Shown here: one piece after another, positions 1 to 64,000 of the stretch
How the letters are laid out: each line of letters begins with the position of its first letter
How positions within the stretch are numbered: position 1 is the first letter of the stretch
The notes under the pieces: generated by a model
Databases searched by the model: none
Seen by the model: only the letters and a program-made list of their open reading frames with translations
What the model was told of the DNA's origin: nothing
Program-made: the position numbers and the translations under genes
From: Eubacteriales bacterium
GTDB lineage: Bacteria > Bacillota > Clostridia > Oscillospirales > CAG-272
DNA: 64,000 bases
Direction of reading: 5' to 3'
Assembly: GCA_045122255.1 (NCBI GenBank)
Contig: JBGVHJ010000130.1
Location: 2,208 to 66,207, forward strand

Positions 1-1018
1 ATGCAGCGGAACGGGACATCAGACGTCCTGCACCGTGAGGTGCGGAGCAGTTCCAATCCTCGTTGCCCTTGCCAATACAAATAAGCGAACCGTCGCGCAT
101 ATTGATGGGAACGAGAAGCTTCTCGCCCGCCTTTGCGGAGACTGCGCCCTTACGGAGTATCATCTCATTCACGTCTATGTAGTTGTGAATGGTCTGAAAA
201 GTCTCGACGGCTATCCAGCCGCAACGCTCAAGAATAATCTCTGCCATTCTTGCACGGTTTCTCTCGGCAAACTTCTGACAGATATCCACGTCGTGGAGGT
301 AGTCCTCCATAAAGGAGCCATAGAGGAAGCAAAGGTCACGGGGGAGCGTAGGCTCCTTGGCATTGAATTCCTTCTCAAGCGCCTTAATCGTTGCCTGAAT
401 TTCGGTTCTTCTGCCCTCGGCCTTGTAGGTGCGGATGATCTCCTCGCGCTGCTTGAAATACTCCTCCTTGCCCACGTTGAGATCAACGGCGATCTGCTGA
501 TAGAACTCGGCAACCTGTGTACCAAGGTTGCGGCTGCCGGAGTGAATGACAAGGTACTTGCCTCCATTCTCGTCTACGTCAACTTCAATAAAGTGGTTGC
601 CGCCGCCAAGCGTTCCGAGGGAACGCTCAAGACGCTTGGAATCCTTGAGGTATCTGTAGCAACGGAGCTGTGTGAGATCAAATCTCTCCTGTCTGCCATC
701 CCAAACGTTTCTGCCGCAGGGGATGAAATGTGCCGCCTCATCCACCTTCTCAAAATCAATATCAATGTTGTCAAGGTACACGGTGTACATGCCGCAACCG
801 ATATCCACACCGACCATCGAGGGAACGATCTTGTCGGTGATGGTCATAGTTGTACCAATGGTACACCCCTTGCCCGCGTGGACGTCGGGCATGATTCTGA
901 TCTTCGAGGACGCAAATGCCTCGGTATCGCACACCGCCTTTATCTGCTCACGCGCACCGTCCTCAAGGGTAGTAGCAAAGCACTTTGCAGTGTTAAAATT
1001 TCCTATAATCTCTATCAT
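1..1018 (-). CDS. rtcB: RNA ligase RtcB (3'-phosphate/5'-hydroxyl RNA-splicing ligase); C-terminal end runs off the left window edge
   Basis: It is absent from the ORF track because there is no stop codon inside the window. My minus-strand translation from ATG 1018..1016 gives MIEIIGNF..RIMPDVHAGKGCTIGTT..VGVDIGCGM..LGGGNHFIEV..VIHSGSRNLG..CSAPHGAGRLMSRS, the canonical RtcB motifs. An AGGAGA RBS lies about 7 nt upstream. The listed plus-strand ORF 35..1090 is its antisense shadow. Confidence 0.93.
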   Translation of the reverse strand, partial: MIEIIGNFNTAKCFATTLEDGAREQIKAVCDTEAFASSKIRIMPDVHAGKGCTIGTTMTITDKIVPSMVGVDIGCGMYTVYLDNIDIDFEKVDEAAHFIPCGRNVWDGRQERFDLTQLRCYRYLKDSKRLERSLGTLGGGNHFIEVDVDENGGKYLVIHSGSRNLGTQVAEFYQQIAVDLNVGKEEYFKQREEIIRTYKAEGRRTEIQATIKALEKEFNAKEPTLPRDLCFLYGSFMEDYLHDVDICQKFAERNRARMAEIILERCGWIAVETFQTIHNYIDVNEMILRKGAVSAKAGEKLLVPINMRDGSLICIGKGNEDWNCSAPHGAGRLMSRSAA

Positions 1019-1095
1019 GTCATTCTCCTTTCATATTGTACGGTCGGGCTATATTGTAGTTATATGGTTACAACGCGCCCGACCGTATAAAGGAT

Positions 1096-2199
1096 TTAGG
1101 CGTTGTTACCGTTTAAAATTGCGGTAAGCTGACCAAGAATATTGCCATTACCGTTCAAGGAAATGTTGCCTACGTTCTCGCAAATGCGCTCAACGTATTC
1201 CAGCTCCTTGAGCTTGTAAAGGGTCTGGTTTTCATCCATCAGCTTTGCCGTGTTCAAGAGAGAACGAGTGGATGCAACCTCCTCACGGCGAGTGATTACG
1301 TTTGCTTGTGCGCGCTTTTCTGCGACAAGGACGGTGTTCATGATCTCGCGGATCTCGCCGGGAAGAATGATATCCTTGACGCCTGCATCCGTAATTTCTA
1401 CGAACAGATCCTTTTCCTTGGCTTTCAGTTTAGCGAACACAAACTCGGACATCTGATCCTTGTTTTCAAGGATCTCATCCAGCTTGTATTTGCCAACGTA
1501 TTCGCGCAGGGCAAGCTGTGCCGCCACGTGCATTTGCTCTGCGAAATCATCGATCTCGGTCAGAATCTTGACGTAGTCGGTCACGCGGTAGTTGCAGACA
1601 AAATTGATGCGGAGAGAAACCTTATCTGCGGTAAGGATCTCCTGACCCGTGATATCCATTTGTGTCAAACGGGTATCCACAAAGCCCACGTCTACTTTAA
1701 TGGGAGTTTTCCAGAAGTAGTAAGTGCCTGCATCCAAAATGCGCTCAAGCTTCTGATTGAAGTAGAGTCTTGCCTTCTGGTATTCGGCAACCTCGATCTT
1801 GGTGTAATAGATCTGAGGGATTTTTGAGAAGATGTACTCGGGGATGGATTCGTCAACTGTAGGTGTAGAGATATCCACGATTTTGAATTCGTGTTGATCT
1901 ACGACAGACCAAAAGGCATATTTGCCGTGACGAAGAACGGAAGAAAACTTACCGTTTACATAGTGGAGAGCAAGTTCCTCGTCGCCTACTTCGACGACTG
2001 CAACTTGATCGACAACTGCTTTGTCTGCAAGCAAGGTTTCAAGAGCGCACTTGCTGCAAACGATAGGCTGTCCCAAGTTGGAAATCTCAATCTCCTTGCC
2101 GTTAAACAGGTGATATTTGCCTGCACCGAGCGTTTTTGTATACTTTCCGTTTTTGAAGAGAAACCCCTTCTGATTTTCATTAATAATCATCTTTTTCAT
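1096..2199 (-). CDS. slipin family protein (SPFH/Band-7 domain)
   Basis: A 367-aa ORF with a C-terminal SPFH core (ILTADKVSLRINFVCNYRV, AQLALREYVG, IILPGEIREIMN, AEKRAQANVITRREE). A GGAGG RBS precedes the ATG at 2199. It is co-directional with rtcB, 77 nt upstream of it. Confidence 0.85.
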   Translation of the reverse strand: MKKMIINENQKGFLFKNGKYTKTLGAGKYHLFNGKEIEISNLGQPIVCSKCALETLLADKAVVDQVAVVEVGDEELALHYVNGKFSSVLRHGKYAFWSVVDQHEFKIVDISTPTVDESIPEYIFSKIPQIYYTKIEVAEYQKARLYFNQKLERILDAGTYYFWKTPIKVDVGFVDTRLTQMDITGQEILTADKVSLRINFVCNYRVTDYVKILTEIDDFAEQMHVAAQLALREYVGKYKLDEILENKDQMSEFVFAKLKAKEKDLFVEITDAGVKDIILPGEIREIMNTVLVAEKRAQANVITRREEVASTRSLLNTAKLMDENQTLYKLKELEYVERICENVGNISLNGNGNILGQLTAILNGNNA

Positions 2200-2216
2200 A
2201 ATAAGTTATCCTCCTT

Positions 2217-2645
2217 AAAGGTAGTAAAGTCGCCTCGCTATCATTCATGCAAAAGCAGCGGCTGAAAATTTGAGTACCTCCTGCACAGTGCGGAAAGAAA
2301 TCTTTTGGCACTGTTTGGGATAACACGGTATCCATTCTCAGGCAAGGCCCCATTTGCATTGCTCTGCGAGGCGTACCGAAGCACTTCTCGCTTTGCCGAA
2401 TGATAACGAATCCTGAACAGAAATGTTCTCTTGCACACAATATCGTGCGCGTCATCTTTTGCGTCCCGAAGGACAAATCTTCCAAACCGCTGGCGATATG
2501 CTTTTGCATACGGCGGGATTCGAACCCACGAATATCGAGCTTGACAGGCTCAAGGAGCAAGTGTTCTTCTGGCATACACTTTGGAACATCCTCGTGCACC
2601 GCTGTGAAGGATCAACTCAAACACTGGCTTGAAGTAACCTTGCAA
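2217..2645 (-). ncRNA. Structured non-coding leader or ncRNA upstream of slipin-rtcB; class unknown
   Basis: About 430 nt with no RBS-preceded ORF. On the minus strand there are several exact hairpins. They are GUCC-UUCG-GGAC (2463..2474), CGAG-AA-GUGC-UUCG-GUAC-GC-CUCG (2367..2390), ACAGUGC/GCACUGU (2285..2314), GGAUA/UAUCC (2318..2333) and UAUGC-AAAA-GCAUA (2498..2511). It also contains the tRNA-like module at 2505..2552. Whether it is a 5' UTR or a separate RNA cannot be decided from sequence. Confidence 0.5.
2505..2552 (-). ncRNA. tRNA-Asp(GUC)-like 3' portion (anticodon arm, variable loop, T-arm, 3' acceptor strand) with no matching 5' half
   Basis: The minus strand reads UGAGC-CUGUCAA-GCUCG AUAUUC GUGGG-UUCGAAU-CCCGC CGUAUGC A. 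This gives a 7-nt loop with U33-GUC-A37, a canonical GG-UUCGAAUCC T-arm and a 7-nt acceptor-like tail. The upstream sequence does not supply a complementary GCAUACG acceptor strand or a D-arm, so it is not a functional tRNA gene. Confidence 0.5.
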
Positions 2646-2649
2646 GTAT

Positions 2650-2658
2650 ATTTTACCA
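2650..2658 (-). promoter_or_regulatory. Candidate extended -10 element (TGgTAAAAT) for the structured leader/slipin-rtcB transcript
   Basis: The minus strand reads ..GGAATGGTAAAATATACTTG.., which matches TGnTAxAAT. The -35 is weak (GTGAAA/CGTGAA). It lies just downstream of the WYL-gene terminator and two long inverted repeats. Confidence 0.3.
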
Positions 2659-2699
2659 TTCCGGTCACCGTTTTTCACGGAAAAAAAGCTGCGAAAACA

Positions 2700-2805
2700 C
2701 ACGGCGCGTGCAATTTTTCAATAAATTGAACAAACATTTGCGCCGTGCTGAAATATTCCTCGCAGTTTGAACAACCGCGTTTCGCAAGCGAAAACGGAAT
2801 ATTTC
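2700..2805. repeat. Two adjacent long inverted repeats (8-bp CACGGCGC/GCGCCGTG at 2700..2747; 10-bp GAAATATTCC/GGAATATTTC at 2750..2805), each with a nested inner hairpin
   Basis: The complementarity is exact and read directly from the sequence. The inner stems are CAATTT/AAATTG and CGTTTCGC/GCGAAAACG. The repeats sit between the WYL operon terminator and the candidate promoter, so they could be operators or RNA structure. Confidence 0.7.
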
Positions 2806-2829
2806 CTAAGGCCAGCAAAAAGCCGCGAA

Positions 2830-2858
2830 AATAACAAAAAAGCCCTCGAATGAGAGCT
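2830..2858 (-). terminator. Rho-independent terminator after the WYL gene pair
   Basis: The minus strand reads AGCUCUC-AUUC-GAGGGCU (one mismatch) followed by UUUUUUGUUAUUUU. It lies 7 nt after the stop codon at 2865..2867. Confidence 0.55.
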
Positions 2859-2864
2859 TTTTCA

Positions 2865-3776
2865 CTATTTTAATCCACAATTTAACTGTTTTTTCAGCTT
2901 TTCGATGATCAATTGCTTGAAAGATCCCGATCCGATAACCTCTACCATCGGTCCAAAGGAAAGGATTCTTATCACCATTTCGGGTTCATCATCGTGAGCA
3001 TATTTGATTTTTACGAGGTAATACTTTTTGTCAAGCTTTTCGGCTTGCTTTTCAAAATGGGCAAAATGGAGCATAAATCGTTCCATTGCATTCCGCTCGT
3101 CACGAATCTTTACGGTGATCGTGTCGTAAATCACCGCCTTTTCCTCACCTACCGATTGCCTTTCTCCGGTGTAATGAGCACAGGATCTGATCTTGGCAAG
3201 GTTGACGGTTGAAACGGCACGCCATCCCGCAGTGATCAATCTGAACTTGTCATCCTTTTCGGAATATTCGAGTCTTACAGGGCGGCATCTGACAAACATG
3301 GTGTTGCCCTTGCGGTTGACCATTTCGAACTTGATCTGAGAATCTTTTCGTATCGCCTCTAAAATGATTCGGAATTGTCTTATGTATTCTTCATCCTCAA
3401 AGGGATCTCCGTCGCCGTACTTATCGTAGACATGATAATCCGCAGGGGTGAAAAGTGGCTCCACGCCGTCAAGATTGGGAAATTCCACGCCGAACAATTT
3501 TACACGCGGGTCAAGCGAAATGGCTTTCAACCATTGCTTTTGAAGTGTGGTCAGCGGCATTGTTGGCTTGTGTTCAAGTGAGGTGGTCATATCGGAATGC
3601 ACGAGCTGCCATTTCTCGGTTTTGAGGGAGGGCATGATAGTTAATACACTCTCACCGAATGCACGCTCGGCTACGATCTTTTGCAATTCCTTTTCGGAAT
3701 GCTCGCCGTCAATGATGCCGGATATAATGGCGGCAACCGTATTGTAATATGCAGAGTAAAGCTCGGAAAATATCAT
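2865..3776 (-). CDS. WYL domain-containing protein (second of a pair)
   Basis: It has a WYL-type core (MFVRCRPVRLEYSEKDDKFRLITAG) followed by a WCX-like C-terminal beta-rich region. I place the start at MIFSELY (ATG 3776) because that gives an ATGA stop/start overlap with the upstream gene. Confidence 0.75.
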   Translation of the reverse strand: MIFSELYSAYYNTVAAIISGIIDGEHSEKELQKIVAERAFGESVLTIMPSLKTEKWQLVHSDMTTSLEHKPTMPLTTLQKQWLKAISLDPRVKLFGVEFPNLDGVEPLFTPADYHVYDKYGDGDPFEDEEYIRQFRIILEAIRKDSQIKFEMVNRKGNTMFVRCRPVRLEYSEKDDKFRLITAGWRAVSTVNLAKIRSCAHYTGERQSVGEEKAVIYDTITVKIRDERNAMERFMLHFAHFEKQAEKLDKKYYLVKIKYAHDDEPEMVIRILSFGPMVEVIGSGSFKQLIIEKLKKQLNCGLK

Positions 3777-5032
3777 TCGCTTACCTCCTCTTTTACATCG
3801 TACATCCAATACATAGCTTCCAAGTCCTTTTTGAATTGGTTCTCAACGCTACGATTGGAGAAGTTCATTTTTACGATACGGCAGATAAAGGTTCTGATCC
3901 AAGGGATCATCTCGCTTGAATCATAAACATCAGCAGAAAATCGATAGGTGTTCTCGTCCAGCTTTTCTACCGTTCCGACGCGCTTTTCGCGTTCAAGGCG
4001 CTTGATAATATATTCCTCATTGTCTTCCACCTTAACCGTAAATTCTACGTGCTCAAGGTGCTCCACGCCCCATTTGTTGCGCTTAACACTAACTCCCCAC
4101 ATCTTGCTTTGCATTCTGTCCAGCTCCGCACGAAGCTCGTCAAAGCGAGGAGTGGGATCTTCAAGCTTTACGTTGGATAAGTAATCCACACGGTAAGAGT
4201 GGAAGGAATTGTATTCAGGCAGATACGCAAGCAGATGCTGTCTGCCGCTTTGCACGCTGATGAACACACGAAGCGGAACGATACGGTTTCGTCTCGGCAT
4301 ATCTCTGCGACGGCTCATATTCGATATCGTTACAGCGCGCTTTTCTCTCATTGCCGTGAACAGAGAAGCAAGAACGCCGCTGTCAATGGCACCGGTTATG
4401 TAATGATGCTTGAAGGTGAACGCATCGGTATCGGATTCCTCTTTGTCGAGTATAAACGATCCGACGACTCCACAGGGAGCAACCTCCGAGAAATAATGCA
4501 AGACCTCGTCAAGGTCGGCAATGTCAGTATTATCGGCTCTGCGATAATATGCCTTTCGTCCTTCTTTTTCTGCCACGATAATTCCGGCTTCGCAGTATTC
4601 CTTAAGCTTTTTGCGAACGGTGGACTCATCGTACATCTGGGGGCTTTCAAAGCCAGACAGATATTTCTCATCAATTTTCTCAAGCAGCTCGGAAATAGTA
4701 CGCTTGACAGACGGATCGTGGAGAATGTCGAAGATAATGAAATGCAACGTAATATCGCCATCGGTAAAGCTCTTTGCTTTCCAAGCATTGTACAGCGGGT
4801 TGTGCCTGATCGTGCGGCTATCGATGGAGATGAAAACGTTTTTACCTTCGGGAGTGCGAACGAAGCTCATGTGATCGCCGAGCCAGCTTTCAAGGCGACG
4901 GCGCTCGTCATCGTAAGAACGCGCACTCTTGCTTTGATAGTCGTCACGGCTCTTGAAGCCGTAAACGTAGAAATCACGCATATATGCTCTGATTTTCTCA
5001 AAATTTTTGATAAGCTCACTGTATGAGGACAT
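3773..5032 (-). CDS. WYL domain-containing putative transcriptional regulator (first of a pair)
   Basis: A 419-aa ORF. It has an N-terminal wHTH-like region, a central WYL core (RIVPLRVFISVQSGRQHLLAYLPEYNSFHSYRVDYLSNV) and a C-terminal extension. It is translationally coupled to the next gene. Confidence 0.8.
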   Translation of the reverse strand: MSSYSELIKNFEKIRAYMRDFYVYGFKSRDDYQSKSARSYDDERRRLESWLGDHMSFVRTPEGKNVFISIDSRTIRHNPLYNAWKAKSFTDGDITLHFIIFDILHDPSVKRTISELLEKIDEKYLSGFESPQMYDESTVRKKLKEYCEAGIIVAEKEGRKAYYRRADNTDIADLDEVLHYFSEVAPCGVVGSFILDKEESDTDAFTFKHHYITGAIDSGVLASLFTAMREKRAVTISNMSRRRDMPRRNRIVPLRVFISVQSGRQHLLAYLPEYNSFHSYRVDYLSNVKLEDPTPRFDELRAELDRMQSKMWGVSVKRNKWGVEHLEHVEFTVKVEDNEEYIIKRLEREKRVGTVEKLDENTYRFSADVYDSSEMIPWIRTFICRIVKMNFSNRSVENQFKKDLEAMYWMYDVKEEVSE

Positions 5033-5070
5033 AGTTCACACTCCTTTCTGTGTATTTTATTGTTAGTTGC

Positions 5071-5496
5071 TTAGATTAAAATTCCATTACAATGATCCAC
5101 CTCATGCTGAATGATCTGTGCTGTCCAGCCGTTGAAGTTTTTCGTGCGCGTTTGCATATCCAAGGTCTGATACTGCACCTTGATGGTCTTATAGCGTTTA
5201 CACTTGCGTGGACCACCGAGAAGCGACAGACAGCCTTCCTCGGTATCATATGATCCGTCCTTCTTGATGATCTCGGGATTGAACATCACGGTATATGTAG
5301 GAGCTCGTCCGCTCTCGTCATGGAAAGCGATGATGCGCTTACGTACGCCGATCATATTTGCCGCCATTCCGACACAGCTTTCTCTGTGCGCCATCAGCGT
5401 ATCAAGCAGGTCATGTGCGACTTGCAAATCTTCTTTTGTTGCGACCTCCGACTTTCCTGCGAGAAATATCGGATCGTGCATCAGTTCTTTAATCAT
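5071..5496 (-). CDS. def: peptide deformylase
   Basis: The three def motifs are present: GMAANMIG (GxGxAAxQ-like), EEGCLSL and QHEVDHCNG (HExxH). The start is set at MIKELMHDPIFL (ATG 5496), which overlaps the upstream gene's stop by 8 nt. Confidence 0.9.
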   Translation of the reverse strand: MIKELMHDPIFLAGKSEVATKEDLQVAHDLLDTLMAHRESCVGMAANMIGVRKRIIAFHDESGRAPTYTVMFNPEIIKKDGSYDTEEGCLSLLGGPRKCKRYKTIKVQYQTLDMQTRTKNFNGWTAQIIQHEVDHCNGILI

Positions 5497-6097
5497 CCGT
5501 CTCCTCGCTATCGTTTGTGGCCACTTCGTAAGGCTTTCCTTTTTTCGCTTCAGTAGCAACTACTGCCTCGAGATTATCCAGAATAAATCTTTGTGCCTCC
5601 TCATTATAAAGCACTACCTGATACTCTCCGTAGCGTCCCGTTCGGGTCTCAACAGTAATTCCAATTTGATTTCCCTCCTCGGTCGGACGTTTAACGGGCT
5701 TCTTGCCGCCAAAATCATGTAAATAAAGCATTCCTATATTCAGAAGCCATTGGTTGATCTGGCGATAGGACACCTTCTCCATATTTTCGTTCTCGGTCAT
5801 TGCATAAATTCGCTTTGCAATCTCGCTAACAGGAATGGGCTCTTCGGAATATTCGAATTTCTCAAGTTGCTCAACAGAAACCGCAAACGGGATTTTAGGA
5901 GTACGCTTCGGCTTGTTTACCCCGCCGTTCTCATATACCTGACGAAGAATGTCCGACACATAGAAAAAGCAACGAGACAGGCGAACATTATTCGCTATAT
6001 CGTCGTCCGGAATAGGCGTATCGTCCAGTGGATTGATACCGTTTGCCAATTTGTCTATAAAAGATTTTGCGTATGCGATTTTTTCAAGTTCTGTCAT
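5489..6097 (-). CDS. hypothetical protein (about 202 aa, acidic C-terminus)
   Basis: The open frame has an AAAGGAA RBS 8 nt before ATG 6097 (MTELEKIAY..). The track's 6118 start is a TTG with no RBS. I recognise no family. The gene is flanked by two copies of the def 5' end. Confidence 0.7.
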   Translation of the reverse strand: MTELEKIAYAKSFIDKLANGINPLDDTPIPDDDIANNVRLSRCFFYVSDILRQVYENGGVNKPKRTPKIPFAVSVEQLEKFEYSEEPIPVSEIAKRIYAMTENENMEKVSYRQINQWLLNIGMLYLHDFGGKKPVKRPTEEGNQIGITVETRTGRYGEYQVVLYNEEAQRFILDNLEAVVATEAKKGKPYEVATNDSEETDD

Positions 6098-6127
6098 ACA
6101 AATAATTCCTTTCTTCAATTGCGATTT

Positions 6128-6184
6128 TTATTTCTGCGACTTTCCTGCGAGGAAGATGGGATCGCGCATTAGTTCTTTTACCAT
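6128..6184 (-). pseudogene. Duplicated, diverged 5' fragment of def (18 codons then stop)
   Basis: The minus strand encodes MVKELMRDPIFLAGKSQK*, compared with the real def N-terminus MIKELMHDPIFLAGKSEV. The nucleotide match is about 80% over about 49 nt (6136..6184 vs 5448..5496). Confidence 0.7.
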
Positions 6185-6201
6185 GTTGTTTCTCCGTATC
6201 T

Positions 6202-6855
6202 TTACTCAACTCCGTGCATCTCCATCAAATCGCGCAGATCTCCGAAGCTCTTGTCGTACTGCGCCCTGGAGATTGCACCGTTTTGAAGGAAGGTATCGAG
6301 CAATTTCTTCTGCTGACGGAACAGTTCAACCTTCTGCCAACGCTCCTTGGTCATAAGATTCGAGTGCCCCGTGCGGATCTCGCCAAGGAGCGACACTTCA
6401 ATGCCCTCTGTCTTGCGCTGATAGACAAATCCGAGCTTTTCCTGCACGCGACGGGATTTCTCATTGCCGTCGTAATAGCCGCACCAAATGCGGTTCATCC
6501 CAAGATCCTCAAAGGCGTAGCGGAGCATCTCACGCGCGGCCTCGGGAATCAATCCCTGCCCCCAAAACGGTTTTCCTATCCAATAACCAAGTTCGTATTC
6601 ATCGTCCTGCTCGGCGAGGTCATTGCGATGAAAACCGATGCTGCCAATGGGCTTTCCATTCTCTTTCAGACACACGGCAAAGGTATCGGGAGCGGACAGC
6701 ACCGTGCGAATGATTTCGCGGCTGTTCTCCACGCTCGTGTGAGGTGGCCATCCGGCAGATGGGCCTACCTCGGGGGCGCTTGCGTATGTGTATAAGTCAT
6801 CTGCATCCTCTTCGCGCCATAGGCGGAGAAGGAGGCGGGTTGTTTCCAAATTCAC
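6202..6855 (-). CDS. GNAT family N-acetyltransferase (RimJ/RimL-like) with C-terminal extension
   Basis: The N-terminus is TTRLLLRLWREEDADDLY, and the acetyl-CoA region reads WGQGLIPEAAREMLRYAF..NEKSRRVQEKLGF. Confidence 0.85.
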   Translation of the reverse strand: MNLETTRLLLRLWREEDADDLYTYASAPEVGPSAGWPPHTSVENSREIIRTVLSAPDTFAVCLKENGKPIGSIGFHRNDLAEQDDEYELGYWIGKPFWGQGLIPEAAREMLRYAFEDLGMNRIWCGYYDGNEKSRRVQEKLGFVYQRKTEGIEVSLLGEIRTGHSNLMTKERWQKVELFRQQKKLLDTFLQNGAISRAQYDKSFGDLRDLMEMHGVE

Positions 6856-6857
6856 CT

Positions 6858-7649
6858 TTAAAACTCCCCTTCTTTAAGTCCAAATCCTATTCTCCATACT
6901 TCCCTGTCTGTTTTAATCTCAAATATTTTCACGACAGACTGATATAATTGAGGATGTCGTTCGCAACGAGATGTATCGAATACATAGCGATAATCATCCC
7001 AATTACGGAATTTATGGATGTCATATGTGTTGTAAGTACAGCCTACTATCTTTTGCAAACCTTCATCAACCTTCAAAATGTGGTCGTAAGATGCAACAAG
7101 CATAACCATCTTCATCATCCAAACGAAGCGATCATACCATTCAACGTCATTGGGATCATCATTGCAAACATCAAATTGGTCATAAATAGCCGTAGACCAA
7201 AACCAGGATGCAGAGTCCGCATCCATACCCGCATCAAGAAGAAGTTTCAGTGATTTAATACCATACTCATTTTCAAGAAAGCAAAACAAGGGGTGCAGAC
7301 TATTATCGTTATCGTACGGAATGCGAGGCGATGACACATCCATACCATATTTCAAAAAGACCTCTGTGATTTTAGGAAGGTGAGGAAGATACTGATCATT
7401 AAAATACCCGTCTGGGCCAACCAGTTCTCCATAAATATGCTCAAGCAATCCCCATCCGTGTCCTGAAGTAGGGCCGAGAGGATCAGCTCCTTTTTTCAGA
7501 AGTTCTTCTACTGTATGAAAGTTTATACTCTCTTTTTGACATTCTTCGTATAGCTTTTTATTCAGTTCGATTTCTTCTGGCGTGTATATCCCCTCATATT
7601 TTTGCGTGTGTTCACGTTCGTAGTCGTTTGTATATTCGTATTCGCCCAC
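6858..7649 (-). CDS. hypothetical protein (one ankyrin-like LLKKGADP motif)
   Basis: A 263-aa ORF tightly packed between neighbours (2-nt gap to the GNAT gene). No family is recognised with confidence. Confidence 0.6.
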   Translation of the reverse strand: MGEYEYTNDYEREHTQKYEGIYTPEEIELNKKLYEECQKESINFHTVEELLKKGADPLGPTSGHGWGLLEHIYGELVGPDGYFNDQYLPHLPKITEVFLKYGMDVSSPRIPYDNDNSLHPLFCFLENEYGIKSLKLLLDAGMDADSASWFWSTAIYDQFDVCNDDPNDVEWYDRFVWMMKMVMLVASYDHILKVDEGLQKIVGCTYNTYDIHKFRNWDDYRYVFDTSRCERHPQLYQSVVKIFEIKTDREVWRIGFGLKEGEF

Positions 7650-7681
7650 AGTATACCTCCCTTCTTCAAACTATCAAAAAT

Positions 7682-8494
7682 TCACATTGACTTCCCACCC
7701 GAAACCTTGATGACCTGTCCCGTGATCATTCCCGCCTGTTCGCTTGACAGAAACAGAATGGTTTCGGCAATATCCTCGGGACGGACCAGCCTGCCCATCG
7801 GAATCAGCGGCACGACGACCTTCTCGAATTCCTCGTCGATCCAGCCTGTCTGAGTCGGACCGGGTGCAACACAGTTCACGGCAATCCCGTACTGTGCCGC
7901 TTCAAGCGCAATGCTGCGGGTCAGCGCTTCCAGCGTTGCCTTACTCGCGCCGTAAGTGATCTGACCGGCAAAGCTCTGCGCCGCATCGGTGGAGATGTTG
8001 GTGATTCTTCCAAAGTCACCGCGGCGGTTGATAAACTCCCGCATCATCATAATACTTCCGCGCACATTGACCGCAAAGGTGTCGTCGATGACGGATTGGG
8101 TGATCTTCTCGATGGTATCAAAGCCGTTTTCGTCATCGGTTGCCGCATTGTTCACGAGGACATCCACGCGACCGTACTTCGCCATCACACTTGCGTAGAT
8201 ATCCCTGACTGCATCCTCGCATGAAATATCGCTTTCCAGAATGAGATAGTCCGCGCCAATGCCCTTGAGCCGCGCTTCAACGGCGGAAGCATCTCCTGCG
8301 TTTGCGCCGTAGTAGCGGTCAACGCCGTTTCTATCGGTTTTTCTGGGATCAAAGGGGCGATCCACACGCTTGTACACAAGCACTACTTTGGCGCCTTCGC
8401 GTGCAAACGCAAGTGCTGTTGCCGCACCGATCCCCCAAGGATTATTTGCACCCGTAATGAGTGCGACTTTGTTTTTTAAGCCGTAGTCAATCAT
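7682..8494 (-). CDS. SDR family oxidoreductase
   Basis: It has the Rossmann motif VALITGANNPWGIGAA and the catalytic YGASKATLEALTRS motif. The start is set at MIDYGLKNK (ATG 8494) with an AGGAGA RBS. The longer track ORF is an N-terminal over-extension. Confidence 0.88.
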   Translation of the reverse strand: MIDYGLKNKVALITGANNPWGIGAATALAFAREGAKVVLVYKRVDRPFDPRKTDRNGVDRYYGANAGDASAVEARLKGIGADYLILESDISCEDAVRDIYASVMAKYGRVDVLVNNAATDDENGFDTIEKITQSVIDDTFAVNVRGSIMMMREFINRRGDFGRITNISTDAAQSFAGQITYGASKATLEALTRSIALEAAQYGIAVNCVAPGPTQTGWIDEEFEKVVVPLIPMGRLVRPEDIAETILFLSSEQAGMITGQVIKVSGGKSM

Positions 8495-8873
8495 GTGGTT
8501 TCTCCTGACAGTACACAGCGATCGCATCTGCGGCAAATTCCGCCGTTCCCTCGCCGTGCTTGTCGATATTCTTCTTGAACCGCTCGTCGGCGATGTACAT
8601 CTTGCCAAGACCTGCAAGGATCTCGTCGGTGCAGGTGTAGTAGTTGGCAGTAATGTGCGCCTGAAGCTTGGCTACAAGTGCCTGTGCTTTGGTTGAATCG
8701 GCACTCGCGCCACTATCCTTGCACGCCGCAAACTCGGCAAAGATAGCCATCAAGCCATCGTTTGCCTCTGCCCACTTCTCTTTTGTGTAGTTCTTTGTTT
8801 TCTGCTCGTGCTCACGATAGGCGGCGGTGTTGCCCCAACGAGAGCGAGCTTCGGTTTGGTAATTGTTACTCAT
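8487..8873 (-). CDS. TipAS-like antibiotic-recognition domain protein (no MerR HTH part)
   Basis: MSNNYQTEARSRWGNTAAYREHEQKTKNYTKEKWAEA..MYIADERFKKNID matches the TipAS C-terminal domain pattern. A GAGGAAACAA RBS precedes ATG 8873. Confidence 0.7.
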   Translation of the reverse strand: MSNNYQTEARSRWGNTAAYREHEQKTKNYTKEKWAEANDGLMAIFAEFAACKDSGASADSTKAQALVAKLQAHITANYYTCTDEILAGLGKMYIADERFKKNIDKHGEGTAEFAADAIAVYCQEKPHD

Positions 8874-9055
8874 TTGTTTCCTCTGTTGCATATTTTTGAG
8901 GGTTATAGATAACCTCAAATGCTGAATCAATTTTTCTTTTACAATATTATATCACAAAAAACAACCTTCTTCAAGGCATTTGTGTGAACGCGAGCAATTT
9001 TTCACCGAGCCTTTTTCTTTAATTATTGCGGTGCAAATTTTAATCGCAAACACTA

Positions 9056-9084
9056 TTGACAAATGGCTGAAGAAGAGGTACAAT
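9056..9084 (+). promoter_or_regulatory. Near-consensus sigma-A promoter (TTGACA-17-TACAAT) with no downstream CDS
   Basis: TTGACA is at 9056..9061, followed by an exact 17-nt spacer and TACAAT at 9079..9084. Confidence 0.6.
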
Positions 9085-9090
9085 ACAACG

Positions 9091-9200
9091 ACCTCAATGA
9101 GCTGAAGCTGCGAGAGCGACCACATCGGTTGACCACTAATTTTTATAAAAATCATCCGCTCCCGATAAGGCCGAAGCCATCGATTTGGGAGCGGATTTTT
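9091..9200 (+). ncRNA. Candidate small RNA of about 110 nt (orphan promoter plus intrinsic terminator)
   Basis: The predicted TSS is about 9091. The terminator is AUCCGCUCCC..(nested GGC-CGAA-GCC)..GGGAGCGGAU followed by UUUUU at 9154..9200. No RBS-preceded ORF lies inside or downstream on this strand. Confidence 0.45.
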
Positions 9201-9377
9201 ACGACCACATACACGACCATAGACACGACCGGAGCACCCGGAGACAAGATGCCACGAGAGCGCGAAAGGTCATTTTTGCAGTAGCGTAAAGGTCTGAAAA
9301 AAGAAAAATGACTGGAAAAATGTTCAAACCGTGCTTGGGGTAATATAGGCCGCAAGTTGAAGTCTTATTGCTCAAGC

Positions 9378-9417
9378 AAAAACACCTTGAAAACATCAGA
9401 GTTTTCAAGGTGTTTTT
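9378..9417 (-). terminator. Intrinsic terminator after the AP2-domain gene (symmetric, could act in both directions)
   Basis: AAAACACCUUGAAAAC..GUUUUCAAGGUGUUUU is a perfect 16-bp stem, flanked by a T-run on the minus strand and located 4 nt after the stop. Confidence 0.8.
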
Positions 9418-9420
9418 GGG

Positions 9421-9894
9421 TCAAATACTCGACATAAATTCGCCGAAATATTCCTGCTCTGCCGCCTTTCGTGCTTTAACGGCATCATCAAAATTTTTAT
9501 ATGAGCCAAAGTTCATCAGCTTGCCCTTGAACTTGAGTCTTGCTCGCCACAGTCCTGTTCTTTTGTCAAAATAGACTCCGCGGCAGCCGCTGGTATTTGT
9601 AGAACCCGGCTTATCGCTGACCAATCGGCTTATTTGGGTTCCGTCAACGTATCCTGCCTTTTCGCGCATCCTTTGACCCGCATATTTGCCGGCACAGTCG
9701 TTGCACATACTCAGATCGGGATTTGTAAGCTTATCGGTTGCCTTATACGTTATATTGCCGCAATCGCAACGGCATTCCCACAGTGGAACCGTTCTTGCAC
9801 CGCGAGAACCGCGCTTATCCGAGCAGCCTATAACCTCTAATCTTCCGAATCGGCGACCTACAAGGTCACCTGTGGTTGGTGATGCTCTTTTCAT
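9421..9894 (-). CDS. AP2/integrase-type DNA-binding domain protein with N-terminal Cys-rich region
   Basis: The C-terminal GVYFDKRTGLWRARLKFKGKLMNFGSYKNFDDAVKARKAAEQEYFGEF matches the AP2 domain pattern. The N-terminus has a CxCxCG..CxxC motif. Confidence 0.75.
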   Translation of the reverse strand: MKRASPTTGDLVGRRFGRLEVIGCSDKRGSRGARTVPLWECRCDCGNITYKATDKLTNPDLSMCNDCAGKYAGQRMREKAGYVDGTQISRLVSDKPGSTNTSGCRGVYFDKRTGLWRARLKFKGKLMNFGSYKNFDDAVKARKAAEQEYFGEFMSSI

Positions 9895-10069
9895 TTAATT
9901 CTCCGTTATTTTAGCGCCGAGCGAGATTTCGCGCGGCTTCCTTTTTTTGATTTTTCAACAATTTTTGCTTACGGCAATCAAAAAACACAATATGATGGCT
10001 TGTGTGCTTTGATTGCCGCCCAACCCCCGAAGGGGTTGGGTGGCGGGAATTCGCTAAAAGCTAATTATA

Positions 10070-13000
10070 TTAGCCGTAAATTGTCATCAAAGAGGAAACA
10101 TACTGACCAAACCATGTTCCAAGCCAATCCATAGATTGCTGGTCATAGTGTGCAGTATCATGCGCCTGAGTGCTCATGAGTGAAGTATCAATGTATGCAG
10201 AGTTGTAGATCGCTCCACCGGTAGGATTGAAGTGCATACCGGGAGCGTCAACTTTGCCATACAGTGCACTATACTCTGTAAGGGTACCGGGCACATACCA
10301 GATTCCTGCATTGTTTACCTTTGCGGCATTAACGATACTACTGTTCTTCCAAAGGGTGAGATTATCCTTACCATAAGGTGCAATACCTGCTGTGATAAAT
10401 CCGATACCACTACCGGGAACAGAACCGTTAGGTCGAGTTGCGTACTTAGCAAACTTAATACGGAAATTCTGAACAAGTGTCTGCTCATTTACTGCATAGT
10501 TGTTTGCGCAAGTCTCAGCTTTCTCAATTGCATCATTTTCACCCTGCATCCAAAGCAAGCTGCGGATCTGTACATCATATCCCTCTGCTACAAGGTCTTC
10601 TACACAATCCTCAACGTAATCCATCATCTTCTGCGACAGGTTCGCATTCTGTCTCCAATGGAGATCGAGGTTTGTACCGGGTGCAGTATACTTGATAATG
10701 AACCATTGCTGATCCTTAAGTCCTTCGGTGGTAGCAAGGTGATATGCCAATGCCGCCTCGGGACCGAATGTGGTATCATAGTATCCGCCGATACCGAAGG
10801 CGTACTTTTCGAATCCTGAGTTTTCATTCTGAGTGAATACGTTTACGCCATCATTGGTATATACGTTCTTATACTTAATGTATACATTCTTGTAATCAAC
10901 ATTAGCAAATTTATTGATAGCATTCTGATCGATTACAGTTGCACCAGCAGCGTTAGACTGACCGGAAAGAACGATTACGTTAACGTTAGGCTTTTCGGTA
11001 TCCTTGAAGGATTCACCACCGAAGTTGGACTTCATCTTGATCGTCCAGTCGGTGACCTTTTGAATACCATCCTCAAAAACGACTACCCAAGTGATAGTGT
11101 GAGTGCTTCCGGCTGCAAAATCGCTAAGAGTGAGCTTGGTATTTGCAACAATACCTTCATTACCATACTGATCAATAAATCCTTGATAGTTAGGATCACT
11201 CTGAACAAGCTTCTTGAAGTAGTCAGGAGCACTGTACTTGAGAGTTTCAACATCACCGTCAATGTAGTATCCTACACCTACAACAGGTTCATCATAACCC
11301 GTGATAAATCCTACACCAACTGTAGTCCAAGGAAGAGCTTCAGTAATAGTCAAACCATACTGACCATTGCCCATATTAACATACCATCCTGAAGGAGACA
11401 GTTCCTTCCAATTATTCGGGTACTTATCAACAAGATACTCACACTCACCAAACCAGTTAAAGAATCCGGTTGCCTGCTCACCATTTGCCCCTCCGGGGAA
11501 CTCACCCAAATAAGGATATGCGACACTGGGATAAGGATCATTTGCGGACGAAGAGTAATTCTTATAGAAAAGAGGACTATTGTTACCAAGATAGAACTGG
11601 AAGGGATCGAACCAATACTGCTTATGAGCATTATTTCCTTCGAGCATAGTTGTGTTCACTACCTCGATCGTACAAGTAGCACTTGTCACCTTTCCGGTGA
11701 TCTTATTGGTATAGCTTATGGTAACAGTCTTCTTACCTACAGTCGTCATATCAACAGAGCTAATATCGAAGTTAGTAATATCGCCCTTTGTACCGTCGGA
11801 TGCAATTGCATTTACAGTAAAGTCTGCGGTTGTAAGTCTATCCGAAGGCTTGAACATTGTCTTCTTAGGAGTTACAATAATCGCATTGAAATCATCCTTG
11901 ACGTCTACCCAAATGTTAGTGCTAACAGTCTTTTCATTCTCAGTGTATGTAATAGTGAGGTTCTTCTTACCGCCTATTGTCATATCGTGCTCGCTAACCG
12001 TATATTCATTGTCAGCAAGTGTCTTAGAAGAATGATAAGCATAGTTAGCCTTTACAGTGAGATGCAATGTATCTCCAACCACATAAAGGGTCTGAGATCC
12101 TTCGGTGGACAAGCTCACAGGCTGCTTAGCAGTTACTCTGCACCAAGTATTATAGGTATTACCGTCGATGGTAACGGAATGAGCCACGTTCTCGACAACC
12201 TCGCAATACTTTGCCAGCTTGATGGAGGAATTATCCAAGATGCCTGGGTCGGTCGGCTTAGCATCAGGATTTTCTTTAAGGATATTTTCAAAAACACCGG
12301 TATATGTGGGATCCTGGCGATATGCCTTATCGATCAGCATTACACCGTCGTGGATGGTGATGAAGGGTTCGTCACCCTCATAACCGTTGGTGCAGTTAAA
12401 CGCACCGTTGTTGCGGTTCTTGGTGTCGTTGGGAGTGTTGTTATACAAGAAGTAACCGCCATAGATGTTCATATTTCCGCCGGTACCTGCATAAATGAGA
12501 GCGCGGTTGCTGTTCTCATTCTTCATACTACCATTGGCGAAGTCATTGTTGCCGTCTTTGTCAACAGGAGTGCCAATGGGGTCGCCTGCATAACCGTCAG
12601 CAATGAATGCACCGCCGTAGATATCTACATAAGAAGGATCTGCAAAAGGAGCCCATACTGCATAGATGGAGCTCTCCATCTTAATGAAACCGCCGCCCTT
12701 GCGGTCGATAATGTTCAAGCTGCCATTTTTGTCTACAAAGAACAGAGCGCCAACATCCTGATTGCCGTTATAAGTATCGCTGCACTTTACAGTGATCTTG
12801 TGACCGTTCAAGTCAATGGCAACATTTTCACCTACAATATTGACGGCGTTATACCACATGGTTTTTCCGTCAGTACTTTTCGCTTTGTGGTCTTCGCTAC
12901 GGTCTGTGCTGCCGGCTTCCAGATTGATATCCAGATCCTTGGTCAGCTTGATTTCTACGTTGCTCTCCTTTACTGCATCACGCAGCTCTTCAAGAGTGCT

Positions 13001-14113
13001 CACGGACTTTTCAGTATAAGTAAACTCATAAGGGCTAAAGCTTGCGGTCTTAAAGGTAATAGTACCTGCAACCTCGTCGTAAACTGCGTCCTCAATGAGA
13101 ACACCGTTATGGTATGCCTGCATTGCCGCGAGAGCGTTAGGAGCCTCGACAACAACGGTTACCATCTGATCCTCGGTGAGGTTAGACTTGAGGTTTGTTA
13201 CCTTGATATCGTATGCATAAGCCTTGATATTCTCGCCCTCGATCTGAGGCTCGATACCGTCAAAGGTTACGGTAACGGGCTTTGTGGGATCAAGGATCGC
13301 GTCTGCAGGAACGGTAACCTTTGCGATCTTAAGTCCCTCGTTGGACAGGTCGAACTGAATGTTATCCTCGCCTGCTACGAGTGTCTTGGTCTCGGTTGCA
13401 AGAATAGTGGTGTCAGCGAAATCGTCGAAGGTTGCATCCTTGTCGTAATCATCGCCGAAGCTATCCGACTCATAGGAGGTCTGAGTAGCTATAACGTTAA
13501 TGCCAAATTCAATGGAAGGAGGATTTTTACCGTCGTGGTTAGCCTCGTTTCCAACTGTTTCGGGCATGTCTACCTTAATGAATGCATAATGAGAATCACC
13601 GGGGAAAAGATCCTGGTTGTTTCTGAACACGTTAACATTCTTAAAGGAAGTAGTGTTCTCGTAAGCAACGCCATTCTCACCGGAGAATGCAAGCATCATG
13701 GCAATATCGCCAATGTCATTAGCCTGCTGAACGAGAGTGCTTACAGTAAGAATATCAGAAAGAACAATGTCGCCACCGTCCTTGTTCTTACCAACAGTTT
13801 CATTGATAATATTCATGTTTGCAGAATATTTCAATGCAAGCGAACCCTTGTTGGTGATCTTAAGAGCAACCACCTCGGTGTGTCCGGGCTCCCAAAGTCC
13901 TATAGAGAAGAGGTCCTCTGCACCGTCAAGATCATTCCACGTTTTTCCGTCGAGAGTATACTGAACCTCTATATCGAGATTTCCGCTGGTTATTACGTTG
14001 CTGCCTGAAGAAACACTGTCGGTAAACCAAGCGAAGGTTGTACCGAGAAGCATTGAAAAGCAAAGCAACAAGGATATAAAGCTCAGCAATAACGATCTTT
14101 TAGTATGTTTCAT
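10070..14113 (-). CDS. Large secreted multidomain protein: SipW-type signal peptide, TasA/camelysin-like N-domain, beta-helix-like region, Ig-like repeats and a C-terminal SASA/GQSN (sialate O-acetylesterase-like) domain
   Basis: The N-terminus is MKHTKRSLLLSFISLLLCFSMLLGTTFAWFTDSVSSGSNVITSGNLDIEV, i.e. the SipW-cognate class motif. The MPETVGNEAN motif is shared with the upstream paralog. The C-terminus has VIVLSGQSNAAG..LLWMQGENDA. An AAGGAGA RBS is present, with a 15-nt gap to the upstream gene. Confidence 0.85.
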   Translation of the reverse strand: MKHTKRSLLLSFISLLLCFSMLLGTTFAWFTDSVSSGSNVITSGNLDIEVQYTLDGKTWNDLDGAEDLFSIGLWEPGHTEVVALKITNKGSLALKYSANMNIINETVGKNKDGGDIVLSDILTVSTLVQQANDIGDIAMMLAFSGENGVAYENTTSFKNVNVFRNNQDLFPGDSHYAFIKVDMPETVGNEANHDGKNPPSIEFGINVIATQTSYESDSFGDDYDKDATFDDFADTTILATETKTLVAGEDNIQFDLSNEGLKIAKVTVPADAILDPTKPVTVTFDGIEPQIEGENIKAYAYDIKVTNLKSNLTEDQMVTVVVEAPNALAAMQAYHNGVLIEDAVYDEVAGTITFKTASFSPYEFTYTEKSVSTLEELRDAVKESNVEIKLTKDLDINLEAGSTDRSEDHKAKSTDGKTMWYNAVNIVGENVAIDLNGHKITVKCSDTYNGNQDVGALFFVDKNGSLNIIDRKGGGFIKMESSIYAVWAPFADPSYVDIYGGAFIADGYAGDPIGTPVDKDGNNDFANGSMKNENSNRALIYAGTGGNMNIYGGYFLYNNTPNDTKNRNNGAFNCTNGYEGDEPFITIHDGVMLIDKAYRQDPTYTGVFENILKENPDAKPTDPGILDNSSIKLAKYCEVVENVAHSVTIDGNTYNTWCRVTAKQPVSLSTEGSQTLYVVGDTLHLTVKANYAYHSSKTLADNEYTVSEHDMTIGGKKNLTITYTENEKTVSTNIWVDVKDDFNAIIVTPKKTMFKPSDRLTTADFTVNAIASDGTKGDITNFDISSVDMTTVGKKTVTISYTNKITGKVTSATCTIEVVNTTMLEGNNAHKQYWFDPFQFYLGNNSPLFYKNYSSSANDPYPSVAYPYLGEFPGGANGEQATGFFNWFGECEYLVDKYPNNWKELSPSGWYVNMGNGQYGLTITEALPWTTVGVGFITGYDEPVVGVGYYIDGDVETLKYSAPDYFKKLVQSDPNYQGFIDQYGNEGIVANTKLTLSDFAAGSTHTITWVVVFEDGIQKVTDWTIKMKSNFGGESFKDTEKPNVNVIVLSGQSNAAGATVIDQNAINKFANVDYKNVYIKYKNVYTNDGVNVFTQNENSGFEKYAFGIGGYYDTTFGPEAALAYHLATTEGLKDQQWFIIKYTAPGTNLDLHWRQNANLSQKMMDYVEDCVEDLVAEGYDVQIRSLLWMQGENDAIEKAETCANNYAVNEQTLVQNFRIKFAKYATRPNGSVPGSGIGFITAGIAPYGKDNLTLWKNSSIVNAAKVNNAGIWYVPGTLTEYSALYGKVDAPGMHFNPTGGAIYNSAYIDTSLMSTQAHDTAHYDQQSMDWLGTWFGQYVSSLMTIYG

Positions 14114-14128
14114 ATTGCTATCTCCTTA

Positions 14129-15616
14129 TTAGTCGATTGCGGAAACGGTCCACCAACCGTCTGCGCCTTGTACTGCCTCATAGCCTTCTGCTACAAATGC
14201 AGAGGGATCAAATTCGAAGGTTCCGCCGTATATGGTGACAGTACCTCCGTTAGCCGCGGTGATCCACTTTGTTTTGGAGGTATTGCTACCGCCCTTACCA
14301 AAGGTACCGCCGTTTACAACGATGGATGCGTTCTGACCAGCATAGAGAACACCGTGTCTGTAATAAGCCCCCTCGTATCTGAAATCGCCTCCGTTAATAA
14401 TAACTTCAGCGCTTTCAAGGCTGGCCGCATAAACCAAATAACCGATATTGGTTCCGTATGCGGTGGATGTGACCGAACCAGAGTTGACGGTAACCTTACC
14501 ACCCTGTACGTTCAGTCCTCCTCTTTCAGCATTCAGAACAAGATCGTTAATCTCAACCTCGCCGGCTTTGACGTGGAAGCCGTATTTCGAGCCCTTAACC
14601 TCAATGTTCAGATTGTTAATGTAAAGAGTTCCCCAGTTCTCGATGGAGCCCTTCATATTGTTAACAATAGTTCCGTCTCCGGTGATCTCAAGATCACCAC
14701 GGTTAACGATTACGTAATCATCATCGGTTCCGCTTATGGTAGAGTTGTTTGTGTTCAGCGAAAGAGACTTGTCTTCAGCAAGCTCTTCCTTTACATCGGT
14801 GAGATTCATATTCTCGATCTTACCGACTCCGCCCTCTACAAACGCCTTATGGAGATCTTCATTGTTGTAGATCTCATGTACGGTAGGCTGGTCTACGTTG
14901 GCATCATACTGATTATCGAAGCTATCACTCTCGTGCGTAAACTGAGTTGCAAAGAGACGAATGCCAAGCTCTATGTAAGGAGCCTCGGTACCGGGCATTG
15001 TATTTGCCTCGTTTCCTACTGTCTCGGGCATTGTAAGGACGAGCGCGATCACCTGCGCTGTTTCTTCGCCGGGAAGAAGAGGAGAATCCTCTCTGATCTT
15101 CGCATCAGCGGATGAAAGCGTGTTAAGAGTTACGTTGCTCAACGCGCTCTCACGGGTTCCGAACATAGCGGGCATCAAGATATTCGCATAGTTGAAGCCC
15201 GAGCTGTATTCGTCCTGAACATACGCTCCGACCATAAGATAATCGGAAAGCTTGAATTCCTCGCCATATACGTTCGTTGCACCTTCCTCGTTGGCGATGT
15301 TTAAGGAAAGCAGATATTTAAGTGCAAGAGTTCCTGCATTAGACACTCTCAAATATACGACCTCGGTATATCCGGGCTCGTAAAGCGCGCCGTCTTTGAA
15401 AATCTTGGTGCTTTCATCAACGGGTGCCCACTCGTCAGACCAATTCGTCTTATACTCAAGAGCAACGTCTAATGAACCGGCTTGAATAATGTTATTCCCG
15501 CTCGTTACACTATCCGTAAACCACGCGTATGTCGTACCTATAAGCATGGTAAAGCAAATAAACAAAGATACAATGCTTACGACCAGTGCGCGTTTCGTGG
15601 TTTTCATGTTAGTCAT
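14129..15616 (-). CDS. Secreted TasA/camelysin-like protein with SipW-type signal peptide and C-terminal beta-helix-like repeats
   Basis: The N-terminus is MTNMKTTKRALVVSIVSLFICFTMLIGTTYAWFTDSVTSGNNIIQAGSLDV. The N-domain is paralogous to that of 10070..14113 (LTMPETVGNEAN, ESDSFDNQYD). The C-terminus has G-rich beta-helix-like repeats (GGKVTVNSG, INGGDF, VNGGTF, IYGGTF). An AAGGAGG RBS is present. Confidence 0.85.
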   Translation of the reverse strand: MTNMKTTKRALVVSIVSLFICFTMLIGTTYAWFTDSVTSGNNIIQAGSLDVALEYKTNWSDEWAPVDESTKIFKDGALYEPGYTEVVYLRVSNAGTLALKYLLSLNIANEEGATNVYGEEFKLSDYLMVGAYVQDEYSSGFNYANILMPAMFGTRESALSNVTLNTLSSADAKIREDSPLLPGEETAQVIALVLTMPETVGNEANTMPGTEAPYIELGIRLFATQFTHESDSFDNQYDANVDQPTVHEIYNNEDLHKAFVEGGVGKIENMNLTDVKEELAEDKSLSLNTNNSTISGTDDDYVIVNRGDLEITGDGTIVNNMKGSIENWGTLYINNLNIEVKGSKYGFHVKAGEVEINDLVLNAERGGLNVQGGKVTVNSGSVTSTAYGTNIGYLVYAASLESAEVIINGGDFRYEGAYYRHGVLYAGQNASIVVNGGTFGKGGSNTSKTKWITAANGGTVTIYGGTFEFDPSAFVAEGYEAVQGADGWWTVSAID

Positions 15617-15794
15617 TTTAAAATTACCTCCTTATTATGATATTTTTGCAAGACTAACTATGTATCGTGAAATTGCCGCTACACATCTTTGCTCTCATCG
15701 GTTCTCCGTCTCGACCGTCTGTCCGAGCACTGTTCAGGCTTCAATCCTCATCCGGACGGTTTCCGCAAAGCCACTCAAATACGAGCAAATATGA

Positions 15795-15819
15795 CATAAC
15801 GAGAGTTATGTGATATTTT
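15795..15819. repeat. Left arm of a perfect 25-bp inverted repeat (CATAACGAGAGTTATGTGATATTTT)
   Basis: It is the exact reverse complement of 16048..16072. The arm itself contains the palindrome CATAAC-GAGA-GTTATG. Confidence 0.95.
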
Positions 15820-15849
15820 ATAGCCAGTATTTCTCCATACATTTATCAT

Positions 15850-15878
15850 ATTATAACATATGACGTTGAAAAAATCAA
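15850..15878 (-). promoter_or_regulatory. Near-consensus promoter inside the invertible segment, currently facing the TasA-like operon (ON orientation)
   Basis: The minus strand reads TTGATT (15878..15873), a 17-nt spacer ending in TGT, and TATAAT (15855..15850). This is an extended -10, about 30 nt from IR-L and about 230 nt upstream of ATG 15616. Confidence 0.6.
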
Positions 15879-16047
15879 CCGTTTTGACAAAACTTTTTAC
15901 ATATTAATAAAAATTTATTGATTTTCACTTAAAAAATTGCACAGCAAAGCTACCTTTCGTACACTTTTTAAAGAAAAAAGCGTGCGGAAGGCTTTTGTTG
16001 TGCGTTTTTTTGTTTGGAATTGCTCGGTGCTTTTGTGCATTCCGTCC

Positions 16048-16072
16048 AAAATATCACATAACTCTCGTTATG
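16048..16072. repeat. Right arm of the perfect 25-bp inverted repeat (AAAATATCACATAACTCTCGTTATG)
   Basis: It is the exact reverse complement of 15795..15819 and lies 35 nt from the stop codon of the tyrosine recombinase gene. Confidence 0.95.
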
Positions 16073-16106
16073 CAAATTTCGTCTCGGTGCGCAGCATCGG
16101 GACTTT

Positions 16107-16946
16107 TTATATGATCAGCCGCATATGCTCCATCCTTTTTCTGTGCTCCGCGCCGGTTGTGACGATATAGATGCGTGTCGTGTTGATGCTTGCATGCCCG
16201 AGAATATCCGCAAGCTTGGCGATATCCTTATCCATACGGTAAAATGTCCTTGCAAACAGGTGCCTCAGATTATGTGGAAAGACCTTGCTTTCGGGCACGT
16301 TTGCCTGAAGGCAGAGCGCCTTCATATCCTTCCAGATACTGTTTCTGCTGACGGGTCTTCCACTTCTTGTGACAAATACCGGACCCGAAACGATCCCGCG
16401 AGCCTTAACGTATCGGAGCAGCTTTTTCTTCAGCTTAGGCACAATAAAAATACGTCTGTTTTTCCCCTTGCAGTTTACCGTCGCTTCCCCACTTCGCAAA
16501 GCTTCCACGGTGATATATTCCAGCTCGCTCACGCGTATACCCGTACCGCAGATCGTTTGTATAATAAGATTAAGGCGCTCATTATGCCTTGCATTCGCCG
16601 CCCCGATCAGTCTGATATACTCCGTGCGAGTCAGCTCCCTATCCTCCGAGCAGTAAGCTTCCCTTTGAACTCTGAATTGCTTGACACAGAGATCGTGCCA
16701 TCCGCAAAACCTAAAAAAGCAATTCATCGCCGCTATCATTGAGTTCGCACTTGCCACCGCGTACGTCTCTCCGAGCTTGCTTTTGTAGTCAAGTATACTC
16801 CGCTTGTCGATCTCCTCACTCTGAACAAATTTTGAAAAACGCTTTACGTCACGCACATATTTCTCGACCGTTGCGCGGCTTCTTTCTTCGTTTATCAAAT
16901 AAATTTCAAATTCCTGTATTTTTTGCGATGATAATTTTCTTCTCAT
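16107..16946 (-). CDS. Tyrosine site-specific recombinase (XerC/D-integrase family; candidate invertase)
   Basis: It has an N-terminal SAM-like core-binding domain and the catalytic residues in GTGIRVSEL (R), HNLRHLFA (HxxR) and LGHASINTTRIY (H..Y). An RBS GAAGGGGA is present. Confidence 0.88.
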   Translation of the reverse strand: MRRKLSSQKIQEFEIYLINEERSRATVEKYVRDVKRFSKFVQSEEIDKRSILDYKSKLGETYAVASANSMIAAMNCFFRFCGWHDLCVKQFRVQREAYCSEDRELTRTEYIRLIGAANARHNERLNLIIQTICGTGIRVSELEYITVEALRSGEATVNCKGKNRRIFIVPKLKKKLLRYVKARGIVSGPVFVTRSGRPVSRNSIWKDMKALCLQANVPESKVFPHNLRHLFARTFYRMDKDIAKLADILGHASINTTRIYIVTTGAEHRKRMEHMRLII

Positions 16947-16977
16947 ATTATTTCCCCTTCATAGAACTGTCCCATTA

Positions 16978-17007
16978 ATTATAACAAAATTCCGTTCGAT
17001 TATTCAA
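16978..17007 (-). promoter_or_regulatory. Candidate promoter of the recombinase gene (TTGAAT-18-TGTTATAAT)
   Basis: On the minus strand, TTGAAT is at 17007..17002 and TATAAT at 16983..16978, preceded by TGT. Confidence 0.45.
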
Positions 17008-17057
17008 AAACTCAGCAACTTCAAGGCTTTGATCATTTATATATACGTCACAAATTA

Positions 17058-17099
17058 CAAAAGCGCAAGGCATCCAAAGAGAAAGCCTTGCGCTTTTTT
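17058..17099 (-). terminator. Intrinsic terminator after the endonuclease I-family gene
   Basis: AAAGCGCAAGGC..GCCUUGCGCUUU is a 12-bp stem with flanking T/A runs on both strands. Confidence 0.75.
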
Positions 17100-17152
17100 A
17101 TCACTGCACGTCGGCACACCGACGAATGCAAAAATACAATTTTTTAATCCAT

Positions 17153-19285
17153 TTATTCTGTCAGGACGTATATTACCACGTCGAGCTGCTGCGAGCCCTC
17201 TGCATAGCACGAAAACAGTGAGCTGGTTTTGTTATATTTAATAAGATTTCTGCTATACGAGCCTTGCGATTTGATCACCGCAGTGCCGTCGGAATTGACC
17301 GTAATGCTCCAGCTTCCGTTGGCATCAAGCGTCGCCTTTGTTCTGAGATAATTATTACTTGAGCTTGCCGCATACAGATACCCGGTGCCGTCTATGTTAA
17401 AAGCAAAGGTGCCGCTAACGGCTCCCGATTCCAACGTAATGATCTGAACCGCTTGAGACGGAGCTGCGAGGCGGTCATCTTCCCTTTCTATCGCGGTCTG
17501 TCCTCGGTTGTTTCCGTTCTGAGTGGTACTCATAGCAAAGCTATGATCCCTCGCGGCAATGATTATCCGATCACCGACCGAAAGCTGAGACACATCCGTA
17601 ACAAGCCTCCAAACGGGCTCGGTCGGCTCATCCTCTTCCCCGAGGTCGATGGCGGTTATCACCGTGTGTCCTTTTATCTGCAGGTCTCTTATCTCTTCAT
17701 CCGTATAAATATTTGTACTCGTGACACCGTCAACGGTCTCTCTGACCTCCCAAGCGAGGTTCTCACTATCCGACAAATCTATGTCAGGGGCAATATTTTT
17801 CAGAGGAGCGTCATTAATTTTATAGAGATCGGAGGCGGTCACTCCGTCAATAGTTCCGTTGGTAACTCTGACAAGGTATTCAGTTCCGATATTGCTTTCC
17901 TTCACTCCGTTAAGGACTACGTCCGCCTTTTTCGCATAATCGATCAAGGTATTATGCATGTGCTTCTCGGCAGGTGTCGTATTGGTTGAGACATAGAGTC
18001 GCGTGTAAACGTATTCGAGCACGCTATAGGTCTCCGTAACGTCTCCCACGGTGACGGTTATACGCTTCCCGATATTTTGCAGAGGCATGCCTTGTTCCGA
18101 TATCCATACCGGATATCCGTACACTGTTAATTGCTTCCCGTTCTCAACAAACGGTTTAATTTTCAATTGAATGTAGTTATTTTCACCATCAAAGCAGAAA
18201 ACCGAGGGCTTTTCGGGCGAAGCAAACATGAATTTAAGCGTGTCGCCGTAATAAATATTGTTGTAAAACGGTCTTTCGGTTTCAGGGAATTCAGGCGTGG
18301 GAGCATCGGGAATTTCTGCTCCTTCGCCACCTTCGTTACCCCCTTCTCCGCCACCCTGAGGAGGTGTGGGCAGCTCCCCGTCAAGGGCAGAAAGCGAGGG
18401 AGTTATCATGCCTTCAGGGACCTCTTTTTCATAAAGAAGCCAAGCAAGCTCGGGGTAGTCGATAAATACGTTTCGGTTGCCCTGAATGTTCTGGACCACC
18501 TCGTTTCTTCCCATTTCCCAGGTATCAACGGGGTCAAGCTCGCACCATTCAAGGAGAACGTCTACGCTTTGGAACACCTCGGTGATGCTGTCAGCACCCC
18601 AATCTTCGCCCCAGCGCACGTAAACGTAAAGGCATATTCTTGCAACGTCGCCCTTGACGTTATCAAGCGGCTCGAAATAATTAGAATTGTAGGTTCCACC
18701 AAGCACTCCTACAGCGGGATTGCTTCCGTACTTTTCACTCGGAGAATTTCCCGATTCGCCGTATTTTTTATTACTTCGGGAGCTATTCACCCCCGCGTCG
18801 GACGGGCGAACATGATGCAAGTCCGCTCCACCACCCGTGGTGTTGCCGCCGCCGAGGCTTTGAGGCCAAACGTGTTCCCTGTTCCAACCGTTCCACTGAT
18901 CCATAGTCGCCTGATAGGATGTGTAAAGCAGGGTCACCTTGCCATTGCCATTTTCGCAGTCGGTCACGTCCGCTTTATAGTGACAGTCATCGTAAGAGGA
19001 CACCTTTGAATGAGTATCTGTCATAAGAGAGTGAAGGGAGCTCTTCAACACGCTTGAAGACAACGTGATCAAAGTGTCAAAGGAATAGCTTCCAGTATAA
19101 TAGGAATATGCGCTCGTTCCGTCCAAGGAGGTGCACCACACGCCGCGCGTGCCGGAGTTGTATTCCTTCGAATAGGTCTGCACTTGAGCGGCGTCCGCCC
19201 ACATCGGAAGGTGAAATGCTGTAAAAATAACGCTCACGAATATTAAGAGTGCCGCAATTTTTGTTGCCATTCTTTTCGGTCGCAT
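17153..19285 (-). CDS. Secreted endonuclease I-family nuclease with a long C-terminal extension
   Basis: The motifs NREHVWPQSLGG, DLHHVRPSDAGVNSSRSNKKYG, KGDVARICLYV and GNRNVFIDYPELA match the Endonuclease_1 (EndA/Vvn/Bsn-like) pattern. The signal peptide is MATKIAALLIFVSVIFTAF. The start is set at ATG 19285 with an AGGAG RBS. The C-terminal domain (WRLVTDVSQLSVGDRIIIAA..WSITVNSDGTAVIK) is homologous to a domain in 19601..22414. Confidence 0.85.
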   Translation of the reverse strand: MRPKRMATKIAALLIFVSVIFTAFHLPMWADAAQVQTYSKEYNSGTRGVWCTSLDGTSAYSYYTGSYSFDTLITLSSSVLKSSLHSLMTDTHSKVSSYDDCHYKADVTDCENGNGKVTLLYTSYQATMDQWNGWNREHVWPQSLGGGNTTGGGADLHHVRPSDAGVNSSRSNKKYGESGNSPSEKYGSNPAVGVLGGTYNSNYFEPLDNVKGDVARICLYVYVRWGEDWGADSITEVFQSVDVLLEWCELDPVDTWEMGRNEVVQNIQGNRNVFIDYPELAWLLYEKEVPEGMITPSLSALDGELPTPPQGGGEGGNEGGEGAEIPDAPTPEFPETERPFYNNIYYGDTLKFMFASPEKPSVFCFDGENNYIQLKIKPFVENGKQLTVYGYPVWISEQGMPLQNIGKRITVTVGDVTETYSVLEYVYTRLYVSTNTTPAEKHMHNTLIDYAKKADVVLNGVKESNIGTEYLVRVTNGTIDGVTASDLYKINDAPLKNIAPDIDLSDSENLAWEVRETVDGVTSTNIYTDEEIRDLQIKGHTVITAIDLGEEDEPTEPVWRLVTDVSQLSVGDRIIIAARDHSFAMSTTQNGNNRGQTAIEREDDRLAAPSQAVQIITLESGAVSGTFAFNIDGTGYLYAASSSNNYLRTKATLDANGSWSITVNSDGTAVIKSQGSYSRNLIKYNKTSSLFSCYAEGSQQLDVVIYVLTE

Positions 19286-19600
19286 ACAAAATCTCCTTTT
19301 TATGTTTTTAAAGATAAAATCGTCTTCAAAAACAGTATAACACATAAAAAGTGGAAAGTAAAGTAATTTTTTTATTTTTATGTGTTGCCTGCGCAAAAAT
19401 CAGCATCAGCATTATTTCTCGCTTTTGCTTTAGTTTTTGGCACATTTTGAGCAATGCGATCTTATTTTGCAAAATAAACAAAATTATGTCCAAAAAACCC
19501 TGAAAATTTACTCGTTTTTCGTCGATTTTGCCAATTTACTTATATATTGGCTTATGTTATAATGATGCTTGTGGAAAAAACACAGAAAGGAAGAGAAAAC

Positions 19601-22414
19601 ATGAAACGTTTCCATTTAGCAGCTCTGTTTGCGATCATACTCGCAGTTGTCATCTTCTTGCCTTCCTGCGGCAATACCGAGACACCTGTGGTACCTGACG
19701 ATACAGAGTCCACAATCAACAGCGAGGTTCCCGAGGAGCCCGATAACAAGGAATCCGACGAAACCAGCGAAAATGCTTCCGAAGAAACAAGCTCTGAGGC
19801 ATCAACAGAAACAACCGAAAACACTACCGAGGAATCTTCCGAGGAGACCACCGAGGACGTAGCGTCTTCCGAGGAGACCACCGAGGAAACCACCGAGGAG
19901 ACCACCGAGGGTCACACTCACAACTACGAGGCTGTAGTAACCGCTCCTACTTGCACCGAGGCAGGTTACACCACCTACACCTGCGAGTGCGGCGACACCT
20001 ACAAGGGTGACGAGGTTGCGGCAAAGGGTCACACCTTCATCGACAGCAAGTGTGCTTGCGGCGAAGAGTACGTTGCAGTTCCCAGCGGCGACTGGATACT
20101 CGTAACCGAGCTCAAGGACGGCGACCGAGTTCTTATCGGCGCTCCCGCTTACGGCAAGCTTCTCTCCGCTCTCAAGGTTTCTGCAGGCTCCTTCTACAAC
20201 AAGGGCGTTGATTATTCCGCAGACAACTTTGCAAACGTAACCGACGACGAGATCTTCGTTGTTACCGTTAACGATGACGGCACCTACACCTTCACCGCAG
20301 TAACCGGCGACGTTCTCGCTCTTGCTGCAAGCTATTCCTCTCTTAACAAGGACGGCGAGCACAAGTCATGGGCACTCACCGACAGAAACGACGGAACATT
20401 CCTTTTGAAGAATACCGGACGTAACCTCTATCTTGAGTGGTACAACTCCAAGGGTAACTGGAGCACCTACTCCGCAGGTAACACCGCTGAGTACTACCTC
20501 TCCTTCTACGTAAAGAATGAAAACGCAGGCGCAGAGCACGTTCACAACCACATCACCAAGGTTGTAGCTCCTACCTGCACCGTTGACGGCTACACCGAGT
20601 ACACCTGTGCTTGTGGCGACACCTACAAGGCAGACGAGGTTAAGGCTTCCGGCACTCACAGCTATACGCCCGAAGTAACCGCTCCCACCTGCACCGAGGC
20701 AGGCTACACCACCTACACCTGCTCTTGCGGTGATAGCTACAAGGCAGACGAGGTTGTAGCAAAGGGCCACACCTTCGTTGAAGGTAAGTGCGAGTGCGGC
20801 GAAAAGGATCCCGATTACAAGCCTCCCGTCCCCGGCGGCGTGGCTGATTTTGACGCCATCGTGCTTCCCTCCACCAAGCCCAACGGCGACTCCTCCTACA
20901 CCGCAACTTACACTTCTCCCAACGGCTGGATCACAGCTAACTCTGCAATTCAGTGCGGAGGTCCCGCAGGATGCTCCAATCCTCAGTACGTTGTTGTAGG
21001 TCCCGACAACACCCACAAGGCAGTATGCCTTAACGGTAAGACAACCGCTCCCGGTAAGATCACATCCCCCACTCTCAATACCGGTATTTCCAAGCTCACT
21101 ATTCAGTACACCAAGATATTCACAGATACCGATCTTTCCGTAACCGTTACCATTACCGATGCGGCAGGTAACAAATACACTCACGTTATCGAAAAGCTTG
21201 GTATGGACAAGAACGAGAAATACGTTGTTTATACTGACGAATGGGTTCTCGAAACTCCCGTTTCCGGCGAATTCACCATCGAGATCGTAAACAACTGCCC
21301 TACCGGTCAAACCGGCAACAAGGACCGCTTCACCATTCTCGATCTTTCTTGGGAAGGCGTTCACACTCACAATTACACCGCAACCACCACCGCAACCTGC
21401 ACCGCTGCAGGTGTTACCACCTACACCTGTGAGTGCGGTGACACCTACACCGAGGATACAGCAGCGCTCGGTCACGTTGACGCAAACCTCGACGTCGAGT
21501 GCGACAGAGAGGGCTGCACCAGCAAGGTAGCTCCCAAGGCTGACTCCGTTCTTTCTACATATACCGCTAACTGCGTAGGCTCCAAGGTTTCTGTTTCCAG
21601 CTCCTACTACGTCGTTGGTACTATCGTTGAGGTTCTTGACCAGAAGAACGGTATCTTCCTCATCGACGACGGCACAGGCGAAAAGTTCTATTTCAGACTT
21701 CCCAAGAATGCCGATGGCGTTTCTCACGCAAGCTGGGAGATCAAGCTCGTGCTTGGCGATAAGGTTCAGGTTTACGGCAAGATCAACAAGTACAACTCCA
21801 ACACAGCTCCTAACGGTCAGTACTGGCCCGCAATGCAGTCTCCCGTTGCAACTCTTCTTGAGCAGCACACCCACGACTTCACCTTCAGCCCCGCAGATTG
21901 CTCCGAGCCCGCTCGTTGCGCTTGCGGACAGGGTACCGGTGAGCCTCGCGGTTGCATCGACGAAAACTCCGACAGCATTTGTGACGATTGCGGAAAGAAT
22001 ACCAAGTACAGCTATGAGTACGTTGAGATCAGAACCGATAACGGTAGCGGAGTTCATGATGCTACCGCACTGACCTACACCTGGAGCAGCGATAACTTCA
22101 GTGTGCAGGTAGCTAAGGCTGCCGGCGGTAACCTTTACGTTACCTCCAAGGATCACATGAGAGTTTATAAGAGTAATAACATCATTCTTACCAACAAGAA
22201 CGGTCTCGCTGTCAAGACGGTAACCGTTCATCTCACCAACGAAACTCAGATAGCTAACTTCGAAAAGTTCCTCACCGGATACACCTACACCACCGACGCC
22301 GAGAAATTTACGATCACATTTGAGGTAAGCGCATTTGAAGCTCTTACTCTCACCAACCCCAGCACCGGTTCCACCACCCAGATCAAGGGATTCGAGTTCG
22401 GCTACGAGAAGTAA
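19601..22414 (+). CDS. Large surface lipoprotein: acidic linker, four Cys-rich repeats, a domain shared with the nuclease, and an OB-fold-like module
   Basis: The lipobox is FLPSCG. The linker is E/T/S-rich. Four copies of about 40 aa match APTCT[EV][AD]GYT[TE]YTC.CGD[ST]YK. WILVTELKDGDRVLIGA..WALTDRNDGTFLLK is homologous to the nuclease C-terminus. The OB-like segment is YYVVGTIVEVLDQKNGIFLIDDGTGEKFYF..GDKVQVYGKINKYN. Confidence 0.8.
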   Translation: MKRFHLAALFAIILAVVIFLPSCGNTETPVVPDDTESTINSEVPEEPDNKESDETSENASEETSSEASTETTENTTEESSEETTEDVASSEETTEETTEETTEGHTHNYEAVVTAPTCTEAGYTTYTCECGDTYKGDEVAAKGHTFIDSKCACGEEYVAVPSGDWILVTELKDGDRVLIGAPAYGKLLSALKVSAGSFYNKGVDYSADNFANVTDDEIFVVTVNDDGTYTFTAVTGDVLALAASYSSLNKDGEHKSWALTDRNDGTFLLKNTGRNLYLEWYNSKGNWSTYSAGNTAEYYLSFYVKNENAGAEHVHNHITKVVAPTCTVDGYTEYTCACGDTYKADEVKASGTHSYTPEVTAPTCTEAGYTTYTCSCGDSYKADEVVAKGHTFVEGKCECGEKDPDYKPPVPGGVADFDAIVLPSTKPNGDSSYTATYTSPNGWITANSAIQCGGPAGCSNPQYVVVGPDNTHKAVCLNGKTTAPGKITSPTLNTGISKLTIQYTKIFTDTDLSVTVTITDAAGNKYTHVIEKLGMDKNEKYVVYTDEWVLETPVSGEFTIEIVNNCPTGQTGNKDRFTILDLSWEGVHTHNYTATTTATCTAAGVTTYTCECGDTYTEDTAALGHVDANLDVECDREGCTSKVAPKADSVLSTYTANCVGSKVSVSSSYYVVGTIVEVLDQKNGIFLIDDGTGEKFYFRLPKNADGVSHASWEIKLVLGDKVQVYGKINKYNSNTAPNGQYWPAMQSPVATLLEQHTHDFTFSPADCSEPARCACGQGTGEPRGCIDENSDSICDDCGKNTKYSYEYVEIRTDNGSGVHDATALTYTWSSDNFSVQVAKAAGGNLYVTSKDHMRVYKSNNIILTNKNGLAVKTVTVHLTNETQIANFEKFLTGYTYTTDAEKFTITFEVSAFEALTLTNPSTGSTTQIKGFEFGYEK

Positions 22415-22467
22415 TTCAACCGTTTAGCATTTAACACAGCGTTATACTAACGCCAAATAACTAAAAA

Positions 22468-22540
22468 GAGCATATCCGAAAAGCTCGACAATGCCAATTT
22501 GCAGGAGCATTGTCGAAGGATTCGGGTATGCTCGTTTTTG
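22468..22540 (+). terminator. Long stem-loop terminator after 19601..22414
   Basis: GAGCAUAUCCGAA..(inner CUCGACAAUGC/GCAUUGUCGA)..UUCGGGUAUGCUC is followed by GUUUUUGUUUG. Confidence 0.7.
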
Positions 22541-22812
22541 TTTGTGCCATTTTTTGCCCGCCGCCTCCCGTGCAGGCTCAAAACAAGGACAATTATTAGC
22601 CAAACATTGGAATTGAATACGGCAGCGCTTGGATATCAAGAAAATTATTTCATATTTAATTATTAAACATGCACAAATACAGGCGGCAAATTTGGACAAA
22701 TCGCCAAAAAAACGATTTTTCTCGAAAAAATTCAAAAAAATAGTTTCAATTTTTACAATTGTGTGGTATAATATATTAGTTGTAAGTATTATTTTGAGAA
22801 AGGAGAAAAAAC

Positions 22813-23664
22813 ATGATCAAGGACATTCAAAAAGCAGGCATGTGGAAGCGTATTTCCGCCGCTCTGTTGGATATCGTCGTGCTCATAATCATAGCCGAGG
22901 CATTCATTTTGCTTTTTTCATGGATGACCGGATTCAGTGACCATCTCAAGAAATACGACGCCTTGGAAAATGAGCTTGCAGACATAGCCGAGGAGTATTA
23001 CAAGGAATACGGCGTGGACGTCGAGCTCATAGCCAATACCGAGGAGTTCGGCAAGCTTTCAAAGGAAGAACAGGACGCTTACAAGGTCATTGTTGAAGCC
23101 GCAGACAAGGCATTTAAAAAAGACTCAAAGGTCATGGAGATATACTACGAGCAGAATGACGTTCTTTCTGACATCATCAGCCGCTTACTGATCGTTATAA
23201 CCTTCCCGATCCTCATTTCCTTCACAATACTTGAATTCGTGATACCTCTCATATTCAAAAACGGTCAGACACTTGGCAAAAAGGCTTTCGGTATAGCCGT
23301 TATGCGAGTCGACGGCATAAAGGTCACCCCCTTTATGATGTTTGCCAGAGGCATTCTCGGAAAGTGCACCTTCGGATTACTGGTCCCCATATATCTCATT
23401 ATTATGGTGATCTTCAGCATACTCGACATCAGGCTTGGAGCAATAGTTCTCCTTGCAATACTGATCGCTCAGATAGTTATTCTTTTCGCAACGAAAAATC
23501 GCACCCCCATCCACGATATGCTGGCTCAGACCGTAACCGTGGATATGTCCTCGCAGATGATATTCGACACTCCCGAGGAGAGAGACGAGTATTACAACAG
23601 GATCACCTCGGAAAGCGCCGCCGATTTCGGTCGCAGCTTCCACGACACAACGGTGTCAAAATAA
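22813..23664 (+). CDS. RDD family membrane protein
   Basis: It has multiple TM segments and the GQTLGKKAFGIAVMRVDG motif typical of RDD domains. A GGAGAAAAAAC RBS is present, and the promoter region has a TGGTATAAT extended -10. Confidence 0.75.
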   Translation: MIKDIQKAGMWKRISAALLDIVVLIIIAEAFILLFSWMTGFSDHLKKYDALENELADIAEEYYKEYGVDVELIANTEEFGKLSKEEQDAYKVIVEAADKAFKKDSKVMEIYYEQNDVLSDIISRLLIVITFPILISFTILEFVIPLIFKNGQTLGKKAFGIAVMRVDGIKVTPFMMFARGILGKCTFGLLVPIYLIIMVIFSILDIRLGAIVLLAILIAQIVILFATKNRTPIHDMLAQTVTVDMSSQMIFDTPEERDEYYNRITSESAADFGRSFHDTTVSK

Positions 23665-23724
23665 ATTCGGTTCCAATTAAATTTTGAACATAAAAAGCAA
23701 CAATACAGGAAGGATGACAAGCAA

Positions 23725-24825
23725 ATGAAAGTTGTATTGGAAAATCTAACCAAAGTCTTCCCCTCGAGAAACAAGAAGTCGGGTGAGGAAGTAGTTGCGG
23801 TAAGCAACTTCACCTTTGAGATCCCCGACGGAAAGCTGATCGGTCTTCTCGGCCCCTCCGGTTGTGGAAAGAGTACCACTCTTTACATGATCAGCGGACT
23901 TCAGAAGCCCTCGGGCGGTAAGATCTTTTTCGGAGACGATGACGTTACCGATCTCTCTCCCGAAAACAGAGGCATCGGTCTGGTGTTCCAAAACTATGCA
24001 CTCTACCCCCATCTGACGGTCAAGCAGAACATCATGTTCCCGCTTCAGAACCTCAGAGGAGCTGACAAGCTCTCAAAGAGCGAGATGATCGAGCGCGCTT
24101 ATCAGGCGGCTAAGCTCGTTCAGATCGACAACCTTATGGAAAGAAAGCCCTCCGAGCTCTCCGGCGGTCAGCAGCAGAGAGTTGCTATCGCGCGTGCTCT
24201 TGTAAAGATGCCTAAGGTGCTTCTTCTCGACGAGCCTCTTTCCAACCTGGACGCACGTCTCCGTCTCCAGACCAGAGAAGAGATCCGCCGCATCCAGAAG
24301 GAGACCGGTATCACCACCATTTTCGTAACCCACGACCAGGAAGAGGCAATGTCCATTTCCGATATGATCGTAGTTATGAAGCTGGGTGTAGTTCAGCAGA
24401 CCGGTAAGCCCCAGGACATCTACGATGATCCTACCAACCTCTTCGTTGCAAAGTTCCTCGGAACTCCTCCTATCAACGTATTTGAGGGACTCGTTGAGGG
24501 CGGAAAGCTTTACATCGGTGAGAACGCGGTTTTCGACGTTCCCGGTGCAGACGATCAGGCTGTATACGTTGGTATCCGTCCCGAAGGCTTCATTCCCGAC
24601 GAAAACGGTCCCCTCGTATGTAACCTCAACAATATCGAGGTCATGGGAAGAGACGTCAGCGTAGTTTCTACTCACGAAGCGTCTGTTAATCCCATCGTCC
24701 GCTCGATCATCAACTCCGACGTCAAGATCGAGACCGCGGAGACTATAAGCTACACATTGAAGCCTCACAAGGTATTCCTCTTCAACAAAGAAACAGAAGA
24801 AAGAGTTTATTTTGAGGTGAAGTAA
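23725..24825 (+). CDS. ABC transporter ATP-binding protein, MalK/UgpC/MsmX type (CUT1)
   Basis: It has Walker A (GPSGCGKST), the Q-loop, the signature LSGGQQQRVAIARAL, Walker B (LLLDEPLSNLDA) and a C-terminal MalK-like regulatory/TOBE region. Confidence 0.92.
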   Translation: MKVVLENLTKVFPSRNKKSGEEVVAVSNFTFEIPDGKLIGLLGPSGCGKSTTLYMISGLQKPSGGKIFFGDDDVTDLSPENRGIGLVFQNYALYPHLTVKQNIMFPLQNLRGADKLSKSEMIERAYQAAKLVQIDNLMERKPSELSGGQQQRVAIARALVKMPKVLLLDEPLSNLDARLRLQTREEIRRIQKETGITTIFVTHDQEEAMSISDMIVVMKLGVVQQTGKPQDIYDDPTNLFVAKFLGTPPINVFEGLVEGGKLYIGENAVFDVPGADDQAVYVGIRPEGFIPDENGPLVCNLNNIEVMGRDVSVVSTHEASVNPIVRSIINSDVKIETAETISYTLKPHKVFLFNKETEERVYFEVK

Positions 24826-26837
24826 TGGTAGATAGCAAGCATCAATGGAAAGCTTGGGTGTACTTGCTCCCTGCTATCATTCTGCTTCTGATATTTACGG
24901 TCTACCCGATCATCAATACGGTCGTGACCGCATTTATCTACAACGTGGAATACAAGCCCGCAAGCATCCAGGTTGAAAGCGTTGAAAACGCAGAAGACAA
25001 ATATTACTTCTATTTTGTCGATGAAGACACTAACGAAAAGCGCTATATGAGTGCCGTAAGTGCTGAGGACGGTAGCCTTCACATGGGATATGTGGACGAG
25101 CCCGACGCTGCAAAAAGCGCATTCAGCTACGACGCATCTTTCTCGGTCTGGACATTGACAGTTGACGAAAAGCAGTACTTCTTTGCTGCTACCGATGATT
25201 CCGATGCAGATCTCATCGAGGCAACCGAGGAAAACATCGAAATGCTCGGTCAGTCCATCTACCCCGCAAATCTGATGCTCAACGGTAAGATCGTAACCAA
25301 GCTCGACCCTTCGAATCCCGAGGCTGAGGAGGAAAGCGGCTCCGAGTCCGTGTCCGAGTCCGAAACCGAGGCAGTGACCGAATCCGACACCGAGACCGGT
25401 GACGAATCGACCACCGAAGGCGAGGGCAACGCAGTTGCAGGAACCACCAACAAGCCCTCCAAGGATAACAAAAATGCATATACGTTCGGTGTATTCAAGG
25501 GCATGCCCGAGGCACTGAGATACATATTGGCAACCGGAGAGAACGGACACCTTGACACCACCGCTGACCTTGACGAGGCTTCTCTGATAGCAGGTCAGGG
25601 ATTCACTGTGGACGGCAAGAGAAGCTTTAAGCTTTACATCCCCGACGCTAAGATCAACCCCACCGTATACATGAACGTCGTTGTTGACGCCGACGGTTCC
25701 GCATCTCTTGAATATGCAGACACCACCGATGTACTCTTCGCATACAACAGCGATCTTGGTGCTTGGACCTGCACCGTAAACGAAACCGAATATTATCTCG
25801 GTCTCGACGGTATTAACCGAATCGGTGTTTATCCCACTGCCGAAATCGCAGAGGAAAACGCTCCTGCTCCCGCAAAGGTATATCTTCACAGAGAAAACGG
25901 TGAAGCAGAAGAAGTAACCGCATTCCTCCCCCGTTTCGCATTCCGTATCGGTGTAAACCGCGTTGCTAACGGTGAACAGTTCTTCATCACTACCGGCGAA
26001 TCCGAGACTAACGGTCTCATGCTCACTCAGGACGTAATTAAGGGTGAAACCTTCCGCAAGTTCGGTATAAATAACTTCGTGCGCGTTCTTACGAGCAAGG
26101 GAAGTGACTTTATGACCTGCTTGTTGAACACATTCATTCTGACCATCACCACCGTTCCGCTCTCAACAGTCCTCGCACTGCTTATCGCGGTAGGTCTTAA
26201 CTCCATCAAGCCTCTTCAGAGACTTCTCCAGACTATCTTCTTCCTGCCCTACGTTACCAACTCTATCGCAATAGGTATGGTATTCGCGGCAATGTTCAAT
26301 ATCGTCGGTATTAATTCCGCGCAGGAATCCGTCGGTATTATAAACAACGTTCTGGGCATATTCGGAATCGAGAGAATAAACTGGATCAACCAGGGCGCTC
26401 CCGCATGGGCAAGCTTCACTGCTATTATCATTTACATCGTATGGAACGCACTCCCCTTCAAGATCCTTATCCTTCTCGGCGGATTGCAGAGCATCAACAA
26501 GCAGTACTACGATGCGGCTAAGATCGACAGCACTCCCAAGTGGCGCGTTCTTACCAGAATCACCGTTCCGCTGCTCTCCCCCATGCTCACATACACCATC
26601 ATCACCAGCTTTATCGGCGGCTTCAAGGAATATTCCAGCGTCGTCGGTATATTCGGCGACTCCAGAAGAGTTCCCGGCGGTGCTAACATGAACACCATCG
26701 TAGGACATATTCAGGATCACCTTGAAATCACTCAGGACTACGGTCTTGCAGGTGCTGCGGCGCTTATGCTCTTCGTTATCATCTTCATCGTTACCATGAT
26801 CAACCTGCGCATAAGCAAGAAGAGCACTCACTATTAA
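24825..26837 (+). CDS. ABC transporter permease, MalF-like, with a roughly 400-aa extracytoplasmic insertion after TM1
   Basis: The N-terminal TM is WVYLLPAIILLLIFTVYPII and the C-terminal 230 aa form a typical CUT1 permease core. About 400 aa in between are hydrophilic. They contain an acidic ESGSESVSESETE linker and repeated W-T-x-T-V-[DN]-E-x-[QE]-Y-[FY] motifs. The start overlaps the ATPase stop (ATG at 24825). Confidence 0.85.
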   Translation: MVDSKHQWKAWVYLLPAIILLLIFTVYPIINTVVTAFIYNVEYKPASIQVESVENAEDKYYFYFVDEDTNEKRYMSAVSAEDGSLHMGYVDEPDAAKSAFSYDASFSVWTLTVDEKQYFFAATDDSDADLIEATEENIEMLGQSIYPANLMLNGKIVTKLDPSNPEAEEESGSESVSESETEAVTESDTETGDESTTEGEGNAVAGTTNKPSKDNKNAYTFGVFKGMPEALRYILATGENGHLDTTADLDEASLIAGQGFTVDGKRSFKLYIPDAKINPTVYMNVVVDADGSASLEYADTTDVLFAYNSDLGAWTCTVNETEYYLGLDGINRIGVYPTAEIAEENAPAPAKVYLHRENGEAEEVTAFLPRFAFRIGVNRVANGEQFFITTGESETNGLMLTQDVIKGETFRKFGINNFVRVLTSKGSDFMTCLLNTFILTITTVPLSTVLALLIAVGLNSIKPLQRLLQTIFFLPYVTNSIAIGMVFAAMFNIVGINSAQESVGIINNVLGIFGIERINWINQGAPAWASFTAIIIYIVWNALPFKILILLGGLQSINKQYYDAAKIDSTPKWRVLTRITVPLLSPMLTYTIITSFIGGFKEYSSVVGIFGDSRRVPGGANMNTIVGHIQDHLEITQDYGLAGAAALMLFVIIFIVTMINLRISKKSTHY

Positions 26838-26856
26838 TGAAGGGAGGAACAGCAAA

Positions 26857-27903
26857 ATGGCTAAGAAAGAAAAGAACGTCACTAACACTATGAAAGTGAT
26901 GGAAGAAAAGAACATTCAGAAGGTTGCTTCCTCTCAGAAGGTAGGAAAGGTCTTCGGACAGATCGCGGTCTACACCTTCCTTGGAATCATGGCACTGATC
27001 GTGCTCTTCCCCTTCTACTTCATGATCATTTCGTCCTTGAAGGACATGCCCGAGTACAGAGAGCCTGTTCCCACGCTCATTCCTCAATCGTGGCAGTATG
27101 AAAACTACACCGACCTCCTTATTCCTCACGAGTGGGCAGAGAAAGTCGGACTGGCTGGAGTCATCGTTTCCGAGGAAGCTCCCCAGCACGACTTCGATCT
27201 CTTCACCCTCTTCAGAAATACCATGTACGTCGGTATAGTATCCACCATATTCTCGGTCGTTATCACCGTCCTCAGCGCATTCGCGTTTGCACGACTAAAC
27301 TTTAAAGGTAAGAACATGCTATTCGCGGCGCTCTTGGGAACGATGATGATCCCCGGCGAGCTCTTTACTATCACGAACTACGCGACGGTTATGACCAAGG
27401 GAGGCTGGTTCCCCACCCTCTTCAACGGTATGGGTAATCTGTTCGGTCTGTTGGATTTCAACATTCCCTTCGTGGATTCCAGCTTTGCGGCTCTGATCGT
27501 GCCCTTCCTCGTAAGCGTATTCTACATTTACCTTTTGAGACAGAACTTCTTGCAGATACCCAACGAGCTCTACCTCGCCGCTAAGGTCGACGGTACCAGC
27601 GACTTCAAGTATCTCTGCAAGGTTATGATCCCTCTCTCGCTCCCCACCATTATCTCGATCACCATCCTGAAGATGATGGGTGCGTGGAACTCCTACATGT
27701 GGCCCCGTCTCGTTGCAAACGACGATGCTCACAGACTGATCACCAACGGTCTTAGAAATGCATTCGCCGACGTTAACGGTGACGTTAACATTCCTCAGCA
27801 GATGGCGGCGGTTGCGCTCGTTTCGATTCCTCTCTTCTTAGTATTCGTTTTCTTGAGAAAATATATTATGAAGGGCGTAAGCCGAAGCGGTATCAAGGGT
27901 TAA
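26857..27903 (+). CDS. ABC transporter permease, MalG-like (CUT1)
   Basis: It has six predicted TM segments and an EAA-like loop (YLAAKVDGTSDFKYLCKVMIPLSLP). A GGAGGAACAGCAAA RBS is present. Confidence 0.88.
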   Translation: MAKKEKNVTNTMKVMEEKNIQKVASSQKVGKVFGQIAVYTFLGIMALIVLFPFYFMIISSLKDMPEYREPVPTLIPQSWQYENYTDLLIPHEWAEKVGLAGVIVSEEAPQHDFDLFTLFRNTMYVGIVSTIFSVVITVLSAFAFARLNFKGKNMLFAALLGTMMIPGELFTITNYATVMTKGGWFPTLFNGMGNLFGLLDFNIPFVDSSFAALIVPFLVSVFYIYLLRQNFLQIPNELYLAAKVDGTSDFKYLCKVMIPLSLPTIISITILKMMGAWNSYMWPRLVANDDAHRLITNGLRNAFADVNGDVNIPQQMAAVALVSIPLFLVFVFLRKYIMKGVSRSGIKG

Positions 27904-27965
27904 TCGCTTTTTCAGCAGAAGAAAAGGCTTAACAATAAGAAAAAAATTTTTTGGAGGACAAAAAC

Positions 27966-29492
27966 ATGAAAATGAGATTTCTCGCATTCTTTATGGCAGC
28001 TATTCTCTGCTTCGGTTCTATAGCACTCGTTGCTTGTGACAACACGAAGCCCAATGAGAACAAGGGTCCCGAAGAAAGCAGCACTCCCGAAACCCCCGAG
28101 ACTCCCGACAACGAGTCCCAGCAGCAGCAGAAGCCCGACGATAACGAGCAGAAGCCCGACACCCCCGTTGTTAAGGACGAGGGCTACGACGGAAGCGCAG
28201 TTACCGTTGTATTCTACCACACTATGGGTCAGAACCTCAGAGACGTTCTCGATCTTTACATCGCAGAATTCAACAAGCTCTACCCCAACATTACCATCCA
28301 GCACGAGCAGGTTGGTGGCTACGACGACGTTCGTCAGCAGATCAGCACCGAGATCACCGTTGGTAACCAGCCCAACATCGCTTACTGCTATCCCGACCAC
28401 GTTGCTTCCTACAACACCGCTAAGGCAGTATTCCCCCTCGACTCCCTCATCAACAGCATGGCAATAGTTACCCGCGCTGACGGCAGCGAAGAGGTTATGG
28501 GTCTTGACCAGTACCAGATCAACGACTTTATCCCCGGTTACTACAACGAGGGTAAGCAGTTCGGTGACGGTAAGATGTACACCCTTCCCCTTTCCAAGTC
28601 TACCGAGGTTCTTTACTACAACAAGACCTTCTTCGACAAGCACGGCCTCACTCCTCCCACCACTTGGGAAGAGATGGAAGCTCTCTGCGCACGCATCAAG
28701 GAGATCGAGCCCAATTCTATCCCTCTCGGATACGACAGCGAAGCTAACTGGTTCATCACCATGACCGAGCAGCTCGGCACTCCCTACACCAGCGCAACCG
28801 GCGATCACTTCCTCTTCAACACTGCAGAGAACAGAGAGTTCGTTAAGGAGTTCAGAAGCTGGTATGAGGCAGGCTACCTCACCACTCAGGAGCTCTTCGG
28901 CGCATACACCTCCGGTCTTTACGTAACCAACGATCCCACAAAGCCCACAAGCTACATGTCCATCGGTTCCTCCGCAGGTGCTACTCACCAGCGTCCCGCT
29001 AAGGAAAACGGCGCATACCCCTTCGAGGTAGGCATCACCACTATTCCTCAGAAAGATGCTTCCAACCCCAAGGTTATCTCTCAGGGTCCTTCCCTCTGTA
29101 TCTTCGATAAGGCTAACAAGCAGGAAGTTTACGCTTCTTGGCTCTTCATGAAGTTCCTTACCACCAACGTTGAATTCCAGGCTGAATTCTCCATGGCTTC
29201 CGGTTACGTTCCCGTTCTTAAGTCCGTTGCCGAGAACGAGGCTTATGCAGCTTGGCTTAACGGTGCAAACGGCGGCGACGGCATCGCAGCTCTCTCCGCA
29301 AAGGTTTGTCTCGATCAGGCTGACGCTTACTACACCTCTCCCGCATTCAACGGTTCTTCCACCGCTCGTGACCAGGTAGGTCTTCTTATGCAGGATTGCT
29401 TCACCACTGCCGTTCCCGAAGGCAAGACCATCGATCAGCTTCTTGACGAGCTCTTCGAGGCTGCAGTTGAAAAGTGCAAGTACCTCTCTTAA
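27966..29492 (+). CDS. ABC transporter extracellular solute-binding lipoprotein (family 1, sugar/Ugp-like)
   Basis: The lipobox is ALVACDN, followed by a P/E/Q-rich linker and a typical SBP_bac_1 layout (VVFYHTMGQNL..YPDHVASY..LPLSKSTEVLYYNK..WEEM). GGAGG lies 8 nt before ATG 27966. Confidence 0.85.
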   Translation: MKMRFLAFFMAAILCFGSIALVACDNTKPNENKGPEESSTPETPETPDNESQQQQKPDDNEQKPDTPVVKDEGYDGSAVTVVFYHTMGQNLRDVLDLYIAEFNKLYPNITIQHEQVGGYDDVRQQISTEITVGNQPNIAYCYPDHVASYNTAKAVFPLDSLINSMAIVTRADGSEEVMGLDQYQINDFIPGYYNEGKQFGDGKMYTLPLSKSTEVLYYNKTFFDKHGLTPPTTWEEMEALCARIKEIEPNSIPLGYDSEANWFITMTEQLGTPYTSATGDHFLFNTAENREFVKEFRSWYEAGYLTTQELFGAYTSGLYVTNDPTKPTSYMSIGSSAGATHQRPAKENGAYPFEVGITTIPQKDASNPKVISQGPSLCIFDKANKQEVYASWLFMKFLTTNVEFQAEFSMASGYVPVLKSVAENEAYAAWLNGANGGDGIAALSAKVCLDQADAYYTSPAFNGSSTARDQVGLLMQDCFTTAVPEGKTIDQLLDELFEAAVEKCKYLS

Positions 29493-29529
29493 TCAATAAT
29501 TGAGGTCAAACAAACAGGTTAATATAATA

Positions 29530-30963
29530 ATGAAGAAAATCATTAGCAATCTGCTTGTTATCGCATTGCTGATAGGTACCCTTGTAGGGTGCCTGTCAGC
29601 TTGTGTTAACACAGGCAACGAACAAGAAACCGACTCTACGTCCACTTCCACACCGGTAGAAAACGAGAGTCAGGAAAACACCTCTTCCGAGGGCTCTTCC
29701 GAGGAAGAAACCGAAAAACCCGCAGAGCATATCGACTTTGCAGGATCGGTCAAGCTCGACATGAACTCCGAGACCCTCAAGCAAGAGGTTACCGTCAAGG
29801 CGTTTATCGACGGCGATACAACTCACTTCTACGTCCCCACCTCTCTTATGGACACCGGATTTATTAAGGCAAGATATCTTTCCGTAAATACCCCCGAGTC
29901 CACAGGTAAGATCGAGGAATGGGGTAAGGCGGCTTCCAACTTCACTAAGGAGAAGCTTTCAAGCGCTACCTCCATTATCATTGAATCGGACACCGCAACT
30001 CTTAACGCAGACTCCACCGGAGACAGATATCTCCTTTGGATCTGGTACAAGCCCCAGGGCAGCGACGAATACCGCAACCTCAATATCGAAATATTGCAGA
30101 ACGGTCTCGCGATCGCTTCCAACTCCGCTAACAACCGTTACGGAAGCATCTGTATGGATGCCATCAATCAGGCGAGAGCTGAAAAGCTCCACGTTTATTC
30201 AGGCCAGAAGGATCCTAACTTCTTCTACGGCGACGCATACGAGCTCACACTCAAGGAGCTCCGTTGCAACATCGAGCAGTATAACGGTGCTAAGGTCGCA
30301 TTCACCGGAGTCATAACCATGGACCACGATAATGCGGTATACGTTGAAAGCTACGATGAAGAGACCGCTATGTGGTACGGAATGTACGTATACTACGGCT
30401 TCGAATCCAGCAGCTATCTGCTCGACTTCCTTTCCATTGGCAACGAGGTAAGAATCGTTGGTACCGTATCCTATTACGAGACCGGCGGAAGCTATCAGGT
30501 TTCCGGACTTTCTTACCGTGCAATGAGACCCAATGATCCCTCCAACACTCAGAAACTCAGCGAGGGACATACTCCCGTTTACCTTCCCACCGCTCCCGAG
30601 ACCTTTGCTAACAAGAAGGTTGACGTAACAAGCCTTGACGAGGAAGGAAACGAGGTCATCAAGACCTACAGCTACGCGCAGCTTGCAGTCTACTCCTCCA
30701 TCAGCATGGAAGGACTTAAGGTTGTTCGCGTATACACCACCGACACCGAGGGCAGCTCTAACAAGGGCGCAATGACACTTACCTGCGAGGCAAACGGTGT
30801 AACCATTCAGGTTCGCACCACCGTTTTCCGTGATGCAGACGGAAATCTGATCACCGAGGATTATTATAAAGGTAAGACCATTGACGTTAAGGGTATTATC
30901 GAATTCTTCTCCGGCGATTATCAGATCAAGGTATTCCACCCCAGTGATATTATTATTCATTAA
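29530..30963 (+). CDS. Surface lipoprotein with staphylococcal-nuclease (SNase/thermonuclease) domain plus OB-fold-like C-terminal modules
   Basis: The lipobox is LVGCLSAC. The SNase pattern is VKAFIDGDTTHFYV..IKARYLSVNTPES..GKAASNFTKEKL..DRYLLWIWY..NLNIEILQNGLA. The C-terminus has YNGAKVAFTGVIT..VRIVGTVSYYETGGSYQV. Confidence 0.82.
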   Translation: MKKIISNLLVIALLIGTLVGCLSACVNTGNEQETDSTSTSTPVENESQENTSSEGSSEEETEKPAEHIDFAGSVKLDMNSETLKQEVTVKAFIDGDTTHFYVPTSLMDTGFIKARYLSVNTPESTGKIEEWGKAASNFTKEKLSSATSIIIESDTATLNADSTGDRYLLWIWYKPQGSDEYRNLNIEILQNGLAIASNSANNRYGSICMDAINQARAEKLHVYSGQKDPNFFYGDAYELTLKELRCNIEQYNGAKVAFTGVITMDHDNAVYVESYDEETAMWYGMYVYYGFESSSYLLDFLSIGNEVRIVGTVSYYETGGSYQVSGLSYRAMRPNDPSNTQKLSEGHTPVYLPTAPETFANKKVDVTSLDEEGNEVIKTYSYAQLAVYSSISMEGLKVVRVYTTDTEGSSNKGAMTLTCEANGVTIQVRTTVFRDADGNLITEDYYKGKTIDVKGIIEFFSGDYQIKVFHPSDIIIH

Positions 30964-30996
30964 TAATATAAAAATCAAAATTCATAAGGAGACATT

Positions 30997-33927
30997 ATGA
31001 AAAAACTAATTGCAATTGTTCTCGTTGCACTTATGTGCATTTCCGTTCTTGCGGCATGTACTCCCGCAGAACCCGAGACACCCGACACCCCCGAATCCTC
31101 CACTCCCGAGACCAACGAGTCCGAGCCCAATGAGGATACTTCCTCTGAGCCCGACGGCGAGGATACATCCTCTACTCCCAATGCTTCCGAGTACGATGTT
31201 GAGGCGGCTAAGGAGAACGTTAAGGTTCTTAACAATAACCTTCTTAAGAACCCCAGCACCGGTAAGGACTTCACCGTTACTCCCCAGGTTATGATCGCAG
31301 GTGTTGTTTACACCGTTACCTGGACCGTTAACACCGACAAGGTTACCGTTGACGTAAACGACGAAGAGAAAACCGTTACCATCAATGTTGACGAGGATGC
31401 TCTTGAGGAACTCGCATACGTCCTCACCGCAACCATTACCGCTCCCGATGGAACTACCGCTGTTCTCGAGTTCAACCTCACAGTTCCTAAATTCAAGTTC
31501 ACTACCTTTGCTGAGTACGCTGCAGCTGAAAAGGGTACCTTTGTAACTGTACAGGGTATCGTTACCGGTGTATTCTCCAAGACTACCGGCTCCGCTGCTA
31601 ACGGCCTTTACATTCAGGATCTGAATAACGAGGGCGGTTACTACGTATACAACCTCGCTGATGATCCCAACGGCACTATCCTTCCCGGTATGACCGTTGT
31701 AGTTCGTGGTGACACAGATCTTTACAACGGCACCTACGAGATCGTAAATGCTTCCGTTCAGGTTACTGACGAGACTATCAAGACCGTAGAGCCCATCGAC
31801 TACACCAACCTTCTTGCAACAGCAGAAAAGCTCAGCGATACAGCTCTCGTTGCAAAGCAGGCGCTTCTCGTTACCGTTAAGGGTGTTACCATCCTTGAGG
31901 CTGGCGACAACGGCTACTACTACTTCCAGGCAGGAGCTCACAAGGTTTACCTCAGAATCTCCAGCTCTAACAACGCTACTACCTCCGAGGCTCTCGAAGC
32001 TATCAAGGCTGCTCACGGAGCTAACTACGGTAACGTTGCAGACGTTACCGGTGTAATCTCTCTTTACAACGGCAACTTCTACCTCTCCCCCATCTCTGCT
32101 GATGCATTCAGCAATATCACTGTTCCCGAGAGAACCGACGCTGAGAAGGCTGCTCTCGAGCTTTCAGGTCTTAAGCTCGACGCTTCCGCGTCCTCCAACA
32201 AGGTTATCGAGCTCCCCGCAGTTGGAACTACTTATGAAAATGTAACCTTCACTTGGGCAACCACCGATACTACAGGTGCTGCTGTTATTGCTGACGGTAA
32301 GCTCACTCTCACTATTCCCGATGCTGAGCTTGTTGTAACTATCACCGTTACCGCAACCTGCGGCGAAGCAACTGATACCAAGGAATTCACCATCAAGCTT
32401 TCCAAGACCATCACCCCTCTCAAGGACGCTATTGAGATCGGTGCGGCTAAGGATCACAACACCTACACCGAGGACAAGTACATCGTTGCAGGTGTCATCA
32501 CCGAAATTTATAACGAACAGTACGGCAATATGTACATCGTTGACGAGCTTGGCAACAAGTTCACCGTTTACGGCGTATACATTGAAGGCAAGAAGTACGG
32601 CGACTTCACCGGTGCTAAGCCCGTTGCAGGCGACTACATCGTAGTTATGGGTGCTCTCGGTCAGTACAACGGCACCGCTCAGATGAAGAACGCTGACCTC
32701 GTTTCCTTCACTACTCCCACCAGCATTACCGACGCGGTTGCTCTCGGCGCTGCTAAGGATCACAACACCTACACCGAAGATAAGTACGTTATTTCCGGTG
32801 AGATCACTGAAGTTCAGAGCGATAAGTACGGTAACGTAGTTATCAAGGACGCAGCAGGCAACTCTATTCTCGTATACGGTCTCTACAGTGCTAACGGCGC
32901 TACCAGATACGACGCTATGGAGACAAAGCCCGCAGTTGGCGACACCATCGTCGTTCTCGGTATTCTCGGTCAGTACAATGGCACCGCTCAGATGAAGAAC
33001 GGCTGGCTCATCGGCTACACCGCAGGTAATGCTGGTGGTAACGAGGGCGGCAACGAAGGCGGCAATGAAGGCGGCAATGAAGGTACTACTACTCCTTCCG
33101 ACAAGATCACTACCATTGCAGGTGCTCTTGCAGGAACTGTAGGTGCAGAGGTTGAGCTTATCGGTACCGTTTCTGAATTCTATCAGGGTTGGAATACCCA
33201 GTACAACAACTGCTCTCCTTACATCGTTGACGATGCAGGCAACAAGATCATTGTTTTCCGTTGCAAGCTCGACGTTAAGATCGGCGACGTAATCAAGGTT
33301 GTTGGTGTGCTTGGTGCATACAACAATGTAAATCAGGTTGCAGAGGGCTCTACCGTTACTCTTGTAACCGCTCACGTGTGCAGCGATTTCACCGCAGCTG
33401 ACTGCCTCAACGCAGCAGTTTGCAAGGTGTGCGGAAAGGCTAACGGCGAGGCTCTCGGTCACGCTTACACCGACGGTGCTTGCACAAGATGTGGCGCAAC
33501 TCAGACCACCGGAACCGTTACCGTAAGCAAGACTATTGCTTCCCTTATCACCGAGCTTGGTTGGACAGGCAGCACTACAAAGCAGACCTTCACTCTTGAC
33601 GATAACGTAACCGTTAAGATCAACGGTGGAAACAACACCGGTAAGGCATACAACGGTGACCATATCCGTATCTATGCTACCGATTCTCCCGCAGGAACCA
33701 TAACCATTTCTGTTCCCGAAGGCTATGAGCTTGTTTCCATTAAGATCTCCGCTCAGACTGGAACCTATGCATTCCTTTATCTTGGCGAAGGCACAACCGA
33801 TATTTGTAATGTAACCACCGCTGTTTCCGGATCTTCCGTAGTTCTTAATTCTGTTAAGAACGGATCCGACGGCAAGCAGGTACGTGTTACCGCAATCGAG
33901 GTTGTTTACCAGCCCGTAGCAGGCTAA
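30997..33927 (+). CDS. Large surface lipoprotein with at least four OB-fold-like modules, a Cys-rich segment and a C-terminal domain shared with 19601..22414
   Basis: The lipobox is VLAACT. The repeated pattern is [VI]xG[VEI][IV]T..[LV]YG..GDx[IV]VVxGxLGQYNGTAQMKN (two nearly identical copies), plus GTFVTVQGIVTGVF..LYIQD..MTVVVRGDTDLYNGTYEI and AEVELIGTVSEF..GDVIKVVGVLGAYNNVNQV. These resemble the OB modules of the YhcR/ExeM-type extracellular nucleases as I remember them. Confidence 0.8.
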   Translation: MKKLIAIVLVALMCISVLAACTPAEPETPDTPESSTPETNESEPNEDTSSEPDGEDTSSTPNASEYDVEAAKENVKVLNNNLLKNPSTGKDFTVTPQVMIAGVVYTVTWTVNTDKVTVDVNDEEKTVTINVDEDALEELAYVLTATITAPDGTTAVLEFNLTVPKFKFTTFAEYAAAEKGTFVTVQGIVTGVFSKTTGSAANGLYIQDLNNEGGYYVYNLADDPNGTILPGMTVVVRGDTDLYNGTYEIVNASVQVTDETIKTVEPIDYTNLLATAEKLSDTALVAKQALLVTVKGVTILEAGDNGYYYFQAGAHKVYLRISSSNNATTSEALEAIKAAHGANYGNVADVTGVISLYNGNFYLSPISADAFSNITVPERTDAEKAALELSGLKLDASASSNKVIELPAVGTTYENVTFTWATTDTTGAAVIADGKLTLTIPDAELVVTITVTATCGEATDTKEFTIKLSKTITPLKDAIEIGAAKDHNTYTEDKYIVAGVITEIYNEQYGNMYIVDELGNKFTVYGVYIEGKKYGDFTGAKPVAGDYIVVMGALGQYNGTAQMKNADLVSFTTPTSITDAVALGAAKDHNTYTEDKYVISGEITEVQSDKYGNVVIKDAAGNSILVYGLYSANGATRYDAMETKPAVGDTIVVLGILGQYNGTAQMKNGWLIGYTAGNAGGNEGGNEGGNEGGNEGTTTPSDKITTIAGALAGTVGAEVELIGTVSEFYQGWNTQYNNCSPYIVDDAGNKIIVFRCKLDVKIGDVIKVVGVLGAYNNVNQVAEGSTVTLVTAHVCSDFTAADCLNAAVCKVCGKANGEALGHAYTDGACTRCGATQTTGTVTVSKTIASLITELGWTGSTTKQTFTLDDNVTVKINGGNNTGKAYNGDHIRIYATDSPAGTITISVPEGYELVSIKISAQTGTYAFLYLGEGTTDICNVTTAVSGSSVVLNSVKNGSDGKQVRVTAIEVVYQPVAG
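33034..33081 (+). repeat. Four tandem 12-bp units encoding (GGNE)4 inside 30997..33927
   Basis: The units are ggtggtaacgag ggcggcaacgaa ggcggcaatgaa ggcggcaatgaa, read directly. This is an in-frame low-complexity linker. Confidence 0.9.
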
Positions 33928-33947
33928 TATCATTTAGTCAAATTTTT

Positions 33948-33975
33948 CCACCCCGCCACGGCGGGGTGGTTTTTT
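33948..33975 (+). terminator. Intrinsic terminator after 30997..33927
   Basis: CCACCCCGC-CACG-GCGGGGUGG followed by UUUUUU. Confidence 0.85.
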
Positions 33976-34017
33976 ATCGTAAAATCCGCATAAATTCACC
34001 TTTTTTCTCTAAAAGCC

Positions 34018-34046
34018 TTGCAAAAGTCAGAAAAATATAGTATAAT
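34018..34046 (+). promoter_or_regulatory. Promoter of the barnase-like RNase gene (TTGCAA-17-TATAAT)
   Basis: TTGCAA is at 34018..34023, followed by a 17-nt spacer and TATAAT at 34041..34046. Confidence 0.6.
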
Positions 34047-34078
34047 ATATCGTAATTTTGATTTTGAAAGGCAAATAT

Positions 34079-35269
34079 ATGAAATTCAACTACAGAATAC
34101 TATCGTTTTTACTGGCTCTGTTGCTGACTATCGCAATATTTACCGGTTGCAACACCACGGGCAATGAAAATCTTTCCGACGTGCCCTCAGAAAGCGAAAG
34201 CTCCGAGATAGAATCAAGCGAGCACGGCTCCGGCGAGGAAAGTGAAGGTATCGATTCGTCCGATACGGTGTCAGAAAGCGAAGAAAGTGAAGAGAGCGAC
34301 GAAACCTCAGAAATCACGGCAACGAGCGGCGAAGAGACCACAAGCGAGATCGAAAGCTCCGAAGAAAGCGAAGTTCTTCCCCCTCTCGAAATACACGAGG
34401 CGTTGGGTTCCCCTGCAGGCTATCTCCCCGCAGGAAGCTACGAGGAGGCTATCGAGAGAAGCAAAAATAATCAGCTTTCGGGATACGATTTCGTGCCCGA
34501 TCAGGCTCCGATCCTTTCCGAATACCGCCCGATGCAGGACGGCAAGTACGTAAAGAACACCAACTCGTACTACGCGGACTACAACACCTACGTAGTCGTA
34601 GACGCTTACGGCAGAGAGGTCTTCCGCATTTATCGCGGTGGCGCGTACATAACTCTTGAAGAGGTTGCCGCATACGTTTACGCCTTCGGCACATATCCCG
34701 CAAATCACACGTACACAAAAACCACCAGCGTTTCGGGTAACGCATGGGGCAAATATCTGCGCTCCAATCACTCGAAATTCAGCGGCAACACATCCAAATA
34801 TCCCTACGAGCCCGAGCTTCCCCGAATCAGCGGTTGCGGTGGAGATCTCCAATACTGGGAAATGGATATCGGAACCACGGGCACAGACTGTGATCCCTCT
34901 TATTCTGCCGTTATATACAATAACGGCACAAAGATCACTCGCGGTGCCGCGAGAATAGTTTACACCTGGAACGACCTTAACGGAAACGGCATGACCGATC
35001 CCACCGACATCGTTTTTGTCTTCTACACCTACAACCACTACAACGATTTTCAGGAATATCTGAATTATTACGGCGGTTGGGGCGAAATGTTCGGAAACAT
35101 CACGGGCGGAGGCAAGATCTCCAGCAAGTACGATTACAATCCCACGCCGTATGTACCCGTTGTAAACGGTTCGATAGAGGCAAGATTTGAAGAGTCCGCC
35201 CCCTCAGAGTGCATCATCCTGCTCGCCTGGATCGACCGCAGAGCATTTGAGCTTATTACAAACGCATAA
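34079..35269 (+). CDS. Surface lipoprotein with a barnase/binase-like (N1/T1 superfamily) ribonuclease domain
   Basis: The lipobox is IFTGCN, followed by an acidic S/E linker. The core LEEVAAYVYAFGTYPANHTYTK..GNAWGKYL..YWEMDIGT..RGAARIVYTWN..VFYTYNHYNDFQEY parallels the barnase pattern (VADYLQTYHKLPDNYITK..EADINY..R..RILYS..YKTTDHYQTF) as I remember it. Confidence 0.65.
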   Translation: MKFNYRILSFLLALLLTIAIFTGCNTTGNENLSDVPSESESSEIESSEHGSGEESEGIDSSDTVSESEESEESDETSEITATSGEETTSEIESSEESEVLPPLEIHEALGSPAGYLPAGSYEEAIERSKNNQLSGYDFVPDQAPILSEYRPMQDGKYVKNTNSYYADYNTYVVVDAYGREVFRIYRGGAYITLEEVAAYVYAFGTYPANHTYTKTTSVSGNAWGKYLRSNHSKFSGNTSKYPYEPELPRISGCGGDLQYWEMDIGTTGTDCDPSYSAVIYNNGTKITRGAARIVYTWNDLNGNGMTDPTDIVFVFYTYNHYNDFQEYLNYYGGWGEMFGNITGGGKISSKYDYNPTPYVPVVNGSIEARFEESAPSECIILLAWIDRRAFELITNA

Positions 35270-35273
35270 TATA

Positions 35274-35308
35274 AAAAACCGACGAAAGCTTTGCTTTCGT
35301 CGGTTTTT
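35274..35308. terminator. Bidirectional intrinsic terminator between the convergent RNase and surE genes
   Basis: AAAAAACCGACGAAAGC-UUU-GCUUUCGUCGGUUUUU has A/T runs on both sides. Confidence 0.85.
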
Positions 35309-35311
35309 AGT

Positions 35312-36034
35312 TTATTTATAAAGATCCTTAAGCTTAGCATACGCCGCAAGATCGGTCTTGTTTGCGGTAAGAGGAGAGATAGATACGTAACCGCCTCTTA
35401 TAGCGTTTATATCCACCGCAAGGTTGCTGGGATCGCCCTTGACCGGCTCACCGACCTGCTTGTACATGTCGTTTCCGCAACAAACGAAGGAATCACTGTA
35501 GAACATTCCGCCCTGATGGGTGATCCTGATCCCCTTGCTCTTTTCGGTGGGGATATTCACGTTAAGAAGCTCGGTGTGCTTGAGTAGCTCCTTCTCTTCG
35601 ATAAAGGAATATACCTCGTCAAGCTCTGCTACGGCATTGTCAAATCCGTCCTTGTCGGTGGAAAAGGCGATCGCCTTAAAGCCCATTCTCGAAGCCTCAA
35701 ATATAGCTCCGATAGTGCCTGAATATGCGATGTCGTCTCCGAGATTATAGCCGTAATTGATTCCCGAAAGTATCAGATCATACTCTCTTTCAAGCCCAAG
35801 CACTCCGAAACGGACACAGTCGGCAGGAGTTGAATCCATCGCCCAAGCCTCAATGCCGTCGAACTCGACGCGCTTGATCTCTACGGGATGAAAGAAATCG
35901 ATCGACTGGCTCTTTCCGCTCTGCTCTACCTTGGGCGCCACCACGGTGACCTCACCCAGCTTCTCTGCCCAATGAGCAAGGGCTCTCAAGGACTTGGATG
36001 CAATACCGTCATCGTTAGTCACAAGTATTCTCAT
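35312..36034 (-). CDS. surE: 5'/3'-nucleotidase SurE
   Basis: MRILVTNDDGIASKSLRALA..VVAPKVEQSGKSQSI..GINYGYNLGDDIAYSGTIGAIFEA. The ATG at 36034 overlaps the upstream stop (ATGA). Confidence 0.9.
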   Translation of the reverse strand: MRILVTNDDGIASKSLRALAHWAEKLGEVTVVAPKVEQSGKSQSIDFFHPVEIKRVEFDGIEAWAMDSTPADCVRFGVLGLEREYDLILSGINYGYNLGDDIAYSGTIGAIFEASRMGFKAIAFSTDKDGFDNAVAELDEVYSFIEEKELLKHTELLNVNIPTEKSKGIRITHQGGMFYSDSFVCCGNDMYKQVGEPVKGDPSNLAVDINAIRGGYVSISPLTANKTDLAAYAKLKDLYK

Positions 36035-37014
36035 ATCCAGCCCTCGTTGTTTTCCTTGTAGTCCTTCAGTCTCGCGTCGCACTCCTCAAGAATAGCCTTG
36101 ATCTCCTTCTTGGAGTTGAGCGTAGCGCCTGCCGCGCAAGCGTGACCGCCGCCGCGATATCTTTCAGCGATCTCGCTGATAGTTACAAATCTCGAGCGCA
36201 GACGAACTCTTATGTTCTTCTTTTCTGTGTTTTCAATGAAAGCCAACCACATAAGGCTCCCTCTGATCGACTCGAGGTGCGAAACGCACGCACTTGCCTG
36301 CTCGCCCGAAAGTCCGAACTTCTTCTGCATAGCCTTGTCAACGATGATATACGCCACACCGTTTTTCGTAACCTTCATCTTTTTATAGACGTATGACTGG
36401 AACTTCAGCTCCTCGAAATCCTTGATATAGAGATTGGCATAAAGCGTATCGGTATCAATGCCGGCATCGAGAAGCATACCCGCATATCTCATGGTATCTC
36501 CGTCCACCGAGCGGAAGCGGAAGCGTCCCGAGTCGGTGACCATACCCACGTAAAGGTAGGTTGCCGCCTCCTTCGTAAGCTGAAGCTCGTCGCGGAAGGT
36601 GCTCCAGAATTCAACCACCATCTCGCAGGTAGAGGACTTCTCCTCCTCTATCCAGCAGTAGTCTCCGTAGGGCTTGTGGTCGATATGGTGGTCGATCTTA
36701 GCAATCTCACGGCAATTCTTGTATTTCTGATTTGAAATTCTGTCCTCGCTTCCGGTATCAAGCACAAGCGCCAGCGCATCGGCATAAAGCTCGTCCGCAA
36801 TAGGCTCGTCCTCACCGCCAAGGAAGCTGAGATAATCGGAATAATCGTTGTTAAGAAGATATATCTCCTTTTCAGGGAAGGACGCGCGGAGTATTTCGCG
36901 CATACCCTTGGTAGAACCGATAGCGTCTCCGTCGGGTCTGAAATGACGGAATATGATAATTCTGTTATATTCTTTTATCTTTTGGAGTATCTTCTCCATA
37001 TTTTCTCTGTTCAT
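36031..37014 (-). CDS. DHH/DHHA1 family phosphoesterase, NrnA-like (oligoribonuclease/pAp phosphatase)
   Basis: The motifs are FRHFRPDGDAIGST, LVLDTG, KIDHHIDHK and GGGHACAAG. Confidence 0.85.
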   Translation of the reverse strand: MNRENMEKILQKIKEYNRIIIFRHFRPDGDAIGSTKGMREILRASFPEKEIYLLNNDYSDYLSFLGGEDEPIADELYADALALVLDTGSEDRISNQKYKNCREIAKIDHHIDHKPYGDYCWIEEEKSSTCEMVVEFWSTFRDELQLTKEAATYLYVGMVTDSGRFRFRSVDGDTMRYAGMLLDAGIDTDTLYANLYIKDFEELKFQSYVYKKMKVTKNGVAYIIVDKAMQKKFGLSGEQASACVSHLESIRGSLMWLAFIENTEKKNIRVRLRSRFVTISEIAERYRGGGHACAAGATLNSKKEIKAILEECDARLKDYKENNEGWI

Positions 37015-37952
37015 ATCTGTTCCTCTGCAATTCTATTAAGATCTTCAAGCAGCATCATAGCCTCGTCGTAATTCTTCAGGGTGCATCCGCTTGCCTTTTC
37101 GTGACCGCCGCCGCCGTACTTTACCGCGGTGCGGTTGATATTGTAACGGCTGGAGCGAAGCTCGCAAAGAATGCCGTCCTCAGTCTCGGTAAAGTTGACC
37201 CAGATATCGACTCCGCGGATCTCGCCCATAACGCCGACCATACCGCGTGAAATTGTGAAGGTATCAACTCCGCTCTCGCGCGCCTCATCTGCGGTGGTAT
37301 ATATATATGCTACGTTTTTATCCGTAAATTTAACCTTAAGCACGAACTGTGCGCGCAAACGGATATATGAAAAATCGTCCGCATAGAGGTTTCGGTATAT
37401 TTCCGACGTATCTATTCCCGTCTCCAGAAGGATCGCCGCACGTCGCAGGGTGTCGGGCTTAGTGGAATCATAGCGGAAGCGTCCGGAATCGGTGACCATA
37501 CCGGTGTAGATCGCCGCAGCCGCCTCGGTCGAGATCTGCCAACCCGCCTCCACAGCGAGGGAGACGATAAGTCCGCAGCAGCTTTCATAGCTTGTGTCGG
37601 TCACCTCAACGTTTGCGATCTTTTCACAGAATATGTGATGGTCTATTCTCGCGGTCTCTGCGGCAAGATTATATCTCGTATCGCTTATAAGCGCGCTTGC
37701 AGAGGTATCGAGAATGATGGCGAGCGCACCTGCGTAATCCTCATCAAGGACGGTGTCGGGGGTGCTATCCTTAACAAAGGCATATCTTCCCGCTCCATCG
37801 CCCACGGCAAGCACGCGCTTGTGGGGATAATTCTCGGCGATCAGCTTTTTAAGTCCGATCTGGCTTCCGATAGCGTCGCCGTCGGGCTTGGTGTGTCTGT
37901 GGATAATTACCGTGTCGTATTTCTCGATCAAAGAAATAATAGATTCAAACAT
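37011..37952 (-). CDS. DHH/DHHA1 family phosphoesterase, NrnA-like (second paralog)
   Basis: The motifs are HRHTKPDGDAIGSQ, IILDTS, RIDHHIF and GGGHEKASG. There is a 4-nt overlap with the downstream paralog. Confidence 0.85.
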   Translation of the reverse strand: MFESIISLIEKYDTVIIHRHTKPDGDAIGSQIGLKKLIAENYPHKRVLAVGDGAGRYAFVKDSTPDTVLDEDYAGALAIILDTSASALISDTRYNLAAETARIDHHIFCEKIANVEVTDTSYESCCGLIVSLAVEAGWQISTEAAAAIYTGMVTDSGRFRYDSTKPDTLRRAAILLETGIDTSEIYRNLYADDFSYIRLRAQFVLKVKFTDKNVAYIYTTADEARESGVDTFTISRGMVGVMGEIRGVDIWVNFTETEDGILCELRSSRYNINRTAVKYGGGGHEKASGCTLKNYDEAMMLLEDLNRIAEEQI

Positions 37953-37964
37953 TTCCGTCTCTCC

Positions 37965-39167
37965 TTACATATCAAAATAGCCTTTGTATTCAACGCGCAG
38001 ATCGCTGTTCGGGAACAGGTAGGCGTGAAGATCGATGAGATAATCGTCGGTCATGCTGGCGATATAATCAACAACGATCTGGTTAGGCTCTGAGCTTTCA
38101 TAGGCTGTCTCACGCTTATAGTGAGCAGAATTGATGTAATCAATGTGATGCGAGAAGATGGGCGAGGTGTGATTATTCGCCTTGAGATCGTCAAGCAGCT
38201 GACCGTATATCTCCGCCATCATAGGTCGCACGGTGGTATTAAGTCCCGCAAGCTTCGCGGCATTGTTATATATCAGCTCGTAATTTTCCTTTTGAGACTT
38301 CTTGAGCGCATTGAAGTGCTTGGCATCGAGCTTGATATGATCCTTGCCGTAGCTGTTCTCTATTATATTGACGACAAGATTGTTTATGATCTCCGCATTG
38401 ATCGAGCCGATCTCCTCGTTATAGAATACGCTTTCTTCAACTATCTTCGCGCGGGACGCGTCCTGGCGGTCCTTTCCGAGGTAAGCGATGACGTCGGAAA
38501 TGCGCACAACGACGCCCTCAAGTGTATTGGGCATCAGCTTCACGGTGAATTCCTTACTCTCGTAGCATTTTTCAAGGATCTTGTCAAACTCGTCAAAGCC
38601 GCTTATAGGCTCAACGTGATATTCGTCGCAAAGCAGCTCACCGTTATGCGTAAGTATGCCGCCCAGAGTCTGAAGGCTTATGTTATAAGGGAAAATACCG
38701 TCAAGAACTCGAACCGACTGAACGTTGTGATAAAAATGTCTTCCGGTATGGTTGAAATATAGCTCGTCGAGGTATTTTTCGCCATTGTGAGCAAAGGGTG
38801 GGTGACCGATATCGTGACCCAGCGCGATAGCCTCGATAAGATCGAGGTTGAGATGCAGAGCCGCGCCAATGGTGCGCGCGATTCGGGAAACGAGCTGAAC
38901 GTGCAGACTGCGACGGGTTATATCGTCATTTTTGCAAAGAGAAAATACCTGAGTCTTGTCAGCGTATCGGTTGTAGAACGGGCAATGCATTATTTTATCG
39001 ATATCGTGAACAAAGGTGGGGCGCCAGACCGTGGCGGTATCCTTAGAAAGATTATGGCGACGAATCACCTTATCGTCAGGGAAAGAAACGTCTTCATAGA
39101 CTCCGCTTTCCTTGGCAAGGCGGATAGCCTCTGTCGTAGCATTTGAAAGCTTTTCGTATTTCGGCAT
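37965..39167 (-). CDS. HD domain phosphohydrolase (dGTPase-like dNTP triphosphohydrolase family)
   Basis: RSLHVQLVSRIARTIG..IALGHDIGHPPFAHNGE..VRISDVIAYLGKD matches the dGTPase-like HD pattern. Confidence 0.8.
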   Translation of the reverse strand: MPKYEKLSNATTEAIRLAKESGVYEDVSFPDDKVIRRHNLSKDTATVWRPTFVHDIDKIMHCPFYNRYADKTQVFSLCKNDDITRRSLHVQLVSRIARTIGAALHLNLDLIEAIALGHDIGHPPFAHNGEKYLDELYFNHTGRHFYHNVQSVRVLDGIFPYNISLQTLGGILTHNGELLCDEYHVEPISGFDEFDKILEKCYESKEFTVKLMPNTLEGVVVRISDVIAYLGKDRQDASRAKIVEESVFYNEEIGSINAEIINNLVVNIIENSYGKDHIKLDAKHFNALKKSQKENYELIYNNAAKLAGLNTTVRPMMAEIYGQLLDDLKANNHTSPIFSHHIDYINSAHYKRETAYESSEPNQIVVDYIASMTDDYLIDLHAYLFPNSDLRVEYKGYFDM

Positions 39168-39418
39168 GGTTTATCCTCCGTTAATATTTGAAAGCCTCTG
39201 ATTTTCCGCAAAATTCCATTTGCGGTCTTTCGGGGCGGGATTTTCGTGAAATTATTCTGTATTGCAATAAATCTCCTTTTACATTATAACACAACTTTCG
39301 TCAAATTTCAATATTAAATTATATTTTTCCTTTTTTTCTCTTGCCCTTGAGACGAAAATATGGTATACTTATACATAGAGAATTATTATGCCCCCATCGG
39401 GGTCGAAAGGATATGTAA

Positions 39419-40003
39419 ATGGCAAAGCTTTATTTTAAATACGGTGCGATGGGCTCGTCCAAAACGGCAAATGCGCTGATCACAAAATTCAATTATGAGG
39501 AGCGCGGAATGAAGGTCTGGCTTATCAAGCCCGCCCTTGACGATCGCAACGGAGTCACCAAGGTCCACTCAAGAATAGGCATTGAGGCTGACGCCTTCGT
39601 GGTTTCTCCCGAGACCGATCTTATCTGCGAATTTGAAAATCGCAAGGACATTCACGCCATTATTGCCGACGAGTGTCAGTTTTTCACCACCGAGCAGATC
39701 GATCAGCTTCGCCGCATAGTAGATGAATACGACATTCCCGTGCTCTGCTTCGGACTGAGAACCGACTTTCTTACCCGACTTTTCGACGGAAGCAAAAGGC
39801 TTTTCGAGGTTGCCGACTCGATCAACGAGGTAAAAACCATCTGCGCCTGCGGAAAAAAGGCGATCGTTAACGCGCGTATCGACAGTGAAGGCAGGGTGCT
39901 CGTGGAGGGCGGACAAATACTTATCGGCGGCAACGACGCATACGTTGCTATGTGCCATAGCTGTTGGAAAAGAGCAGCCGCGAAATATACAAAACCCGAA
40001 TAA
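39419..40003 (+). CDS. tdk: thymidine kinase
   Basis: It has the P-loop YGAMGSSKTANAL, IIADECQFF and a C-terminal zinc ribbon (CACGKKA..CHSCW). Confidence 0.92.
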   Translation: MAKLYFKYGAMGSSKTANALITKFNYEERGMKVWLIKPALDDRNGVTKVHSRIGIEADAFVVSPETDLICEFENRKDIHAIIADECQFFTTEQIDQLRRIVDEYDIPVLCFGLRTDFLTRLFDGSKRLFEVADSINEVKTICACGKKAIVNARIDSEGRVLVEGGQILIGGNDAYVAMCHSCWKRAAAKYTKPE

Positions 40004-40005
40004 TA

Positions 40006-40047
40006 AAACCAAACACCGACGAGAAGCCCTCGTCGGTGTTTGGTTTA
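40006..40047. terminator. Bidirectional intrinsic terminator between tdk and the convergent 40068 gene
   Basis: AAACCAAACACCGACGAG..CUCGUCGGUGUUUGGUUU is an 18-bp perfect stem. Confidence 0.85.
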
Positions 40048-40067
40048 TATTGAAATGAAATTGCGAT

Positions 40068-41432
40068 TTATTTCGTCAAGAACAACAGCTTATGCTTTTT
40101 CACGCTGAATCGGTCGGAGATCATGCCGCTTTCTCTATCCGTCCATTTGTCCTTGAGCACTATTTCGTAATCCGCGTCGGACAGGTTTCCAACCACAAGA
40201 TATTTTTCGTGGCTGACAAACATCGAAATATTGACGTTTTGCGGAATGGGGGACAAAATATCGTCGCTTTCGGTCAGTCCGATATAAGCGATGGTATTTT
40301 CCTCCACCATAGGCTTATAGAGCTTCATATACTTGCTCCAAGTGGGGTAATCGCGCTCGTCATCGGGTATCGCAGACCAACGGCTGTGCACGTAAGGTCC
40401 GTCGGGATGCTCCTTGTTGTAATCGTAGACCGCCTTTTGGAACTTATATCCACCGCCCGGCTCAGATCCCGGAGTGCAATACATAGGCACGTTCTCATCG
40501 ATGACTCTGCCTCTGAGGGGTCTGCCGCAGGAGGTGAGCAACGGGAACTGGAGGAAAGGTATAACAGCGGTGAAGAAATAGTCGGGGTCCTTGATAGCCG
40601 AAAGTGCTTTATCGGGACACGGCACAACGTAAAACGGGAAATGCTTTCCAACGGTCAGATTATCGGTGCTGGCGCCCTCTCCTATCCAGAGGTAATCGTA
40701 TACCTTATCAAGACAGGGAGCGGGAGAATTGTAATTGATATGCAGCTTATAGATACCGCCGCGCTTCTTTACCTCTCCGTAAATGGTAGCAAGAAGATCC
40801 TCGAGCTCGGGATCATAGCCGCCGCCCGGCACGTCATCTCTCTTTATGTAATTATTTCCGTAGAAAAAGCTGCTGTCTGTGCCGTAATCGTTATATATTC
40901 CGTCAAAATCGTGGCGGTCAAGGACTTGGAAGGTCTTGGGCAGAATGAAATTTCGCCACTCCTCACTGCTTGCAGAGCAGACGCGGTACTGAAAATGAGT
41001 TCCGGTTCTGCAATAAAGCTTTCTTATGGTGAAGCTTTCCTTGAAATCGGGGTCAAACTCGTGGAGAAAGCCCGACGAGATATAGGGGATGACCTTTATG
41101 CCGAAGTCGTGGCAAAGCTTTATGAAATTATCAAGCCCTTTAGGGTCGAAGCTGGTGTATTTATCTGCGCCAAAGCGACGGATATGGTCGTTCCAATCCT
41201 CATGCAGCTGAATAAGCTGAACCCCGTTTTCCGCCATTCCCTTTATCATATTATAATCGTATTCGGTGGGCTCGATGGAAAAGGGCGCGGGATAGTCGCC
41301 AAGATGATAGACCGCCTGAGCGGGCAGATATTCGCCTATTCTGTGACGGCAAGCAAAGCTATGATTGCCAATAACCGCGCTCTTGGTGTTTTCAATGCGC
41401 GCTCTGTGCTCTTCAAGTGTAAGAAATTTCAT
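40068..41432 (-). CDS. hypothetical protein (possibly a glycoside-hydrolase-like TIM barrel), last gene of the amino-sugar operon
   Basis: A 454-aa ORF with clean coding potential. I recognise no diagnostic motif. The function guess rests only on context and an alternating beta/alpha pattern. Confidence 0.6.
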   Translation of the reverse strand: MKFLTLEEHRARIENTKSAVIGNHSFACRHRIGEYLPAQAVYHLGDYPAPFSIEPTEYDYNMIKGMAENGVQLIQLHEDWNDHIRRFGADKYTSFDPKGLDNFIKLCHDFGIKVIPYISSGFLHEFDPDFKESFTIRKLYCRTGTHFQYRVCSASSEEWRNFILPKTFQVLDRHDFDGIYNDYGTDSSFFYGNNYIKRDDVPGGGYDPELEDLLATIYGEVKKRGGIYKLHINYNSPAPCLDKVYDYLWIGEGASTDNLTVGKHFPFYVVPCPDKALSAIKDPDYFFTAVIPFLQFPLLTSCGRPLRGRVIDENVPMYCTPGSEPGGGYKFQKAVYDYNKEHPDGPYVHSRWSAIPDDERDYPTWSKYMKLYKPMVEENTIAYIGLTESDDILSPIPQNVNISMFVSHEKYLVVGNLSDADYEIVLKDKWTDRESGMISDRFSVKKHKLLFLTK

Positions 41433-41551
41433 TTGAATTCTCCTTTATGTATAGAGATCAATTAAATTTTAATCCATAACGGAGAAAAAGTCAAGTTTTT
41501 TCAAAAAATCAGTATTATTGTGCCGATTTCGCGGAAAATAATTCAAGGTTT

Positions 41552-42709
41552 TTAATCACCGAAATCAACGATATTTCCGCCAACGAAGACGTGGGAGACG
41601 TTTATATCCTCGTCGAAGGCAATAACGTCTGCATCCCTTCCCTCGGCGATAATTCCCTTGTTAAGTCCAAGAAGCCTTGCGGGATTTTCGGTCAGCATTC
41701 TGACGGCATTGGGTACATCACAGTCACAGCCGTCCTTCAAGGTTCGGATAAGCACGTCAGCGGTAGCAACGCTTCCGGCAAACGCCTCGCGGCTCTTCAG
41801 CTTGGCAACTCCGTCCTCGACGATAAATTCGGTGCCGCACATTTCGCCCTCTACAATATCCGAGCCTGCAACAGAGAGACTATCGGTACAGAGGATCACC
41901 TTGTCATATCCCTTTATCTTGATTATCATTTTGATAAGCTCACACGGAAGATGACTTCCGTCGGCAATTATCTCGGCAATAAGCTCATCGGAAAGGAAGG
42001 TGGTCTCAATAACGCCAAGGCTTCTATATCCCTTATTTCTCGTCACCGTTGACATAGTAGAATAAAGGTGGGTAATAAGATTACAGCCGTTATCGATTGC
42101 GGTCAGCATATCCTCATATTTAGCGTCGGTATGCCCTGCAGAGGCAATAATTCCTCTATCAGTGATGTATTTGCAGAAGGCGCCCTCTTCGTCATTCTCA
42201 GGGGCATATGTCCACCTGGCGACGTATTTTCCGTATTCCTGCACGGCATTCACATACTCTTCTTCAATGGGAGGTGTTATGTGATCGGGGCATTGTGCTC
42301 CGCAATGCTTTTTTGAGAGATAAGGGCCTTCAAGATGCGCGCCGATGATGTTTGCTTTTGCTTTTTTTGAGTCCATCGCCGCTCTGATATTTTCAAGAGA
42401 GCACATCATATTTTTATACGCACTTGCCGAAACGGTAGGAAGTATCGAGGTCGTTCCGTGCTTTAAGTGGAAGTCACAGCCCGCGATCACGTCCTCGGCG
42501 CTCGAATCGGCGAAAGCAAAGCCACCGCCGCCGTGAGTGTGGATGTCAATAAAACCGGGGCTTACGTATTTGCCAGTGAGATCGTAAAGCTTGTCGCAAG
42601 CAATCGCAGAGCACGATATTTTTGAGATAACTCCATTCTCAAACGCGATATAGCCGTCGAAGAGCTCATTCTTTATAATGATCTTATCGCTTTTGATGGC
42701 TACGGTCAT
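41552..42709 (-). CDS. nagA: N-acetylglucosamine-6-phosphate deacetylase
   Basis: The motifs are GFIDIHTHGGGGF, GAHLEGPYLS and ASAGHTDA, with a 4-nt overlap to the nagB-like gene. Confidence 0.85.
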   Translation of the reverse strand: MTVAIKSDKIIIKNELFDGYIAFENGVISKISCSAIACDKLYDLTGKYVSPGFIDIHTHGGGGFAFADSSAEDVIAGCDFHLKHGTTSILPTVSASAYKNMMCSLENIRAAMDSKKAKANIIGAHLEGPYLSKKHCGAQCPDHITPPIEEEYVNAVQEYGKYVARWTYAPENDEEGAFCKYITDRGIIASAGHTDAKYEDMLTAIDNGCNLITHLYSTMSTVTRNKGYRSLGVIETTFLSDELIAEIIADGSHLPCELIKMIIKIKGYDKVILCTDSLSVAGSDIVEGEMCGTEFIVEDGVAKLKSREAFAGSVATADVLIRTLKDGCDCDVPNAVRMLTENPARLLGLNKGIIAEGRDADVIAFDEDINVSHVFVGGNIVDFGD

Positions 42710-43479
42710 AATGTCTCCCCCTTCAAAAGCGCAGAGCTGTCGGGATCGAGATAAAGAGTTGCATTCTTATGCGTTCTCAAAATGCTCGCGGGACAGTGCT
42801 CGTCTATGCTTCCCGTCACCGTCTCGTTTACCGCCCAGGCCTTGGTCGCGGCGGGCACGATGCAGAATATGTGATCGGTGTTGACAAGCGTGGGGATAGT
42901 AAGCGTCAAAGCGCACTCGGGAACAGAGTCAAGATCAGCAAAGCAACCGTCGTTGACCTGCTGCTGTCGGCAAATAAGATCGAGAGAAACCGCCTTAACG
43001 GTCTCCTTGTCGTCAAATTGCGCCACGTGAGGATCGTTAAAGGCAATGTGACCGTTCTCGCCGATACCCATAACCACGATATCGGGGCGGTTTTCTTTAA
43101 GACACGCGGAATATCTTGCGCATTCCGCGTCACTGTCGGTAGCCGACGCGTCGATATAATTCACGCTTTTAAAGGGAACGAGCGCAAAAAGTCGGTCGCG
43201 GAGGAAGTTACCGAATGCCTGAGGAGCGCTTGCAGGAAGACCGATATATTCGTCCATATGATAGACATTTATTCTTCCCCATTCGATATCCTTGTCAGCC
43301 GCCAGTGCCGCAAGGACCTCGTTCTGCGAGGGCGCGGCGGCGAAGATCATATTTATTTCAGATTTTTCCTTAAGGATCTCTGCAATGGCATTTTTTATAT
43401 CATTCGCGGCTCCCTCTCCCATTTCGGCGCGAGAGGGATATATTTTTATATTAAGGCTATCCTTTTTCAGTTTTTTCAT
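42706..43479 (-). CDS. nagB: glucosamine-6-phosphate deaminase/isomerase family protein
   Basis: IFAAAPSQNE..VYHMDEYIGL..VMGIGENGHIAFNDP is the NagB/6-phosphogluconolactonase family pattern. Confidence 0.82.
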   Translation of the reverse strand: MKKLKKDSLNIKIYPSRAEMGEGAANDIKNAIAEILKEKSEINMIFAAAPSQNEVLAALAADKDIEWGRINVYHMDEYIGLPASAPQAFGNFLRDRLFALVPFKSVNYIDASATDSDAECARYSACLKENRPDIVVMGIGENGHIAFNDPHVAQFDDKETVKAVSLDLICRQQQVNDGCFADLDSVPECALTLTIPTLVNTDHIFCIVPAATKAWAVNETVTGSIDEHCPASILRTHKNATLYLDPDSSALLKGETL

Positions 43480-44321
43480 ATTCTCTCCAAAATTTCCTTT
43501 ATCTTATCGACCGCATCCGCGAAGGCATCCTGCAGCGTGTCATATTTGTATGGGTTGTCAAATCCTCTGCCGGTCAGGGCATTCAGACCCGAAAAGGTCT
43601 GCAGATGCGGCTCAAGAGTAACGAAGGTCTGTCTGCCGTTCTTAGCGAAGAGTCCGAGTATCTCCTCGATCCTCGCCTCTCCCTTTCCGGGAGGAACGAT
43701 AGCGCCCGCAGCAAGCGCGTCCTTGATGTGGAAATAATCGATATAGGGGCAAAGCAGACGGTACGCCTTCATCGGATCATAGCCTTCAAGAGCGAAATTG
43801 CCCATATCGAAGACACAACCGAGTCTGCCGCCGAAATATTCAAGCAGCTCAAGACAGTTTTCTGGCTGCTCGCCGAATATTTTAGCCTCGTTCTCGTGGC
43901 AGAGTCTGACACCGTATTTTTCGGCAATATCGATCATCTTCCCTACAGTTTCAAAGACCTTATCCTTATAATCAAGGATATTTTTGCCCTTTGGAGGGTA
44001 GAAGCTGAACATACGGACGTATGGTGCGCCAAGCGTTTTGGCAATATGACAAACTCTTTCGGTCTTTTTAAGATGCGCATCAAGATCTCCGTCAATAGTG
44101 ATCTTGCCGAGAGGCGAGCCGATCGAATTTACCTTTATTCCGTATTTATCCAATAGACTCTTCAGGTTATCGATCTCGCAATCGTTCATATCCGAAACGT
44201 TCTTTTTATCGGCAAAACGAAGCTCTATATGAGTGATACCGAAGACACCGAGAGCGATAAGCTGCTTCTCAAGCTCAGGGCAGTATTCGTCGGCAAACGC
44301 AGATAAAATATACTTTTCCAT
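43476..44321 (-). CDS. sugar phosphate isomerase/epimerase (xylose isomerase-like TIM barrel)
   Basis: The AP-endonuclease-2/TIM pattern is GITHIELRF..VNSIGSP..VRMFSF..LCHENE..FDMGNF. Confidence 0.75.
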   Translation of the reverse strand: MEKYILSAFADEYCPELEKQLIALGVFGITHIELRFADKKNVSDMNDCEIDNLKSLLDKYGIKVNSIGSPLGKITIDGDLDAHLKKTERVCHIAKTLGAPYVRMFSFYPPKGKNILDYKDKVFETVGKMIDIAEKYGVRLCHENEAKIFGEQPENCLELLEYFGGRLGCVFDMGNFALEGYDPMKAYRLLCPYIDYFHIKDALAAGAIVPPGKGEARIEEILGLFAKNGRQTFVTLEPHLQTFSGLNALTGRGFDNPYKYDTLQDAFADAVDKIKEILERI

Positions 44322-45193
44322 CAGACGGTAAACCTCTTTACTTTCTCTTCTTTTCCGCTATCCATCGATCTTTCGATAGCATTCATAACAAAAACGGGTG
44401 CGATAAAATCCTCATAGCTCAAGGGCTGCTCTCCGCCCGAAAGAAGCTTGTAGAACTCCATAAATTCATTATAGAAGCACTTATTGCCCGAAAGAGAGAT
44501 CTCCGCTCCTACGTTGCTCTTTTCAGCGAAGCGCGCGGCATAATAGAGATAGTTGTTGTAAACAAACAGACCCGAAACGTCGTAATTTTCATAATGGAAT
44601 ACCACGCTTATACCGTCGGAATGTTTTTTTGCCGAAACAGACACGGGGTATCTGCCGAAAATCTTCATTACCATCTCGGTAAGGTGCTGAGCATAGAAAT
44701 AGATACCGCCGTATTTTTCGTCGGCATTCATAGGTGCTCTGACAAATCCACCCAGTGTCTTGCCGTCCACCTCATTTTTTGCGTCCTCGGCAAGCTTGCA
44801 GACAAGCTCCTCCTTTGCCAGCGATGAGCCACCGCTGACCCTCACGGATGCGCCCTTCAGCAATCCTGCAAGCTCAATAGCCTCGTCCTCCTTGATGGTA
44901 ATAGGCTTATCGATAAACATAGGAACTCCGCTCTCTATATAAGGGCGCGCGTATTTCAGGTGGTTGTCACCGTGTCGCGCGGTTATGATAACACCGTCCA
45001 CCTGACCCACCGCCTCGTCATAGCTTTCCATCACCTTGACGTTAAATATCTTGGCAAGTCTTGCCGCAGGAGCCTCTTCGTCACTGTAGATTCCGATGAC
45101 CTCAACGTCGGAAAACTCGGGCATTTTCTTGATAAAATTCAAAAACTGATCGGCATGAGAATTTTCACAGCCGAGAATAACTACTTTTTTCAT
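44321..45193 (-). CDS. Gfo/Idh/MocA family oxidoreductase
   Basis: The N-terminal Rossmann is KKVVILGCENSHADQFL, with family-typical length and context. Confidence 0.7.
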   Translation of the reverse strand: MKKVVILGCENSHADQFLNFIKKMPEFSDVEVIGIYSDEEAPAARLAKIFNVKVMESYDEAVGQVDGVIITARHGDNHLKYARPYIESGVPMFIDKPITIKEDEAIELAGLLKGASVRVSGGSSLAKEELVCKLAEDAKNEVDGKTLGGFVRAPMNADEKYGGIYFYAQHLTEMVMKIFGRYPVSVSAKKHSDGISVVFHYENYDVSGLFVYNNYLYYAARFAEKSNVGAEISLSGNKCFYNEFMEFYKLLSGGEQPLSYEDFIAPVFVMNAIERSMDSGKEEKVKRFTV

Positions 45194-45203
45194 ATTTACC
45201 TCA

Positions 45204-46283
45204 TCAAATATACTTTACAGGCAGAGGGTTCTGCGCGTGAACCGTCTCGATCACGCCGATGATCTTCGCGGCGATCTCAGCCGTGGCATACATCTCCTTG
45301 CCCTCGGTGAGCTTTTCGTAAAGCTCTCTGTAAAATTCGCTTGAGCCTACGTCAAAGGGAGTGCCGTTGAATTTGTCAGCCTCAACGTGCTTTTTAAGCG
45401 CCTCTCCGCAATAAGCGGGCATTCTGTTGGCATTCTCCAGGAAGTGCTCGATAACCGGTCTTTCGGGATTCTCGCCTTCAACGATATAAGTCATTTCATA
45501 CTCCGCGATCTTGCATTTAAGCGTTCCGCGTGTTCCGAGGATCTTTACGTTATAGTCGATATAGGCATCGTTTGAGCAGACCTCAACGTCGACCACGGGC
45601 TTATCCTTTGCGGTGAGAATTATCTTGGCGTAATCGTCTCCGTCTCCGCTTGTAAGCGCAGTGCCGAGGCGGCTGAATTCCACCTTCGCGTCATCGGCAA
45701 AGTCCAGATATCCAAGAGCCAGACCTACGGGGTGAGGGCCGGTATTATAAAGTCCTCCCGCGCACTTTTTCTGCAGAGTCTGCCAATCCCAGCGTCTCGC
45801 AAAGCCGTTGAAGCGTACGCTTACCTGCTTGATCTCACCAAGCGTGCCGTCAGCGATCTTTTCAAGGGTGAAACGGTAATAAGGCGCGTAGAAGCTCTGC
45901 TGGAATACCGAAACGGTAACCCCCTTCTGCTTTGCTATCTCAATAAGCTCGTCACACTGATATCTGAGTCTCGAGAAAGGCTTTTCAACCAAAACGTTAA
46001 AGCCGTGAAGCAAAAGGTCCTTGGTTATAGAATAATGCTGATCCGAATAAGAGGCATTGACTACAAGATCCACGTCTTCAACGTCAAAAAGCTCGGTATA
46101 ATTTGCAAACACACGGCAGCCCTCGTACTCGCCGAGAGCTCTGTTTCTTCGAAATTCATCTTCTTCGACTATATATTTTACGTTATAATAAACGTTTGCA
46201 TCGGAATGAAAATACTTGCCGTGAATATCTCTTCCGCTTCTTCCCTGTCCGATAATTGCAACGTTCAGTTTTTTTACTTCCAT
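45204..46283 (-). CDS. Gfo/Idh/MocA family oxidoreductase
   Basis: LNVAIIGQGRSGRDIHG..VLVEKPF are the Rossmann and EKP motifs. Confidence 0.82.
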   Translation of the reverse strand: MEVKKLNVAIIGQGRSGRDIHGKYFHSDANVYYNVKYIVEEDEFRRNRALGEYEGCRVFANYTELFDVEDVDLVVNASYSDQHYSITKDLLLHGFNVLVEKPFSRLRYQCDELIEIAKQKGVTVSVFQQSFYAPYYRFTLEKIADGTLGEIKQVSVRFNGFARRWDWQTLQKKCAGGLYNTGPHPVGLALGYLDFADDAKVEFSRLGTALTSGDGDDYAKIILTAKDKPVVDVEVCSNDAYIDYNVKILGTRGTLKCKIAEYEMTYIVEGENPERPVIEHFLENANRMPAYCGEALKKHVEADKFNGTPFDVGSSEFYRELYEKLTEGKEMYATAEIAAKIIGVIETVHAQNPLPVKYI

Positions 46284-46432
46284 TTTTCCGCATCCTTTCG
46301 GTTTTTCAGAGAAATATACTCTGTTATTTTATTATATAATACATAAAAACAAATGTAAATTGCAAATAATGCATTTTTATATTGCAAAAACTGAACAGAT
46401 GTGGTATTATAATATTGAATGGAGGCGATAGA

Positions 46433-47254
46433 ATGTATAAGGAATACGGATTTAAAAACAAGGAGCTTTTTTACAAGCACGTTACGACTCCCGCCAAGGA
46501 TTGCTCCTCCTTTGCGATCCACACCCACAATATGTACGAGCTTTTGTATTTCGTGGGAGGGAATGCCGTGGGAGCTATTGAGGATAAGCGTTACAGATTA
46601 AAAAAAGGGGATCTTATGCTGATCCGCCCTATGAAATATCATTTTATCGAGATCGATCCCACCGCAGACTACGAAAGATACGATATTCTGTTTGACGAGC
46701 GCTCCGTTGGAATAAGATTTACCGATATGATACCCGACGGTACTGAAATTATAAATATCGGCGAAAATCCCACGGCGGCTGATATTTTCAAAAAGCTGGA
46801 TATCTATTATTCAAAGCTTTCGAGGGATGATTTCTCCGACGTACTGCCCATTCTTATTAAAGAGCTGTTTTATTCCCTGAAGATAGCGCAGGTCGCCGAC
46901 AAGCGTGAGATCAAGGAAATTAATCCCACTGTTTCTGCCGCACTGAGGTACATAAACAACAATCTGTTCACGCTGAAGAGCATATCGGAGGTCGCGGAGG
47001 CACTGTTTATCACCGAGAGCTATCTTTACAGAATTTTTAAGAGTGAGCTTCACAAGAGCCCCAAGAAATACATCAACGACAAGCGTCTTCTCGCCGCGCA
47101 AAGCCTTATACAGATGGGCGAAAAGCCCACAGAAATATACGAAAGGTGCGGCTTTTCGGACTACACCGCATTTTTCAGAAGCTATAAGGAGTATTTCGGC
47201 TATTCGCCCTCCAAGGAGCAGGATTACACCTACGGTTTTGAGGATACACACTAA
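46433..47254 (+). CDS. AraC family transcriptional regulator
   Basis: It has an N-terminal cupin-like domain and a C-terminal dual HTH (ISEVAEALFITESYLYRIFK..CGFSDYTAFFRSYKEYFGYSP). A GGAGG RBS precedes ATG 46433. It is divergent from the amino-sugar operon. Confidence 0.88.
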   Translation: MYKEYGFKNKELFYKHVTTPAKDCSSFAIHTHNMYELLYFVGGNAVGAIEDKRYRLKKGDLMLIRPMKYHFIEIDPTADYERYDILFDERSVGIRFTDMIPDGTEIINIGENPTAADIFKKLDIYYSKLSRDDFSDVLPILIKELFYSLKIAQVADKREIKEINPTVSAALRYINNNLFTLKSISEVAEALFITESYLYRIFKSELHKSPKKYINDKRLLAAQSLIQMGEKPTEIYERCGFSDYTAFFRSYKEYFGYSPSKEQDYTYGFEDTH

Positions 47255-47287
47255 CAAAAATCGCCGTTTTCACGGCGATTTTTGTGT

Positions 47288-49129
47288 TCATTTAGTTTTA
47301 GGTAATTCCGTCACTCTCAGCTTAGCGCAACCGTAGGGATGCAGTTCAACGGATACGGGAGCATCCAGAGCCTTGCGACTGAAGGGAGACTTTGCGCAAA
47401 CGCGGTCGAATCTCGGCTCGTGCCTCCAATCGATATGCGAAAGGCTTGCCACAAGCTTCACGGGCGGATTCTTTGACGAGAAGGGATAGCCGTCGGACGT
47501 GCATTCGCACTCCTTAACATCAAGCTCATCAGATGCAAATCCGTAGTTCCAATCAGATATTCTCTTTAAATGGTAGTCACAGTAAGGGAATTTCCTCTCA
47601 ACGCCCGCTCTCGTATACTCGACCTTCTTGCTTTCAAAATCCACGGGAACCGAGAACAAAAGTGAGCCGCGGCGCGCGGTATACATGCCGTCCGGACGGG
47701 AAATAAGAGCAGCCGACACGTCATAGGAGACCGAAATGAGGGTCTCGCCTGCCTCAAAGCCGCCGAAATTCAGCATCTGTCTCTTGGAGACTGATTCCCC
47801 GTTGACCTTGATATTTTTTGCAAAGCTCGGGATACGCACATGCAGCTTCATAGAGGTTTTCTTATCCGATTTTACGCGATACGTAAAGGAATTTTTGAAG
47901 GGATAATCGGTTTCAAGGGAGACCTCAATATTCGCACCTCTGTATTTAAAATTCACAACCGAGGCAAGCGGAATTGCGGAAACCACTCCGTCACGCGCTC
48001 TCATAAAGGTGGAAAGCGCAAGCTTAGGCCAGCCCTGACCGAAATTCGAGGTGCAGCAGCCGTAATGTGGCTCAAGTCCGAACTCGTGTGCGTGCATATC
48101 GTTGGTTCCGAATATCGGGTTGCCGCCAAAAGGCGTGCAATCGATCTGGTTGACCATCTGAACGTACTGATGCGCCCACATATCGTCGGTAAAGGTCGCA
48201 GGTAGCGCGTTGAATGCCTGAAGCTCAAGCAGCTCCGCCCACTTTTTGTCACCTGTTACGGCATAAAGCCACTCGCAGGAATACATAAGCTCAACCACGG
48301 CACAAAGCTCGGTGCCCTGTATGGGAGACACGCCCGACAGACATTCGTCACCGGTGTAAATTCCCGTGACGGTACCGTTGTATTTTTTCAGTGCCGCATC
48401 GAGGCGGTCGGCAATACCGGTATAGCTCTCACCAAGCAGCTCGCAGGAGATCGCCTCGCTCTTCAGCATCATACAAAGGTTTACAATATGAGTATCAAAG
48501 CTCCAGCGGTTGGAGGGGGATTTCCAAAGCTCGGTCAAGGCTTCGTAGTCTGTTCCCTGCTCCTTGAGTATTTTAGCAAGATCGGTGACCCAAGTCTCCT
48601 CGGGGTATCTTTCTTTTATAAAGCGGATCGCTACAAAACACTCAAACCAACGGTATTTTCCCCAGTTAAAAAGCTTGATCTTGCCATCGCGCAAAAGCTC
48701 GTAGTAATTTTTAAGTGTCTTTCGTATGACCTCCGGCACTCTTTCGTCGCCCGAGCATTGATAATATACGGTCAGCACCTTGGTGAGAAGCGAGATAGCC
48801 CAGGTGTCATACCATTCCCTTGGAGTTTTTCCGTTGGGGCATATCCAACCGTCTTCCTGCTGATTCTCTATTATCCTGTCGATATATTTTTTAGCGCGCG
48901 CCTTTTTGTCCTCGTCATCGAGAAGATACGCCATAGGAATAAAGCCGTCCAGCCAATAGGGCACTCGCTCCCAGCCCTCGCGGTCTCCGCCTATCCACGC
49001 GCTGTCTCGGACGTCAGGCCAGACCTTGTCAAGATTTCCGCAGAGTCCGTCCGCCTGTATCTCAAGCTGACGGCGAAGCCATCCCGCACTTTTCAACTCG
49101 TTGCTTGTAAAAAAAGAATACTTATCCAT
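47288..49129 (-). CDS. glycoside hydrolase, probably family 127-like (DUF1680/beta-L-arabinofuranosidase-like)
   Basis: The N-terminal GWLRRQLEIQADGLCGNLDKVWPDV..SAWIGGDREGWERVPYWLDGFIPMAYLL resembles the GH127-related family as I remember it. The assignment is not verified. Confidence 0.6.
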   Translation of the reverse strand: MDKYSFFTSNELKSAGWLRRQLEIQADGLCGNLDKVWPDVRDSAWIGGDREGWERVPYWLDGFIPMAYLLDDEDKKARAKKYIDRIIENQQEDGWICPNGKTPREWYDTWAISLLTKVLTVYYQCSGDERVPEVIRKTLKNYYELLRDGKIKLFNWGKYRWFECFVAIRFIKERYPEETWVTDLAKILKEQGTDYEALTELWKSPSNRWSFDTHIVNLCMMLKSEAISCELLGESYTGIADRLDAALKKYNGTVTGIYTGDECLSGVSPIQGTELCAVVELMYSCEWLYAVTGDKKWAELLELQAFNALPATFTDDMWAHQYVQMVNQIDCTPFGGNPIFGTNDMHAHEFGLEPHYGCCTSNFGQGWPKLALSTFMRARDGVVSAIPLASVVNFKYRGANIEVSLETDYPFKNSFTYRVKSDKKTSMKLHVRIPSFAKNIKVNGESVSKRQMLNFGGFEAGETLISVSYDVSAALISRPDGMYTARRGSLLFSVPVDFESKKVEYTRAGVERKFPYCDYHLKRISDWNYGFASDELDVKECECTSDGYPFSSKNPPVKLVASLSHIDWRHEPRFDRVCAKSPFSRKALDAPVSVELHPYGCAKLRVTELPKTK

Positions 49130-49267
49130 GCCACAATACCGCCTTTTCGGAATTTTATATTGACATTAAGCCTTATATAATATATAATTATGATAACACA
49201 CCGCGAAAAGGAATGCAATAGCATCTATCGGTAAAAACATTGCAAAAAACGACTTTTTGGAGGGATC

Positions 49268-50023
49268 ATGAAGCTTCATCATTCACCGGTACCCGATTAT
49301 TATATTTGCGCAAAAAAGGTTTTTGAGGTCGGAGAGGAGCACGTAACGAGGATATACGGCAGAAGCGTGCTTATTCTGATGCTTTCGGGAAATCTTCGTT
49401 TTTTAGAGAACGGCGAGCCCGTTTCCCTTGAAAAGGGCGAATTTTACATTCAACAGCAAAGGATCTTGCAGGAGGGTCTGCCTCTCGACGATCCGCCCAC
49501 ATATTATTACATCGAATTCAACGGACATTTTTCAAGCGAAGGAGCTCTTCCGCTGAGAGGTCGGTTTGATTCCAATATAATAATGCCGCTTTTTGAGGAG
49601 ATGCTTAACTCGGGCAACGGATTTTTTAAAAATGCGCAGCTGAACCGCATACTTGCCATGCTTTCGGGCGAGTATGAGAGCAACGGCTCGACGGCGCATC
49701 TCGTCAAGCGCTATATCGACTCTAACTACGCGTCCCCCATAACGGTCACCGATATCGCAGATCACTTTGGATACAGTCAGGATCATATCACCAGAATATT
49801 CAAAAAGGAATTCGGGATCACACCGCATAAGCGTCTGACCGAGGTAAGACTTAAGCAGGCGGTATGGCTCCTGCAGAACACCGACATTTCGATAGAACGC
49901 ATTTCCGCGGCGGTCGGATTTGCCGATTTTTCGGTCTTTTGGCGCGCATTCAAGAAAAAATATTTCCTCTCCCCAAGAGAGATCCGGAGCTCCGTTGATT
50001 CTGCCGCGTCAAAACACAACTAA
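49268..50023 (+). CDS. AraC family transcriptional regulator
   Basis: The C-terminal HTH pair is VTDIADHFGYSQDHITRIFKKEFG..AVGFADFSVFWRAFKKKY. Confidence 0.85.
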   Translation: MKLHHSPVPDYYICAKKVFEVGEEHVTRIYGRSVLILMLSGNLRFLENGEPVSLEKGEFYIQQQRILQEGLPLDDPPTYYYIEFNGHFSSEGALPLRGRFDSNIIMPLFEEMLNSGNGFFKNAQLNRILAMLSGEYESNGSTAHLVKRYIDSNYASPITVTDIADHFGYSQDHITRIFKKEFGITPHKRLTEVRLKQAVWLLQNTDISIERISAAVGFADFSVFWRAFKKKYFLSPREIRSSVDSAASKHN

Positions 50024-50034
50024 TAAAATGATTC

Positions 50035-50064
50035 AAAAAAGCCTTGTAACACAAGGCTTTTTTG
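50035..50064 (+). terminator. Intrinsic terminator after the AraC gene
   Basis: AAAAAGCCUUGU-AAC-ACAAGGCUUUUUU. Confidence 0.85.
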
Positions 50065-50301
50065 AATTCTACCGATAGTAGAATCGGGATTTCACCCGTG
50101 GTAGAGTCTGCTTTTTCAATTTGTAGAGCCACTCGCGCAAAGGGTTTATTGACTTTCGCCGTCAACCGGCATATTATATTTTCAGGGCAAGCATCACGCT
50201 TGCCCCACGCTTATATTATGTAAAAGAAAACCTTAGCTGAAAGACAAGATCGCCGTTTTGCAACCGAAACGGTTATTTTGTTGGAAAGGATAAATCCGCA
50301 A

Positions 50302-51264
50302 ATGAAAAATCAGTGCCAAGCAAAAGAGATCATACCAATATTCTTTGCCGTAGACGACAACTACGCGCCCTATCTTTCGGTCACTCTGAGATCCCTTATT
50401 GAAAACAGTTCAAATGAAAACGTTTACGATATCAATATCCTCATAGAAGAGCTTTCCGACAGGAACGTCAAAAGCATTCTGACAATGCAGACCGAGAACG
50501 TGAAAATAAAATTCGTTTCGGTCACCGAAAAGCTTCGCGCCCTCTGCAGGAAGCTGCACATGAGAGATTATTATACCAAGGCTACCTATTACCGCTTTTT
50601 TATCCCCGAGCTTTTCCCCGAGTGCGAAAAGGGGCTTTATCTTGATTGCGATATAGTATTGACCGCAGACGCGGCAGAGTTATATCACACCGAGCTTGGC
50701 GATAATTATATCGCCGCTATCCCCGAGGAATTCATTACCGACGTTGAGGTGTTTGGACTTTATTCCGAAAAGGTTCTGGGCGTTCCCAGGCAGGAATATA
50801 TAAATGCCGGAATTCTCGTTATGAATCTCGAAATGATGAGACGGGATCACGTCAAGGAGCAATTCGCCTCCCTGCTCGAAAGGGTTACCTACCGCGTAGC
50901 GCAGGATCAGGACTATCTTAACGTGATCTGCAAGGATAAAACGGTAATACTTGACAAGACCTGGAATCGCACTCCGATGCCCTATGCCGACCGAACCGTT
51001 ATGCCTAAGATCGCTCATTACAAGATCAATTTCAAGCCGTGGAAGTTTGACGGCATTCCTTTTGGCGAGCTTTTTTGGGAATACGCAAAGGCAACACCTT
51101 ATTTTGAAGAGCTGTTAGCATATAAAGCAGGCTACGGTGAGGATCTGAGGCTTCGTGACAAAAAGCAATACGAGGAGCTTGTCAAACTGGCACTCAGCGA
51201 AATCAACGAAAAGGAAAGAGAGCAGGAGATCTTCGACGACGCCATGCTCTTCGCGGTGAAATAA
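50302..51264 (+). CDS. glycosyltransferase family 8
   Basis: The motifs are IFFAVDDNYAPYLSVTLRSL, LYLDCDIVL (DxD) and NAGILVMNL. The start is set at ATG 50302. Confidence 0.85.
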   Translation: MKNQCQAKEIIPIFFAVDDNYAPYLSVTLRSLIENSSNENVYDINILIEELSDRNVKSILTMQTENVKIKFVSVTEKLRALCRKLHMRDYYTKATYYRFFIPELFPECEKGLYLDCDIVLTADAAELYHTELGDNYIAAIPEEFITDVEVFGLYSEKVLGVPRQEYINAGILVMNLEMMRRDHVKEQFASLLERVTYRVAQDQDYLNVICKDKTVILDKTWNRTPMPYADRTVMPKIAHYKINFKPWKFDGIPFGELFWEYAKATPYFEELLAYKAGYGEDLRLRDKKQYEELVKLALSEINEKEREQEIFDDAMLFAVK

Positions 51265-51265
51265 T

Positions 51266-52123
51266 ATGGCAATATCCCCCGAAACACAAAAGCTTTTAGA
51301 TAGGATCGATGAATTTGAAAAAAATGGGTGGTTTGACAAGGATATCAACGACGATCCGCCCACCCGTCCTCTCCGACCCGGTGAGGTCGACTACACCGGC
51401 AAGAAGCTCTCAACCCGAATAGGCACGAAAATCGCCAACAAGATCGGTCAGCGGCATTTTGAAAAGATGATGAAGAATGGCGACGTTGTCCTCAAGGAGA
51501 TACGCGGAAGCGAGAACCTGGCGGGGCTTAAGGACAAGGGAGTTCTTATAACCTGCAATCATTTCAGCGTTTTCGACAACTACGCGGTTCTCAAAGCGGT
51601 AGAGCCGATCCTCCACAAGCGAATCCTTTACAAAATAATCAGAGAGGGCAACTATACCTCCTTTCCGGGGCTCTACGGCTACCTATTCCGTCATTGCAAC
51701 ACACTTCCCCTCTCATCGAGCTACACCTGCTTAAAGGAGCTTATGGCGGCTATCCACACGCTTTTTTGTCGCAAGGAAAAAATTCTTATCTATCCCGAGC
51801 AGGGCATGTGGATGAATTACCGCAAGCCGCGCCCTCTTAAGCTTGGAAGCTTTCGCTTTGCCGTCAAGGAAAATGTTCCCGTCCTGCCGCTCTTTATCAC
51901 ACTGGAGGATACCGAAAGCACAGGCGGCGACGGACTCCCGATCCAGGCGTACACTGTTCATATACTTCCGCCCATTTACCCCGACAAAGGTCTTTCGGTG
52001 AGAGAAAACACCGAGATGATGTGCCGACGAAACTATCAGCTCTGGAAGGACACCTACGAATCCTTCTACGGCATCAAGCTTGAATACACTACAGATGGCG
52101 AGGTGTCTCCGTGCTCTATCTGA
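51266..52123 (+). CDS. lysophospholipid/1-acyl-glycerol-3-phosphate acyltransferase family protein
   Basis: It has the HxxxxD-type motif CNHFSVFDNY and IYPEQGMW (FPEGT-like). There is a 1-nt gap after the GT8 gene. Confidence 0.75.
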   Translation: MAISPETQKLLDRIDEFEKNGWFDKDINDDPPTRPLRPGEVDYTGKKLSTRIGTKIANKIGQRHFEKMMKNGDVVLKEIRGSENLAGLKDKGVLITCNHFSVFDNYAVLKAVEPILHKRILYKIIREGNYTSFPGLYGYLFRHCNTLPLSSSYTCLKELMAAIHTLFCRKEKILIYPEQGMWMNYRKPRPLKLGSFRFAVKENVPVLPLFITLEDTESTGGDGLPIQAYTVHILPPIYPDKGLSVRENTEMMCRRNYQLWKDTYESFYGIKLEYTTDGEVSPCSI

Positions 52124-52683
52124 TAATTATATTGATCGCAACCCTTCTTATCTGCGGGGTGAATCTCGTTTTTATGGTTCCCTTCTCGCTTTTGGAATTT
52201 GCCACCGTCGTCTTTTCAACTCTTCTCGGAGTGGTTGCGATTATTGCCATAGACGGCATTTCCGCGCTTATCATCCGAAGGCTAACTCCCACATCGTGGT
52301 ATTTCCCCGAAAGAAAGGCATTCAGAGTATCAAAAAAAGAACGTGATTTTTACAAAAAGCTCAAAATAAAGCAATGGAAGGACAAGGTTCCCGAGCTTGG
52401 CGGATTTACAAGCTTTCACAAGGATAAGCTTGTAAGCACCGACGACGAAGCTTATCTAGAGCGGTTTATTCTCGAGGCAAATTACGGCGTAGTAATACAT
52501 CTCGCAAATGCCATTCTCGGCTTTCTTATAGCCTTTATTCCTCTCTGCTCGTCTCCTTCTATCTGGATACCCATTGTTGCGGTCAATTTTATATTAAGTC
52601 TTCTCCCCGTCGCCATTTTGCGCTATACAAGCTACACGCTACACAATCTTTACGTAAGATGCAATAAAAAGAATAACAAATAG
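52111..52683 (+). CDS. membrane protein resembling glycosyl-4,4'-diaponeurosporenoate acyltransferase (CrtO-like)
   Basis: It has two N-terminal TMs, then WYFPERKAF..KIKQWKDKVPE..LEANYGVVIHLAN..ILRYTSYTL, similar in layout to staphylococcal CrtO as I remember it. It overlaps the upstream gene by 13 nt. Confidence 0.5.
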   Translation: MLYLIIILIATLLICGVNLVFMVPFSLLEFATVVFSTLLGVVAIIAIDGISALIIRRLTPTSWYFPERKAFRVSKKERDFYKKLKIKQWKDKVPELGGFTSFHKDKLVSTDDEAYLERFILEANYGVVIHLANAILGFLIAFIPLCSSPSIWIPIVAVNFILSLLPVAILRYTSYTLHNLYVRCNKKNNK

Positions 52684-52717
52684 CAAAATGCTCCCGCAAA
52701 CGCAGGAGCATTTTGAT

Positions 52718-53347
52718 TTATTTTTCTTTCTTTTCCATCAGTGACCAGAGAACGATTATGATCTGTCCCGGCACACCGAGAGCGTAAAATTGCCAGAAAT
52801 CCATACTGCAAAGCAATATGAGAGTAATGTGCAGCGCGATTATCAGCGACCACATCAGAAGCGATATGATCAAATAATTTCTTCTGCGGTTGAACCATAT
52901 CGAATTCAACACCAGCCAGACTATTGCGGAAACGGCAGGAGCATAAGCAAAGGCTAACCAATGTCCGACTATTCCGTCGGTGGAAAGATCTATAGAAAAG
53001 AATACTATGAGAGCTATGATCCATACCAGCACAACACTCATACCGGTAATGGTTCCGTGAGCCCTTTTCTTTTTTGCTATTTGCTTTTTAACGGCATCAT
53101 CATCCACGGGGAGTCCGTCCTGTCCCGGAGTAATAAGATAGTCCACGGTAACTCCGAAGATGTCGGCTATCTGCTTCAGCACCGATATATCGGGTACGGA
53201 CTCACCGCGTTCCCATTTGGAAATCGCTTTATCCGAATAATTCAGCTTCTCGGCAAGCTCTATCTGAGTCATGCCTCTTCCGCGGCGAAGCAGAACGATA
53301 TTTTCCGCGATTATTGCTTTAATGTCCTCCACAGAACTCACCTCCAA
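52718..53347 (-). CDS. XRE-family helix-turn-helix protein with C-terminal transmembrane region
   Basis: The HTH is LRRGRGMTQIELAEKLNYSDKAISKWERGESVPDISVLKQIADIFGVTVDYL, followed by 3-4 hydrophobic segments. Confidence 0.85.
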   Translation of the reverse strand: MEVSSVEDIKAIIAENIVLLRRGRGMTQIELAEKLNYSDKAISKWERGESVPDISVLKQIADIFGVTVDYLITPGQDGLPVDDDAVKKQIAKKKRAHGTITGMSVVLVWIIALIVFFSIDLSTDGIVGHWLAFAYAPAVSAIVWLVLNSIWFNRRRNYLIISLLMWSLIIALHITLILLCSMDFWQFYALGVPGQIIIVLWSLMEKKEK

Positions 53348-53374
53348 TCAAAAAGTCATTCGTAACGAGCAATT

Positions 53375-53809
53375 TTACCTTTTTATAAGCGATTTAAGCT
53401 TTCCCATCAGCCGTCTGCACGCTCTTCGCATTCCAAAGGTCGCAGTGCGGCATCTGTAATATAGCTTATAGCCTGCACCGTCAAGGTTCAGCTTTTTCTC
53501 GCCTCTCCATACCTCACTGAGCACACCGATCACGTCGTCATCCGTAACACCAGTCTCGCAAGTTATGCAATTGTCTCCGCAAAAGACGTATGAATCGGGC
53601 AATACCTTGACCACTCTGTGGAGCAGATACTTACCCTTGTAGCGGTAAAGCGCCACGTCATATTTTTTGAGCCTGCCCGAGACGGGAGTTATCACAACGG
53701 TATCCCGTCTGTCTCGGAGCATAGGCTTCATGCTGATGCCCGAGGTCGTACACACGTACATTCCGTCACGGGCGATCATCTCTTCTATTTTATCTTCACG
53801 GATCTCCAT
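53375..53809 (-). CDS. S24/S26-like (signal-peptidase/LexA-fold) peptidase family protein
   Basis: TTSGISMKPMLRDRRDTVVI..YDVALYRYKGKYLLHRVV has the SM(x)P serine motif and a K-containing strand. The ATG at 53809 lies 1 nt after the PqqD stop. The track ORF is over-extended. Confidence 0.6.
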   Translation of the reverse strand: MEIREDKIEEMIARDGMYVCTTSGISMKPMLRDRRDTVVITPVSGRLKKYDVALYRYKGKYLLHRVVKVLPDSYVFCGDNCITCETGVTDDDVIGVLSEVWRGEKKLNLDGAGYKLYYRCRTATFGMRRACRRLMGKLKSLIKR

Positions 53810-53810
53810 A

Positions 53811-54077
53811 TCAGTCTGTAATAAATCCGTTTTCAGTAAGCTCGGAAACGACCTTTTCAACGTCGGCGAGAGCAACAGAACGCTCAACGTCGTATTCCTC
53901 GCAGATCGCGTCGCAGATCTCAGACGTGGAAAGTCCTTTTTCAATCCCCTTCCAGACCGCCGCGGCAGTATCGTTGAGCTTGATCATTCCGCGAAAGCTT
54001 CGGCTTGCCTCACCCACGGCAACCACAACGTAGTTTCCCATAACGCGGCGAAGCACAAATCCTTTTTTTATTTTCAT
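53811..54077 (-). CDS. PqqD family protein (RRE-type peptide-binding chaperone)
   Basis: An 88-aa ORF. KKGFVLRRVMGNYVVVAVGEASRSFRGMIKLNDTAAAVWKGIEKG..SEICDAICEEYDVERSVALADVEKVVSELTENGFI is the typical PqqD-like pattern. Confidence 0.75.
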   Translation of the reverse strand: MKIKKGFVLRRVMGNYVVVAVGEASRSFRGMIKLNDTAAAVWKGIEKGLSTSEICDAICEEYDVERSVALADVEKVVSELTENGFITD

Positions 54078-54104
54078 AACTATAAATTCCTTTTGGGACT
54101 TTAA

Positions 54105-55883
54105 TCAGTTGAGAGACTCAAATTCCTCAAGAGCCGCCTTAAAGGAAGCCATGCAGGAATTGAACGCGTCCATCTTGGTAAGGTCAACGCCTGCGAGCTT
54201 GAGAAGCTCTACGGGGCTGTCAGATCCGCCGGAGGAGAGGAACTTGAAGTAATCGGCAACCGCCGCATCACCCTCGTTATATATTCTCTCGGCGATAGAG
54301 ACCGCGGAGATGATACCGGTAGCATACTTGTATACGTAGAAGCCTCTGTAAAGGTGAGGAATTCTTGCCCACTCGTATGCGATCTCGGGATCACTTACGA
54401 CGCTTCTGCCGTAATATTTCTTGTTAAGGTTATAGTATACCTCGTTAAGAGCATCCTTGGTGAGAGGCTGACCCTTCTCTGCCATATCGTGAGCGATGTA
54501 CTCGAACTCGGCAAACTGGGTCTGGCGGAAGAGTGTGCCCTTAAGCATATCCATGTAGTAGGAAAGGAGATACTTCTTAAGCTTTTCGTCGGTAGTGGTC
54601 TTGAGCAGATACTTGAGCAGAAGCACCTCGTTAACGGTGGAAGCGACCTCGGCTACGAATATCTTATAGCTTGCCTTCTCCTGAGGCTGATTCTTCTCGG
54701 AGAAGTAGGAGTGCATTGCGTGACCCAGCTCGTGAGCCAAAGTAAACACGTCGCCGGTAGTCTTCTGATAGTTAAGAAGCACGTAGGGGTGAGGGCAACC
54801 GTAAACGCTTGCGCTGTAAGCTCCGCTTCTCTTTCCGTCGGTCTCCTCAACGTCGATCCAGCCGTTATCGTGAGCCTCCTGAAGAAGTGCCTGATACTCG
54901 GTTCCGAGAGGAGCAAGACCTTCCTTGACGATCTTGAATGCTTCCTCGTAATCTACCTTTATTTCAGCGTCCTCGATGGGAGAAACGTAGACGTCGTACA
55001 TATGGAGCGACTTAAGACCCATAAGCTTTTTCTTATCTCTGTAATATCTGTGAAGCAGAGGCAGACCCTTCTTAACGCTCTTGAGAAGGTTCTGATATAC
55101 CTTTACGCTTACGTCCTCGCTGTCAAGCGCCTTTTCGAGAGAGGAATCATACTTTCTCGCGCGTGCGAGGAAAACGTCCTTATCAACGTTGCCAACGTAT
55201 GCGGCGGTAATGGTGTTGATAAGTCCGATGTATGCCTTATAATACGCTCTGAAGGTGTCGCGGCGAACCTTGCGGTCGGGGGAGTGCAGGAGCACACCGT
55301 ACATACCGTGGGTAAGCGTTACCTTTTCTCCGTTCACCTTAATGGTGGGATAGGGGAAATCGGCGTTGTCGATCATGGTGAACACCTGTCTGAAGCCGTC
55401 GAAGATTCTGCTTTCCTGAGAGAGCAGCGCCTCGATCTCCTTGGAAAGAACGTGAGGCTTTCTCTTGATGATCTTGCGGATGGTGTAATCGTAGTCCTTG
55501 AATCTCTCGTCTGCCGCAAGCTTTTCGAGAGTCTCGGTAGGAAGGGCGGTAAGCTCGGGATCGATATATGCGATATTGCCCATCAGCTTCATTTCAAGCA
55601 CGTCGAGGCGGGAGAGGAGCGCAGAAAATTCCGAGCTTCTGGTGTCCTCATCGTGGCGCATAAATGCATAGAGACCGAGAAGGCTGAGATCCTTTGCGAC
55701 CGCATTCACACCCTCAAGGCACTCGTAAAGCAGATCGGGATTGGAGAGCTTGCCCTCATACTGTGAAAAATCCAGCTTTTCGGCAACCTCATCGTAAACC
55801 TTATTCCATTCTTCAACACTTTCAAATATGTCTTCAACACGCCATTTAAGGTTGGCGGGAACCTGACTTCTTTCTTTTCCCAT
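54105..55883 (-). CDS. pepF: oligoendopeptidase F (M3B)
   Basis: It has the HELGHAMHS zinc motif and family-typical length. GGAGG lies 8 nt before ATG 55883. Confidence 0.9.
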   Translation of the reverse strand: MGKERSQVPANLKWRVEDIFESVEEWNKVYDEVAEKLDFSQYEGKLSNPDLLYECLEGVNAVAKDLSLLGLYAFMRHDEDTRSSEFSALLSRLDVLEMKLMGNIAYIDPELTALPTETLEKLAADERFKDYDYTIRKIIKRKPHVLSKEIEALLSQESRIFDGFRQVFTMIDNADFPYPTIKVNGEKVTLTHGMYGVLLHSPDRKVRRDTFRAYYKAYIGLINTITAAYVGNVDKDVFLARARKYDSSLEKALDSEDVSVKVYQNLLKSVKKGLPLLHRYYRDKKKLMGLKSLHMYDVYVSPIEDAEIKVDYEEAFKIVKEGLAPLGTEYQALLQEAHDNGWIDVEETDGKRSGAYSASVYGCPHPYVLLNYQKTTGDVFTLAHELGHAMHSYFSEKNQPQEKASYKIFVAEVASTVNEVLLLKYLLKTTTDEKLKKYLLSYYMDMLKGTLFRQTQFAEFEYIAHDMAEKGQPLTKDALNEVYYNLNKKYYGRSVVSDPEIAYEWARIPHLYRGFYVYKYATGIISAVSIAERIYNEGDAAVADYFKFLSSGGSDSPVELLKLAGVDLTKMDAFNSCMASFKAALEEFESLN

Positions 55884-56078
55884 TTTTATGTCCTCCAAAA
55901 ACTTAAGGAAGATCGGATCTTACCGATCAATTATCTAATTATAACACACAAAAAGTATTTTTTCAATAGTTAAAAATGTAAAATTTACGAAAACGGCCAC
56001 TTTTTGCATCAAAAAAGTGGCAAATTTCGCATTTTTGTTAAAATTCACTTAATATAGCGGCAAATTCGACCAAATCTA

Positions 56079-56107
56079 TTGACTCGCCCCCGGCTTTGTG
56101 GTATAAT
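56079..56107 (+). promoter_or_regulatory. asnA promoter (TTGACT-17-TATAAT)
   Basis: TTGACT is at 56079..56084 and TATAAT at 56102..56107, with an exact 17-nt spacer. Confidence 0.65.
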
Positions 56108-56157
56108 ACTGTATTGACATTTATGACCGACTAAAGTCGGTATTTTCGGAGAGAAAA

Positions 56158-57165
56158 ATGAAAAAAAGCTACATTCCCGAGGGCTACGCTCCCGTGCTCG
56201 ATGCTTATGACACACAGCGCGCCATAGCCTTCATTAAAAACACCTTTCAGGAGGAATTTGCCTCCAGCTTGAACTTAAAAAGAGTTTCCGCGCCTCTTTT
56301 CGTTACCGAGGCGTCGGGTCTTAACGATAACCTCAGCGGAGTCGAGCGCCCCGTTTCCTTTGATGTGCCTGCTATCGGAGCCGACGCGCAGGTAGTTCAC
56401 TCACTCGCTAAATGGAAGCGCCTTGCCCTCAAGCGCTACGGCTTTTCGGTAGGTAACGGTCTTTATACCGACATGAACGCAATACGCCGCGACGAGGAGC
56501 TTGACAATATCCACTCGATATACGTTGACCAGTGGGACTGGGAGAAGATAATCACCAAGGAAAACAGAAATCTCGACTATCTGAAGCTTATCGTCCGCGC
56601 TATCGTCAAGGCTATCTGCAATACTAACGACCGCCTTCACGTGCGCTATCCCCAGCTTCGCATAGATCTCTGCCCCGAGGTCTCCTTCATCACCTCCCAG
56701 GAGCTTGAGGATATGTATCCCGATCTTTCCGGCAGCGAGCGCGAGCACGCATATCTCCGCCAGCACAAGACCGCATTTATTATGCAGATAGGCGGCAAGC
56801 TGAAATCGGGCAAGCCCCACGACGGGCGCGCGCCCGACTATGACGATTGGCAGCTCAACGGCGACCTTTTCTTCTGGGACGAGGTGCTTGACCGTTCTCT
56901 TGAAATTTCTTCAATGGGTATCAGAGTTGACAGCGAGGCTCTCGACCGTCAGCTTACTCTCGCCAGATGCGACGACAGACGAGAGCTTCCCTTCCACAAA
57001 ATGCTCTTGAACGATGAGCTTCCCCTCACCATTGGCGGCGGTATCGGTCAGTCCCGTCTCTGTATGCTTATGATGGGCTGCGCCCACATCGGTGAGGTTC
57101 AGTCCAGCATCTGGGACAGCGAAACGGTAAGAGTTTGCGAAGAAAACAAAGTACCTCTTCTTTAA
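56158..57165 (+). CDS. asnA: aspartate--ammonia ligase (asparagine synthetase A)
   Basis: The N-terminus is [55 protein letters not shown] is the class II aaRS-like AsnA pattern. Confidence 0.9.
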
Positions 57166-57209
57166 TATTTAAAAAACGGTGGATCCCGTCAAAAGGATCC
57201 ACCGCATTT

Positions 57210-57923
57210 TTATTTCATTATTCCGTACGAAGTCTCTGCCGCTTCCTTCGACATGTCACATTCAAGAAGATAGAACGGTACCCTCTCTGCAAGAGCGTCA
57301 AGAAGATCAAGAGTTTTGAGCATCATTTCTCCGTTTTTGGGAAGATATACCTGCTTCATCAGCTCATCGAAATACTCCGCAGGAGATATTTCTGTAATAC
57401 GGTTCGTCTTGCCTCTTCTCAGCAGAATGATCCCGGCGAGAGGAGCGGAAATATTATTTTTCCAATTCTCCTTGCCCGCCCACGGACAGGAATAGACCGT
57501 TACACCATCCTGAAGCACTCCAAGGATCGGCTTGTCTCCGTTGATAACCGTGATCTCATCACCGAAATACTTCATCAAAAGTCCCACGTGAGTGGATTTT
57601 CCCGTACCCGACGGAGCGGTGAAAATATAGCCCTTATCTCCAACCCTTATCGACGCTCCGTGAAAAACGAATCTGTCGAAATCGGGTAACTGCTCGGCAA
57701 TTGCCCTGTAAAGGCAAACGCATTCGCAATACCTTCGGCTGAGATTTACGTCATACTCCTCCACCTCACGGTCGATCTCCCCTTCACTAACCGAAGCATA
57801 TATATCAATTTTTTCGGAATCGCTTAAAAAGTCCTTGCAAAAAAGACGGTTGTCCTCATATCGGGTCTTCATGTTCACCGTCAATCCCGCAATATTTATC
57901 CGAAATTGAATATCATCAAGCAT
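57210..57923 (-). CDS. HPr-kinase-C-terminal-like P-loop protein (HprK-related)
   Basis: FHGASIRVGDKGYIFTAPSGTGKSTH resembles the HprK/PEPCK-like P-loop fold proteins that accompany PqqD-like genes. The assignment is tentative. Confidence 0.5.
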   Translation of the reverse strand: MLDDIQFRINIAGLTVNMKTRYEDNRLFCKDFLSDSEKIDIYASVSEGEIDREVEEYDVNLSRRYCECVCLYRAIAEQLPDFDRFVFHGASIRVGDKGYIFTAPSGTGKSTHVGLLMKYFGDEITVINGDKPILGVLQDGVTVYSCPWAGKENWKNNISAPLAGIILLRRGKTNRITEISPAEYFDELMKQVYLPKNGEMMLKTLDLLDALAERVPFYLLECDMSKEAAETSYGIMK

Positions 57924-58045
57924 AATTTAACCTACCTATAGTAAATCTAAAAAATCAGTCCTTAATAGCAAGACCCGTCGCAAAAAGCCGACGGATCTTG
58001 TACTATGATTGATTTTAAAAGAATGTAAAACGTCGCTATGTGACA

Positions 58046-58378
58046 TCAGAAGGGCTGGAAGCCAAGTCCCCAATCCTCATCTCCGTTACCAGACTCTGTC
58101 TCCTCGGTCTCTTTCTCTAAGGTCTCAGCGGTCGTGCTCTCGGAGCTTTCGGTGTTGCCGACAGTCTCGGATTCAGACTGCTCTGCAGACTCGCTCTCCC
58201 CGGCGCCGTTACTCGTCTCATCGGACGTCTCTACGCTTTCTCCGCCAACATTGTCAGTGCTCTCAGTAGTACTTTCGCTCTCCTCGGGCTTATCCGCCTC
58301 GGGAACAGTGCAGGAAGCAATAAAAAGTACAGAAAGCATCAATGCCAAAACGATAAAAAACAGTTTACTTTTTTTCAT
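58046..58378 (-). CDS. small acidic lipoprotein
   Basis: The signal and lipobox read KKSKLFFIVLALMLSVLFIASC, followed by an E/S/T-rich low-complexity region. The choice of start (58378 vs 58399) is uncertain. Confidence 0.6.
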   Translation of the reverse strand: MKKSKLFFIVLALMLSVLFIASCTVPEADKPEESESTTESTDNVGGESVETSDETSNGAGESESAEQSESETVGNTESSESTTAETLEKETEETESGNGDEDWGLGFQPF

Positions 58379-58400
58379 ATGCATCAACCCTGTTTTCATT

Positions 58401-58592
58401 TTACTGCTCTTCTTTGGGGATCTCTATTTCAACACCGTTGACCGTTCCGCCAACCTCAAAAGCATCTCCAATGGTCTCTTCGGGATCATCCTGCACGTCT
58501 CCGTTACAGCTTCCGCAAGAGGTAAGGGCAACAGATACGAGAATTGCGGTGAGAACCGCCATAACAGCGGCAATTATCTTCTTAATATTCAT
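58401..58592 (-). CDS. small lipoprotein (63 aa)
   Basis: MNIKKIIAAVMAVLTAILVSVALTSCGSC carries a lipobox. The stop lies 2 nt before the next gene's longest frame. Confidence 0.55.
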   Translation of the reverse strand: MNIKKIIAAVMAVLTAILVSVALTSCGSCNGDVQDDPEETIGDAFEVGGTVNGVEIEIPKEEQ

Positions 58593-58770
58593 AAAATCCT
58601 CCAGATTTTTTCGTTATATACATTATAACATACTAAAGTCGCACTTGTCAATAGCTATTGCGCGATTTGGCAGATTGCCGCAGATTTTGAAAACAAAATC
58701 TGCTTTTTTTGATTGCGATCGGTCGCAAAGGCAATATAATAACAGAAATGCCACAATTGTGAGGACAAAA

Positions 58771-59445
58771 ATGTTTGAAAGAAAAGAAGCTTCAAGAAAG
58801 ATCGCTTTTAAAAGAGAAGAATTGTTAAGACCGACGCTCGATACAAGGAGAACGGTCATAAGAGAGCTTTTTGAAGAGCATTCAACCGTGTGGGATGCTC
58901 TTCCCTGTCTTCGCCGTCACATAGAGCTTCACGGCGACTCATTGCCGTACGACGAATTCGACGAGATATCTGAAAGCGTTTGGGTGCACGTTTCCGCTTA
59001 CCTTGCACCGACCTGCAAGATTGAAGCCCCCGCCATAATCTGCGGAGGCGCGAAAATATGCCATTACGCTCACGTTGAAGGCTCGGTCATCGGCGCGTTT
59101 TCCACCGTAGGCGAGTCGAGCCACGTTAAAAACAGCGTACTATTCGACCGAAGCACGCTCGGAGAACACAGCTCCCTTTTCACATCGATACTGGGGTACG
59201 AGGCAATGCTGAGTAATGGCTGCCATGTAGCCGACACAAGGCTTGACGGAAAATCTGTTTTCGTCGGAATGCCTGACGGAATATATGCAACCGGAAAAGA
59301 AAGGCTTGGCGGCATAATATGTGACGGTGTCAAGGTCGGCATGTCTTGCGTTGTAAATCCCGGAAGCGTGATAGACGCATACACCAAGGTCTATCCGCTG
59401 ACCTCGGTCTCGGGATACGTTTATCCCTATTCCACCGTGAAATAA
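58771..59445 (+). CDS. left-handed beta-helix (hexapeptide-repeat) protein
   Basis: GAGG lies 8 nt before ATG 58771. The C-terminal half has imperfect hexapeptide periodicity (IICGGAKICHYAHVEGSVIGAFSTVGESSHVKNSVLF..). The track ORF 58414.. is over-extended. Confidence 0.6.
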   Translation: MFERKEASRKIAFKREELLRPTLDTRRTVIRELFEEHSTVWDALPCLRRHIELHGDSLPYDEFDEISESVWVHVSAYLAPTCKIEAPAIICGGAKICHYAHVEGSVIGAFSTVGESSHVKNSVLFDRSTLGEHSSLFTSILGYEAMLSNGCHVADTRLDGKSVFVGMPDGIYATGKERLGGIICDGVKVGMSCVVNPGSVIDAYTKVYPLTSVSGYVYPYSTVK

Positions 59446-59485
59446 AAATGAGATCCCGAGCGTTTTTTCACTCGGGATCTTAGTT

Positions 59486-59896
59486 TTATTTAACCTGCTT
59501 GAAAAATTCCAACTGCTCGCCGTCGGGACCTTCAACAAAGGCTACCTGAATAGCGATGGGTGACGGGCGCGCATCGTTGAGAGGAACGGTCTTAGGCGCG
59601 ACCGAGGGCTTTGCCCCAAGAGACACCGCCAGCTCGTATGCCGCCGGAACGTCGTCTACGGCTATTGCAAAATGCTGCCATCTTCCCTCTGCGGGATAGT
59701 CAACTCCGCGATTGGCAAAAAGCTCAAGTCTTCCGCCGTCGCCAATATCAAGCATTACTATCTCAAGCTCTCCCTCGCCCCAGCGAACTATCTCGGACAT
59801 ACCGAGAGCCTTATAAAAGGCAAGCGATCTTTCAAGAGACGTGGTGCGAAGAGCCACGTGATGAAAGCCTGCCCCTGCTATTATTTTGTTACTCAT
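59486..59896 (-). CDS. VOC (glyoxalase/bleomycin-resistance/dioxygenase) family protein
   Basis: FHHVALRTTSLERSLAFYKALGM..GRWQHFAIAVDDV is the VOC pattern. Confidence 0.8.
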   Translation of the reverse strand: MSNKIIAGAGFHHVALRTTSLERSLAFYKALGMSEIVRWGEGELEIVMLDIGDGGRLELFANRGVDYPAEGRWQHFAIAVDDVPAAYELAVSLGAKPSVAPKTVPLNDARPSPIAIQVAFVEGPDGEQLEFFKQVK

Positions 59897-59924
59897 GCCT
59901 TTTTCTCCTGTTTTTATTTTTTGA

Positions 59925-61361
59925 TTATTGCTGGTTTCTCAATCCCTTGGGATAGTGATTTTTGCAAACGTTATCGCTTATCTTGCCTCCGCCAACGGGA
60001 CAGCCGTCTATAAGCACCGCCGCCCAGCCCGAAGGCTTTCCGTCGCACTCTGCCGCTCCGTCAACGCTTATTTCATGCCCCTTCAGATATTCCGCGACCT
60101 TTTCGTCGCTCTGCTTTAACGTTACCCGCCTTTTAAACGACACACCGAACGCAGAGAAAAGCTGATGGTGCGGAGCAAATTTTCTGCCCAACAGTTCACC
60201 GACACAAACGCCTGCCGCAAACACACCGTATTTAGGCAGATCGATCTCAGGCTTCAAAAATGCCCTGCCGTTGAGGGCGATCAGCTCATATTTTACTCCA
60301 AGCGCATAATCCTCGCAAAGGTTTTCCGCGAGAAAAACAGCCGCCGACTTCAAAAGCTCGGCATCCTCACGCGACACACGCTCCTGCGCGCTATTTTTCT
60401 TTTTATTCTTTTTTGAAGAGCGTTCCTCGGACACGCCGCAATCAGCGCCGCAAGAGCGCTCAAGCACCGCAATAAACTGACCCTCGCCCTTAGAAATATG
60501 AGGATAGAATCGGCGGGTCTTGGTCATATCGTATCGGCAGCCCTCGAAGCAGATGCCGTCAGCCGTAACGCTTTTAAGCTCGGGAAGAACGTCAGAGAGC
60601 TCGAAATCGGTGAAGCTGTCAAGAAACCACTCCACGTTCTTTTCGTTTTCTTCAAGCGAAAACGTGCAGGTAGAGTATATCAGCCTGCCGCCCGGCGCGA
60701 CACACCTTGCCACGTTTGCAAGTATTTCTCTCTGCCTCTCGGCGCACATCTCTACGTTTTGAAGGCTCCATTCATCAACCGCGCGGTCATTTTTTCGGAA
60801 CATTCCCTCTCCCGAGCAGGGCGCGTCGCAAAGCACAACGTCAAATCTATCGGGATAGGTTTCGGCAAGGACCGCCGTATCAAGATTTACAACTACTGTA
60901 TTTCTGCACCCCATTCGCTCAACGTTGCCCTGCAATATCCTGCAACGCTTGGGCTCATATTCGTTGGCGACCAAAATTCCGCTGTTTCCCGCAAAAGCCG
61001 CAAGCTGAGTGGTCTTGCCGCCGGGAGCCGAGCAGGAGTCAAGAATTTTCGCGCCTTCATCGATCTCTATAGCGTGGACCGTTGCCATAGCCGAGGGATC
61101 CTGCATATATATCATTCCTGCGTGATGGCAAGGGAGCGAGCCGGGAAAAGCCTCCTCGGTATAGTAAGCACCCCTTGGAAATGCCATAGCCTTGCGCTCG
61201 ATATTTGGTGAGGAGGCTTCAAAATCCTCGGCGGTGATCTTTATGGGATTTACTCTGAACGACCTTACCGCCGCCTCGTTTTCAATCGCCGAGAACAGCT
61301 TTCCGCTCTCCTCCTCGCCTATCATGGCGATCATTCTGTTTTTAAATTCAATCGGAAGCAT
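59925..61361 (-). CDS. RsmB/RsmF-family rRNA cytosine-C5 methyltransferase
   Basis: The SAM motif is LDSCSAPGGKTTQLA and the catalytic motifs are DAPCSGEGMFRK and YSTCT. A C-terminal PUA-like extension resembles RsmF. Confidence 0.85.
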   Translation of the reverse strand: MLPIEFKNRMIAMIGEEESGKLFSAIENEAAVRSFRVNPIKITAEDFEASSPNIERKAMAFPRGAYYTEEAFPGSLPCHHAGMIYMQDPSAMATVHAIEIDEGAKILDSCSAPGGKTTQLAAFAGNSGILVANEYEPKRCRILQGNVERMGCRNTVVVNLDTAVLAETYPDRFDVVLCDAPCSGEGMFRKNDRAVDEWSLQNVEMCAERQREILANVARCVAPGGRLIYSTCTFSLEENEKNVEWFLDSFTDFELSDVLPELKSVTADGICFEGCRYDMTKTRRFYPHISKGEGQFIAVLERSCGADCGVSEERSSKKNKKKNSAQERVSREDAELLKSAAVFLAENLCEDYALGVKYELIALNGRAFLKPEIDLPKYGVFAAGVCVGELLGRKFAPHHQLFSAFGVSFKRRVTLKQSDEKVAEYLKGHEISVDGAAECDGKPSGWAAVLIDGCPVGGGKISDNVCKNHYPKGLRNQQ

Positions 61362-62026
61362 TATTTTTCTCCTAAGTCAAGCAGACTGAATATCTGATTT
61401 TTCAGCTCATCTGCATTATCCGCAAAATGCCGAGCGCCGTACTCCTCAAGAAGATCTCTGTCTCTGAATCCCCACGTCAGACTTACGCAAGGCAGACCTG
61501 CATTGGATGCGGTGAGGACGTCGACCTCCGAGTCGCCCACGAAGACGGCGCGGTCGCATTCCACAGTCTTCATAGCAAAAATAACGGGATCAGCCGCAGG
61601 CTTTCTTTGGATATCGGGTCGGTCGCCCACAGAAAAATCAACGAGATCGCCAAAATATTGCTCGCAGAGCAGCTTTACAGAGGGATCAGGCTTGTTGGAC
61701 ACCACCGCCACCGAGATCCCCTTGCCTTTAAGCTCCCTCAACACGTCAAGCACGCCGTCGTAGGGCTTGGTTGCTATAGCCGAATGCGCTCTGTAATATT
61801 CGGCATATTCGGATACGTATTTTGCAAAGGTCTCTTCATCCACCGTCTCGGGCATAGAGCATTTTATAAGATGCGCGGCGCCGTTTCCGAGATATCTCCT
61901 CACTGTCATCTTTGAGATAGCAGGATATCCGTGAGACTCCAAAAAATAATTTACGGCGCTTGTGAGATCGTCAAGCGTATCCAGAAGCGTGCCGTCAAGA
62001 TCGAAAATAACTGCTGATTTACTCAT
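61361..62026 (-). CDS. HAD-superfamily phosphatase (phosphoglycolate phosphatase-like)
   Basis: The motifs are AVIFDLDGTLLDT, VVSNK and FVGDSEVDV. Confidence 0.85.
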   Translation of the reverse strand: MSKSAVIFDLDGTLLDTLDDLTSAVNYFLESHGYPAISKMTVRRYLGNGAAHLIKCSMPETVDEETFAKYVSEYAEYYRAHSAIATKPYDGVLDVLRELKGKGISVAVVSNKPDPSVKLLCEQYFGDLVDFSVGDRPDIQRKPAADPVIFAMKTVECDRAVFVGDSEVDVLTASNAGLPCVSLTWGFRDRDLLEEYGARHFADNADELKNQIFSLLDLGEK

Positions 62027-62198
62027 TTTTTATTCCTTTAACGTAATAATTCATTATAATTTTACACCATACAAGCCGCTTTGTCAATCGGTAAAAGAAA
62101 AATCGCCCCTCTTATGTCGACAAATTTCGTAACCTCAGCCAAGACGAATTAATACAATAATAATGGAGAATTCCAATTTTTTATTTACGGAGACACCT

Positions 62199-62453
62199 AT
62201 GAACAAAACGATCAGACTGTGCGACCTCAGAGACGGCGAGGTGGCAAGCGTTAAAGAAATATATCCCGAGTGCCGCATAAGGCAGAGACTTTTCGACGTA
62301 GGACTTATCGAGGGCACGAGAGTAGAATGCGTGTTCAAAAGCCCTATCGGAGGAATGAAGGCATATCTTATCCGAGGCGCGGTCATCGCAATTCGGGACG
62401 AGGACTGTCAAAGCGTCTCGGTTGATACGGAGGATAGCTATGGGACTGACTAA
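62199..62453 (+). CDS. feoA: ferrous iron transport protein A
   Basis: LCDLRDGEVASVKEI..RQRLFDVGLIEGTRVECV..IRGAVIAIR is an SH3-like FeoA. GGAG lies 8 nt before ATG 62199. Confidence 0.85.
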   Translation: MNKTIRLCDLRDGEVASVKEIYPECRIRQRLFDVGLIEGTRVECVFKSPIGGMKAYLIRGAVIAIRDEDCQSVSVDTEDSYGTD

Positions 62454-64000
62454 ATCATCTACGGGACAAGGACTTTTTGGAGGCAAAAAGCAAAAGCATC
62501 AAAGCGCAGACTTCAAAATTGCCATAGCCGGCAACCCAAACGTAGGAAAAAGCACGATCTTCAACGCGCTTACGGGTATGAATCAGCACACCGGCAACTG
62601 GCCCGGAAAGACCGTGGGATATGCCGAAGGAGTTTTTTCCGTGGGAGAGGCTTGCGGTATTGCCGTCGACATCCCAGGCACTTATTCGCTGATAACACAC
62701 TCTCCGGAGGAAGAGGTGGCGCGAGAGATCATTCTTTCCAAAAGTATAGACGCGGTGATAGTGGTATGCGACGCCACCTGCCTCGAGAGGAATCTGATCT
62801 TAGCTCTACATATCATTGAGCTTGGCAAGCCTACCATGATCTGCGTAAATCTGCTTGACGAGGCAAAGCGCAAGGGCATATCCATAGATCTCCAAAAGCT
62901 CTCGGAGGAGCTTGGAGTTCCTGCAATAGGCGTTATCGCGCGAAGAAAAAGCGGAATCCGTGATTTGAAAAGCCGCTTATCCGACGTTTTGGATCAAAAA
63001 GAAAAATACATAAGACAAAATGTTCCTCAAAACCCGGGAAAAGACGCGCAGGCTTACGTAAAGGAAGCTGAAAGAATAGCATCGGTCGCATCCTTGCATA
63101 CAAAAAAAGACACCGATGACCGCGACCGCACCCTCGACCGTCTCTTCACGGGCAAAAAGACCGCGTTTCCCATAATGCTTGCAATGCTTCTGCTGGTCTT
63201 CTGGCTTACCATTGTGGGAGCAAACTATCCGTCGGAGCTACTCTCAAGAGCGCTGTTTTATCTTGGAGACCTTATCGGTGGCGCACTTTTATATATAGGC
63301 TGCCCCGCTTTTTTACACGGGCTTCTCATCGACGGACTTTACAAAACTCTTGCCTGGATAGTTTCGGTAATGCTTCCGCCTATGGCGATATTTTTCCCAC
63401 TTTTCACCCTTCTTGAGGATTCGGGATACCTACCGAGGGTAGCATTCAATCTTGATGCGCCCTTTAAAAGGTGCAAAAGCTGCGGAAAGCAGGCGCTCAC
63501 TATGTGCATGGGCTTCGGATGCAACGCGGCAGGGGTAGTGGGATGCAGAATAATCGACTCGCCGCGAGAGCAGCTTATCGCCATGATAACCAATTCATTC
63601 GTGCCCTGCAACGGCAGGTTTCCCCTGCTTATAGCGCTGATATCGATGTTTTTCGTGGGAAGTAGCGGCGGATTGGGGGCAGGATTGGCATCTGCGGTCT
63701 TTCTCTGCGCGCTGATAACATTAAGTATTGTCATAACGCTCATTACCTCAAAAATACTGTCCGCGACTGTGCTTAAAGGTGCTCCGTCGGCATTCACTCT
63801 TGAATTGCCGCCCTACAGAGCACCCGAGGTCGGCAAGGTCATCGTCCGCTCTATCCTTGACAGAACGGTTTTCGTGCTGGGCAGAGCCGTAATATCCGCT
63901 ATACCTGCAGGGATAATTCTGTGGCTGATGGCTAACCTGCATATCGGAGACTCCACATGGCTTTCGATCTGCTCGGGCTTTCTTGACCCCTTTGCCCGAA
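62440..64000 (+). CDS. feoB: ferrous iron transporter FeoB; continues past the right window edge
   Basis: It is absent from the ORF track because there is no stop inside the window. My translation from ATG 62440 gives ..FKIAIAGNPNVGKSTIFNALTG..NWPGKTV..DIPGTYSL.. (G domain) and later GYLPRVAFNLDAPFKR..GFGCNAAGV..FVPCNGRF (membrane gate motifs). It overlaps the feoA stop by 14 nt. Confidence 0.9.
   Translation, partial: MGLTKSSTGQGLFGGKKQKHQSADFKIAIAGNPNVGKSTIFNALTGMNQHTGNWPGKTVGYAEGVFSVGEACGIAVDIPGTYSLITHSPEEEVAREIILSKSIDAVIVVCDATCLERNLILALHIIELGKPTMICVNLLDEAKRKGISIDLQKLSEELGVPAIGVIARRKSGIRDLKSRLSDVLDQKEKYIRQNVPQNPGKDAQAYVKEAERIASVASLHTKKDTDDRDRTLDRLFTGKKTAFPIMLAMLLLVFWLTIVGANYPSELLSRALFYLGDLIGGALLYIGCPAFLHGLLIDGLYKTLAWIVSVMLPPMAIFFPLFTLLEDSGYLPRVAFNLDAPFKRCKSCGKQALTMCMGFGCNAAGVVGCRIIDSPREQLIAMITNSFVPCNGRFPLLIALISMFFVGSSGGLGAGLASAVFLCALITLSIVITLITSKILSATVLKGAPSAFTLELPPYRAPEVGKVIVRSILDRTVFVLGRAVISAIPAGIILWLMANLHIGDSTWLSICSGFLDPFAR

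Follow-up and report, generated by a model that had tools for sequence, protein, structure and literature searches.

The window analysed here, a 64-kb stretch of DNA, carries on its minus strand the genes for WYL1 and a second WYL-WCX protein, a terminator, a 665-nt non-coding stretch, and the genes for a slipin and RtcB, in that order. The re-derived minus-strand coordinates agreed with the gene order and sizes given in an earlier note on this DNA, and are as follows:

3773..5032, minus strand: WYL1, 419 aa (Pfam WYL 2.2e-7; PADLOC WYL 4.4e-12)
2865..3776, minus strand: second, divergent WYL-WCX protein, 303 aa
2836..2857, minus strand: intrinsic terminator downstream of the two regulator genes, with hairpin 2857..2842 and a U-run (-17.2 kcal/mol, z -5.6)
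2200..2864, minus strand: non-coding stretch
1096..2199, minus strand: slipin (stomatin-like SPFH protein), 367 aa (Pfam Band_7 1.4e-29)
1..1018, minus strand: rtcB, first 339 codons, with the 3' end beyond the window edge (Pfam RtcB 8e-47)

WYL1 consists of an ArsR-like winged helix (~aa 100-180), a WYL domain (~220-290) and a C-terminal extension, shows weak PDB profile matches to ArsR/SmtB and to PafC/PafB (7p5x), and is kept in at least 57 loci. The ATG of the second regulator overlaps the WYL1 stop codon as ATGA, which points to translational coupling, and this 4-nt overlap is retained in 34 of 51 loci. A Pfam search at 0.01 gave no match for the window copy of the second regulator. It was classified as a WYL-WCX protein because of its PADLOC WYL match (4.4e-8), because its orthologues match WCX (23/25) and WYL (3/25), and because a Foldseek search with its AF2 model retrieved PafBC bound to RNA polymerase (9fnd, 2.4e-8), DriD (7tzv, 7e-8), and also CapW and BrxR. 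The slipin is built of an all-beta N-terminal domain (residues 1-147), an SPFH domain and a coiled coil, and its PDB matches were stomatin PH1511 (3.7e-16) and the human stomatin cages. This protein had been described earlier as membrane-associated, a description that we do not retain, since no 19-residue window of it reaches a hydropathy of 1.6, the usual cut-off over that length for a transmembrane helix (maximum 1.24), and hence no such helix is predicted. The N-terminal domain was modelled by AF2 with a pLDDT of 87, and a fold search with this model gave no significant match and no recognisable RNA-binding fold. Close relatives of the protein carry the NCBI name "slipin family protein". 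The window RtcB has the APHGAGR His motif, and the RtcB of related loci is a full-length protein of 402 aa. The earlier note had also recorded the absence of RtcR, RtcA, archease and Ro; among the ORFs of 1 to 37 kb none of these had a Pfam match.

More than 150 Clostridia contigs were found to contain the cassette. In most of 80 genome loci WYL1, WYL2, the RNA, slipin and RtcB are collinear while the flanking genes vary, and a collinear core between differing flanks supports both the identity of the cassette and the linkage of its parts. When contigs were sampled from the RNA side, slipin lay downstream in 76 of 78, RtcB downstream in 44 of 52 and the WYL pair upstream in 41 of 50. The synteny of the WYL pair with the RNA-slipin-rtcB unit holds down to 45% protein identity; the linkage of the WYL pair to rtcB in relatives, on which the earlier note had staked its model, is thus present. 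RtcB is absent downstream of slipin in about 15-20% of the loci, and RlaP (RNA-ligase-associated nucleotidyltransferase, PF10127, 4.7e-90) is added to the cassette in about 8. A further gene, c5, sits directly 3' of the RNA where it is inserted, and three loci without the WYL pair keep the RNA ahead of slipin. Judged from gene order, this is a self-contained, portable RNA-repair cassette of gut Clostridia that brings its own regulators.

Between the regulator pair and the leader RNA the following elements were located:

2698..2816, minus strand: lineage-specific insertion with inverted repeats, ~120 nt, common only to loci L003 and L007
2675..2695, minus strand: candidate operator TTCGCAGCTTTTTTTCCGTGA, a 21-mer with the imperfect palindrome TTCNCNG-N7-CNGNGAA
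2673..2678, minus strand: weak -35-like GTGAAA, overlapping the candidate operator
2650..2658, minus strand: extended -10 element TGGTAAAAT, from a promoter scan and an alignment of 70 promoters

An operator had previously been placed in the inverted repeats at 2700..2805, but these lie within the insertion that only two related loci have in common, and in all other loci conservation begins at window position 2695. As aligned, the insertion is outside the conserved system, and the conserved site is 2695..2675. Most of ~65 loci carry this candidate operator with 0-1 mismatch, including loci whose regulators share just 45% identity; it was present in 86 of 89 RNA-sampled contigs and occurs once in the 64-kb window. 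Its distance to the -10 element is fixed at 19 nt, with a non-conserved spacer sequence, and in L016 and L035 a second copy precedes extra genes. The terminator is missing in most relatives, where the operator begins 1-3 nt past the stop codon of the second regulator (31 of 48 loci). Promoters that bear the motif have poor -35 hexamers, whereas near-consensus ones (TTGATT, TTGACA and TTGCAA) are seen in the three loci without motif and WYL pair. A near-invariant 21-mer at a constant spacing from the -10 element of the leader promoter fits the WYL pair as the regulator of the operon; the earlier proposal that this pair takes the place of RtcR is supported by this spacing and by the synteny.

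The elements of the leader RNA are:

2217..2645, minus strand: structured leader RNA, ~430 nt, reaching from the predicted start (TTGCAAGG) as far as the Shine-Dalgarno sequence
2574..2599, minus strand: helix H3 (2599..2594/2579..2574) enclosing hairpin H4 (2591..2589/2585..2583), with compensatory pairs
2535..2553, minus strand: anticodon-like hairpin with the 7-nt loop CUGUCAA (2547..2541)
2513..2529, minus strand: T-arm GUGGGUUCGAAUCCCGC with a canonical T-loop, matching the 3' end of the Rfam tmRNA model (E 0.003)
2496..2511, minus strand: hairpin after the T-arm, 94% paired, with 3 compensatory pairs
2236..2408, minus strand: 3' domain, 173 nt, with closing stem 2408..2398/2246..2236, a variable hairpin and a long arm

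The leader is kept along its entire length in ~65 of 80 related loci. RNAalifold on 15 sequences gave 95 pairs, 41 of them with compensatory changes, and the MFE z-score was -3.43; covariation was measured on alignments that had not been fitted to structure. The structured leader with tRNA-like elements that the earlier note had described is borne out by this conservation and these changes, and the comparative evidence indicates that 2645..2217 is a real structured RNA of two domains. There is next to no chance that the non-coding stretch is a decayed tRNA gene followed by plain untranslated sequence, or conceals a small protein gene, for example the 139-codon ORF at 2599..2180. The T-arm could be a tRNA remnant, and ORFs of 74-180 codons overlap the leader region in 14 of 80 loci; however, conservation and compensatory changes span all 430 nt, insertions and deletions ignore the reading frame, and the ORF at 2599..2180 is missing in most loci, so that the covariation in these alignments has effectively refuted both versions already.

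In the 5' tRNA-like domain, H3 and H4 were 100% paired across 27 sequences, and H3 still pairs in distant variants (GTGCGC/GCGTAT, GTACGT/ACGTAT, GTATGC/GCATAT and GTGCCG/CGGTAT). The anticodon-like hairpin shows compensatory changes in 5 of its 6 pairs, and is swapped for larger insertions in other subtypes. The T-arm is nearly invariant, with 100% pairing and one CG/UA exchange. The 5' strand of the hairpin that follows it is also the would-be 3' strand of an acceptor stem, and the acceptor pairing of a cloverleaf, with 2579..2573, competes with two helices that covary. Although this pairing is 94.6% compatible, it has zero compensatory pairs, and the cloverleaf acceptor stem is not borne out. 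ARAGORN called no tRNA in the window, but 7 related loci have a tRNA call at the corresponding position. Most of the conserved structure of the leader lies in the 3' domain, which is not tRNA-like and which the earlier note had overlooked. Over 57 sequences and 32 pairs it was 91.7% paired, against 72.7% after shuffling, with a covariation score of 0.575 (reached in 0 of 500 shuffles) against 0.21 after shuffling and 0.09-0.15 in slid controls. Its closing stem covaries, and its long arm carries the conserved loops GGAUACC, CCAAAAG, UUUCCGC and CAGCCGC. The distance from this domain (from GGAUACCG) to the first start codon is a constant ~137 nt, and there is no terminator between leader and slipin. 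In comparisons with Rfam no family reached its gathering score, tRNA and Y RNA included.

According to 10.1101/312249, which cites Burroughs and Aravind (2016), a band 7-associated tRNA adjoins RtcB and was proposed to be a Y-RNA analogue; the earlier note was correct in placing Band-7 proteins in RtcB neighbourhoods. Going by this secondary description, the leader corresponds to that "band 7-associated tRNA". The combination of Band-7 protein, tRNA-like RNA and RtcB was, on this account, predicted in 2016 by comparative genomics. The same group proposed WYL and CARF factors as sensors of cyclic-phosphate RNA, some of which regulate RNA repair pathways (PMC9503650), and cites its own 2016 paper for WYL transcription factors. 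Taken together, the 2016 prediction and this statement make the cassette a variant of the predicted kind. As in the predicted RtcB/Band-7/b7a-tRNA systems (Nucleic Acids Res 2016), RtcB adjoins a Band-7 protein and a tRNA-like RNA, with RlaP as an occasional partner. In contrast to those systems as 10.1101/312249 describes them, the leader here is, at ~430 nt, much longer than a tRNA, no acceptor stem is supported for its tRNA-like part, most of its conserved structure lies in the extra 173-nt domain, and a WYL-WCX regulator pair with a defined candidate operator is present. An SPFH gene also lies within the Pseudomonas rtc locus (PMC13086221). What appears new here is the two-domain RNA with its possible alternative fold, and the PafBC-like regulator pair with its operator.

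We regard it as rather probable that the locus is a Clostridial version of RtcB-centred RNA repair, in which a Band-7/SPFH protein and a tRNA-like RNA accompany the ligase, and we infer its mechanism, including the sensing of RNA ends by the WYL pair, as follows. The two WYL-WCX proteins would be made by coupled translation and probably form a PafBC-like heteromer. Its binding site would be the conserved 21-mer, whose centre lies near -42 in a promoter that combines an extended -10 with a poor -35. The WYL domains would sense products of nucleic-acid damage, RNA fragments with 2',3'-cyclic phosphate ends being the most plausible, and the pair would then activate transcription. Against this, the solved WYL regulators PafBC, DriD and CapW bind ssDNA. 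The predicted transcript would contain the ~430-nt two-domain RNA first and then slipin and rtcB, with no terminator between. The RNA, as uncut or processed leader, and an oligomeric soluble slipin may form a ribonucleoprotein scaffold resembling Ro60/Y RNA, which would present broken tRNA or rRNA to RtcB for sealing. Points against this model are that the N-terminal domain of the slipin has no recognisable RNA-binding fold, that the RNA scores below the Rfam tRNA and Y-RNA thresholds, that the acceptor stem shows no compensatory pairs, and that some 15-20% of the loci have no RtcB downstream of slipin.

The polarity of the regulators could be the reverse. An operator over the -35 region is compatible with a repressor no less than with a class II activator, and the conserved extended -10 element TGGTAAAAT could work without a -35 and give activator-free, basal activity. 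It is possible, if somewhat doubtful, that the WYL pair is a BrxR/CapW-like repressor that occludes the -35 of a constitutively competent promoter until freed by a damage-derived ligand: the candidate operator overlaps the GTGAAA, the second regulator also matches CapW and BrxR significantly in structure, and WYL proteins have been described as repressors of defence systems (PMC11888443). Against this, the activators PafBC (RNA polymerase-bound) and DriD rank above the repressors, the paralogous two-gene layout is that of PafBC, a centre near -42 is a class II activator position, and poor -35 hexamers accompany the motif while the three motif-less loci have near-consensus ones.

The leader itself might act differently. 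In an unlikely reading it is a sentinel or decoy, whose anticodon-like loop mimics those of the Asp, Tyr, Asn and His tRNAs. An incoming colicin E5-like anticodon nuclease would cut this loop, the cyclic-phosphate fragments would signal to the WYL pair, RtcB would reseal leader and tRNAs, and the competing helices would switch between a tRNA-like and a closed form. A loop of this type would link the leader to colicin E5 and the queuosine tRNAs. The loop is U-G-U-N in 16 of 27 close relatives, with C, A, U or G at N, but these 27 sequences are closely related, so that the pattern may be inherited rather than selected. Strand 2511..2506 varies by transitions only, which preserves both alternative pairings, yet distant relatives do not keep the acceptor pairing. 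Between regulators and operator most loci lack a terminator, which makes a low basal level of leader by read-through plausible, and Salmonella RtcR is activated by tRNA fragments (PMC7790460); however, the cassette encodes no nuclease, and in many loci (a subtype with a second T-arm, and distant subtypes) the anticodon-like hairpin is replaced by very different insertions while the rest of the system is kept. A purely cis-acting leader, that is, a 5' UTR that works like a riboswitch or by binding protein and controls the translation or stability of slipin/rtcB, for instance by slipin/RtcB feedback or by sensing uncharged or damaged tRNA, with no role as a separate RNA, seems improbable. In every case the RNA forms the 5' leader of the first gene, at the constant spacing and with no terminator between, and the inserted gene c5 takes the slot directly after it. 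On the other hand, the leader showed no terminator/antiterminator pair, no convincing Shine-Dalgarno-sequestering pairing and no match to Rfam T-box or riboswitch models even at E 10; a UTR of ~430 nt with a canonical T-arm would be unusually elaborate, and the analogous Ro systems use trans-acting Y RNAs.

The favoured reading, RtcB-centred repair with an RNA-slipin scaffold, finds a parallel in Salmonella rsr-yrlBA-rtcBA, also a ligase operon with a tRNA-like-domain RNA, a putative scaffold protein and a factor that senses nucleic acids, as the WYL pair here would. That operon is controlled by the CARF-domain activator RtcR, whereas here RtcR, RtcA and Ro/TROVE were not found (1-37 kb), the promoter is sigma-70-type and not sigma-54, the scaffold would be an SPFH protein, and the RNA has no Y-RNA or YrlA match in Rfam. 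With actinobacterial PafBC the cassette shares two adjacent paralogous WYL-WCX genes, and with PafBC and Caulobacter DriD, both WYL activators and the top structural matches of the second protein, a conserved site just upstream of the -10 in a weak -35 promoter. In contrast, the similarity to them in sequence is marginal (PDB profile E 0.17-1.8), no helix-turn-helix is recognisable in the second protein, and the putatively activated target is an RNA-repair operon and not DNA-damage genes. As in the anti-phage repressors BrxR/CapW, a WYL-WCX regulator stands directly upstream of the system in a portable cassette, but those are single-gene homodimeric repressors, whereas this cassette has two coupled paralogues and promoter features that favour activation. 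The slipin resembles the cage-forming stomatin/slipin SPFH proteins in its SPFH domain and coiled coil, which match P. horikoshii and human stomatin; in place of their transmembrane hairpin it has the all-beta N-terminal domain of 147 residues, of which some homologues have 2-3 repeats.

The coordinates, together with the Pfam and PADLOC assignments, confirmed the gene order that had been read from the sequence, i.e., two WYL genes, a terminator, a non-coding stretch, a slipin gene and rtcB, and the features of the cassette are listed here.

Features of the cassette and of its leader RNA
5032..3773, minus strand: WYL1, 419 codons
3776..2865, minus strand: second WYL-WCX protein, 303 codons; start codon and WYL1 stop codon overlap as ATGA
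2864..2200, minus strand: non-coding stretch, 665 nt
2857..2842, minus strand: terminator hairpin, followed by a U-run; -17.2 kcal/mol, z -5.6
2553..2535, minus strand: anticodon-like hairpin in the 5′ domain of the leader RNA, scored in 27 close relatives
2408..2236, minus strand: 3′ domain of the leader RNA, closed by a stem and containing a variable hairpin and a long arm
2199..1096, minus strand: slipin, 367 codons
1018..1, minus strand: rtcB, of which the first 339 codons are present; the gene runs past the window edge

The 339-aa RtcB fragment was recognized by Pfam (PF01139, 8e-47), and close to its end it carries the sequence APHGAGR, in which HGAGR corresponds to the nucleophilic histidine motif of E. 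coli RtcB. WYL1 matched the Pfam WYL family (2.2e-7) and the PADLOC WYL model (4.4e-12, the match reaching residue 388), and its residues 100-188 gave weak ArsR/SmtB-like matches (E 0.001-0.06). With the second regulator, the window copy alone had no Pfam match (WCX scored E 0.024), no HTH match was found, and the N-terminus of its AlphaFold2 model was of low confidence. This protein was assigned as WYL-WCX because it matched the PADLOC WYL model (4.4e-8), because 23/25 of its orthologues carry Pfam WCX (best 5.3e-9) and 3/25 carry WYL, and because its AlphaFold2 model (mean pLDDT 65; WYL part 75-82, WCX 85-92) found structural matches among WYL proteins. As judged by Foldseek, these were PafBC bound to RNA polymerase (9fnd, 2.4e-8), DriD (7e-8) and PafBC (6sj9), followed by CapW (3e-5), the Cas13d accessory protein also named WYL1 (1e-4) and BrxR (1.5e-4), the probability being 1.0 for PafBC, DriD, CapW and BrxR. 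The 4-nt overlap of the two regulator genes is kept in 34/51 loci. Directly upstream of WYL1 (5071-6118, minus strand) there is a peptide deformylase gene, whose called start is overlapped by a 209-aa ORF without a Pfam match.

The slipin matched Pfam Band_7 (1.4e-29) and, over residues 137-346, archaeal and human stomatin in the PDB, the SPFH domain being followed by a coiled coil; its close relatives carry the NCBI name 'slipin family protein'. The earlier note had taken this protein to be membrane-associated, a view that its sequence and model did not bear out. No hydrophobic segment was detected along the protein (the top 19-residue Kyte-Doolittle mean was 1.24 vs the usual cut-off of 1.6), and the first 147 residues were modeled as an all-beta domain (AlphaFold2 pLDDT 87), for which the PDB search returned no significant fold match and a partial likeness to the leading strands of SPFH proteins only. 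On these two grounds, the slipin is predicted to be a soluble SPFH protein that is not anchored in the membrane. Longer homologues (P0121, P0123, P0124, P0125 and P0128; 496-639 aa) have two to three tandem copies of the N-terminal all-beta unit, of ~135 aa each, before a single SPFH domain.

A slipin-based scan with one genome per species gave 255 relatives, and 80 loci were fetched, nearly all of them from uncultured Oscillospirales and other Clostridia of the gut and rumen. The synteny of the WYL pair, slipin and rtcB, on which the earlier reading depended, was borne out by tblastn, i.e., the order WYL1-WYL2-gap-slipin-RtcB was present in most loci with enough flank and persisted to identities as low as 45% and 42% for the two regulators, while the genes flanking the cassette varied from locus to locus. 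As a sampling protected against circularity, a 30-nt degenerate leader pattern was used to collect 96 metagenome contigs from the RNA side, and each feature was counted over the contigs long enough to hold it. A slipin gene was found ≤1.4 kb downstream of the RNA in 76/78 contigs, RtcB downstream of it in 44/52, the WYL pair directly upstream of it in 41/50, and the 21-mer operator in 86/89. The two slipin exceptions were L106, with a diverged slipin-like ORF, and L127, which is a truncated locus. The cassette is thus conserved and portable. In addition, an RlaP nucleotidyltransferase gene (PF10127, 4.7e-90) follows RtcB in about 8 loci, 9 loci (e.g., L042:5318-5983) encode a 221-aa accessory protein (c5), without a Pfam match or a PDB sequence match, directly behind the leader and ahead of slipin, and DUF4275 recurs as an accessory gene in a few loci. 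RtcA, RtcR, archease and TROVE had no Pfam match among the window ORFs of 1-37 kb, in line with the earlier reading that RtcR, RtcA, archease and Ro are missing from the window, and neither RtcR nor RtcA was found as a recurrent gene in the 80 related loci.

Between the regulators and the slipin, conservation begins sharply at window position 2695 in nearly all loci and extends to the slipin start codon. The RNA, which occurs once in the window, was numbered from r1 = 2645 (UUGCAAGG), a position that follows the -10 element by about 5-7 nt. The window RNA folded better than its shuffles (z -3.43), the 3′ part of its minimum-energy structure agreed with the comparative fold, and RNAalifold, applied to 15 sequences, gave 95 pairs, 41 of which showed compensatory changes. 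Along the long arm of the 3′ domain, the internal loops GGAUACC, CCAAAAG, UUUCCGC and CAGCCGC are nearly invariant. When 32 pairs of this domain were scored on a plain MAFFT alignment of 57 sequences, 91.7% of the cells formed a standard pair vs 72.7% in the shuffled control, two-sided changes were observed in 29/32 pairs, and the covariation score was 0.575 vs 0.21 in the shuffled alignments, none of the 500 shuffles being as high. Sliding the partners by 1-3 columns lowered the score to 0.09-0.15, and the closing stem was found to covary as well. An all-against-all covariation scan was redone with two-sided changes only, because the first version, which counted one-sided changes, was uninformative. 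No Rfam family matched at the gathering score in the whole window, and at E 10 nothing came up in the 2100..3000 region except sequences resembling terminators and 18 nt that matched the tmRNA T-arm (13.7 bits). The structured leader that had been proposed from the sequence is a real RNA whose structure has good support, and Rfam lacks it. In one locus (L009:5780-5880), a ~100-nt insertion lies within a loop of the 3′ domain, with the surrounding helices intact.

The 5′ domain was scored in 27 close relatives. Helix H3 (2599..2594 with 2579..2574), which encloses the small hairpin H4, was 100% paired with compensatory pairs, the T-arm (2529..2513) was canonical and also 100% paired, and the hairpin directly after it (post-T hairpin, 2511..2496) showed three compensatory pairs and is followed by two further hairpins. 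ARAGORN made no tRNA call in the window, and at the homologous place it called a tRNA in 7 loci, mostly as 'Asp', with an acceptor stem formed by GYGUAUG and the strand after the T-arm. Tested directly, this acceptor helix was 94.6% pair-compatible, but none of its 7 pairs showed a compensatory change, and its formation excludes both H3 and the post-T hairpin, the two helices with covariation. H3 is kept in distant relatives (e.g., GUGCCG/CGGUAU), in which the acceptor strands no longer pair. A classical cloverleaf was thus demoted, since its acceptor stem lacks compensatory pairs and competes with two covarying helices; of the tRNA-like module proposed by the earlier note, the T-arm and the anticodon-like hairpin stood and the acceptor stem did not. 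The strand common to the acceptor and the post-T hairpin varies by transitions only, so that both alternative partners are kept. This is how a strand under two constraints would vary, so that the leader might switch between two forms, one tRNA-like and one closed.

The loop of the anticodon-like hairpin reads U-G-U-N in 16/27 close relatives, and each of the four bases occurs at N. U-G-U-N matches the anticodons found in the queuosine tRNAs (Asp, Tyr, Asn and His), which colicin E5 cuts, and mimicry of a colicin E5 target by the queuosine-type loop of the leader may be considered no more than a lead. Other subtypes have larger insertions in place of the anticodon-like hairpin, and these often carry a second T-arm. 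A hammerhead was considered for the CUGAUGAG string of the two-T-arm subtype and was discarded, the GAAA core and G12 being missing by eye. The leader of L106 (461-950; metagenome contig Ga0302308_10071131) is a variant in which two tRNA units of authentic appearance, with the D-loop AGCUCAGGGGUAGAGC and in one of them a CAU loop, come after H3 and H4; the diverged slipin-like ORF lies next.

The promoter region is marked by the 21-mer TTCGCAGCUUUUUUUCCGUGA (2695..2675), which has 0-1 mismatch in most loci and is still recognizable where the regulators share only 45% identity. It starts 1-3 nt past the stop codon of the second regulator in 31/48 loci, and for this reason the terminator present in the window is read as a local addition. 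The earlier note had placed the operator at 2700..2805, and this location was rejected because the stretch belongs to an insertion found in only two other loci (L003 and L007). Possibly a small mobile element, this insertion (2698..2816, minus strand; ~120 nt) is rich in inverted repeats and lies between the terminator and the operator. An extended -10 element, TGGTAAAAT (2658..2650), is found exactly 19 nt from the 21-mer across a spacer that is not conserved, and the sole -35-like hexamer is weak and overlaps the 3′ end of the 21-mer. The pair could act on such a promoter in two ways. PafBC- or DriD-like activation is favored from the promoter layout and the protein model, because the motif is centered near -42, the -35 is weak, and the nearest structural relatives are activators; the main rival is that the WYL pair is a repressor that would occlude the -35 region, where the hexamer and the 21-mer overlap. 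Three loci that lack both the 21-mer and the WYL pair keep the RNA and slipin, and they have near-consensus -35 hexamers (TTGATT, TTGACA and TTGCAA) 17 nt from the -10.

Autoregulation was considered and set aside: the 21-mer occurs once in the window, it was not found upstream of WYL1 in the loci, and no copy of the motif was found between WYL1 and its upstream genes (the peptide deformylase gene and the 209-aa ORF). Additional copies precede genes inserted between the regulators and the RNA, namely a second copy before a DUF2828/DUF7788 gene (L016:3334-5515) and a degenerate one before an AAA/STAND-type ATPase gene (L035:4267-5508), which hints at a small regulon. A PDB sequence search for the DUF2828 protein as a possible Ro relative returned nothing. 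A gene related to the DUF2828/DUF7788 gene was also seen at L044:570-2300.

Burroughs and Aravind (2016), as summarized in bioRxiv 10.1101/312249, reported that RtcB occurs beside a Band-7 protein and an RNA predicted there, the 'band 7-associated tRNA'. This RNA, for which Rfam has no model, was proposed to be functionally redundant with the Y RNA YrlA, and that summary gives it as not validated. WYL and CARF transcription factors may sense cyclic-phosphate RNAs, and some of them regulate RNA repair pathways (PMC9503650); this paper, from the same group, cites the 2016 work for WYL factors. The Pseudomonas rtc locus also contains an SPFH gene (PMC13086221). Systems of this kind were therefore already known as a prediction. 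Our cassette resembles that prediction, as summarized there, in the Band-7 gene adjoining RtcB and in the T-arm and anticodon-like hairpin directly upstream of slipin, and it very probably belongs to these Band-7/tRNA-like/RtcB systems. It resembles PafBC in its two adjacent paralogous WYL genes, whose products may act as one heteromer, and its promoter layout would be compatible with PafBC-type activation, in which a motif upstream of the -10 serves a promoter that lacks a -35 element. The leader differs from a tRNA (Rfam RF00005/ARAGORN) in that it has no cloverleaf score and its acceptor stem does not covary, and from Y RNA/YrlA in that it had no Rfam Y-RNA match even at E 10 and no TROVE gene was found among ORFs of 1-37 kb; unlike an RtcR-regulated rtcBA operon, the cassette is accompanied by neither RtcR (CARF-AAA+) nor RtcA among the same ORFs. 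When compared with the 2016 prediction through its secondary description, the size of the RNA, its two-domain architecture and its status as an operon leader appear new, and so do the paired PafBC-like regulators with their operator/promoter design, the lack of a membrane anchor and the possible switch.

Overall, the observation made in the earlier note was confirmed and its interpretation was partly supported, with the operator site, the acceptor stem and the membrane slipin falling away. In the account that we prefer, the WYL pair would sense damage and then activate the leader promoter, and the leader RNA and slipin would form a scaffold for RtcB; the mechanism is one that we infer throughout, and we hold this account to be somewhat more probable than not. 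It is improbable that the ~430-nt leader is a new class of large structured bacterial RNA and the central working part of the cassette, a bistable tRNA mimic that acts as a damage sensor coupled to its own repair compartment. In that case, an open cloverleaf-like form would offer the queuosine-type anticodon loop to incoming anticodon nucleases, the cleavage products of the leader would be the ligand of the PafBC-like WYL pair, the 3′ domain would dock the leader onto a soluble slipin cage, and RtcB at this cage would reseal both the leader and damaged tRNAs.

To our knowledge, RtcB is universal and its Band-7/tRNA-like branch has never been tested. The cassette makes the question of RtcB targets and substrate finding in bacteria testable: it is compact, consisting of the regulator pair, a single 21-bp site, one RNA and two further proteins, it is abundant among Clostridia of the human and ruminant gut, and coordinates are now available for its candidate operator, predicted transcript start, covariation-backed helices and candidate switch. 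It also brings a large structured RNA family new to Rfam, which comprises about 100 sequences and has strong support for its 3′ domain, and suggests that PafBC-type WYL pairs may control RNA repair besides DNA repair. Sensing of RNA ends by the WYL pair, if it occurs, would widen the known ligand range of the WYL family, and a membrane-free SPFH protein working with RNA may represent a new SPFH role that recalls vault and Ro particles.

A phage or plasmid origin of the leader was not supported, blastn against phage and plasmid collections having returned nothing. A scan of IMG/VR with a degenerate 3′-domain pattern gave 19 matches (L081-L099), none related to the RNA; 17 fell within a single conserved family of protein-coding genes and the other 2 within a different sequence, and degenerate patterns of this sort thus need a context check. 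Elsewhere in the window, two ORFs of >950 aa lack Pfam matches (19547-22414 and 30997-33927), the protein at 29500-30963 has an SNase domain, and, at 16107-19396 (minus strand), a 747-aa Endonuclease_1-domain protein has a tyrosine recombinase as its neighbor (Phage_integrase, 4.4e-24).

Follow-up and report, generated by a model that had tools for sequence, protein, structure and literature searches.

A permuted tRNA-like module in the leader of a slipin–rtcB operon and its possible role in a slipin-based repair particle

Described tRNA-like RNAs and the slipin–rtcB locus

tRNA-like elements, such as those of the thrS leader, tmRNA and plant viruses, are recognised by tRNA-binding proteins. 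A crystal structure of YrlA, a Y RNA, was reportedly obtained by Wang and colleagues in 2018 (6CU1). YrlA comprises V, T, AS and D stem-loops (Chen et al. 2014, PMC4201824). In a secondary description, Burroughs & Aravind (Nucleic Acids Res 2016; 44:8525) are said to have predicted a tRNA-like non-coding RNA beside a Band-7 gene and RtcB (bioRxiv 10.1101/312249). The same description presents this RNA, the b7a-tRNA, as ‘strongly resembling an authentic tRNA’ and as a proposed functional counterpart of YrlA that would serve the Band-7 module as its RNA partner (10.1101/312249). A literature search found no later paper on b7a-tRNA after the 2016 prediction. Circularly permuted tRNA genes of Cyanidioschyzon merolae and some archaea are discussed in the same preprint, along with the relevance of an RtcB-type ligase to their maturation (10.1101/312249).

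The RNA analysed here is most likely the ‘band-7-associated tRNA-like RNA’ of Burroughs & Aravind (2016), as far as the secondary description allows the two to be matched. Both are tRNA-like and have an SPFH/Band-7 gene and RtcB as neighbours. Relative to what that description conveys, our comparison instead favours a permuted fold in which the acceptor stem is closed and the D arm lies downstream of it, and the tRNA-like part is one domain of an RNA of ~440 nt.

Pfam scans and open reading frames give the gene order WYL pair, RNA leader, slipin and rtcB on the minus strand of the window, by which we mean the whole 64,000-nt stretch of DNA analysed; all features located below lie on this strand. 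A WYL-domain protein gene (5032..3773), encoding an upstream regulator, is followed by a second, paralogous regulator gene (3809..2865) whose orthologues carry a WCX domain; a PDB sequence search with the WYL protein returned no match. Between the regulator genes and the RNA promoter lies an intrinsic terminator (2858..2836). The promoter is sigma-70-like (2678..2650), with GTGAAA, a 17-nt spacer, TAAAAT and a TG extension, and the predicted transcription start of the RNA is at ~2644. Its −10 box TGGTAAAAT is conserved in alignments A2 and A7. The promoter-proximal motif CGCAGCTTTTTTTCCGTGA (2693..2675) forms an invariant block in alignment A2, recurs in distant loci and may be an operator for the WYL regulator pair.

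The first gene 3′ of the RNA encodes a slipin/SPFH (Band-7) protein (2199..1096), preceded by the Shine-Dalgarno sequence AGGAGG (2215..2210), and its SPFH region is similar to cage-forming stomatin, QmcA and HflK. The RtcB RNA ligase gene (1018..1) follows and is incomplete, continuing past the window edge. An extra open reading frame is inserted in some loci, and there too the RNA comes first in the transcription unit, ahead of the first gene. No terminator was found between the RNA and slipin in the window, and terminator-like sites, present in nine of 67 loci, have non-conserved positions. With a promoter of its own and read-through in the absence of a terminator, the RNA is predicted to share a single transcript with slipin and rtcB.

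The order WYL, WYL, RNA, slipin and (RtcB) is retained over slipin identities of 56–97%. The initial annotation had tied the RNA primarily to rtcB, a link that did not hold up across the family, as the RNA follows the slipin gene more closely. RtcB cannot be an obligate partner, because in ~14 loci slipin and the RNA are present and a downstream RtcB is absent. Slipin relatives number 7,838 at E ≤ 1e-20. Carriers of the cassette include Oscillibacter valericigenes Sjm18-20 (AP012044, L037), whose rtcB has an in-frame stop, Robinsoniella peoriensis (L043) and Hominibacterium faecale (L074). In a metagenome DNA-pattern scan, all ten matches of at least 51 bits (10/10) lay in a WYL/RNA/slipin context, while the weaker ones came from the 3′ ends of ordinary tRNAs and had no slipin close by. 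Viral contigs gave 22 pattern matches; the family shows no sign of phage carriage in them, because all of these matches are weak (≤ 33 bits).

Anatomy and conservation of the tRNA-like core

The initial annotation had singled out 48 nt at 2552..2505 as a tRNA-Asp(GUC)-like half-molecule, and the features it listed are all present. The stem UGAGC/GCUCG, from U2552 to G2536, closes the 7-nt loop CUGUCAA (2547..2541), giving the V arm UGAGC-CUGUCAA-GCUCG (2552..2536), whose loop resembles an anticodon loop with GUC at 2545..2543. A 6-nt variable-loop-like linker, AUAUUC (2535..2530), connects this arm to the T arm GUGGG-UUCGAAU-CCCGC (2529..2513), which has the tRNA T-loop consensus, an invariant closing G-C pair and one U-G wobble, with U2523 at the equivalent of tRNA position 55; the 64 kb contain a single copy of the exact T-arm pattern GGTTCRANTCCYRC. 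Then come CGUAUGC (2512..2506) and A2505. The acceptor-like strand was said to fold back on GCAUA (2501..2497), as it can, within a closed acceptor-like stem (AS), CGUAUGC-AAAA-GCAUAUCG (2512..2494), of 7 bp with one bulged base. A D-arm-like hairpin with a conserved GG, CCA-GCGGUU-UGG (2493..2482), lies immediately 3′, and the AS is joined to the T arm on one side and to the D arm on the other with zero linker. The module therefore consists of a T arm, a closed acceptor stem and a D arm, and is not a half-molecule.

By comparative analysis, the 48 nt cover the V and T arms plus one of the two strands of the closed acceptor-like stem. They belong to a conserved tRNA-shaped module that runs from the V arm through the T arm and the closed acceptor stem to the D arm, which makes it a YrlA-type circularly permuted tRNA mimic. 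The D-loop GG would be the partner of the T loop, as in the tRNA ‘elbow’. C2530, at the equivalent of tRNA position 48, is a candidate Levitt-pair partner of the first D-loop G. Co-variation of the Levitt type is seen in the family, where C occurs with G in 45 loci and U occurs with an A-first D loop in L007, L031, L037, L047 and L057. The earlier statement that a 5′ acceptor strand is missing is only partly true, because the upstream conserved GUAUGCC (2577..2571) can pair with CGUAUGC at six of seven positions, two of them G-U; this alternative pairing is not kept throughout the family. The fold of the single sequence is no more stable than its shuffles (z = −0.26). Thermodynamics by itself would have missed the conserved core.

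The core was captured in a covariance model, R1, which finds one match in the window (2478–2535, minus strand, 67.7 bits), the window sequence being part of its seed. R1 matches 61 of the ~73 slipin loci with enough upstream DNA (E ≤ 1e-4), and all 61 matches are on the same strand as slipin and upstream of it. In the alignment used for covariation, which was itself fitted to R1, base-pairing is found in 96.6% of cells and both-side changes in 13 of 16 pairs. Compensatory cells number 184, compared with 41 ± 7 in shuffles, and pairing in slid-register controls is 28–50%. The T-arm helix is paired in 100% of cases, with double changes at three of its five pairs. All eight modelled AS pairs show both-side changes, and AS length ranges across the family from 4 to >9 bp, with 4–5 bp in many members. 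The D arm is likewise 100% paired, its third pair being A-U in 43 cases, G-C in eight, G-U in three, U-A in three and C-G in one. Conservation with compensatory changes in many rtcB loci had been named beforehand as evidence against a scar, and the pattern found supports a functional tRNA mimic: the core is kept with such changes in >60 species-level genomes, far beyond chance, its position before slipin fixed.

The V arm behaves differently from this core and is a variable, dispensable hairpin with no conserved tRNA-Asp(GUC) identity. It is missing or unrelated in most family members, and in minimal forms just 20–27 nt separate GUAUGCC from the T arm. Where it is present, the loop triplet varies even in close relatives (GUC, GUA, GUG, GUU, AUC). 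The proposed tRNA-Asp(GUC) assignment thus finds no support, since its ‘anticodon arm’ is variable, is lost in minimal members and shifts its triplet among close relatives. The same loops raise the possibility that the V arm passes for an anticodon stem-loop (7-nt loop, U33, GUN, A37) with anticodon nucleases, being cut by or competing for colicin-E5-like or PrrC-like enzymes and thereby shielding tRNAs or reporting damage. The anticodons GUC, GUA, GUG and GUU belong to the queuosine-tRNA family and are cut by colicin E5. All four are covered by the V loops of the form YUGUNAN seen in 13 of 54 members, the loop CUGUCAA is retained on four different stems (GAGC, CUGC, AAAC, GGC), and a CU-NNN-AA pattern, including CUUUUAA, recurs in many further V loops. 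A competitive-inhibitor idea has also been raised for YrlA by Hughes et al. (PMC7790460). We nevertheless regard a bait or decoy as improbable. The V arm cannot be the core function, because it is missing or unrelated in most members, and the loop counts come from related genomes and so are not independent events; moreover, Salmonella YrlA is left uncut by an anticodon nuclease active in that system (PMC7790460).

Comparison with tRNA genes and with YrlA

Seen in the window alone, the element resembles the 3′ two-thirds of a tRNA-Asp, and it had been suggested that it could be the att scar of a tRNA-targeted integrase; a decayed, functionless pseudogene is the related reading. Programs that call tRNAs partly share this impression in relatives. 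ARAGORN reports pseudo-tRNAs over the equivalent region in six of them (His, Asp twice, Lys twice, Asn), and the Rfam tRNA model reaches 28.2 bits in L027 and 26 bits in another match, against a threshold of 29. In the window, the tRNA, tmRNA and YrlA checks that had been proposed came back empty: ARAGORN finds no tRNA and no tmRNA, in line with the earlier remark that the window has no intact tRNA-Asp gene, and Rfam reports no family at the gathering threshold. A permissive Rfam search of 2100–2950 gives a single signal, at 13.7 bits, from that part of the tmRNA model which covers the T arm; no tRNA match is among those listed, and any overlapping clan match would score below 13.7 bits. Against a remnant of any kind stand the fixed site relative to slipin in >60 species-level genomes, helices that all show compensatory changes, a continuation into a conserved closed stem and D arm, which no att scar would carry, an ‘anticodon’ that differs between close relatives and the absence of a tRNA gene from the window (ARAGORN). 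A tRNA-Asp gene remnant is therefore extremely unlikely, and on this comparative evidence the att-scar reading is refuted.

A working tRNA fits no better. A canonical cloverleaf with an open 7-bp acceptor stem can be drawn in one subfamily only, and the acceptor strand instead pairs into a covarying local hairpin. Circularly permuted tRNA genes likewise place the 3′ half first and have the acceptor stem closed by a loop, yet here the acceptor-like stem differs in length between members (4 to >9 bp) and a degenerate D arm follows it, which makes a functional tRNA product implausible. A functional permuted tRNA gene was rejected as a candidate on the many members with an acceptor-like stem of just 4–5 bp. 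We know of no bacterial splicing endonuclease. The operator of E. coli thrS and the tRNA-like domains of tmRNA and plant-virus 3′ ends are also tRNA-shaped elements inside larger RNAs. The element differs from these in having no free CCA end, no sign of aminoacylation and no cognate synthetase gene downstream.

YrlA-type mimicry, one of the leads offered at the outset, has proved a good guide, because the architecture is YrlA-like. As in YrlA (RF02553), V, T, a closed AS of variable length and D follow in the same order, the T-loop consensus, D-loop GG and Levitt-type co-variation are shared, and the RNA is encoded in a repair operon containing RtcB. This identical order, together with the fact that the best R1 match in 30 kb of phage Bxz1 is the YrlA beside a Ro-like gene (19 bits), would allow the RNA to be a true YrlA-family Y RNA that binds Ro60 (Rsr) encoded elsewhere in the genome. 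We consider this very unlikely. The RF02553 model detects Bxz1 YrlA (32.5 bits) in a positive control and is silent here, with no match at E ≤ 10 on 2100–2950 or at E ≤ 1 in eight relatives. The YrlA motif GNCGAAN0-1G, a putative Ro60 site, is absent; the nearest conserved sequence, GCRCGAGG in hairpin P1b of the 5′ domain, does not fit it. There is no UA linker (the equivalent of tRNA U8/A9) between AS and D arm, the AS abutting CCN directly. The D arm is also non-canonical, with 3 bp in CCN-RYGGNU-NGG compared with the canonical 4 bp GCUC/GAGC of YrlA, and the YrlA D-region consensus GUAGCUCA..GGUAGAGC (canonical GCUCA..GGUAGAGC) is absent. In addition, the strand that precedes the V arm has the RNA’s own 5′ end as its partner here, in helix P1, rather than the strand that follows the D arm. 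YrlA is encoded on the same strand as a Ro60/TROVE gene and within ~4 kb of it. Searching for such a gene by tblastn with Bxz1 gp220, we obtained nothing above noise (E > 7), whether in the window or in our 80 loci (L001–L080), and Pfam scans of flanking open reading frames found no TROVE domain.

The wider leader and its proposed function

The tRNA-like core is one domain of a conserved, structured RNA leader of ~440 nt, conserved down to ~35 nt before the ribosome-binding site. RNAalifold delineates a 5′ domain (2644..2557) closed by helix P1, in which GCAAG (2643..2639) pairs with CUUGC (2561..2557). P1 covaries in >15 loci (TGCAAGGTT/AACCTTGCA, GCAAGATCAC/GTGGTCTTGC, ACAGG/CCTGT, GCAGG/CCTGC), as judged by inspection because MAFFT failed to align its 3′ strand column by column; a best-helix search for P1 run free of constraints was dominated by the promoter T-run and gave no information. 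This domain contains two hairpins, P1a (2632..2617) and the long P1b, GCG-G-UGCAC-GA-GGAUGUUCC-AAA-GUGUA-UGC (2609..2566), which is nearly invariant, is 97% paired and has two strongly covarying pairs. Two conserved hairpins lie 3′ of the D arm, H1 (GUCC-UUCG-GGAC, 2474..2463) and H2 (GCGCACG-AUAU-UGUGUGC, 2450..2433). The position of H1 is constant and its sequence changes in relatives, for example to UGCCG-GAAA-CGGCA. The 3′ domain (2409..2235) has the closing helices AUCAUUC/GAAUGAU and AUGCAAA.G/C.UUUGCAU, contains the motifs GCCUUGCC, GGAUACCG, CCAAAAG, UUCCGC, ACUCAA and CAGCCGC, and has no Rfam match.

Two other long-range pairings were discarded. The inverted repeat I9, AUGUUCCAAA/UUUGGAAGAU, was a candidate for a closing stem like that of Y RNAs. 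Its long-range pairing breaks down in L014 and L019, and it was rejected because its arms sit in separately covarying hairpins, GGN..NCC in P1b and CCN..NGG in the D arm. A pairing of CUUGC with GCAAAAG 3′ of H1 shows no covariation in L060 and L063, whereas pairing with the 5′-terminal GCAAG does covary.

Such a leader could act in cis, where a tRNA-like fold bound by slipin, RtcB or another tRNA-binding factor would tune translation or stability of the slipin–rtcB mRNA, like the tRNA-like operator of E. coli thrS. The RNA runs directly into the slipin mRNA, with no conserved terminator between them, so as a physical 5′ leader of that mRNA it fits this explanation equally well. It also stays 5′-most, before whichever gene is first, when an open reading frame is inserted, and conservation extends over the whole leader to ~35 nt before the ribosome-binding site. 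However, there is no terminator/antiterminator pair, the ribosome-binding site has no conserved sequestering pairing beyond a weak 4-bp hairpin, and the 3′ domain is self-closed ~35 nt upstream of the Shine-Dalgarno sequence. Operon membership is not evidence for a cis role. Regulation in cis is the main rival reading, and we hold it to be rather unlikely.

We favour another role, at a probability of roughly 0.6, in which analogy with described RNA–protein particles suggests that the RNA, through the permuted-tRNA module in the slipin–rtcB leader, is a subunit of a slipin-based repair particle with RtcB. The WYL regulator pair would turn the promoter on, and the RNA would be made along with slipin and RtcB. 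Docking of the T loop with the D-loop GG would form a tRNA elbow, and the RNA would therefore, as we propose, resemble tRNA to tRNA-handling proteins. The nearly invariant 5′ hairpin P1b may serve as a protein-binding handle. The RNA would then be to the slipin particle what Y RNA is to Ro60, and would tether RtcB as well as broken tRNAs to the slipin oligomer or position them there.

A further hypothesis, which we consider doubtful, is that the leader is a built-in damage sensor in which a V-arm bait is cut by tRNA-attacking anticodon nucleases, so that operon output tracks nuclease activity. The bait loops would be CU-GUN-AA in the window’s clade, with all four queuosine-family anticodons, and CUUUUAA elsewhere. 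Cutting would free a tRNA-shaped fragment with a 2′,3′-cyclic phosphate end, which either would act back on the two WYL regulators or, held on the slipin scaffold, would be rejoined by RtcB, and the alternative GUAUGCC/CGUAUGC pairing would be a conformational switch in the window’s subfamily.

The RNA class as such was already predicted in 2016. What is new is a covariation-supported model of its permuted tRNA core and, additionally, the invariant 5′ hairpin as a candidate protein handle, the conserved 3′ domain and the promoter motif beside the WYL pair. Annotation pipelines would gain from a model, because the family is absent from Rfam and its members are sometimes mis-called as tRNA genes. 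Clostridia of the gut and the rumen carry the cassette in abundance. SPFH/slipin proteins are membrane-scaffold cages. If the slipin repair particle is real, a soluble slipin that works with an RNA ligase and a tRNA-shaped RNA would form a particle of another kind, with a parallel in Ro60 and Y RNA and, more loosely, in the vault.

The tRNA-like core and its arm order

Judged by sequence comparison, the RNA feature of the window is genuine and has a function. Its tRNA-like fold is conserved, its position at the 5′ end of the slipin(-rtcB) transcription unit is fixed, and a promoter of its own bears a conserved motif. All window coordinates below refer to the minus strand. The initial annotation had described 2505-2552 as a tRNA-Asp(GUC)-like half-molecule, and each element that it named is present. 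A 5-bp stem (U2552-GAGC/GCUC-G2536), its ‘anticodon arm’ and our V arm, closes the 7-nt loop CUGUCAA, with GUC at 2545..2543. The linker AUAUUC then leads to a T arm, GUGGG-UUCGAAU-CCCGC (2529..2513), whose exact pattern is found nowhere else in the 64 kb, and to the acceptor-like strand CGUAUGC (2512..2506) plus an A, which can fold back onto GCAUA. The 48 nt are not a half-molecule, however, but part of a larger module that continues past the T arm with a closed acceptor-like stem (AS; 2512..2494, 7 bp, one bulged base, loop AAAA) and, directly abutting it, a D-arm-like hairpin, CCA-GCGGUU-UGG (2493..2482), whose GG is invariant. Taken in this order, from T arm through closed acceptor stem to D arm, the elements make up a circularly permuted tRNA. 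C2530, next to the T stem on its 5′ side, and the first purine of the D loop change together (C/G in 45 loci; U with D-loop A in L007, L031, L037, L047 and L057, L numbers denoting slipin loci of other genomes), a co-variation resembling the tRNA Levitt pair.

ARAGORN found zero tRNAs and zero tmRNAs in the entire 64-kb window. Rfam gave no match at gathering thresholds; under permissive settings its sole match was to 18 nt of the T arm in the tmRNA model (13.7 bits).

Conservation and the wider structured leader

Alignment of slipin yielded 80 loci from species-representative genomes (56-97% protein identity), all in Clostridia and mainly gut and rumen MAGs. Most carry a T arm, G[CU]RGG-UUCGAAU-CCYRC, approximately 300 nt upstream of slipin, followed by a hairpin that changes in sequence while keeping its pairing, and then by CCN-(R)YGG(N)U-NGG. 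A covariance model of the core (R1), seeded with 23 cores including that of the window, has a single match in the window (2478-2535, 67.7 bits). R1 matches 61 loci at E <= 1e-4, always upstream of slipin and on its strand; 7 more loci lack the upstream sequence, and a small number have weak scores or none. In the R1 alignment, which is fitted to the model and drawn from related genomes, 96.6% of cells show standard pairing and 13 of 16 pairs change on both sides. Compensatory cells number 184, versus 41 ± 7 in shuffles, and sliding the partners by 1-3 columns lowers pairing to 28-50%. Because the loci had been gathered via slipin, we performed a reverse test, scanning metagenome contigs with a DNA pattern of the T arm and D arm. 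All 10 hits of at least 51 bits have slipin or the extra ORF of some family members directly downstream, and a WYL regulator pair upstream wherever the contig extends that far; weaker pattern hits are ordinary tRNA 3′ ends (...CCA) without slipin.

The initial annotation had also proposed that the fragment could be an att-type scar of integration. By the test set in that annotation, this is refuted: the module stands at the same position upstream of slipin in more than 60 loci, with compensatory changes, and is accompanied by elements beyond the 48 nt that no att scar would carry.

Helix P1 pairs the 5′ end, GCAAG (2643..2639), with CUUGC (2561..2557) and covaries in many loci. It encloses a small hairpin (2632..2617) and P1b, a long, almost invariant hairpin (2609..2566; 97% paired, two strongly covarying pairs). 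Downstream of the core lie two hairpins (2474..2463 and 2450..2433) and, before the slipin ribosome-binding site, a conserved, structured 3′ domain (2409..2235) closed by two long-range helices. Its motifs GCCUUGCC, GGAUACCG, CCAAAAG, UUCCGC, ACUCAA and CAGCCGC recur family-wide, and Rfam has no match to 2235-2409. With these conserved flanks, the tRNA-like module is one domain of a structured RNA of approximately 440 nt, contiguous with the slipin mRNA. Terminator-like sites between core and first ORF occur in 9 of 67 loci, at non-conserved positions. One close relative alone (L004, ~4750-4860; columns 444-544 of A2, the close-relative leader alignment) has a ~100-nt insertion within a 3′-domain hairpin, which may be a small mobile or expansion segment.

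Relation to YrlA and the band 7-associated tRNA

The same permuted layout is described for YrlA, a bacterial Y RNA, in PMC4201824 and bioRxiv 10.1101/312249. The YrlA-type mimicry raised earlier holds for arm order. The Rfam YrlA model RF02553, which detects the YrlA of phage Bxz1 beside a Ro-like gene at 32.5 bits, finds nothing at E <= 10 in 2100-2950 of the window and nothing at E <= 1 in eight relatives, and R1 recovers the Bxz1 site at only 19 bits. The family lacks the GNCGAAN0-1G motif, the UA linker and a canonical D arm, and no TROVE gene was found nearby. The topology on the anticodon-stem side is also unlike that of YrlA, as P1 pairs back to the 5′ terminus of the RNA itself.

According to Wang et al. 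(10.1101/312249), a ‘band 7-associated tRNA’ adjoining Band-7 proteins and RtcB is among the predictions of Burroughs & Aravind (2016), and this gene context matches that of the window family exactly. The window RNA is probably this RNA, of a class put forward computationally in 2016 and not known to have been validated since; the family is absent from Rfam. ARAGORN calls pseudo-tRNAs over the V and T arms in 6 relatives, and in L027 (1861-1958) the Rfam tRNA model scores 28.2 bits against a threshold of 29, pairing the conserved GUAUGCU with the nucleotides 3′ of the T stem; such calls would account for the 2016 description as genuine-tRNA-like. In the window, GUAUGCC (2571-2577, in P1b) can likewise form a canonical acceptor pairing with 2506-2512 (6 of 7 pairs, two G-U). 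This is feasible in about 35 of 54 loci, with numerous G-U pairs, but not in the family's distant half, unlike the closed acceptor hairpin, which is universal. The canonical pairing is mutually exclusive with P1b and the closed hairpin, and could be a switch or a duplication relic.

The tRNA-Asp(GUC) identity does not survive comparison, as the loop triplet is GUC, GUA, GUG, GUU or AUC among close relatives. The distance from GUAUGCC to the T arm varies from 19 to 119 nt, and minimal members (L043, L047, L050, L051, L068, L069) have no hairpin between them; the arm is therefore the dispensable counterpart of YrlA's ‘V’ stem-loop. The loop CUGUCAA is retained on four different stems, YUGUNAN loops occur in 13 of 54 members, and many other V loops follow CU-NNN-AA, so that the loop sequence appears non-random, as a lead only. 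A minor rival reading takes the RNA as bait for anticodon nucleases. In approximately 20 loci (L003, L008, L010, L015, L017, L019, L021, L022, L034, L045, L074, L079 and others), a larger inserted module replaces or accompanies the V arm, ~40-90 nt before the main T arm is reached. In it, a 5-bp stem (AUCGA/UCGAU) encloses a hairpin like an anticodon arm, and a second T-arm-like element, GGGGUUCAACUCCCC, follows directly.

Transcription unit and proposed role

Upstream lie genes for a WYL-domain protein (5032..3773; PF13280) and a 314-aa paralogue (3809..2865) overlapping it by 37 nt. The latter has no Pfam match in the window, although the WCX domain is matched by its orthologues in L004 and L037. 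Together the two have the look of a WYL regulator built from two subunits. After an intrinsic terminator (2858..2836), an ORF-free stretch of about 660 nt separates the regulators from slipin (2199..1096; SPFH, PF01145), followed by RtcB (PF01139), which runs from 1018 to the window edge. An extended -10 box forms part of a promoter-like site (2678..2650) that places the transcription start near 2644. The motif CGCAGCTTTTTTTCCGTGA (2675-2693), just upstream of the -10 box at the usual -35 position, is invariant among close relatives and recognisable in distant loci, and may be an operator of the adjacent WYL/WCX pair. No terminator lies between the predicted start and the slipin ribosome-binding site. 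The main rival reading is a cis-acting, substrate-mimic leader.

The RNA tracks slipin more tightly than RtcB. By tblastn, slipin lacks a downstream RtcB in L007, L015, L018, L033, L043, L044, L053, L060, L064-L066, L074-L076 and L080, where unrelated genes come next; all except L076 (some 14 loci) have the RNA, so the RNA-slipin pair exists without an adjacent ligase. Eight loci carry an extra ORF of about 210 aa between RNA and slipin. This ORF, ~205-222 aa long, occurs in L002 (800-1468), L012, L016 (4366-4983), L019, L061 and L062 and in the metagenome loci L131, L142 and L159, with conserved stretches including LIYHCIFSRSYDGYVRQKHIEALL and MISYWNEFYRYDCYRYKDY and no Pfam family. In cultured Oscillibacter valericigenes Sjm18-20 (L037), rtcB (6113-7384) is interrupted by an in-frame stop (PYGR*VRQ), and a pair of IS21-type transposase genes directly follows it. 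The gene could be a pseudogene, or the stop a sequencing error, a point that bears on the choice of model organism.

The SPFH and coiled-coil region of slipin resembles cage-forming stomatin, QmcA and HflK, and inspection of its N-terminal ~135 residues showed no hydrophobic anchor. We favor a role for the RNA with slipin. The WYL pair would control joint transcription of RNA, slipin and RtcB; T-loop/D-loop contact would make the RNA L-shaped, with invariant P1b as a protein handle. The proposed parallel is the Y RNA of Ro60: this RNA would be the RNA component of a repair particle built on slipin.

Follow-up and report, generated by a model that had tools for sequence, protein, structure and literature searches.

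A probable promoter-inversion switch for two secreted surface proteins in an uncultured gut Clostridium

Genes and features of the locus

Within the 64-kb stretch of DNA analysed here, referred to as the window, a tyrosine recombinase gene and a two-gene unit for predicted secreted proteins lie on the same strand, separated by a short non-coding segment that is bracketed by a perfect inverted repeat. The features of this region, several of which are predictions from consensus matches or folding, are given below in window coordinates.

About 10016-10046: GC-rich hairpin, read from the sequence, after the stop codon of the 1347-residue gene
10070-14113, minus strand: second of the putatively regulated genes, encoding a predicted secreted protein of 1347 amino acids that combines a SipW-type signal with Big_3 and a SASA-type carbohydrate esterase domain
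14129-15616, minus strand: first of the putatively regulated genes, encoding a predicted secreted protein of 495 amino acids, in which a SipW-type signal peptide precedes a putative TasA-like N-terminal domain and the C-terminal part is modelled as a beta-solenoid
15617-15794, minus strand: leader of 178 nt running from the switch to the first gene and carrying the ribosome-binding site AAGGAGG at 15627-15633
15795-15819, plus strand: operon-proximal inverted-repeat arm, comprising a core site (15795-15810) and an inner extension (15811-15819)
15820-16047, either strand: invertible segment of 228 bp
15850-15878, minus strand: predicted switch promoter, TTGATT-17-(TG)-TATAAT, which points to the operon as assembled (ON)
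15931-16012, either strand: predicted bidirectional intrinsic terminator, with a hairpin at 15939-16003, an A-run at 15931-15936, and a T-run at 16006-16012
16048-16072, minus strand: recombinase-proximal inverted-repeat arm, with the core CATAA-CGAGAG-TTATG at 16072-16057 and the inner extension TGATATTTT at 16056-16048
16081-16103, plus strand: predicted intrinsic terminator and OFF-state insulator, which would stop transcription leaving the switch towards the recombinase gene
16107-16946, minus strand: gene for an Xer-like tyrosine recombinase of 279 amino acids, the presumed invertase
16978-17007, minus strand: promoter-like site for the recombinase gene, TTGAAT-18-TATAAT with TG

The open reading frame at 16107-16946 had been put forward as a tyrosine recombinase gene, and its Pfam domains, Phage_integrase (4.4e-24) and Phage_int_SAM_1, bear this out. 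The catalytic set is present in full (R138, K160/K162, H225, R228, H251, and Y260). The best NCBIfam matches are XerA, XerD, and XerC, all beneath their equivalog cut-offs (142.6, 114.4, and 107.5 bits for NF040815, TIGR02225, and TIGR02224, against cut-offs of 220, 330, and 335, respectively), and the scores against the FimB/FimE families NF007370 and NF007371 are 26.2 and 20.5 bits, far from their cut-offs of 221 and 222. The closest solved structures are those of XerA (4a8e and 5hxy), XerD (1a0p), and XerH (5jjv). The promoter-like site of the gene, which matches the consensus at 10 of 12 positions in a scan, lies outside the invertible segment. The same switch adjoins the recombinase gene in about 30 species, the gene being intact in every locus, and the proximal site in related loci is always 35-90 nt from it. 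In the window, the right arm is close to the end of the gene, as had been noted, although the distance to the stop codon is 34 nt rather than the 35 nt first given.

Both proteins encoded by the two-gene unit carry SipW-type signal peptides (TIGR04088), with scores of 24.6 bits for the 495-residue protein and 21.6 bits for its larger partner, above the cut-off of 19; export of both is predicted from these signals. A gene for the SipW peptidase was found nowhere in the window by tblastn or with a custom SipW HMM; most relatives have one in their homologous operon. The description of the products as TasA-like would fit only the signal peptide and the N-terminal domain. In the 495-residue protein, the match to Pfam Peptidase_M73 is just over threshold (24 bits against a cut-off of 22.5) and spans residues 8-57, corresponding to only 50 of the 196 profile positions, and a sequence search of the PDB returned no match. 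When the AlphaFold model (pLDDT 85.7) was used in a fold search, the TasA fibre 8aur was the sole significant match (E 1e-4, TM 0.39 on the target), while the C-terminal half is modelled as a beta-solenoid unrelated to TasA.

The minus-strand promoter proposed at 15878-15850 (TTGATT, a 17-nt spacer ending in TG, and TATAAT) was recovered independently by a promoter scan, also with 10 of 12 consensus matches. Across the family alignment, its -35 element and extended -10 element (TTGATT-17-TGnTATAAT) are invariant or nearly so, and conservation within the segment is concentrated in these two elements and in the internal hairpin with its A-run and T-run. The hairpin is predicted to be very stable (dG -41.4 kcal/mol, z -5.7) and, like both flanking runs, is kept in 27 aligned switches. 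Its covariation is modest—that is, one compensatory GC/AU pair and several G-U changes around an invariant inner stem—and the palindrome may therefore have a protein-binding role. A second, back-to-back promoter had also been suggested at 15884-15889. The TTGACA hexamer is indeed present there, but it lacks an acceptable -10 element and is not conserved in relatives, and the predicted internal terminator would block its route to the operon in either orientation. Thus, the idea that inversion swaps promoter strength by means of this hexamer, which lies on the wrong side of that terminator, finds no support.

The terminator between the switch and the recombinase gene (16081-16103) folds with a dG of -15 kcal/mol (z -4.0) and is followed by UUUUUAUAU. 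Of 36 distinct family sequences, 34 have a hairpin with a T-run at this position on the antisense strand and none has one on the strand of the recombinase mRNA, a count obtained by folding only the bases upstream of the T-run, full MFE folds pairing the A and T tracts artefactually. On the other side of the switch, a consensus scan of the minus strand of the leader detected no other promoter-like site. Rfam searches identified no RNA family in either the leader or the switch; the matches returned, all far below gathering scores, fall at 16972-17147, beyond the recombinase gene.

Recombination sites and orientations of the segment

The perfect 25-bp inverted repeat on which the original prediction was built is confirmed. 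The arm at 15795-15819, CATAACGAGAGTTATGTGATATTTT, is 100% complementary to that at 16048-16072 over 25 nt with a spacing of 228 nt, and the window contains no second long inverted repeat whose arms are widely separated; further copies of the 25-mer do not occur in the 64 kb even when up to three mismatches are tolerated (shuffles expect 0.00). Comparison with relatives narrows the conserved part of each arm to a core site, CATAA-N6-TTATG, which is kept in 27 or more related loci. The CATAA/TTATG arms of this core are constant across these loci while the 6-nt centres vary, and the two centres of a locus are exactly complementary to each other in all 48 site pairs, which represent seven centre sequences. 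In one relative species, extra site copies switch sides as reverse complements, suggesting that a core of 16-18 nt is sufficient for recombination. The window holds exactly two recombination sites, whereas a shufflon has more than two. Some relatives carry three to five sites in permuted arrangements.

Inversion of the segment, as originally proposed, is borne out by contig breaks in the window's own strain, by a flipped allele in a near-identical strain, and by a reverse-complemented block in a related species. From Logan run SRR25030057, which contains the window's own strain, two contigs match the window exactly: L001 over 16048-18468 and L002 over 11129-15819. They terminate at 16048 and 15819, respectively, which are the two inner edges of the repeat. 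In a simulated de Bruijn graph with k=31, a single orientation produced no branch, and the presence of both orientations produced branches exactly at 15819 and 16048. Judging from these contig ends, the reads of SRR25030057 appear to hold both orientations, which could reflect co-existing strains instead of switching in one clone. Breaks at repeat edges recur in independent samples (SRR25030057, SRR27608116, and the sample of L013). Inversion of the segment would account for the fragmentation of such assemblies next to the recombinase gene.

The flipped allele was found in contig L068 (SRR25030076), which carries the same switch with an identical 25-mer repeat and the segment in the opposite orientation (98.3% identity over the segment). 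Its sequence aligns end to end with a window flipped in silico (95.8% over 1504 nt), and its recombinase gene differs from that of the window by about 4%, so it represents a different strain. The closest relative sampled more than once supplies a cleaner pair: contigs L062 and L064 encode the same recombinase protein, 89% identical to that of the window, and are identical over 900 nt save for one block of 244 nt, which is bounded by ACATAACGAGAGTTATGT and is a reverse complement at 244 of 244 positions. Their flanks show zero differences in about 650 nt, and a further contig, L065 (SRR27608116), ends at the inner edge of the same repeat. In two more species, both orientations occur among contigs that encode identical recombinases.

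Across related loci, the promoter faces the operon in 17 cases (ON) and away from it in 20 (OFF), and it lies at mirror positions in the two groups, about 67 nt from one repeat or the other. Independent assemblies back the placement of the promoter within the segment and the designation of the assembled orientation as ON, the promoter itself being a consensus prediction. A scan of JGI metagenomes with a 22-mer retrieved three contigs only (L039-L041), and among these the window's own species is not represented by any flipped copy; L041, a truncated contig from a close relative, and the JGI contig L067 are in the ON orientation only. One locus, L011, has promoters at both ends of the unit, perhaps because the assembly fused the two orientations or because of a genuine duplication. 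As in invertons generally, inverted repeats flank a short non-coding segment, and both orientations are found in natural populations with their breakpoints at the repeats.

A model for the switch and its alternatives

Taken together, these features make it very probable that the locus is a promoter-inversion switch for phase variation, by which an uncultured gut Clostridium probably turns two secreted surface proteins on and off. In the mechanism we propose, two inverted dif-like sites bound the segment 15820-16047, each consisting of CATAA/TTATG binding arms around the asymmetric 6-bp crossover region CGAGAG. The recombinase encoded at 16107-16946 would catalyse the inversion: expressed from its own promoter outside the switch, it would synapse both sites, and strand exchange within the 6-bp centre, the likely position of the crossover, would flip the segment. 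In the ON state, as assembled, the internal sigma-70-type promoter (15878-15850) would direct transcription through the left site and the 178-nt leader into the two-gene unit, yielding the TasA-like/beta-solenoid protein and the large Ig-like/SASA-esterase protein. In the OFF state, the promoter would be directed against the recombinase gene from its 3' side, and transcription would be halted by the one-directional terminator at 16081-16103. The bidirectional terminator at 15931-16012 would separate the recombinase gene from the operon in either state, so that read-through from the recombinase gene could not activate the operon. The promoter and the two terminators of this scheme are predicted from consensus matches and folding, and from them we infer the transcription start and the effect of ON and OFF on expression.

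An unlikely alternative is that inversion is real but rare, so that the orientations are a polymorphism fixed differently in each strain and the contig breaks reflect strain mixtures in the metagenome. All of the evidence does come from mixed-community assemblies, with no clonal culture among the sources, and the flipped L068 belongs to a different strain, as the divergence of its recombinase gene indicates. The identical flanks of L062 and L064, however, point to a very recent event, and the repeat-edge breaks are spread over independent samples. The near 1:1 ratio of ON to OFF across species and the multi-step shuffling of sites within one species argue for frequent events, and the recombinase has been kept intact at every locus. 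A lower probability still attaches to a switch of the cwpV type, in which the promoter would lie outside the segment (for example, through read-through from the recombinase promoter) and inversion would make or remove a terminator in the leader RNA. Such a design has its precedent in cwpV itself (PMC2784873), and it would account for the strong, conserved terminator hairpin within the segment and for the co-directional arrangement of recombinase gene and operon, which have no sense-strand terminator after the recombinase gene. The A-runs and T-runs, however, are conserved on both sides of the hairpin, and termination in either direction would not by itself discriminate ON from OFF. Moreover, the most conserved internal element is the near-consensus, extended -10 promoter, which is downstream of the terminator when ON, and the antisense terminator beside the recombinase gene is sensible only if the promoter of the flipped segment fires outward.

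It is most improbable that the repeats instead delimit a small mobile element, as its ends or att sites, with the recombinase acting as an integrase or transposase-like mobility enzyme. Mobility genes do occur nearby in some relatives: TnpV/DUF6809/HTH or resolvase genes precede the recombinase in two related species, and a TnpV element interrupts the switch in L042 and L047. These last two loci, which combine the same recombinase with different downstream genes, were considered as an alternative recombination product and rejected; their junction falls 62 nt inside the segment, away from the core site, and is treated as a secondary insertion or rearrangement. Against mobility, the order of recombinase, site, non-coding segment of 220-250 nt, inverted site, and surface operon is maintained in about 30 species while the upstream neighbours differ, and the segment contains a promoter and a terminator only. 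No phage or transposon genes stand beside the recombinase in the window, and its best phage homologue, on an unannotated faecal contig, is 43% identical, with annotated phage integrases reaching 30% at most. A promoter-inversion switch remains our preferred reading.

A wider family and its relation to known systems

Among the main ways in which gut bacteria change their adhesion, their biofilms, and how visible they are to phages and host is phase variation of surface structures, which is known in detail mostly from Bacteroides, enterobacteria, and C. difficile. The present analysis adds a sequence-level account of such a family of switches, carried by Oscillospiraceae/Acutalibacteraceae-like Clostridia of herbivore and human guts that are for the most part uncultured; it covers a minimal recombination site, a matching rule for the two 6-bp centres, and a two-terminator insulation scheme. 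For the window, the expectation is that only part of the population produces TasA-like fibre or adhesin proteins and a large carbohydrate esterase. The chances seem to us evenly balanced that the locus is one copy of a portable, self-contained, Xer/dif-derived cassette that gut Clostridia have placed before at least five kinds of surface-structure genes and that, in some species, has become a multi-site, shufflon-like device with more than two states. Such a cassette would comprise a dedicated invertase of the Xer type under its own promoter, a terminator that blocks antisense transcription, a pair of dif-like core sites with co-evolving 6-bp centres, a promoter, and a bidirectional terminator; its targets would be TasA-like fibres with SipW, TasA-like/esterase pairs, type IV pilin-like genes, capsule genes, and S-layer-homology proteins. 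No description of the cassette at this level of anatomy was found in the literature searched. Pairs of CATAAY-N4-RTTATG spaced 220-260 bp apart could serve as an annotation motif for these switches, and the predictions are testable in cultured carriers of related switches, namely Subdoligranulum variabile (locus in OY725846 at 51.9 kb), Pusillibacter faecalis (strain MM59, locus in AP023421 at 431 kb), and Monoglobus pectinilyticus.

Xer-related tyrosine recombinases also drive phase variation of surface proteins in Mollicutes, as with Xer1 at the vpma locus of Mycoplasma agalactiae and the mpl promoter inversions of M. penetrans; these invertases differ from the present switch in phylum, sites, and targets, the last being lipoprotein gene families. 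The Xer/dif systems (XerC/XerD, XerA, and XerH) share the two-domain architecture of the recombinase and provide its best profile and structure matches, but at 107-143 bits it falls far short of the equivalog cut-offs of 220-335 for the housekeeping enzymes and is Xer-like rather than an equivalog. The core site, too, resembles dif: by our comparison, the middle of the E. coli sequence, GGTGCGCATAA-TGTATA-TTATGTTAAAT (as printed in PMC3025954), shares with CATAA-N6-TTATG its inner arm sequences and a 6-bp centre. In place of one site per chromosome, however, there are two inverted sites 228 bp apart here, and two sites beside the gene in every locus, an arrangement that gives inversion, not resolution.

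The original prediction cited both fimS and the RecV-dependent cwpV and flgB switches as precedents. The comparison with fimS holds, with a predicted promoter inside the segment and a recombinase gene adjacent, whereas that with RecV is loose. In outline, fimS consists of short inverted repeats around a non-coding, promoter-bearing segment of roughly 300 bp, with a tyrosine recombinase gene beside it and a surface fibre that is switched ON or OFF (summarised in PMC2784873). The same plan is evident here, in that repeats flank a non-coding segment with a predicted promoter next to a tyrosine recombinase gene and a surface-protein operon. FimB and FimE, however, are two invertases of about 200 amino acids lacking the N-terminal SAM-like domain, where the present locus has a single, Xer-like recombinase. 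The repeat differs from that of fimS in being a dif-like core of 16-25 bp, and the internal bidirectional and external antisense terminators are features of the present switch family. The RecV switches of C. difficile, among them cwpV/Cdi1 and flgB/Cdi4, likewise pair a Firmicute tyrosine recombinase with a short inversion upstream of surface-protein genes; the inverted stretch there measures about 150-200 bp and its repeats roughly 21 bp (PMC2784873, PMC5386303, PMC5903667). At cwpV, the promoter lies outside the switch, the OFF state arises through terminator formation, and recV (CD1167) is far from its several targets (PMC2784873). The present locus departs from this cwpV model: its predicted promoter sits within the segment, its internal terminator would act in both directions, and its recombinase gene is a direct neighbour that seems to serve this switch alone, with only two sites in the 64 kb.

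The nearest published grouping may be inverton group 139 with invertase group 35, reported to be dominated by Clostridia (32 of 33 invertons from 17 strains) and to lie beside a tyrosine recombinase gene (PMC11892184). Its two published examples, at 3525576-3525832 in Clostridium sp. D5 and at 1750639-1750893 in Intestinimonas butyriciproducens DSM 26588, are 257 and 255 bp in total and, compared by geometry and taxonomy alone, correspond to the short class of the loci studied here (L015, L016, L020, L026, and L029). The text searched for that survey gives no site anatomy, terminators, or TasA-like targets (PMC11892184). Set beside these systems, the locus is a well-supported fresh example of an already known type of genetic switch.

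Layout of the switch and its predicted target operon

The inverted repeat described in the original prediction is perfect: its 25-bp arms, 15795-15819 (CATAACGAGAGTTATGTGATATTTT) and 16048-16072, are 100% complementary and enclose 228 nt, and the window holds no other long inverted repeat whose arms are widely spaced. When up to three mismatches were allowed, the 25-mer was found in the 64 kb at these two arms only, against a shuffled-sequence expectation of 0.00. The proposed minus-strand promoter within the segment was recovered by an independent consensus scan, which also returned a predicted promoter upstream of the recombinase gene. Together with two hairpins discussed below, these elements are located as follows:

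15878..15850, minus strand: predicted promoter inside the segment (TTGATT, 17 nt, TG, TATAAT)
15939-16003: internal hairpin (dG -41.4 kcal/mol, z -5.7), with an A-run at 15931-15936 and a T-run at 16006-16012
16081-16103, strand opposite the recombinase: second hairpin with T-run (predicted terminator), between the proximal (recombinase-side) site and the recombinase stop
17007..16978, minus strand: predicted promoter of the recombinase gene

Downstream of the segment promoter, the minus-strand genes 14129-15616 and 10070-14113 encode proteins of 495 and 1347 aa, both of which carry SipW-type signal peptides, as proposed, and pass the model for such signals (TIGR04088). The AlphaFold model of the 495-aa protein (pLDDT 85.7) combines a C-terminal beta-solenoid with an N-terminal beta-sandwich, for which the TasA fibre (8aur) is the sole significant fold match (E 1e-4), while the 1347-aa protein contains Big_3 repeats and a SASA-type carbohydrate esterase domain. 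A strong GC-rich hairpin lies 3' of the stop codon of the 1347-aa gene, and the regulated unit therefore probably runs from 15616 to 10070. Although both regulated proteins bear SipW-type signals, no gene for a SipW-type signal peptidase was found across the window (1-64000); in most relatives, a SipW gene lies inside the switch-controlled operon.

The surroundings also include a 794-aa ATG-initiated ORF (11624-14008, plus strand), which is wholly antisense inside the 1347-aa gene and is probably a compositional artefact of it. Upstream of the recombinase lies a gene (17153-19396, minus strand) for a 747-aa protein in which an Endonuclease_1 domain was identified (2.2e-36); the gene in this position is different in every related species examined.

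Orientation of the segment in independent assemblies

Searches of public assemblies for exact copies of the recombinase and of the 495-aa protein recovered two Logan contigs, both from run SRR25030057, that match the window exactly at 16048-18468 and 11129-15819. At each repeat, the contig ends at the last arm base on the segment-facing side. Logan contigs are assembled at k=31, a length that exceeds the 25 nt of the repeat, and in a simulation of the assembly graph the window by itself yielded zero branches around the switch, whereas the window together with its flipped version yielded branches precisely at 15819 and 16048. Since the simulated branches match the contig breaks, we infer that the breaks are the signature of both segment orientations in the SRR25030057 read set. 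The flipped orientation, which had been put forward as the test of the switch, was found as an allele from a neighbouring run (SRR25030076), on a contig (L068) encoding a recombinase 95% identical to that of the window (P0003). An end-to-end alignment of this contig to the window flipped in silico gives 95.8% across 1504 nt, and the contig carries an identical 25-mer repeat and a segment that is 98.3% identical in the opposite orientation. Judged from these independent assembled sequences, the central reading of the locus as an invertible promoter switch appears real and correct.

Orientation also differs within other species, among contigs of different samples that encode an identical recombinase protein. 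In the closest multi-sample relative (P0004; recombinase 89% identical to the window's), two contigs (L062 and L064) differ across 900 nt only in a 244-nt block, bounded by ACATAACGAGAGTTATGT, that is reverse-complemented at 244/244 positions; a third (L065) stops at the inner edge of the same repeat.

Many members of the recombinase family are known solely from 1-2 kb contigs, and in 61 of the 102 index blocks for one of them (P0091) even the longest contig falls short of 2 kb, which fits metagenome assemblies routinely breaking at the switch.

Conserved sites, predicted terminators and variants in related loci

With one genome scanned per species, 36 loci were recovered whose recombinases share 54-80% identity with that of the window, and every one comes from a gut or rumen MAG classed as Eubacteriales, Clostridia, Acutalibacteraceae or Oscillospiraceae. 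In 27 of them, a core site, CATAAY-NNNN-RTTATG, lies 10-106 nt past the recombinase stop codon, and its inverted partner is found ~240-260 nt beyond. Across all loci fetched, the CATAA/TTATG arms are constant and the central 6 nt are exactly complementary in every site pair (48/48), with seven centre sequences represented (CGAGAG, CAAGAG, TGGGAG, CGGGAG, CGTCTG, CGACAG and TTTCTA). In the crossover region of a tyrosine recombinase the partners must match and the sequence itself is free to drift, so matched but drifting centres are the pattern expected. The promoter points away from the recombinase in 17 cases and towards it in 20, and occupies mirror positions, ~67 nt from one or the other repeat, across the loci in which it faces the operon (ON) or the recombinase gene (OFF). 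The sites, their orientations and their conservation are direct observations.

When 27 switches were aligned, all set in one orientation, four blocks proved conserved: the two core sites, an extended -10 (TGnTATAAT), a -35 (TTGATT), and a long hairpin with its A-run and T-run. Flanked in this way, the internal hairpin looks like a bidirectional intrinsic terminator, with modest covariation (one GC/AU compensatory pair and several G-U changes). A predicted terminator on the anti-recombinase strand is present in 34/36 distinct family sequences, and in the direction of the recombinase mRNA in 0/36. In the ON state, as assembled, transcription from the predicted promoter would cross the left site and then a 178-nt leader before reaching both operon genes; in the OFF state the promoter would fire at the recombinase gene, and the directional terminator would stop the transcripts. 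In either state, the internal terminator would keep transcripts of the recombinase gene from running on into the operon. The recombinase is the presumed catalyst, and the transcription start and the effect on expression are likewise predicted.

The genes behind the switch vary. In some relatives it precedes operons for a TetR-like regulator, SipW and TasA-like proteins, and with the core site kept and different 6-bp centres it also precedes type IV pilin-like genes (L023, L031 and L033) or a CpsC/Wzz capsule chain-length gene (L037). Cultured species encode 47-50% identical recombinases in the same position, adjoining similar repeats. In Pusillibacter faecalis (L070), recombinase and switch layout recur upstream of an S-layer-homology (SLH) protein with a different repeat sequence, and a recombinase locus with the same core type is found in Subdoligranulum variabile.

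In one species (P0018; L052-L061), extra tandem core sites with a period of ~31 nt lie 40-420 nt past the recombinase stop, distributed over the two sides of the segment as 3+1, 2+2, 1+3, 2+1 or 2+3. Between the cores lie the spacers tcgcttgtgtgaaaa and aactatacaagattaa, which recur on either side of the segment, reverse-complemented and with their order permuted, a pattern explained by a series of inversions, each between any two cores of opposite orientation; the 16-18-nt core therefore suffices as a recombination site. From its sequence arrangement, this locus is read as a small, shufflon-like, multi-state form of the switch.

Irregular loci were also encountered. In two P0091 contigs (L042 3340-4340 and L047 1613-2613), the switch is broken within the hairpin, 62 nt into the segment, and TnpV and DUF6809 genes come next, which suggests a nearby mobile element or rearrangement; P0091-type species have TnpV/DUF6809/HTH_3 or resolvase/HTH_3 genes upstream of the recombinase too. 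In L011, positions 6881-7232 form a 352-nt unit that has a 31-nt inverted repeat and, at both ends, an outward-facing promoter copy; such a unit could reflect a true duplication or a chimera assembled from the two orientations.

The recombinase, rival explanations and known systems

The assignment of ORF 16107-16946 as a tyrosine recombinase is borne out by two Xer-type domains and by the presence of R138, K160/K162, H225, R228, H251 and Y260. It is neither a FimB/E-type invertase, to whose profiles the match is negligible, nor a housekeeping Xer: its best profile matches (XerA, XerD and XerC) each fall well below the equivalog cut-off. Among solved structures, XerA, XerD and XerH are the nearest in sequence. 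In our own comparison with the published E. coli dif centre, GGTGCGCATAA-TGTATA-TTATGTTAAAT (PMC3025954), the inner arms and the 6-bp spacing are common to the core CATAA-N6-TTATG. Given a Xer-type recombinase and a dif-like core, we infer that the switch may be a Xer/dif derivative used for inversion.

Repeats of this kind could also be the ends of a mobile element or att sites, which is unlikely given a layout conserved in ~30 species, a segment without coding capacity, and weak similarity to phage integrases (at best 43%, to an unannotated faecal contig, and <=30% to annotated integrases). Inversion that is rare and fixed per strain seems less likely, as it fits poorly with the recurrent graph breaks, the multi-step shuffling and an inverted block whose flanks are identical. 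In cwpV, to which the locus had been likened, the promoter lies outside the switch, OFF arises via terminator formation, and recV is encoded far off (PMC2784873). The architecture here is different, with a predicted internal promoter and an adjacent recombinase. A terminator switch of the cwpV type is unlikely, since a conserved promoter follows the internal terminator, which is itself symmetric.

The invertible promoter switch instead resembles fimS, as originally proposed, with the promoter inside the segment and the recombinase beside it. A Clostridia-dominated "inverton group 139", reported in 2025 from a survey of a defined gut community, adjoins a tyrosine recombinase group, and its examples (257 and 255 bp in total) equal the short class of the present family in length (PMC11892184); judged by length and taxonomy, the two may be the same family. 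Literature searches for an invertible promoter together with TasA or SipW found no paper on such a switch. The locus is a new, well-documented instance of a known switch type. Features particular to its family are the Xer-like invertase, the co-evolving centres of the dif-like core, predicted two-terminator insulation and, in relatives, multi-site variants.
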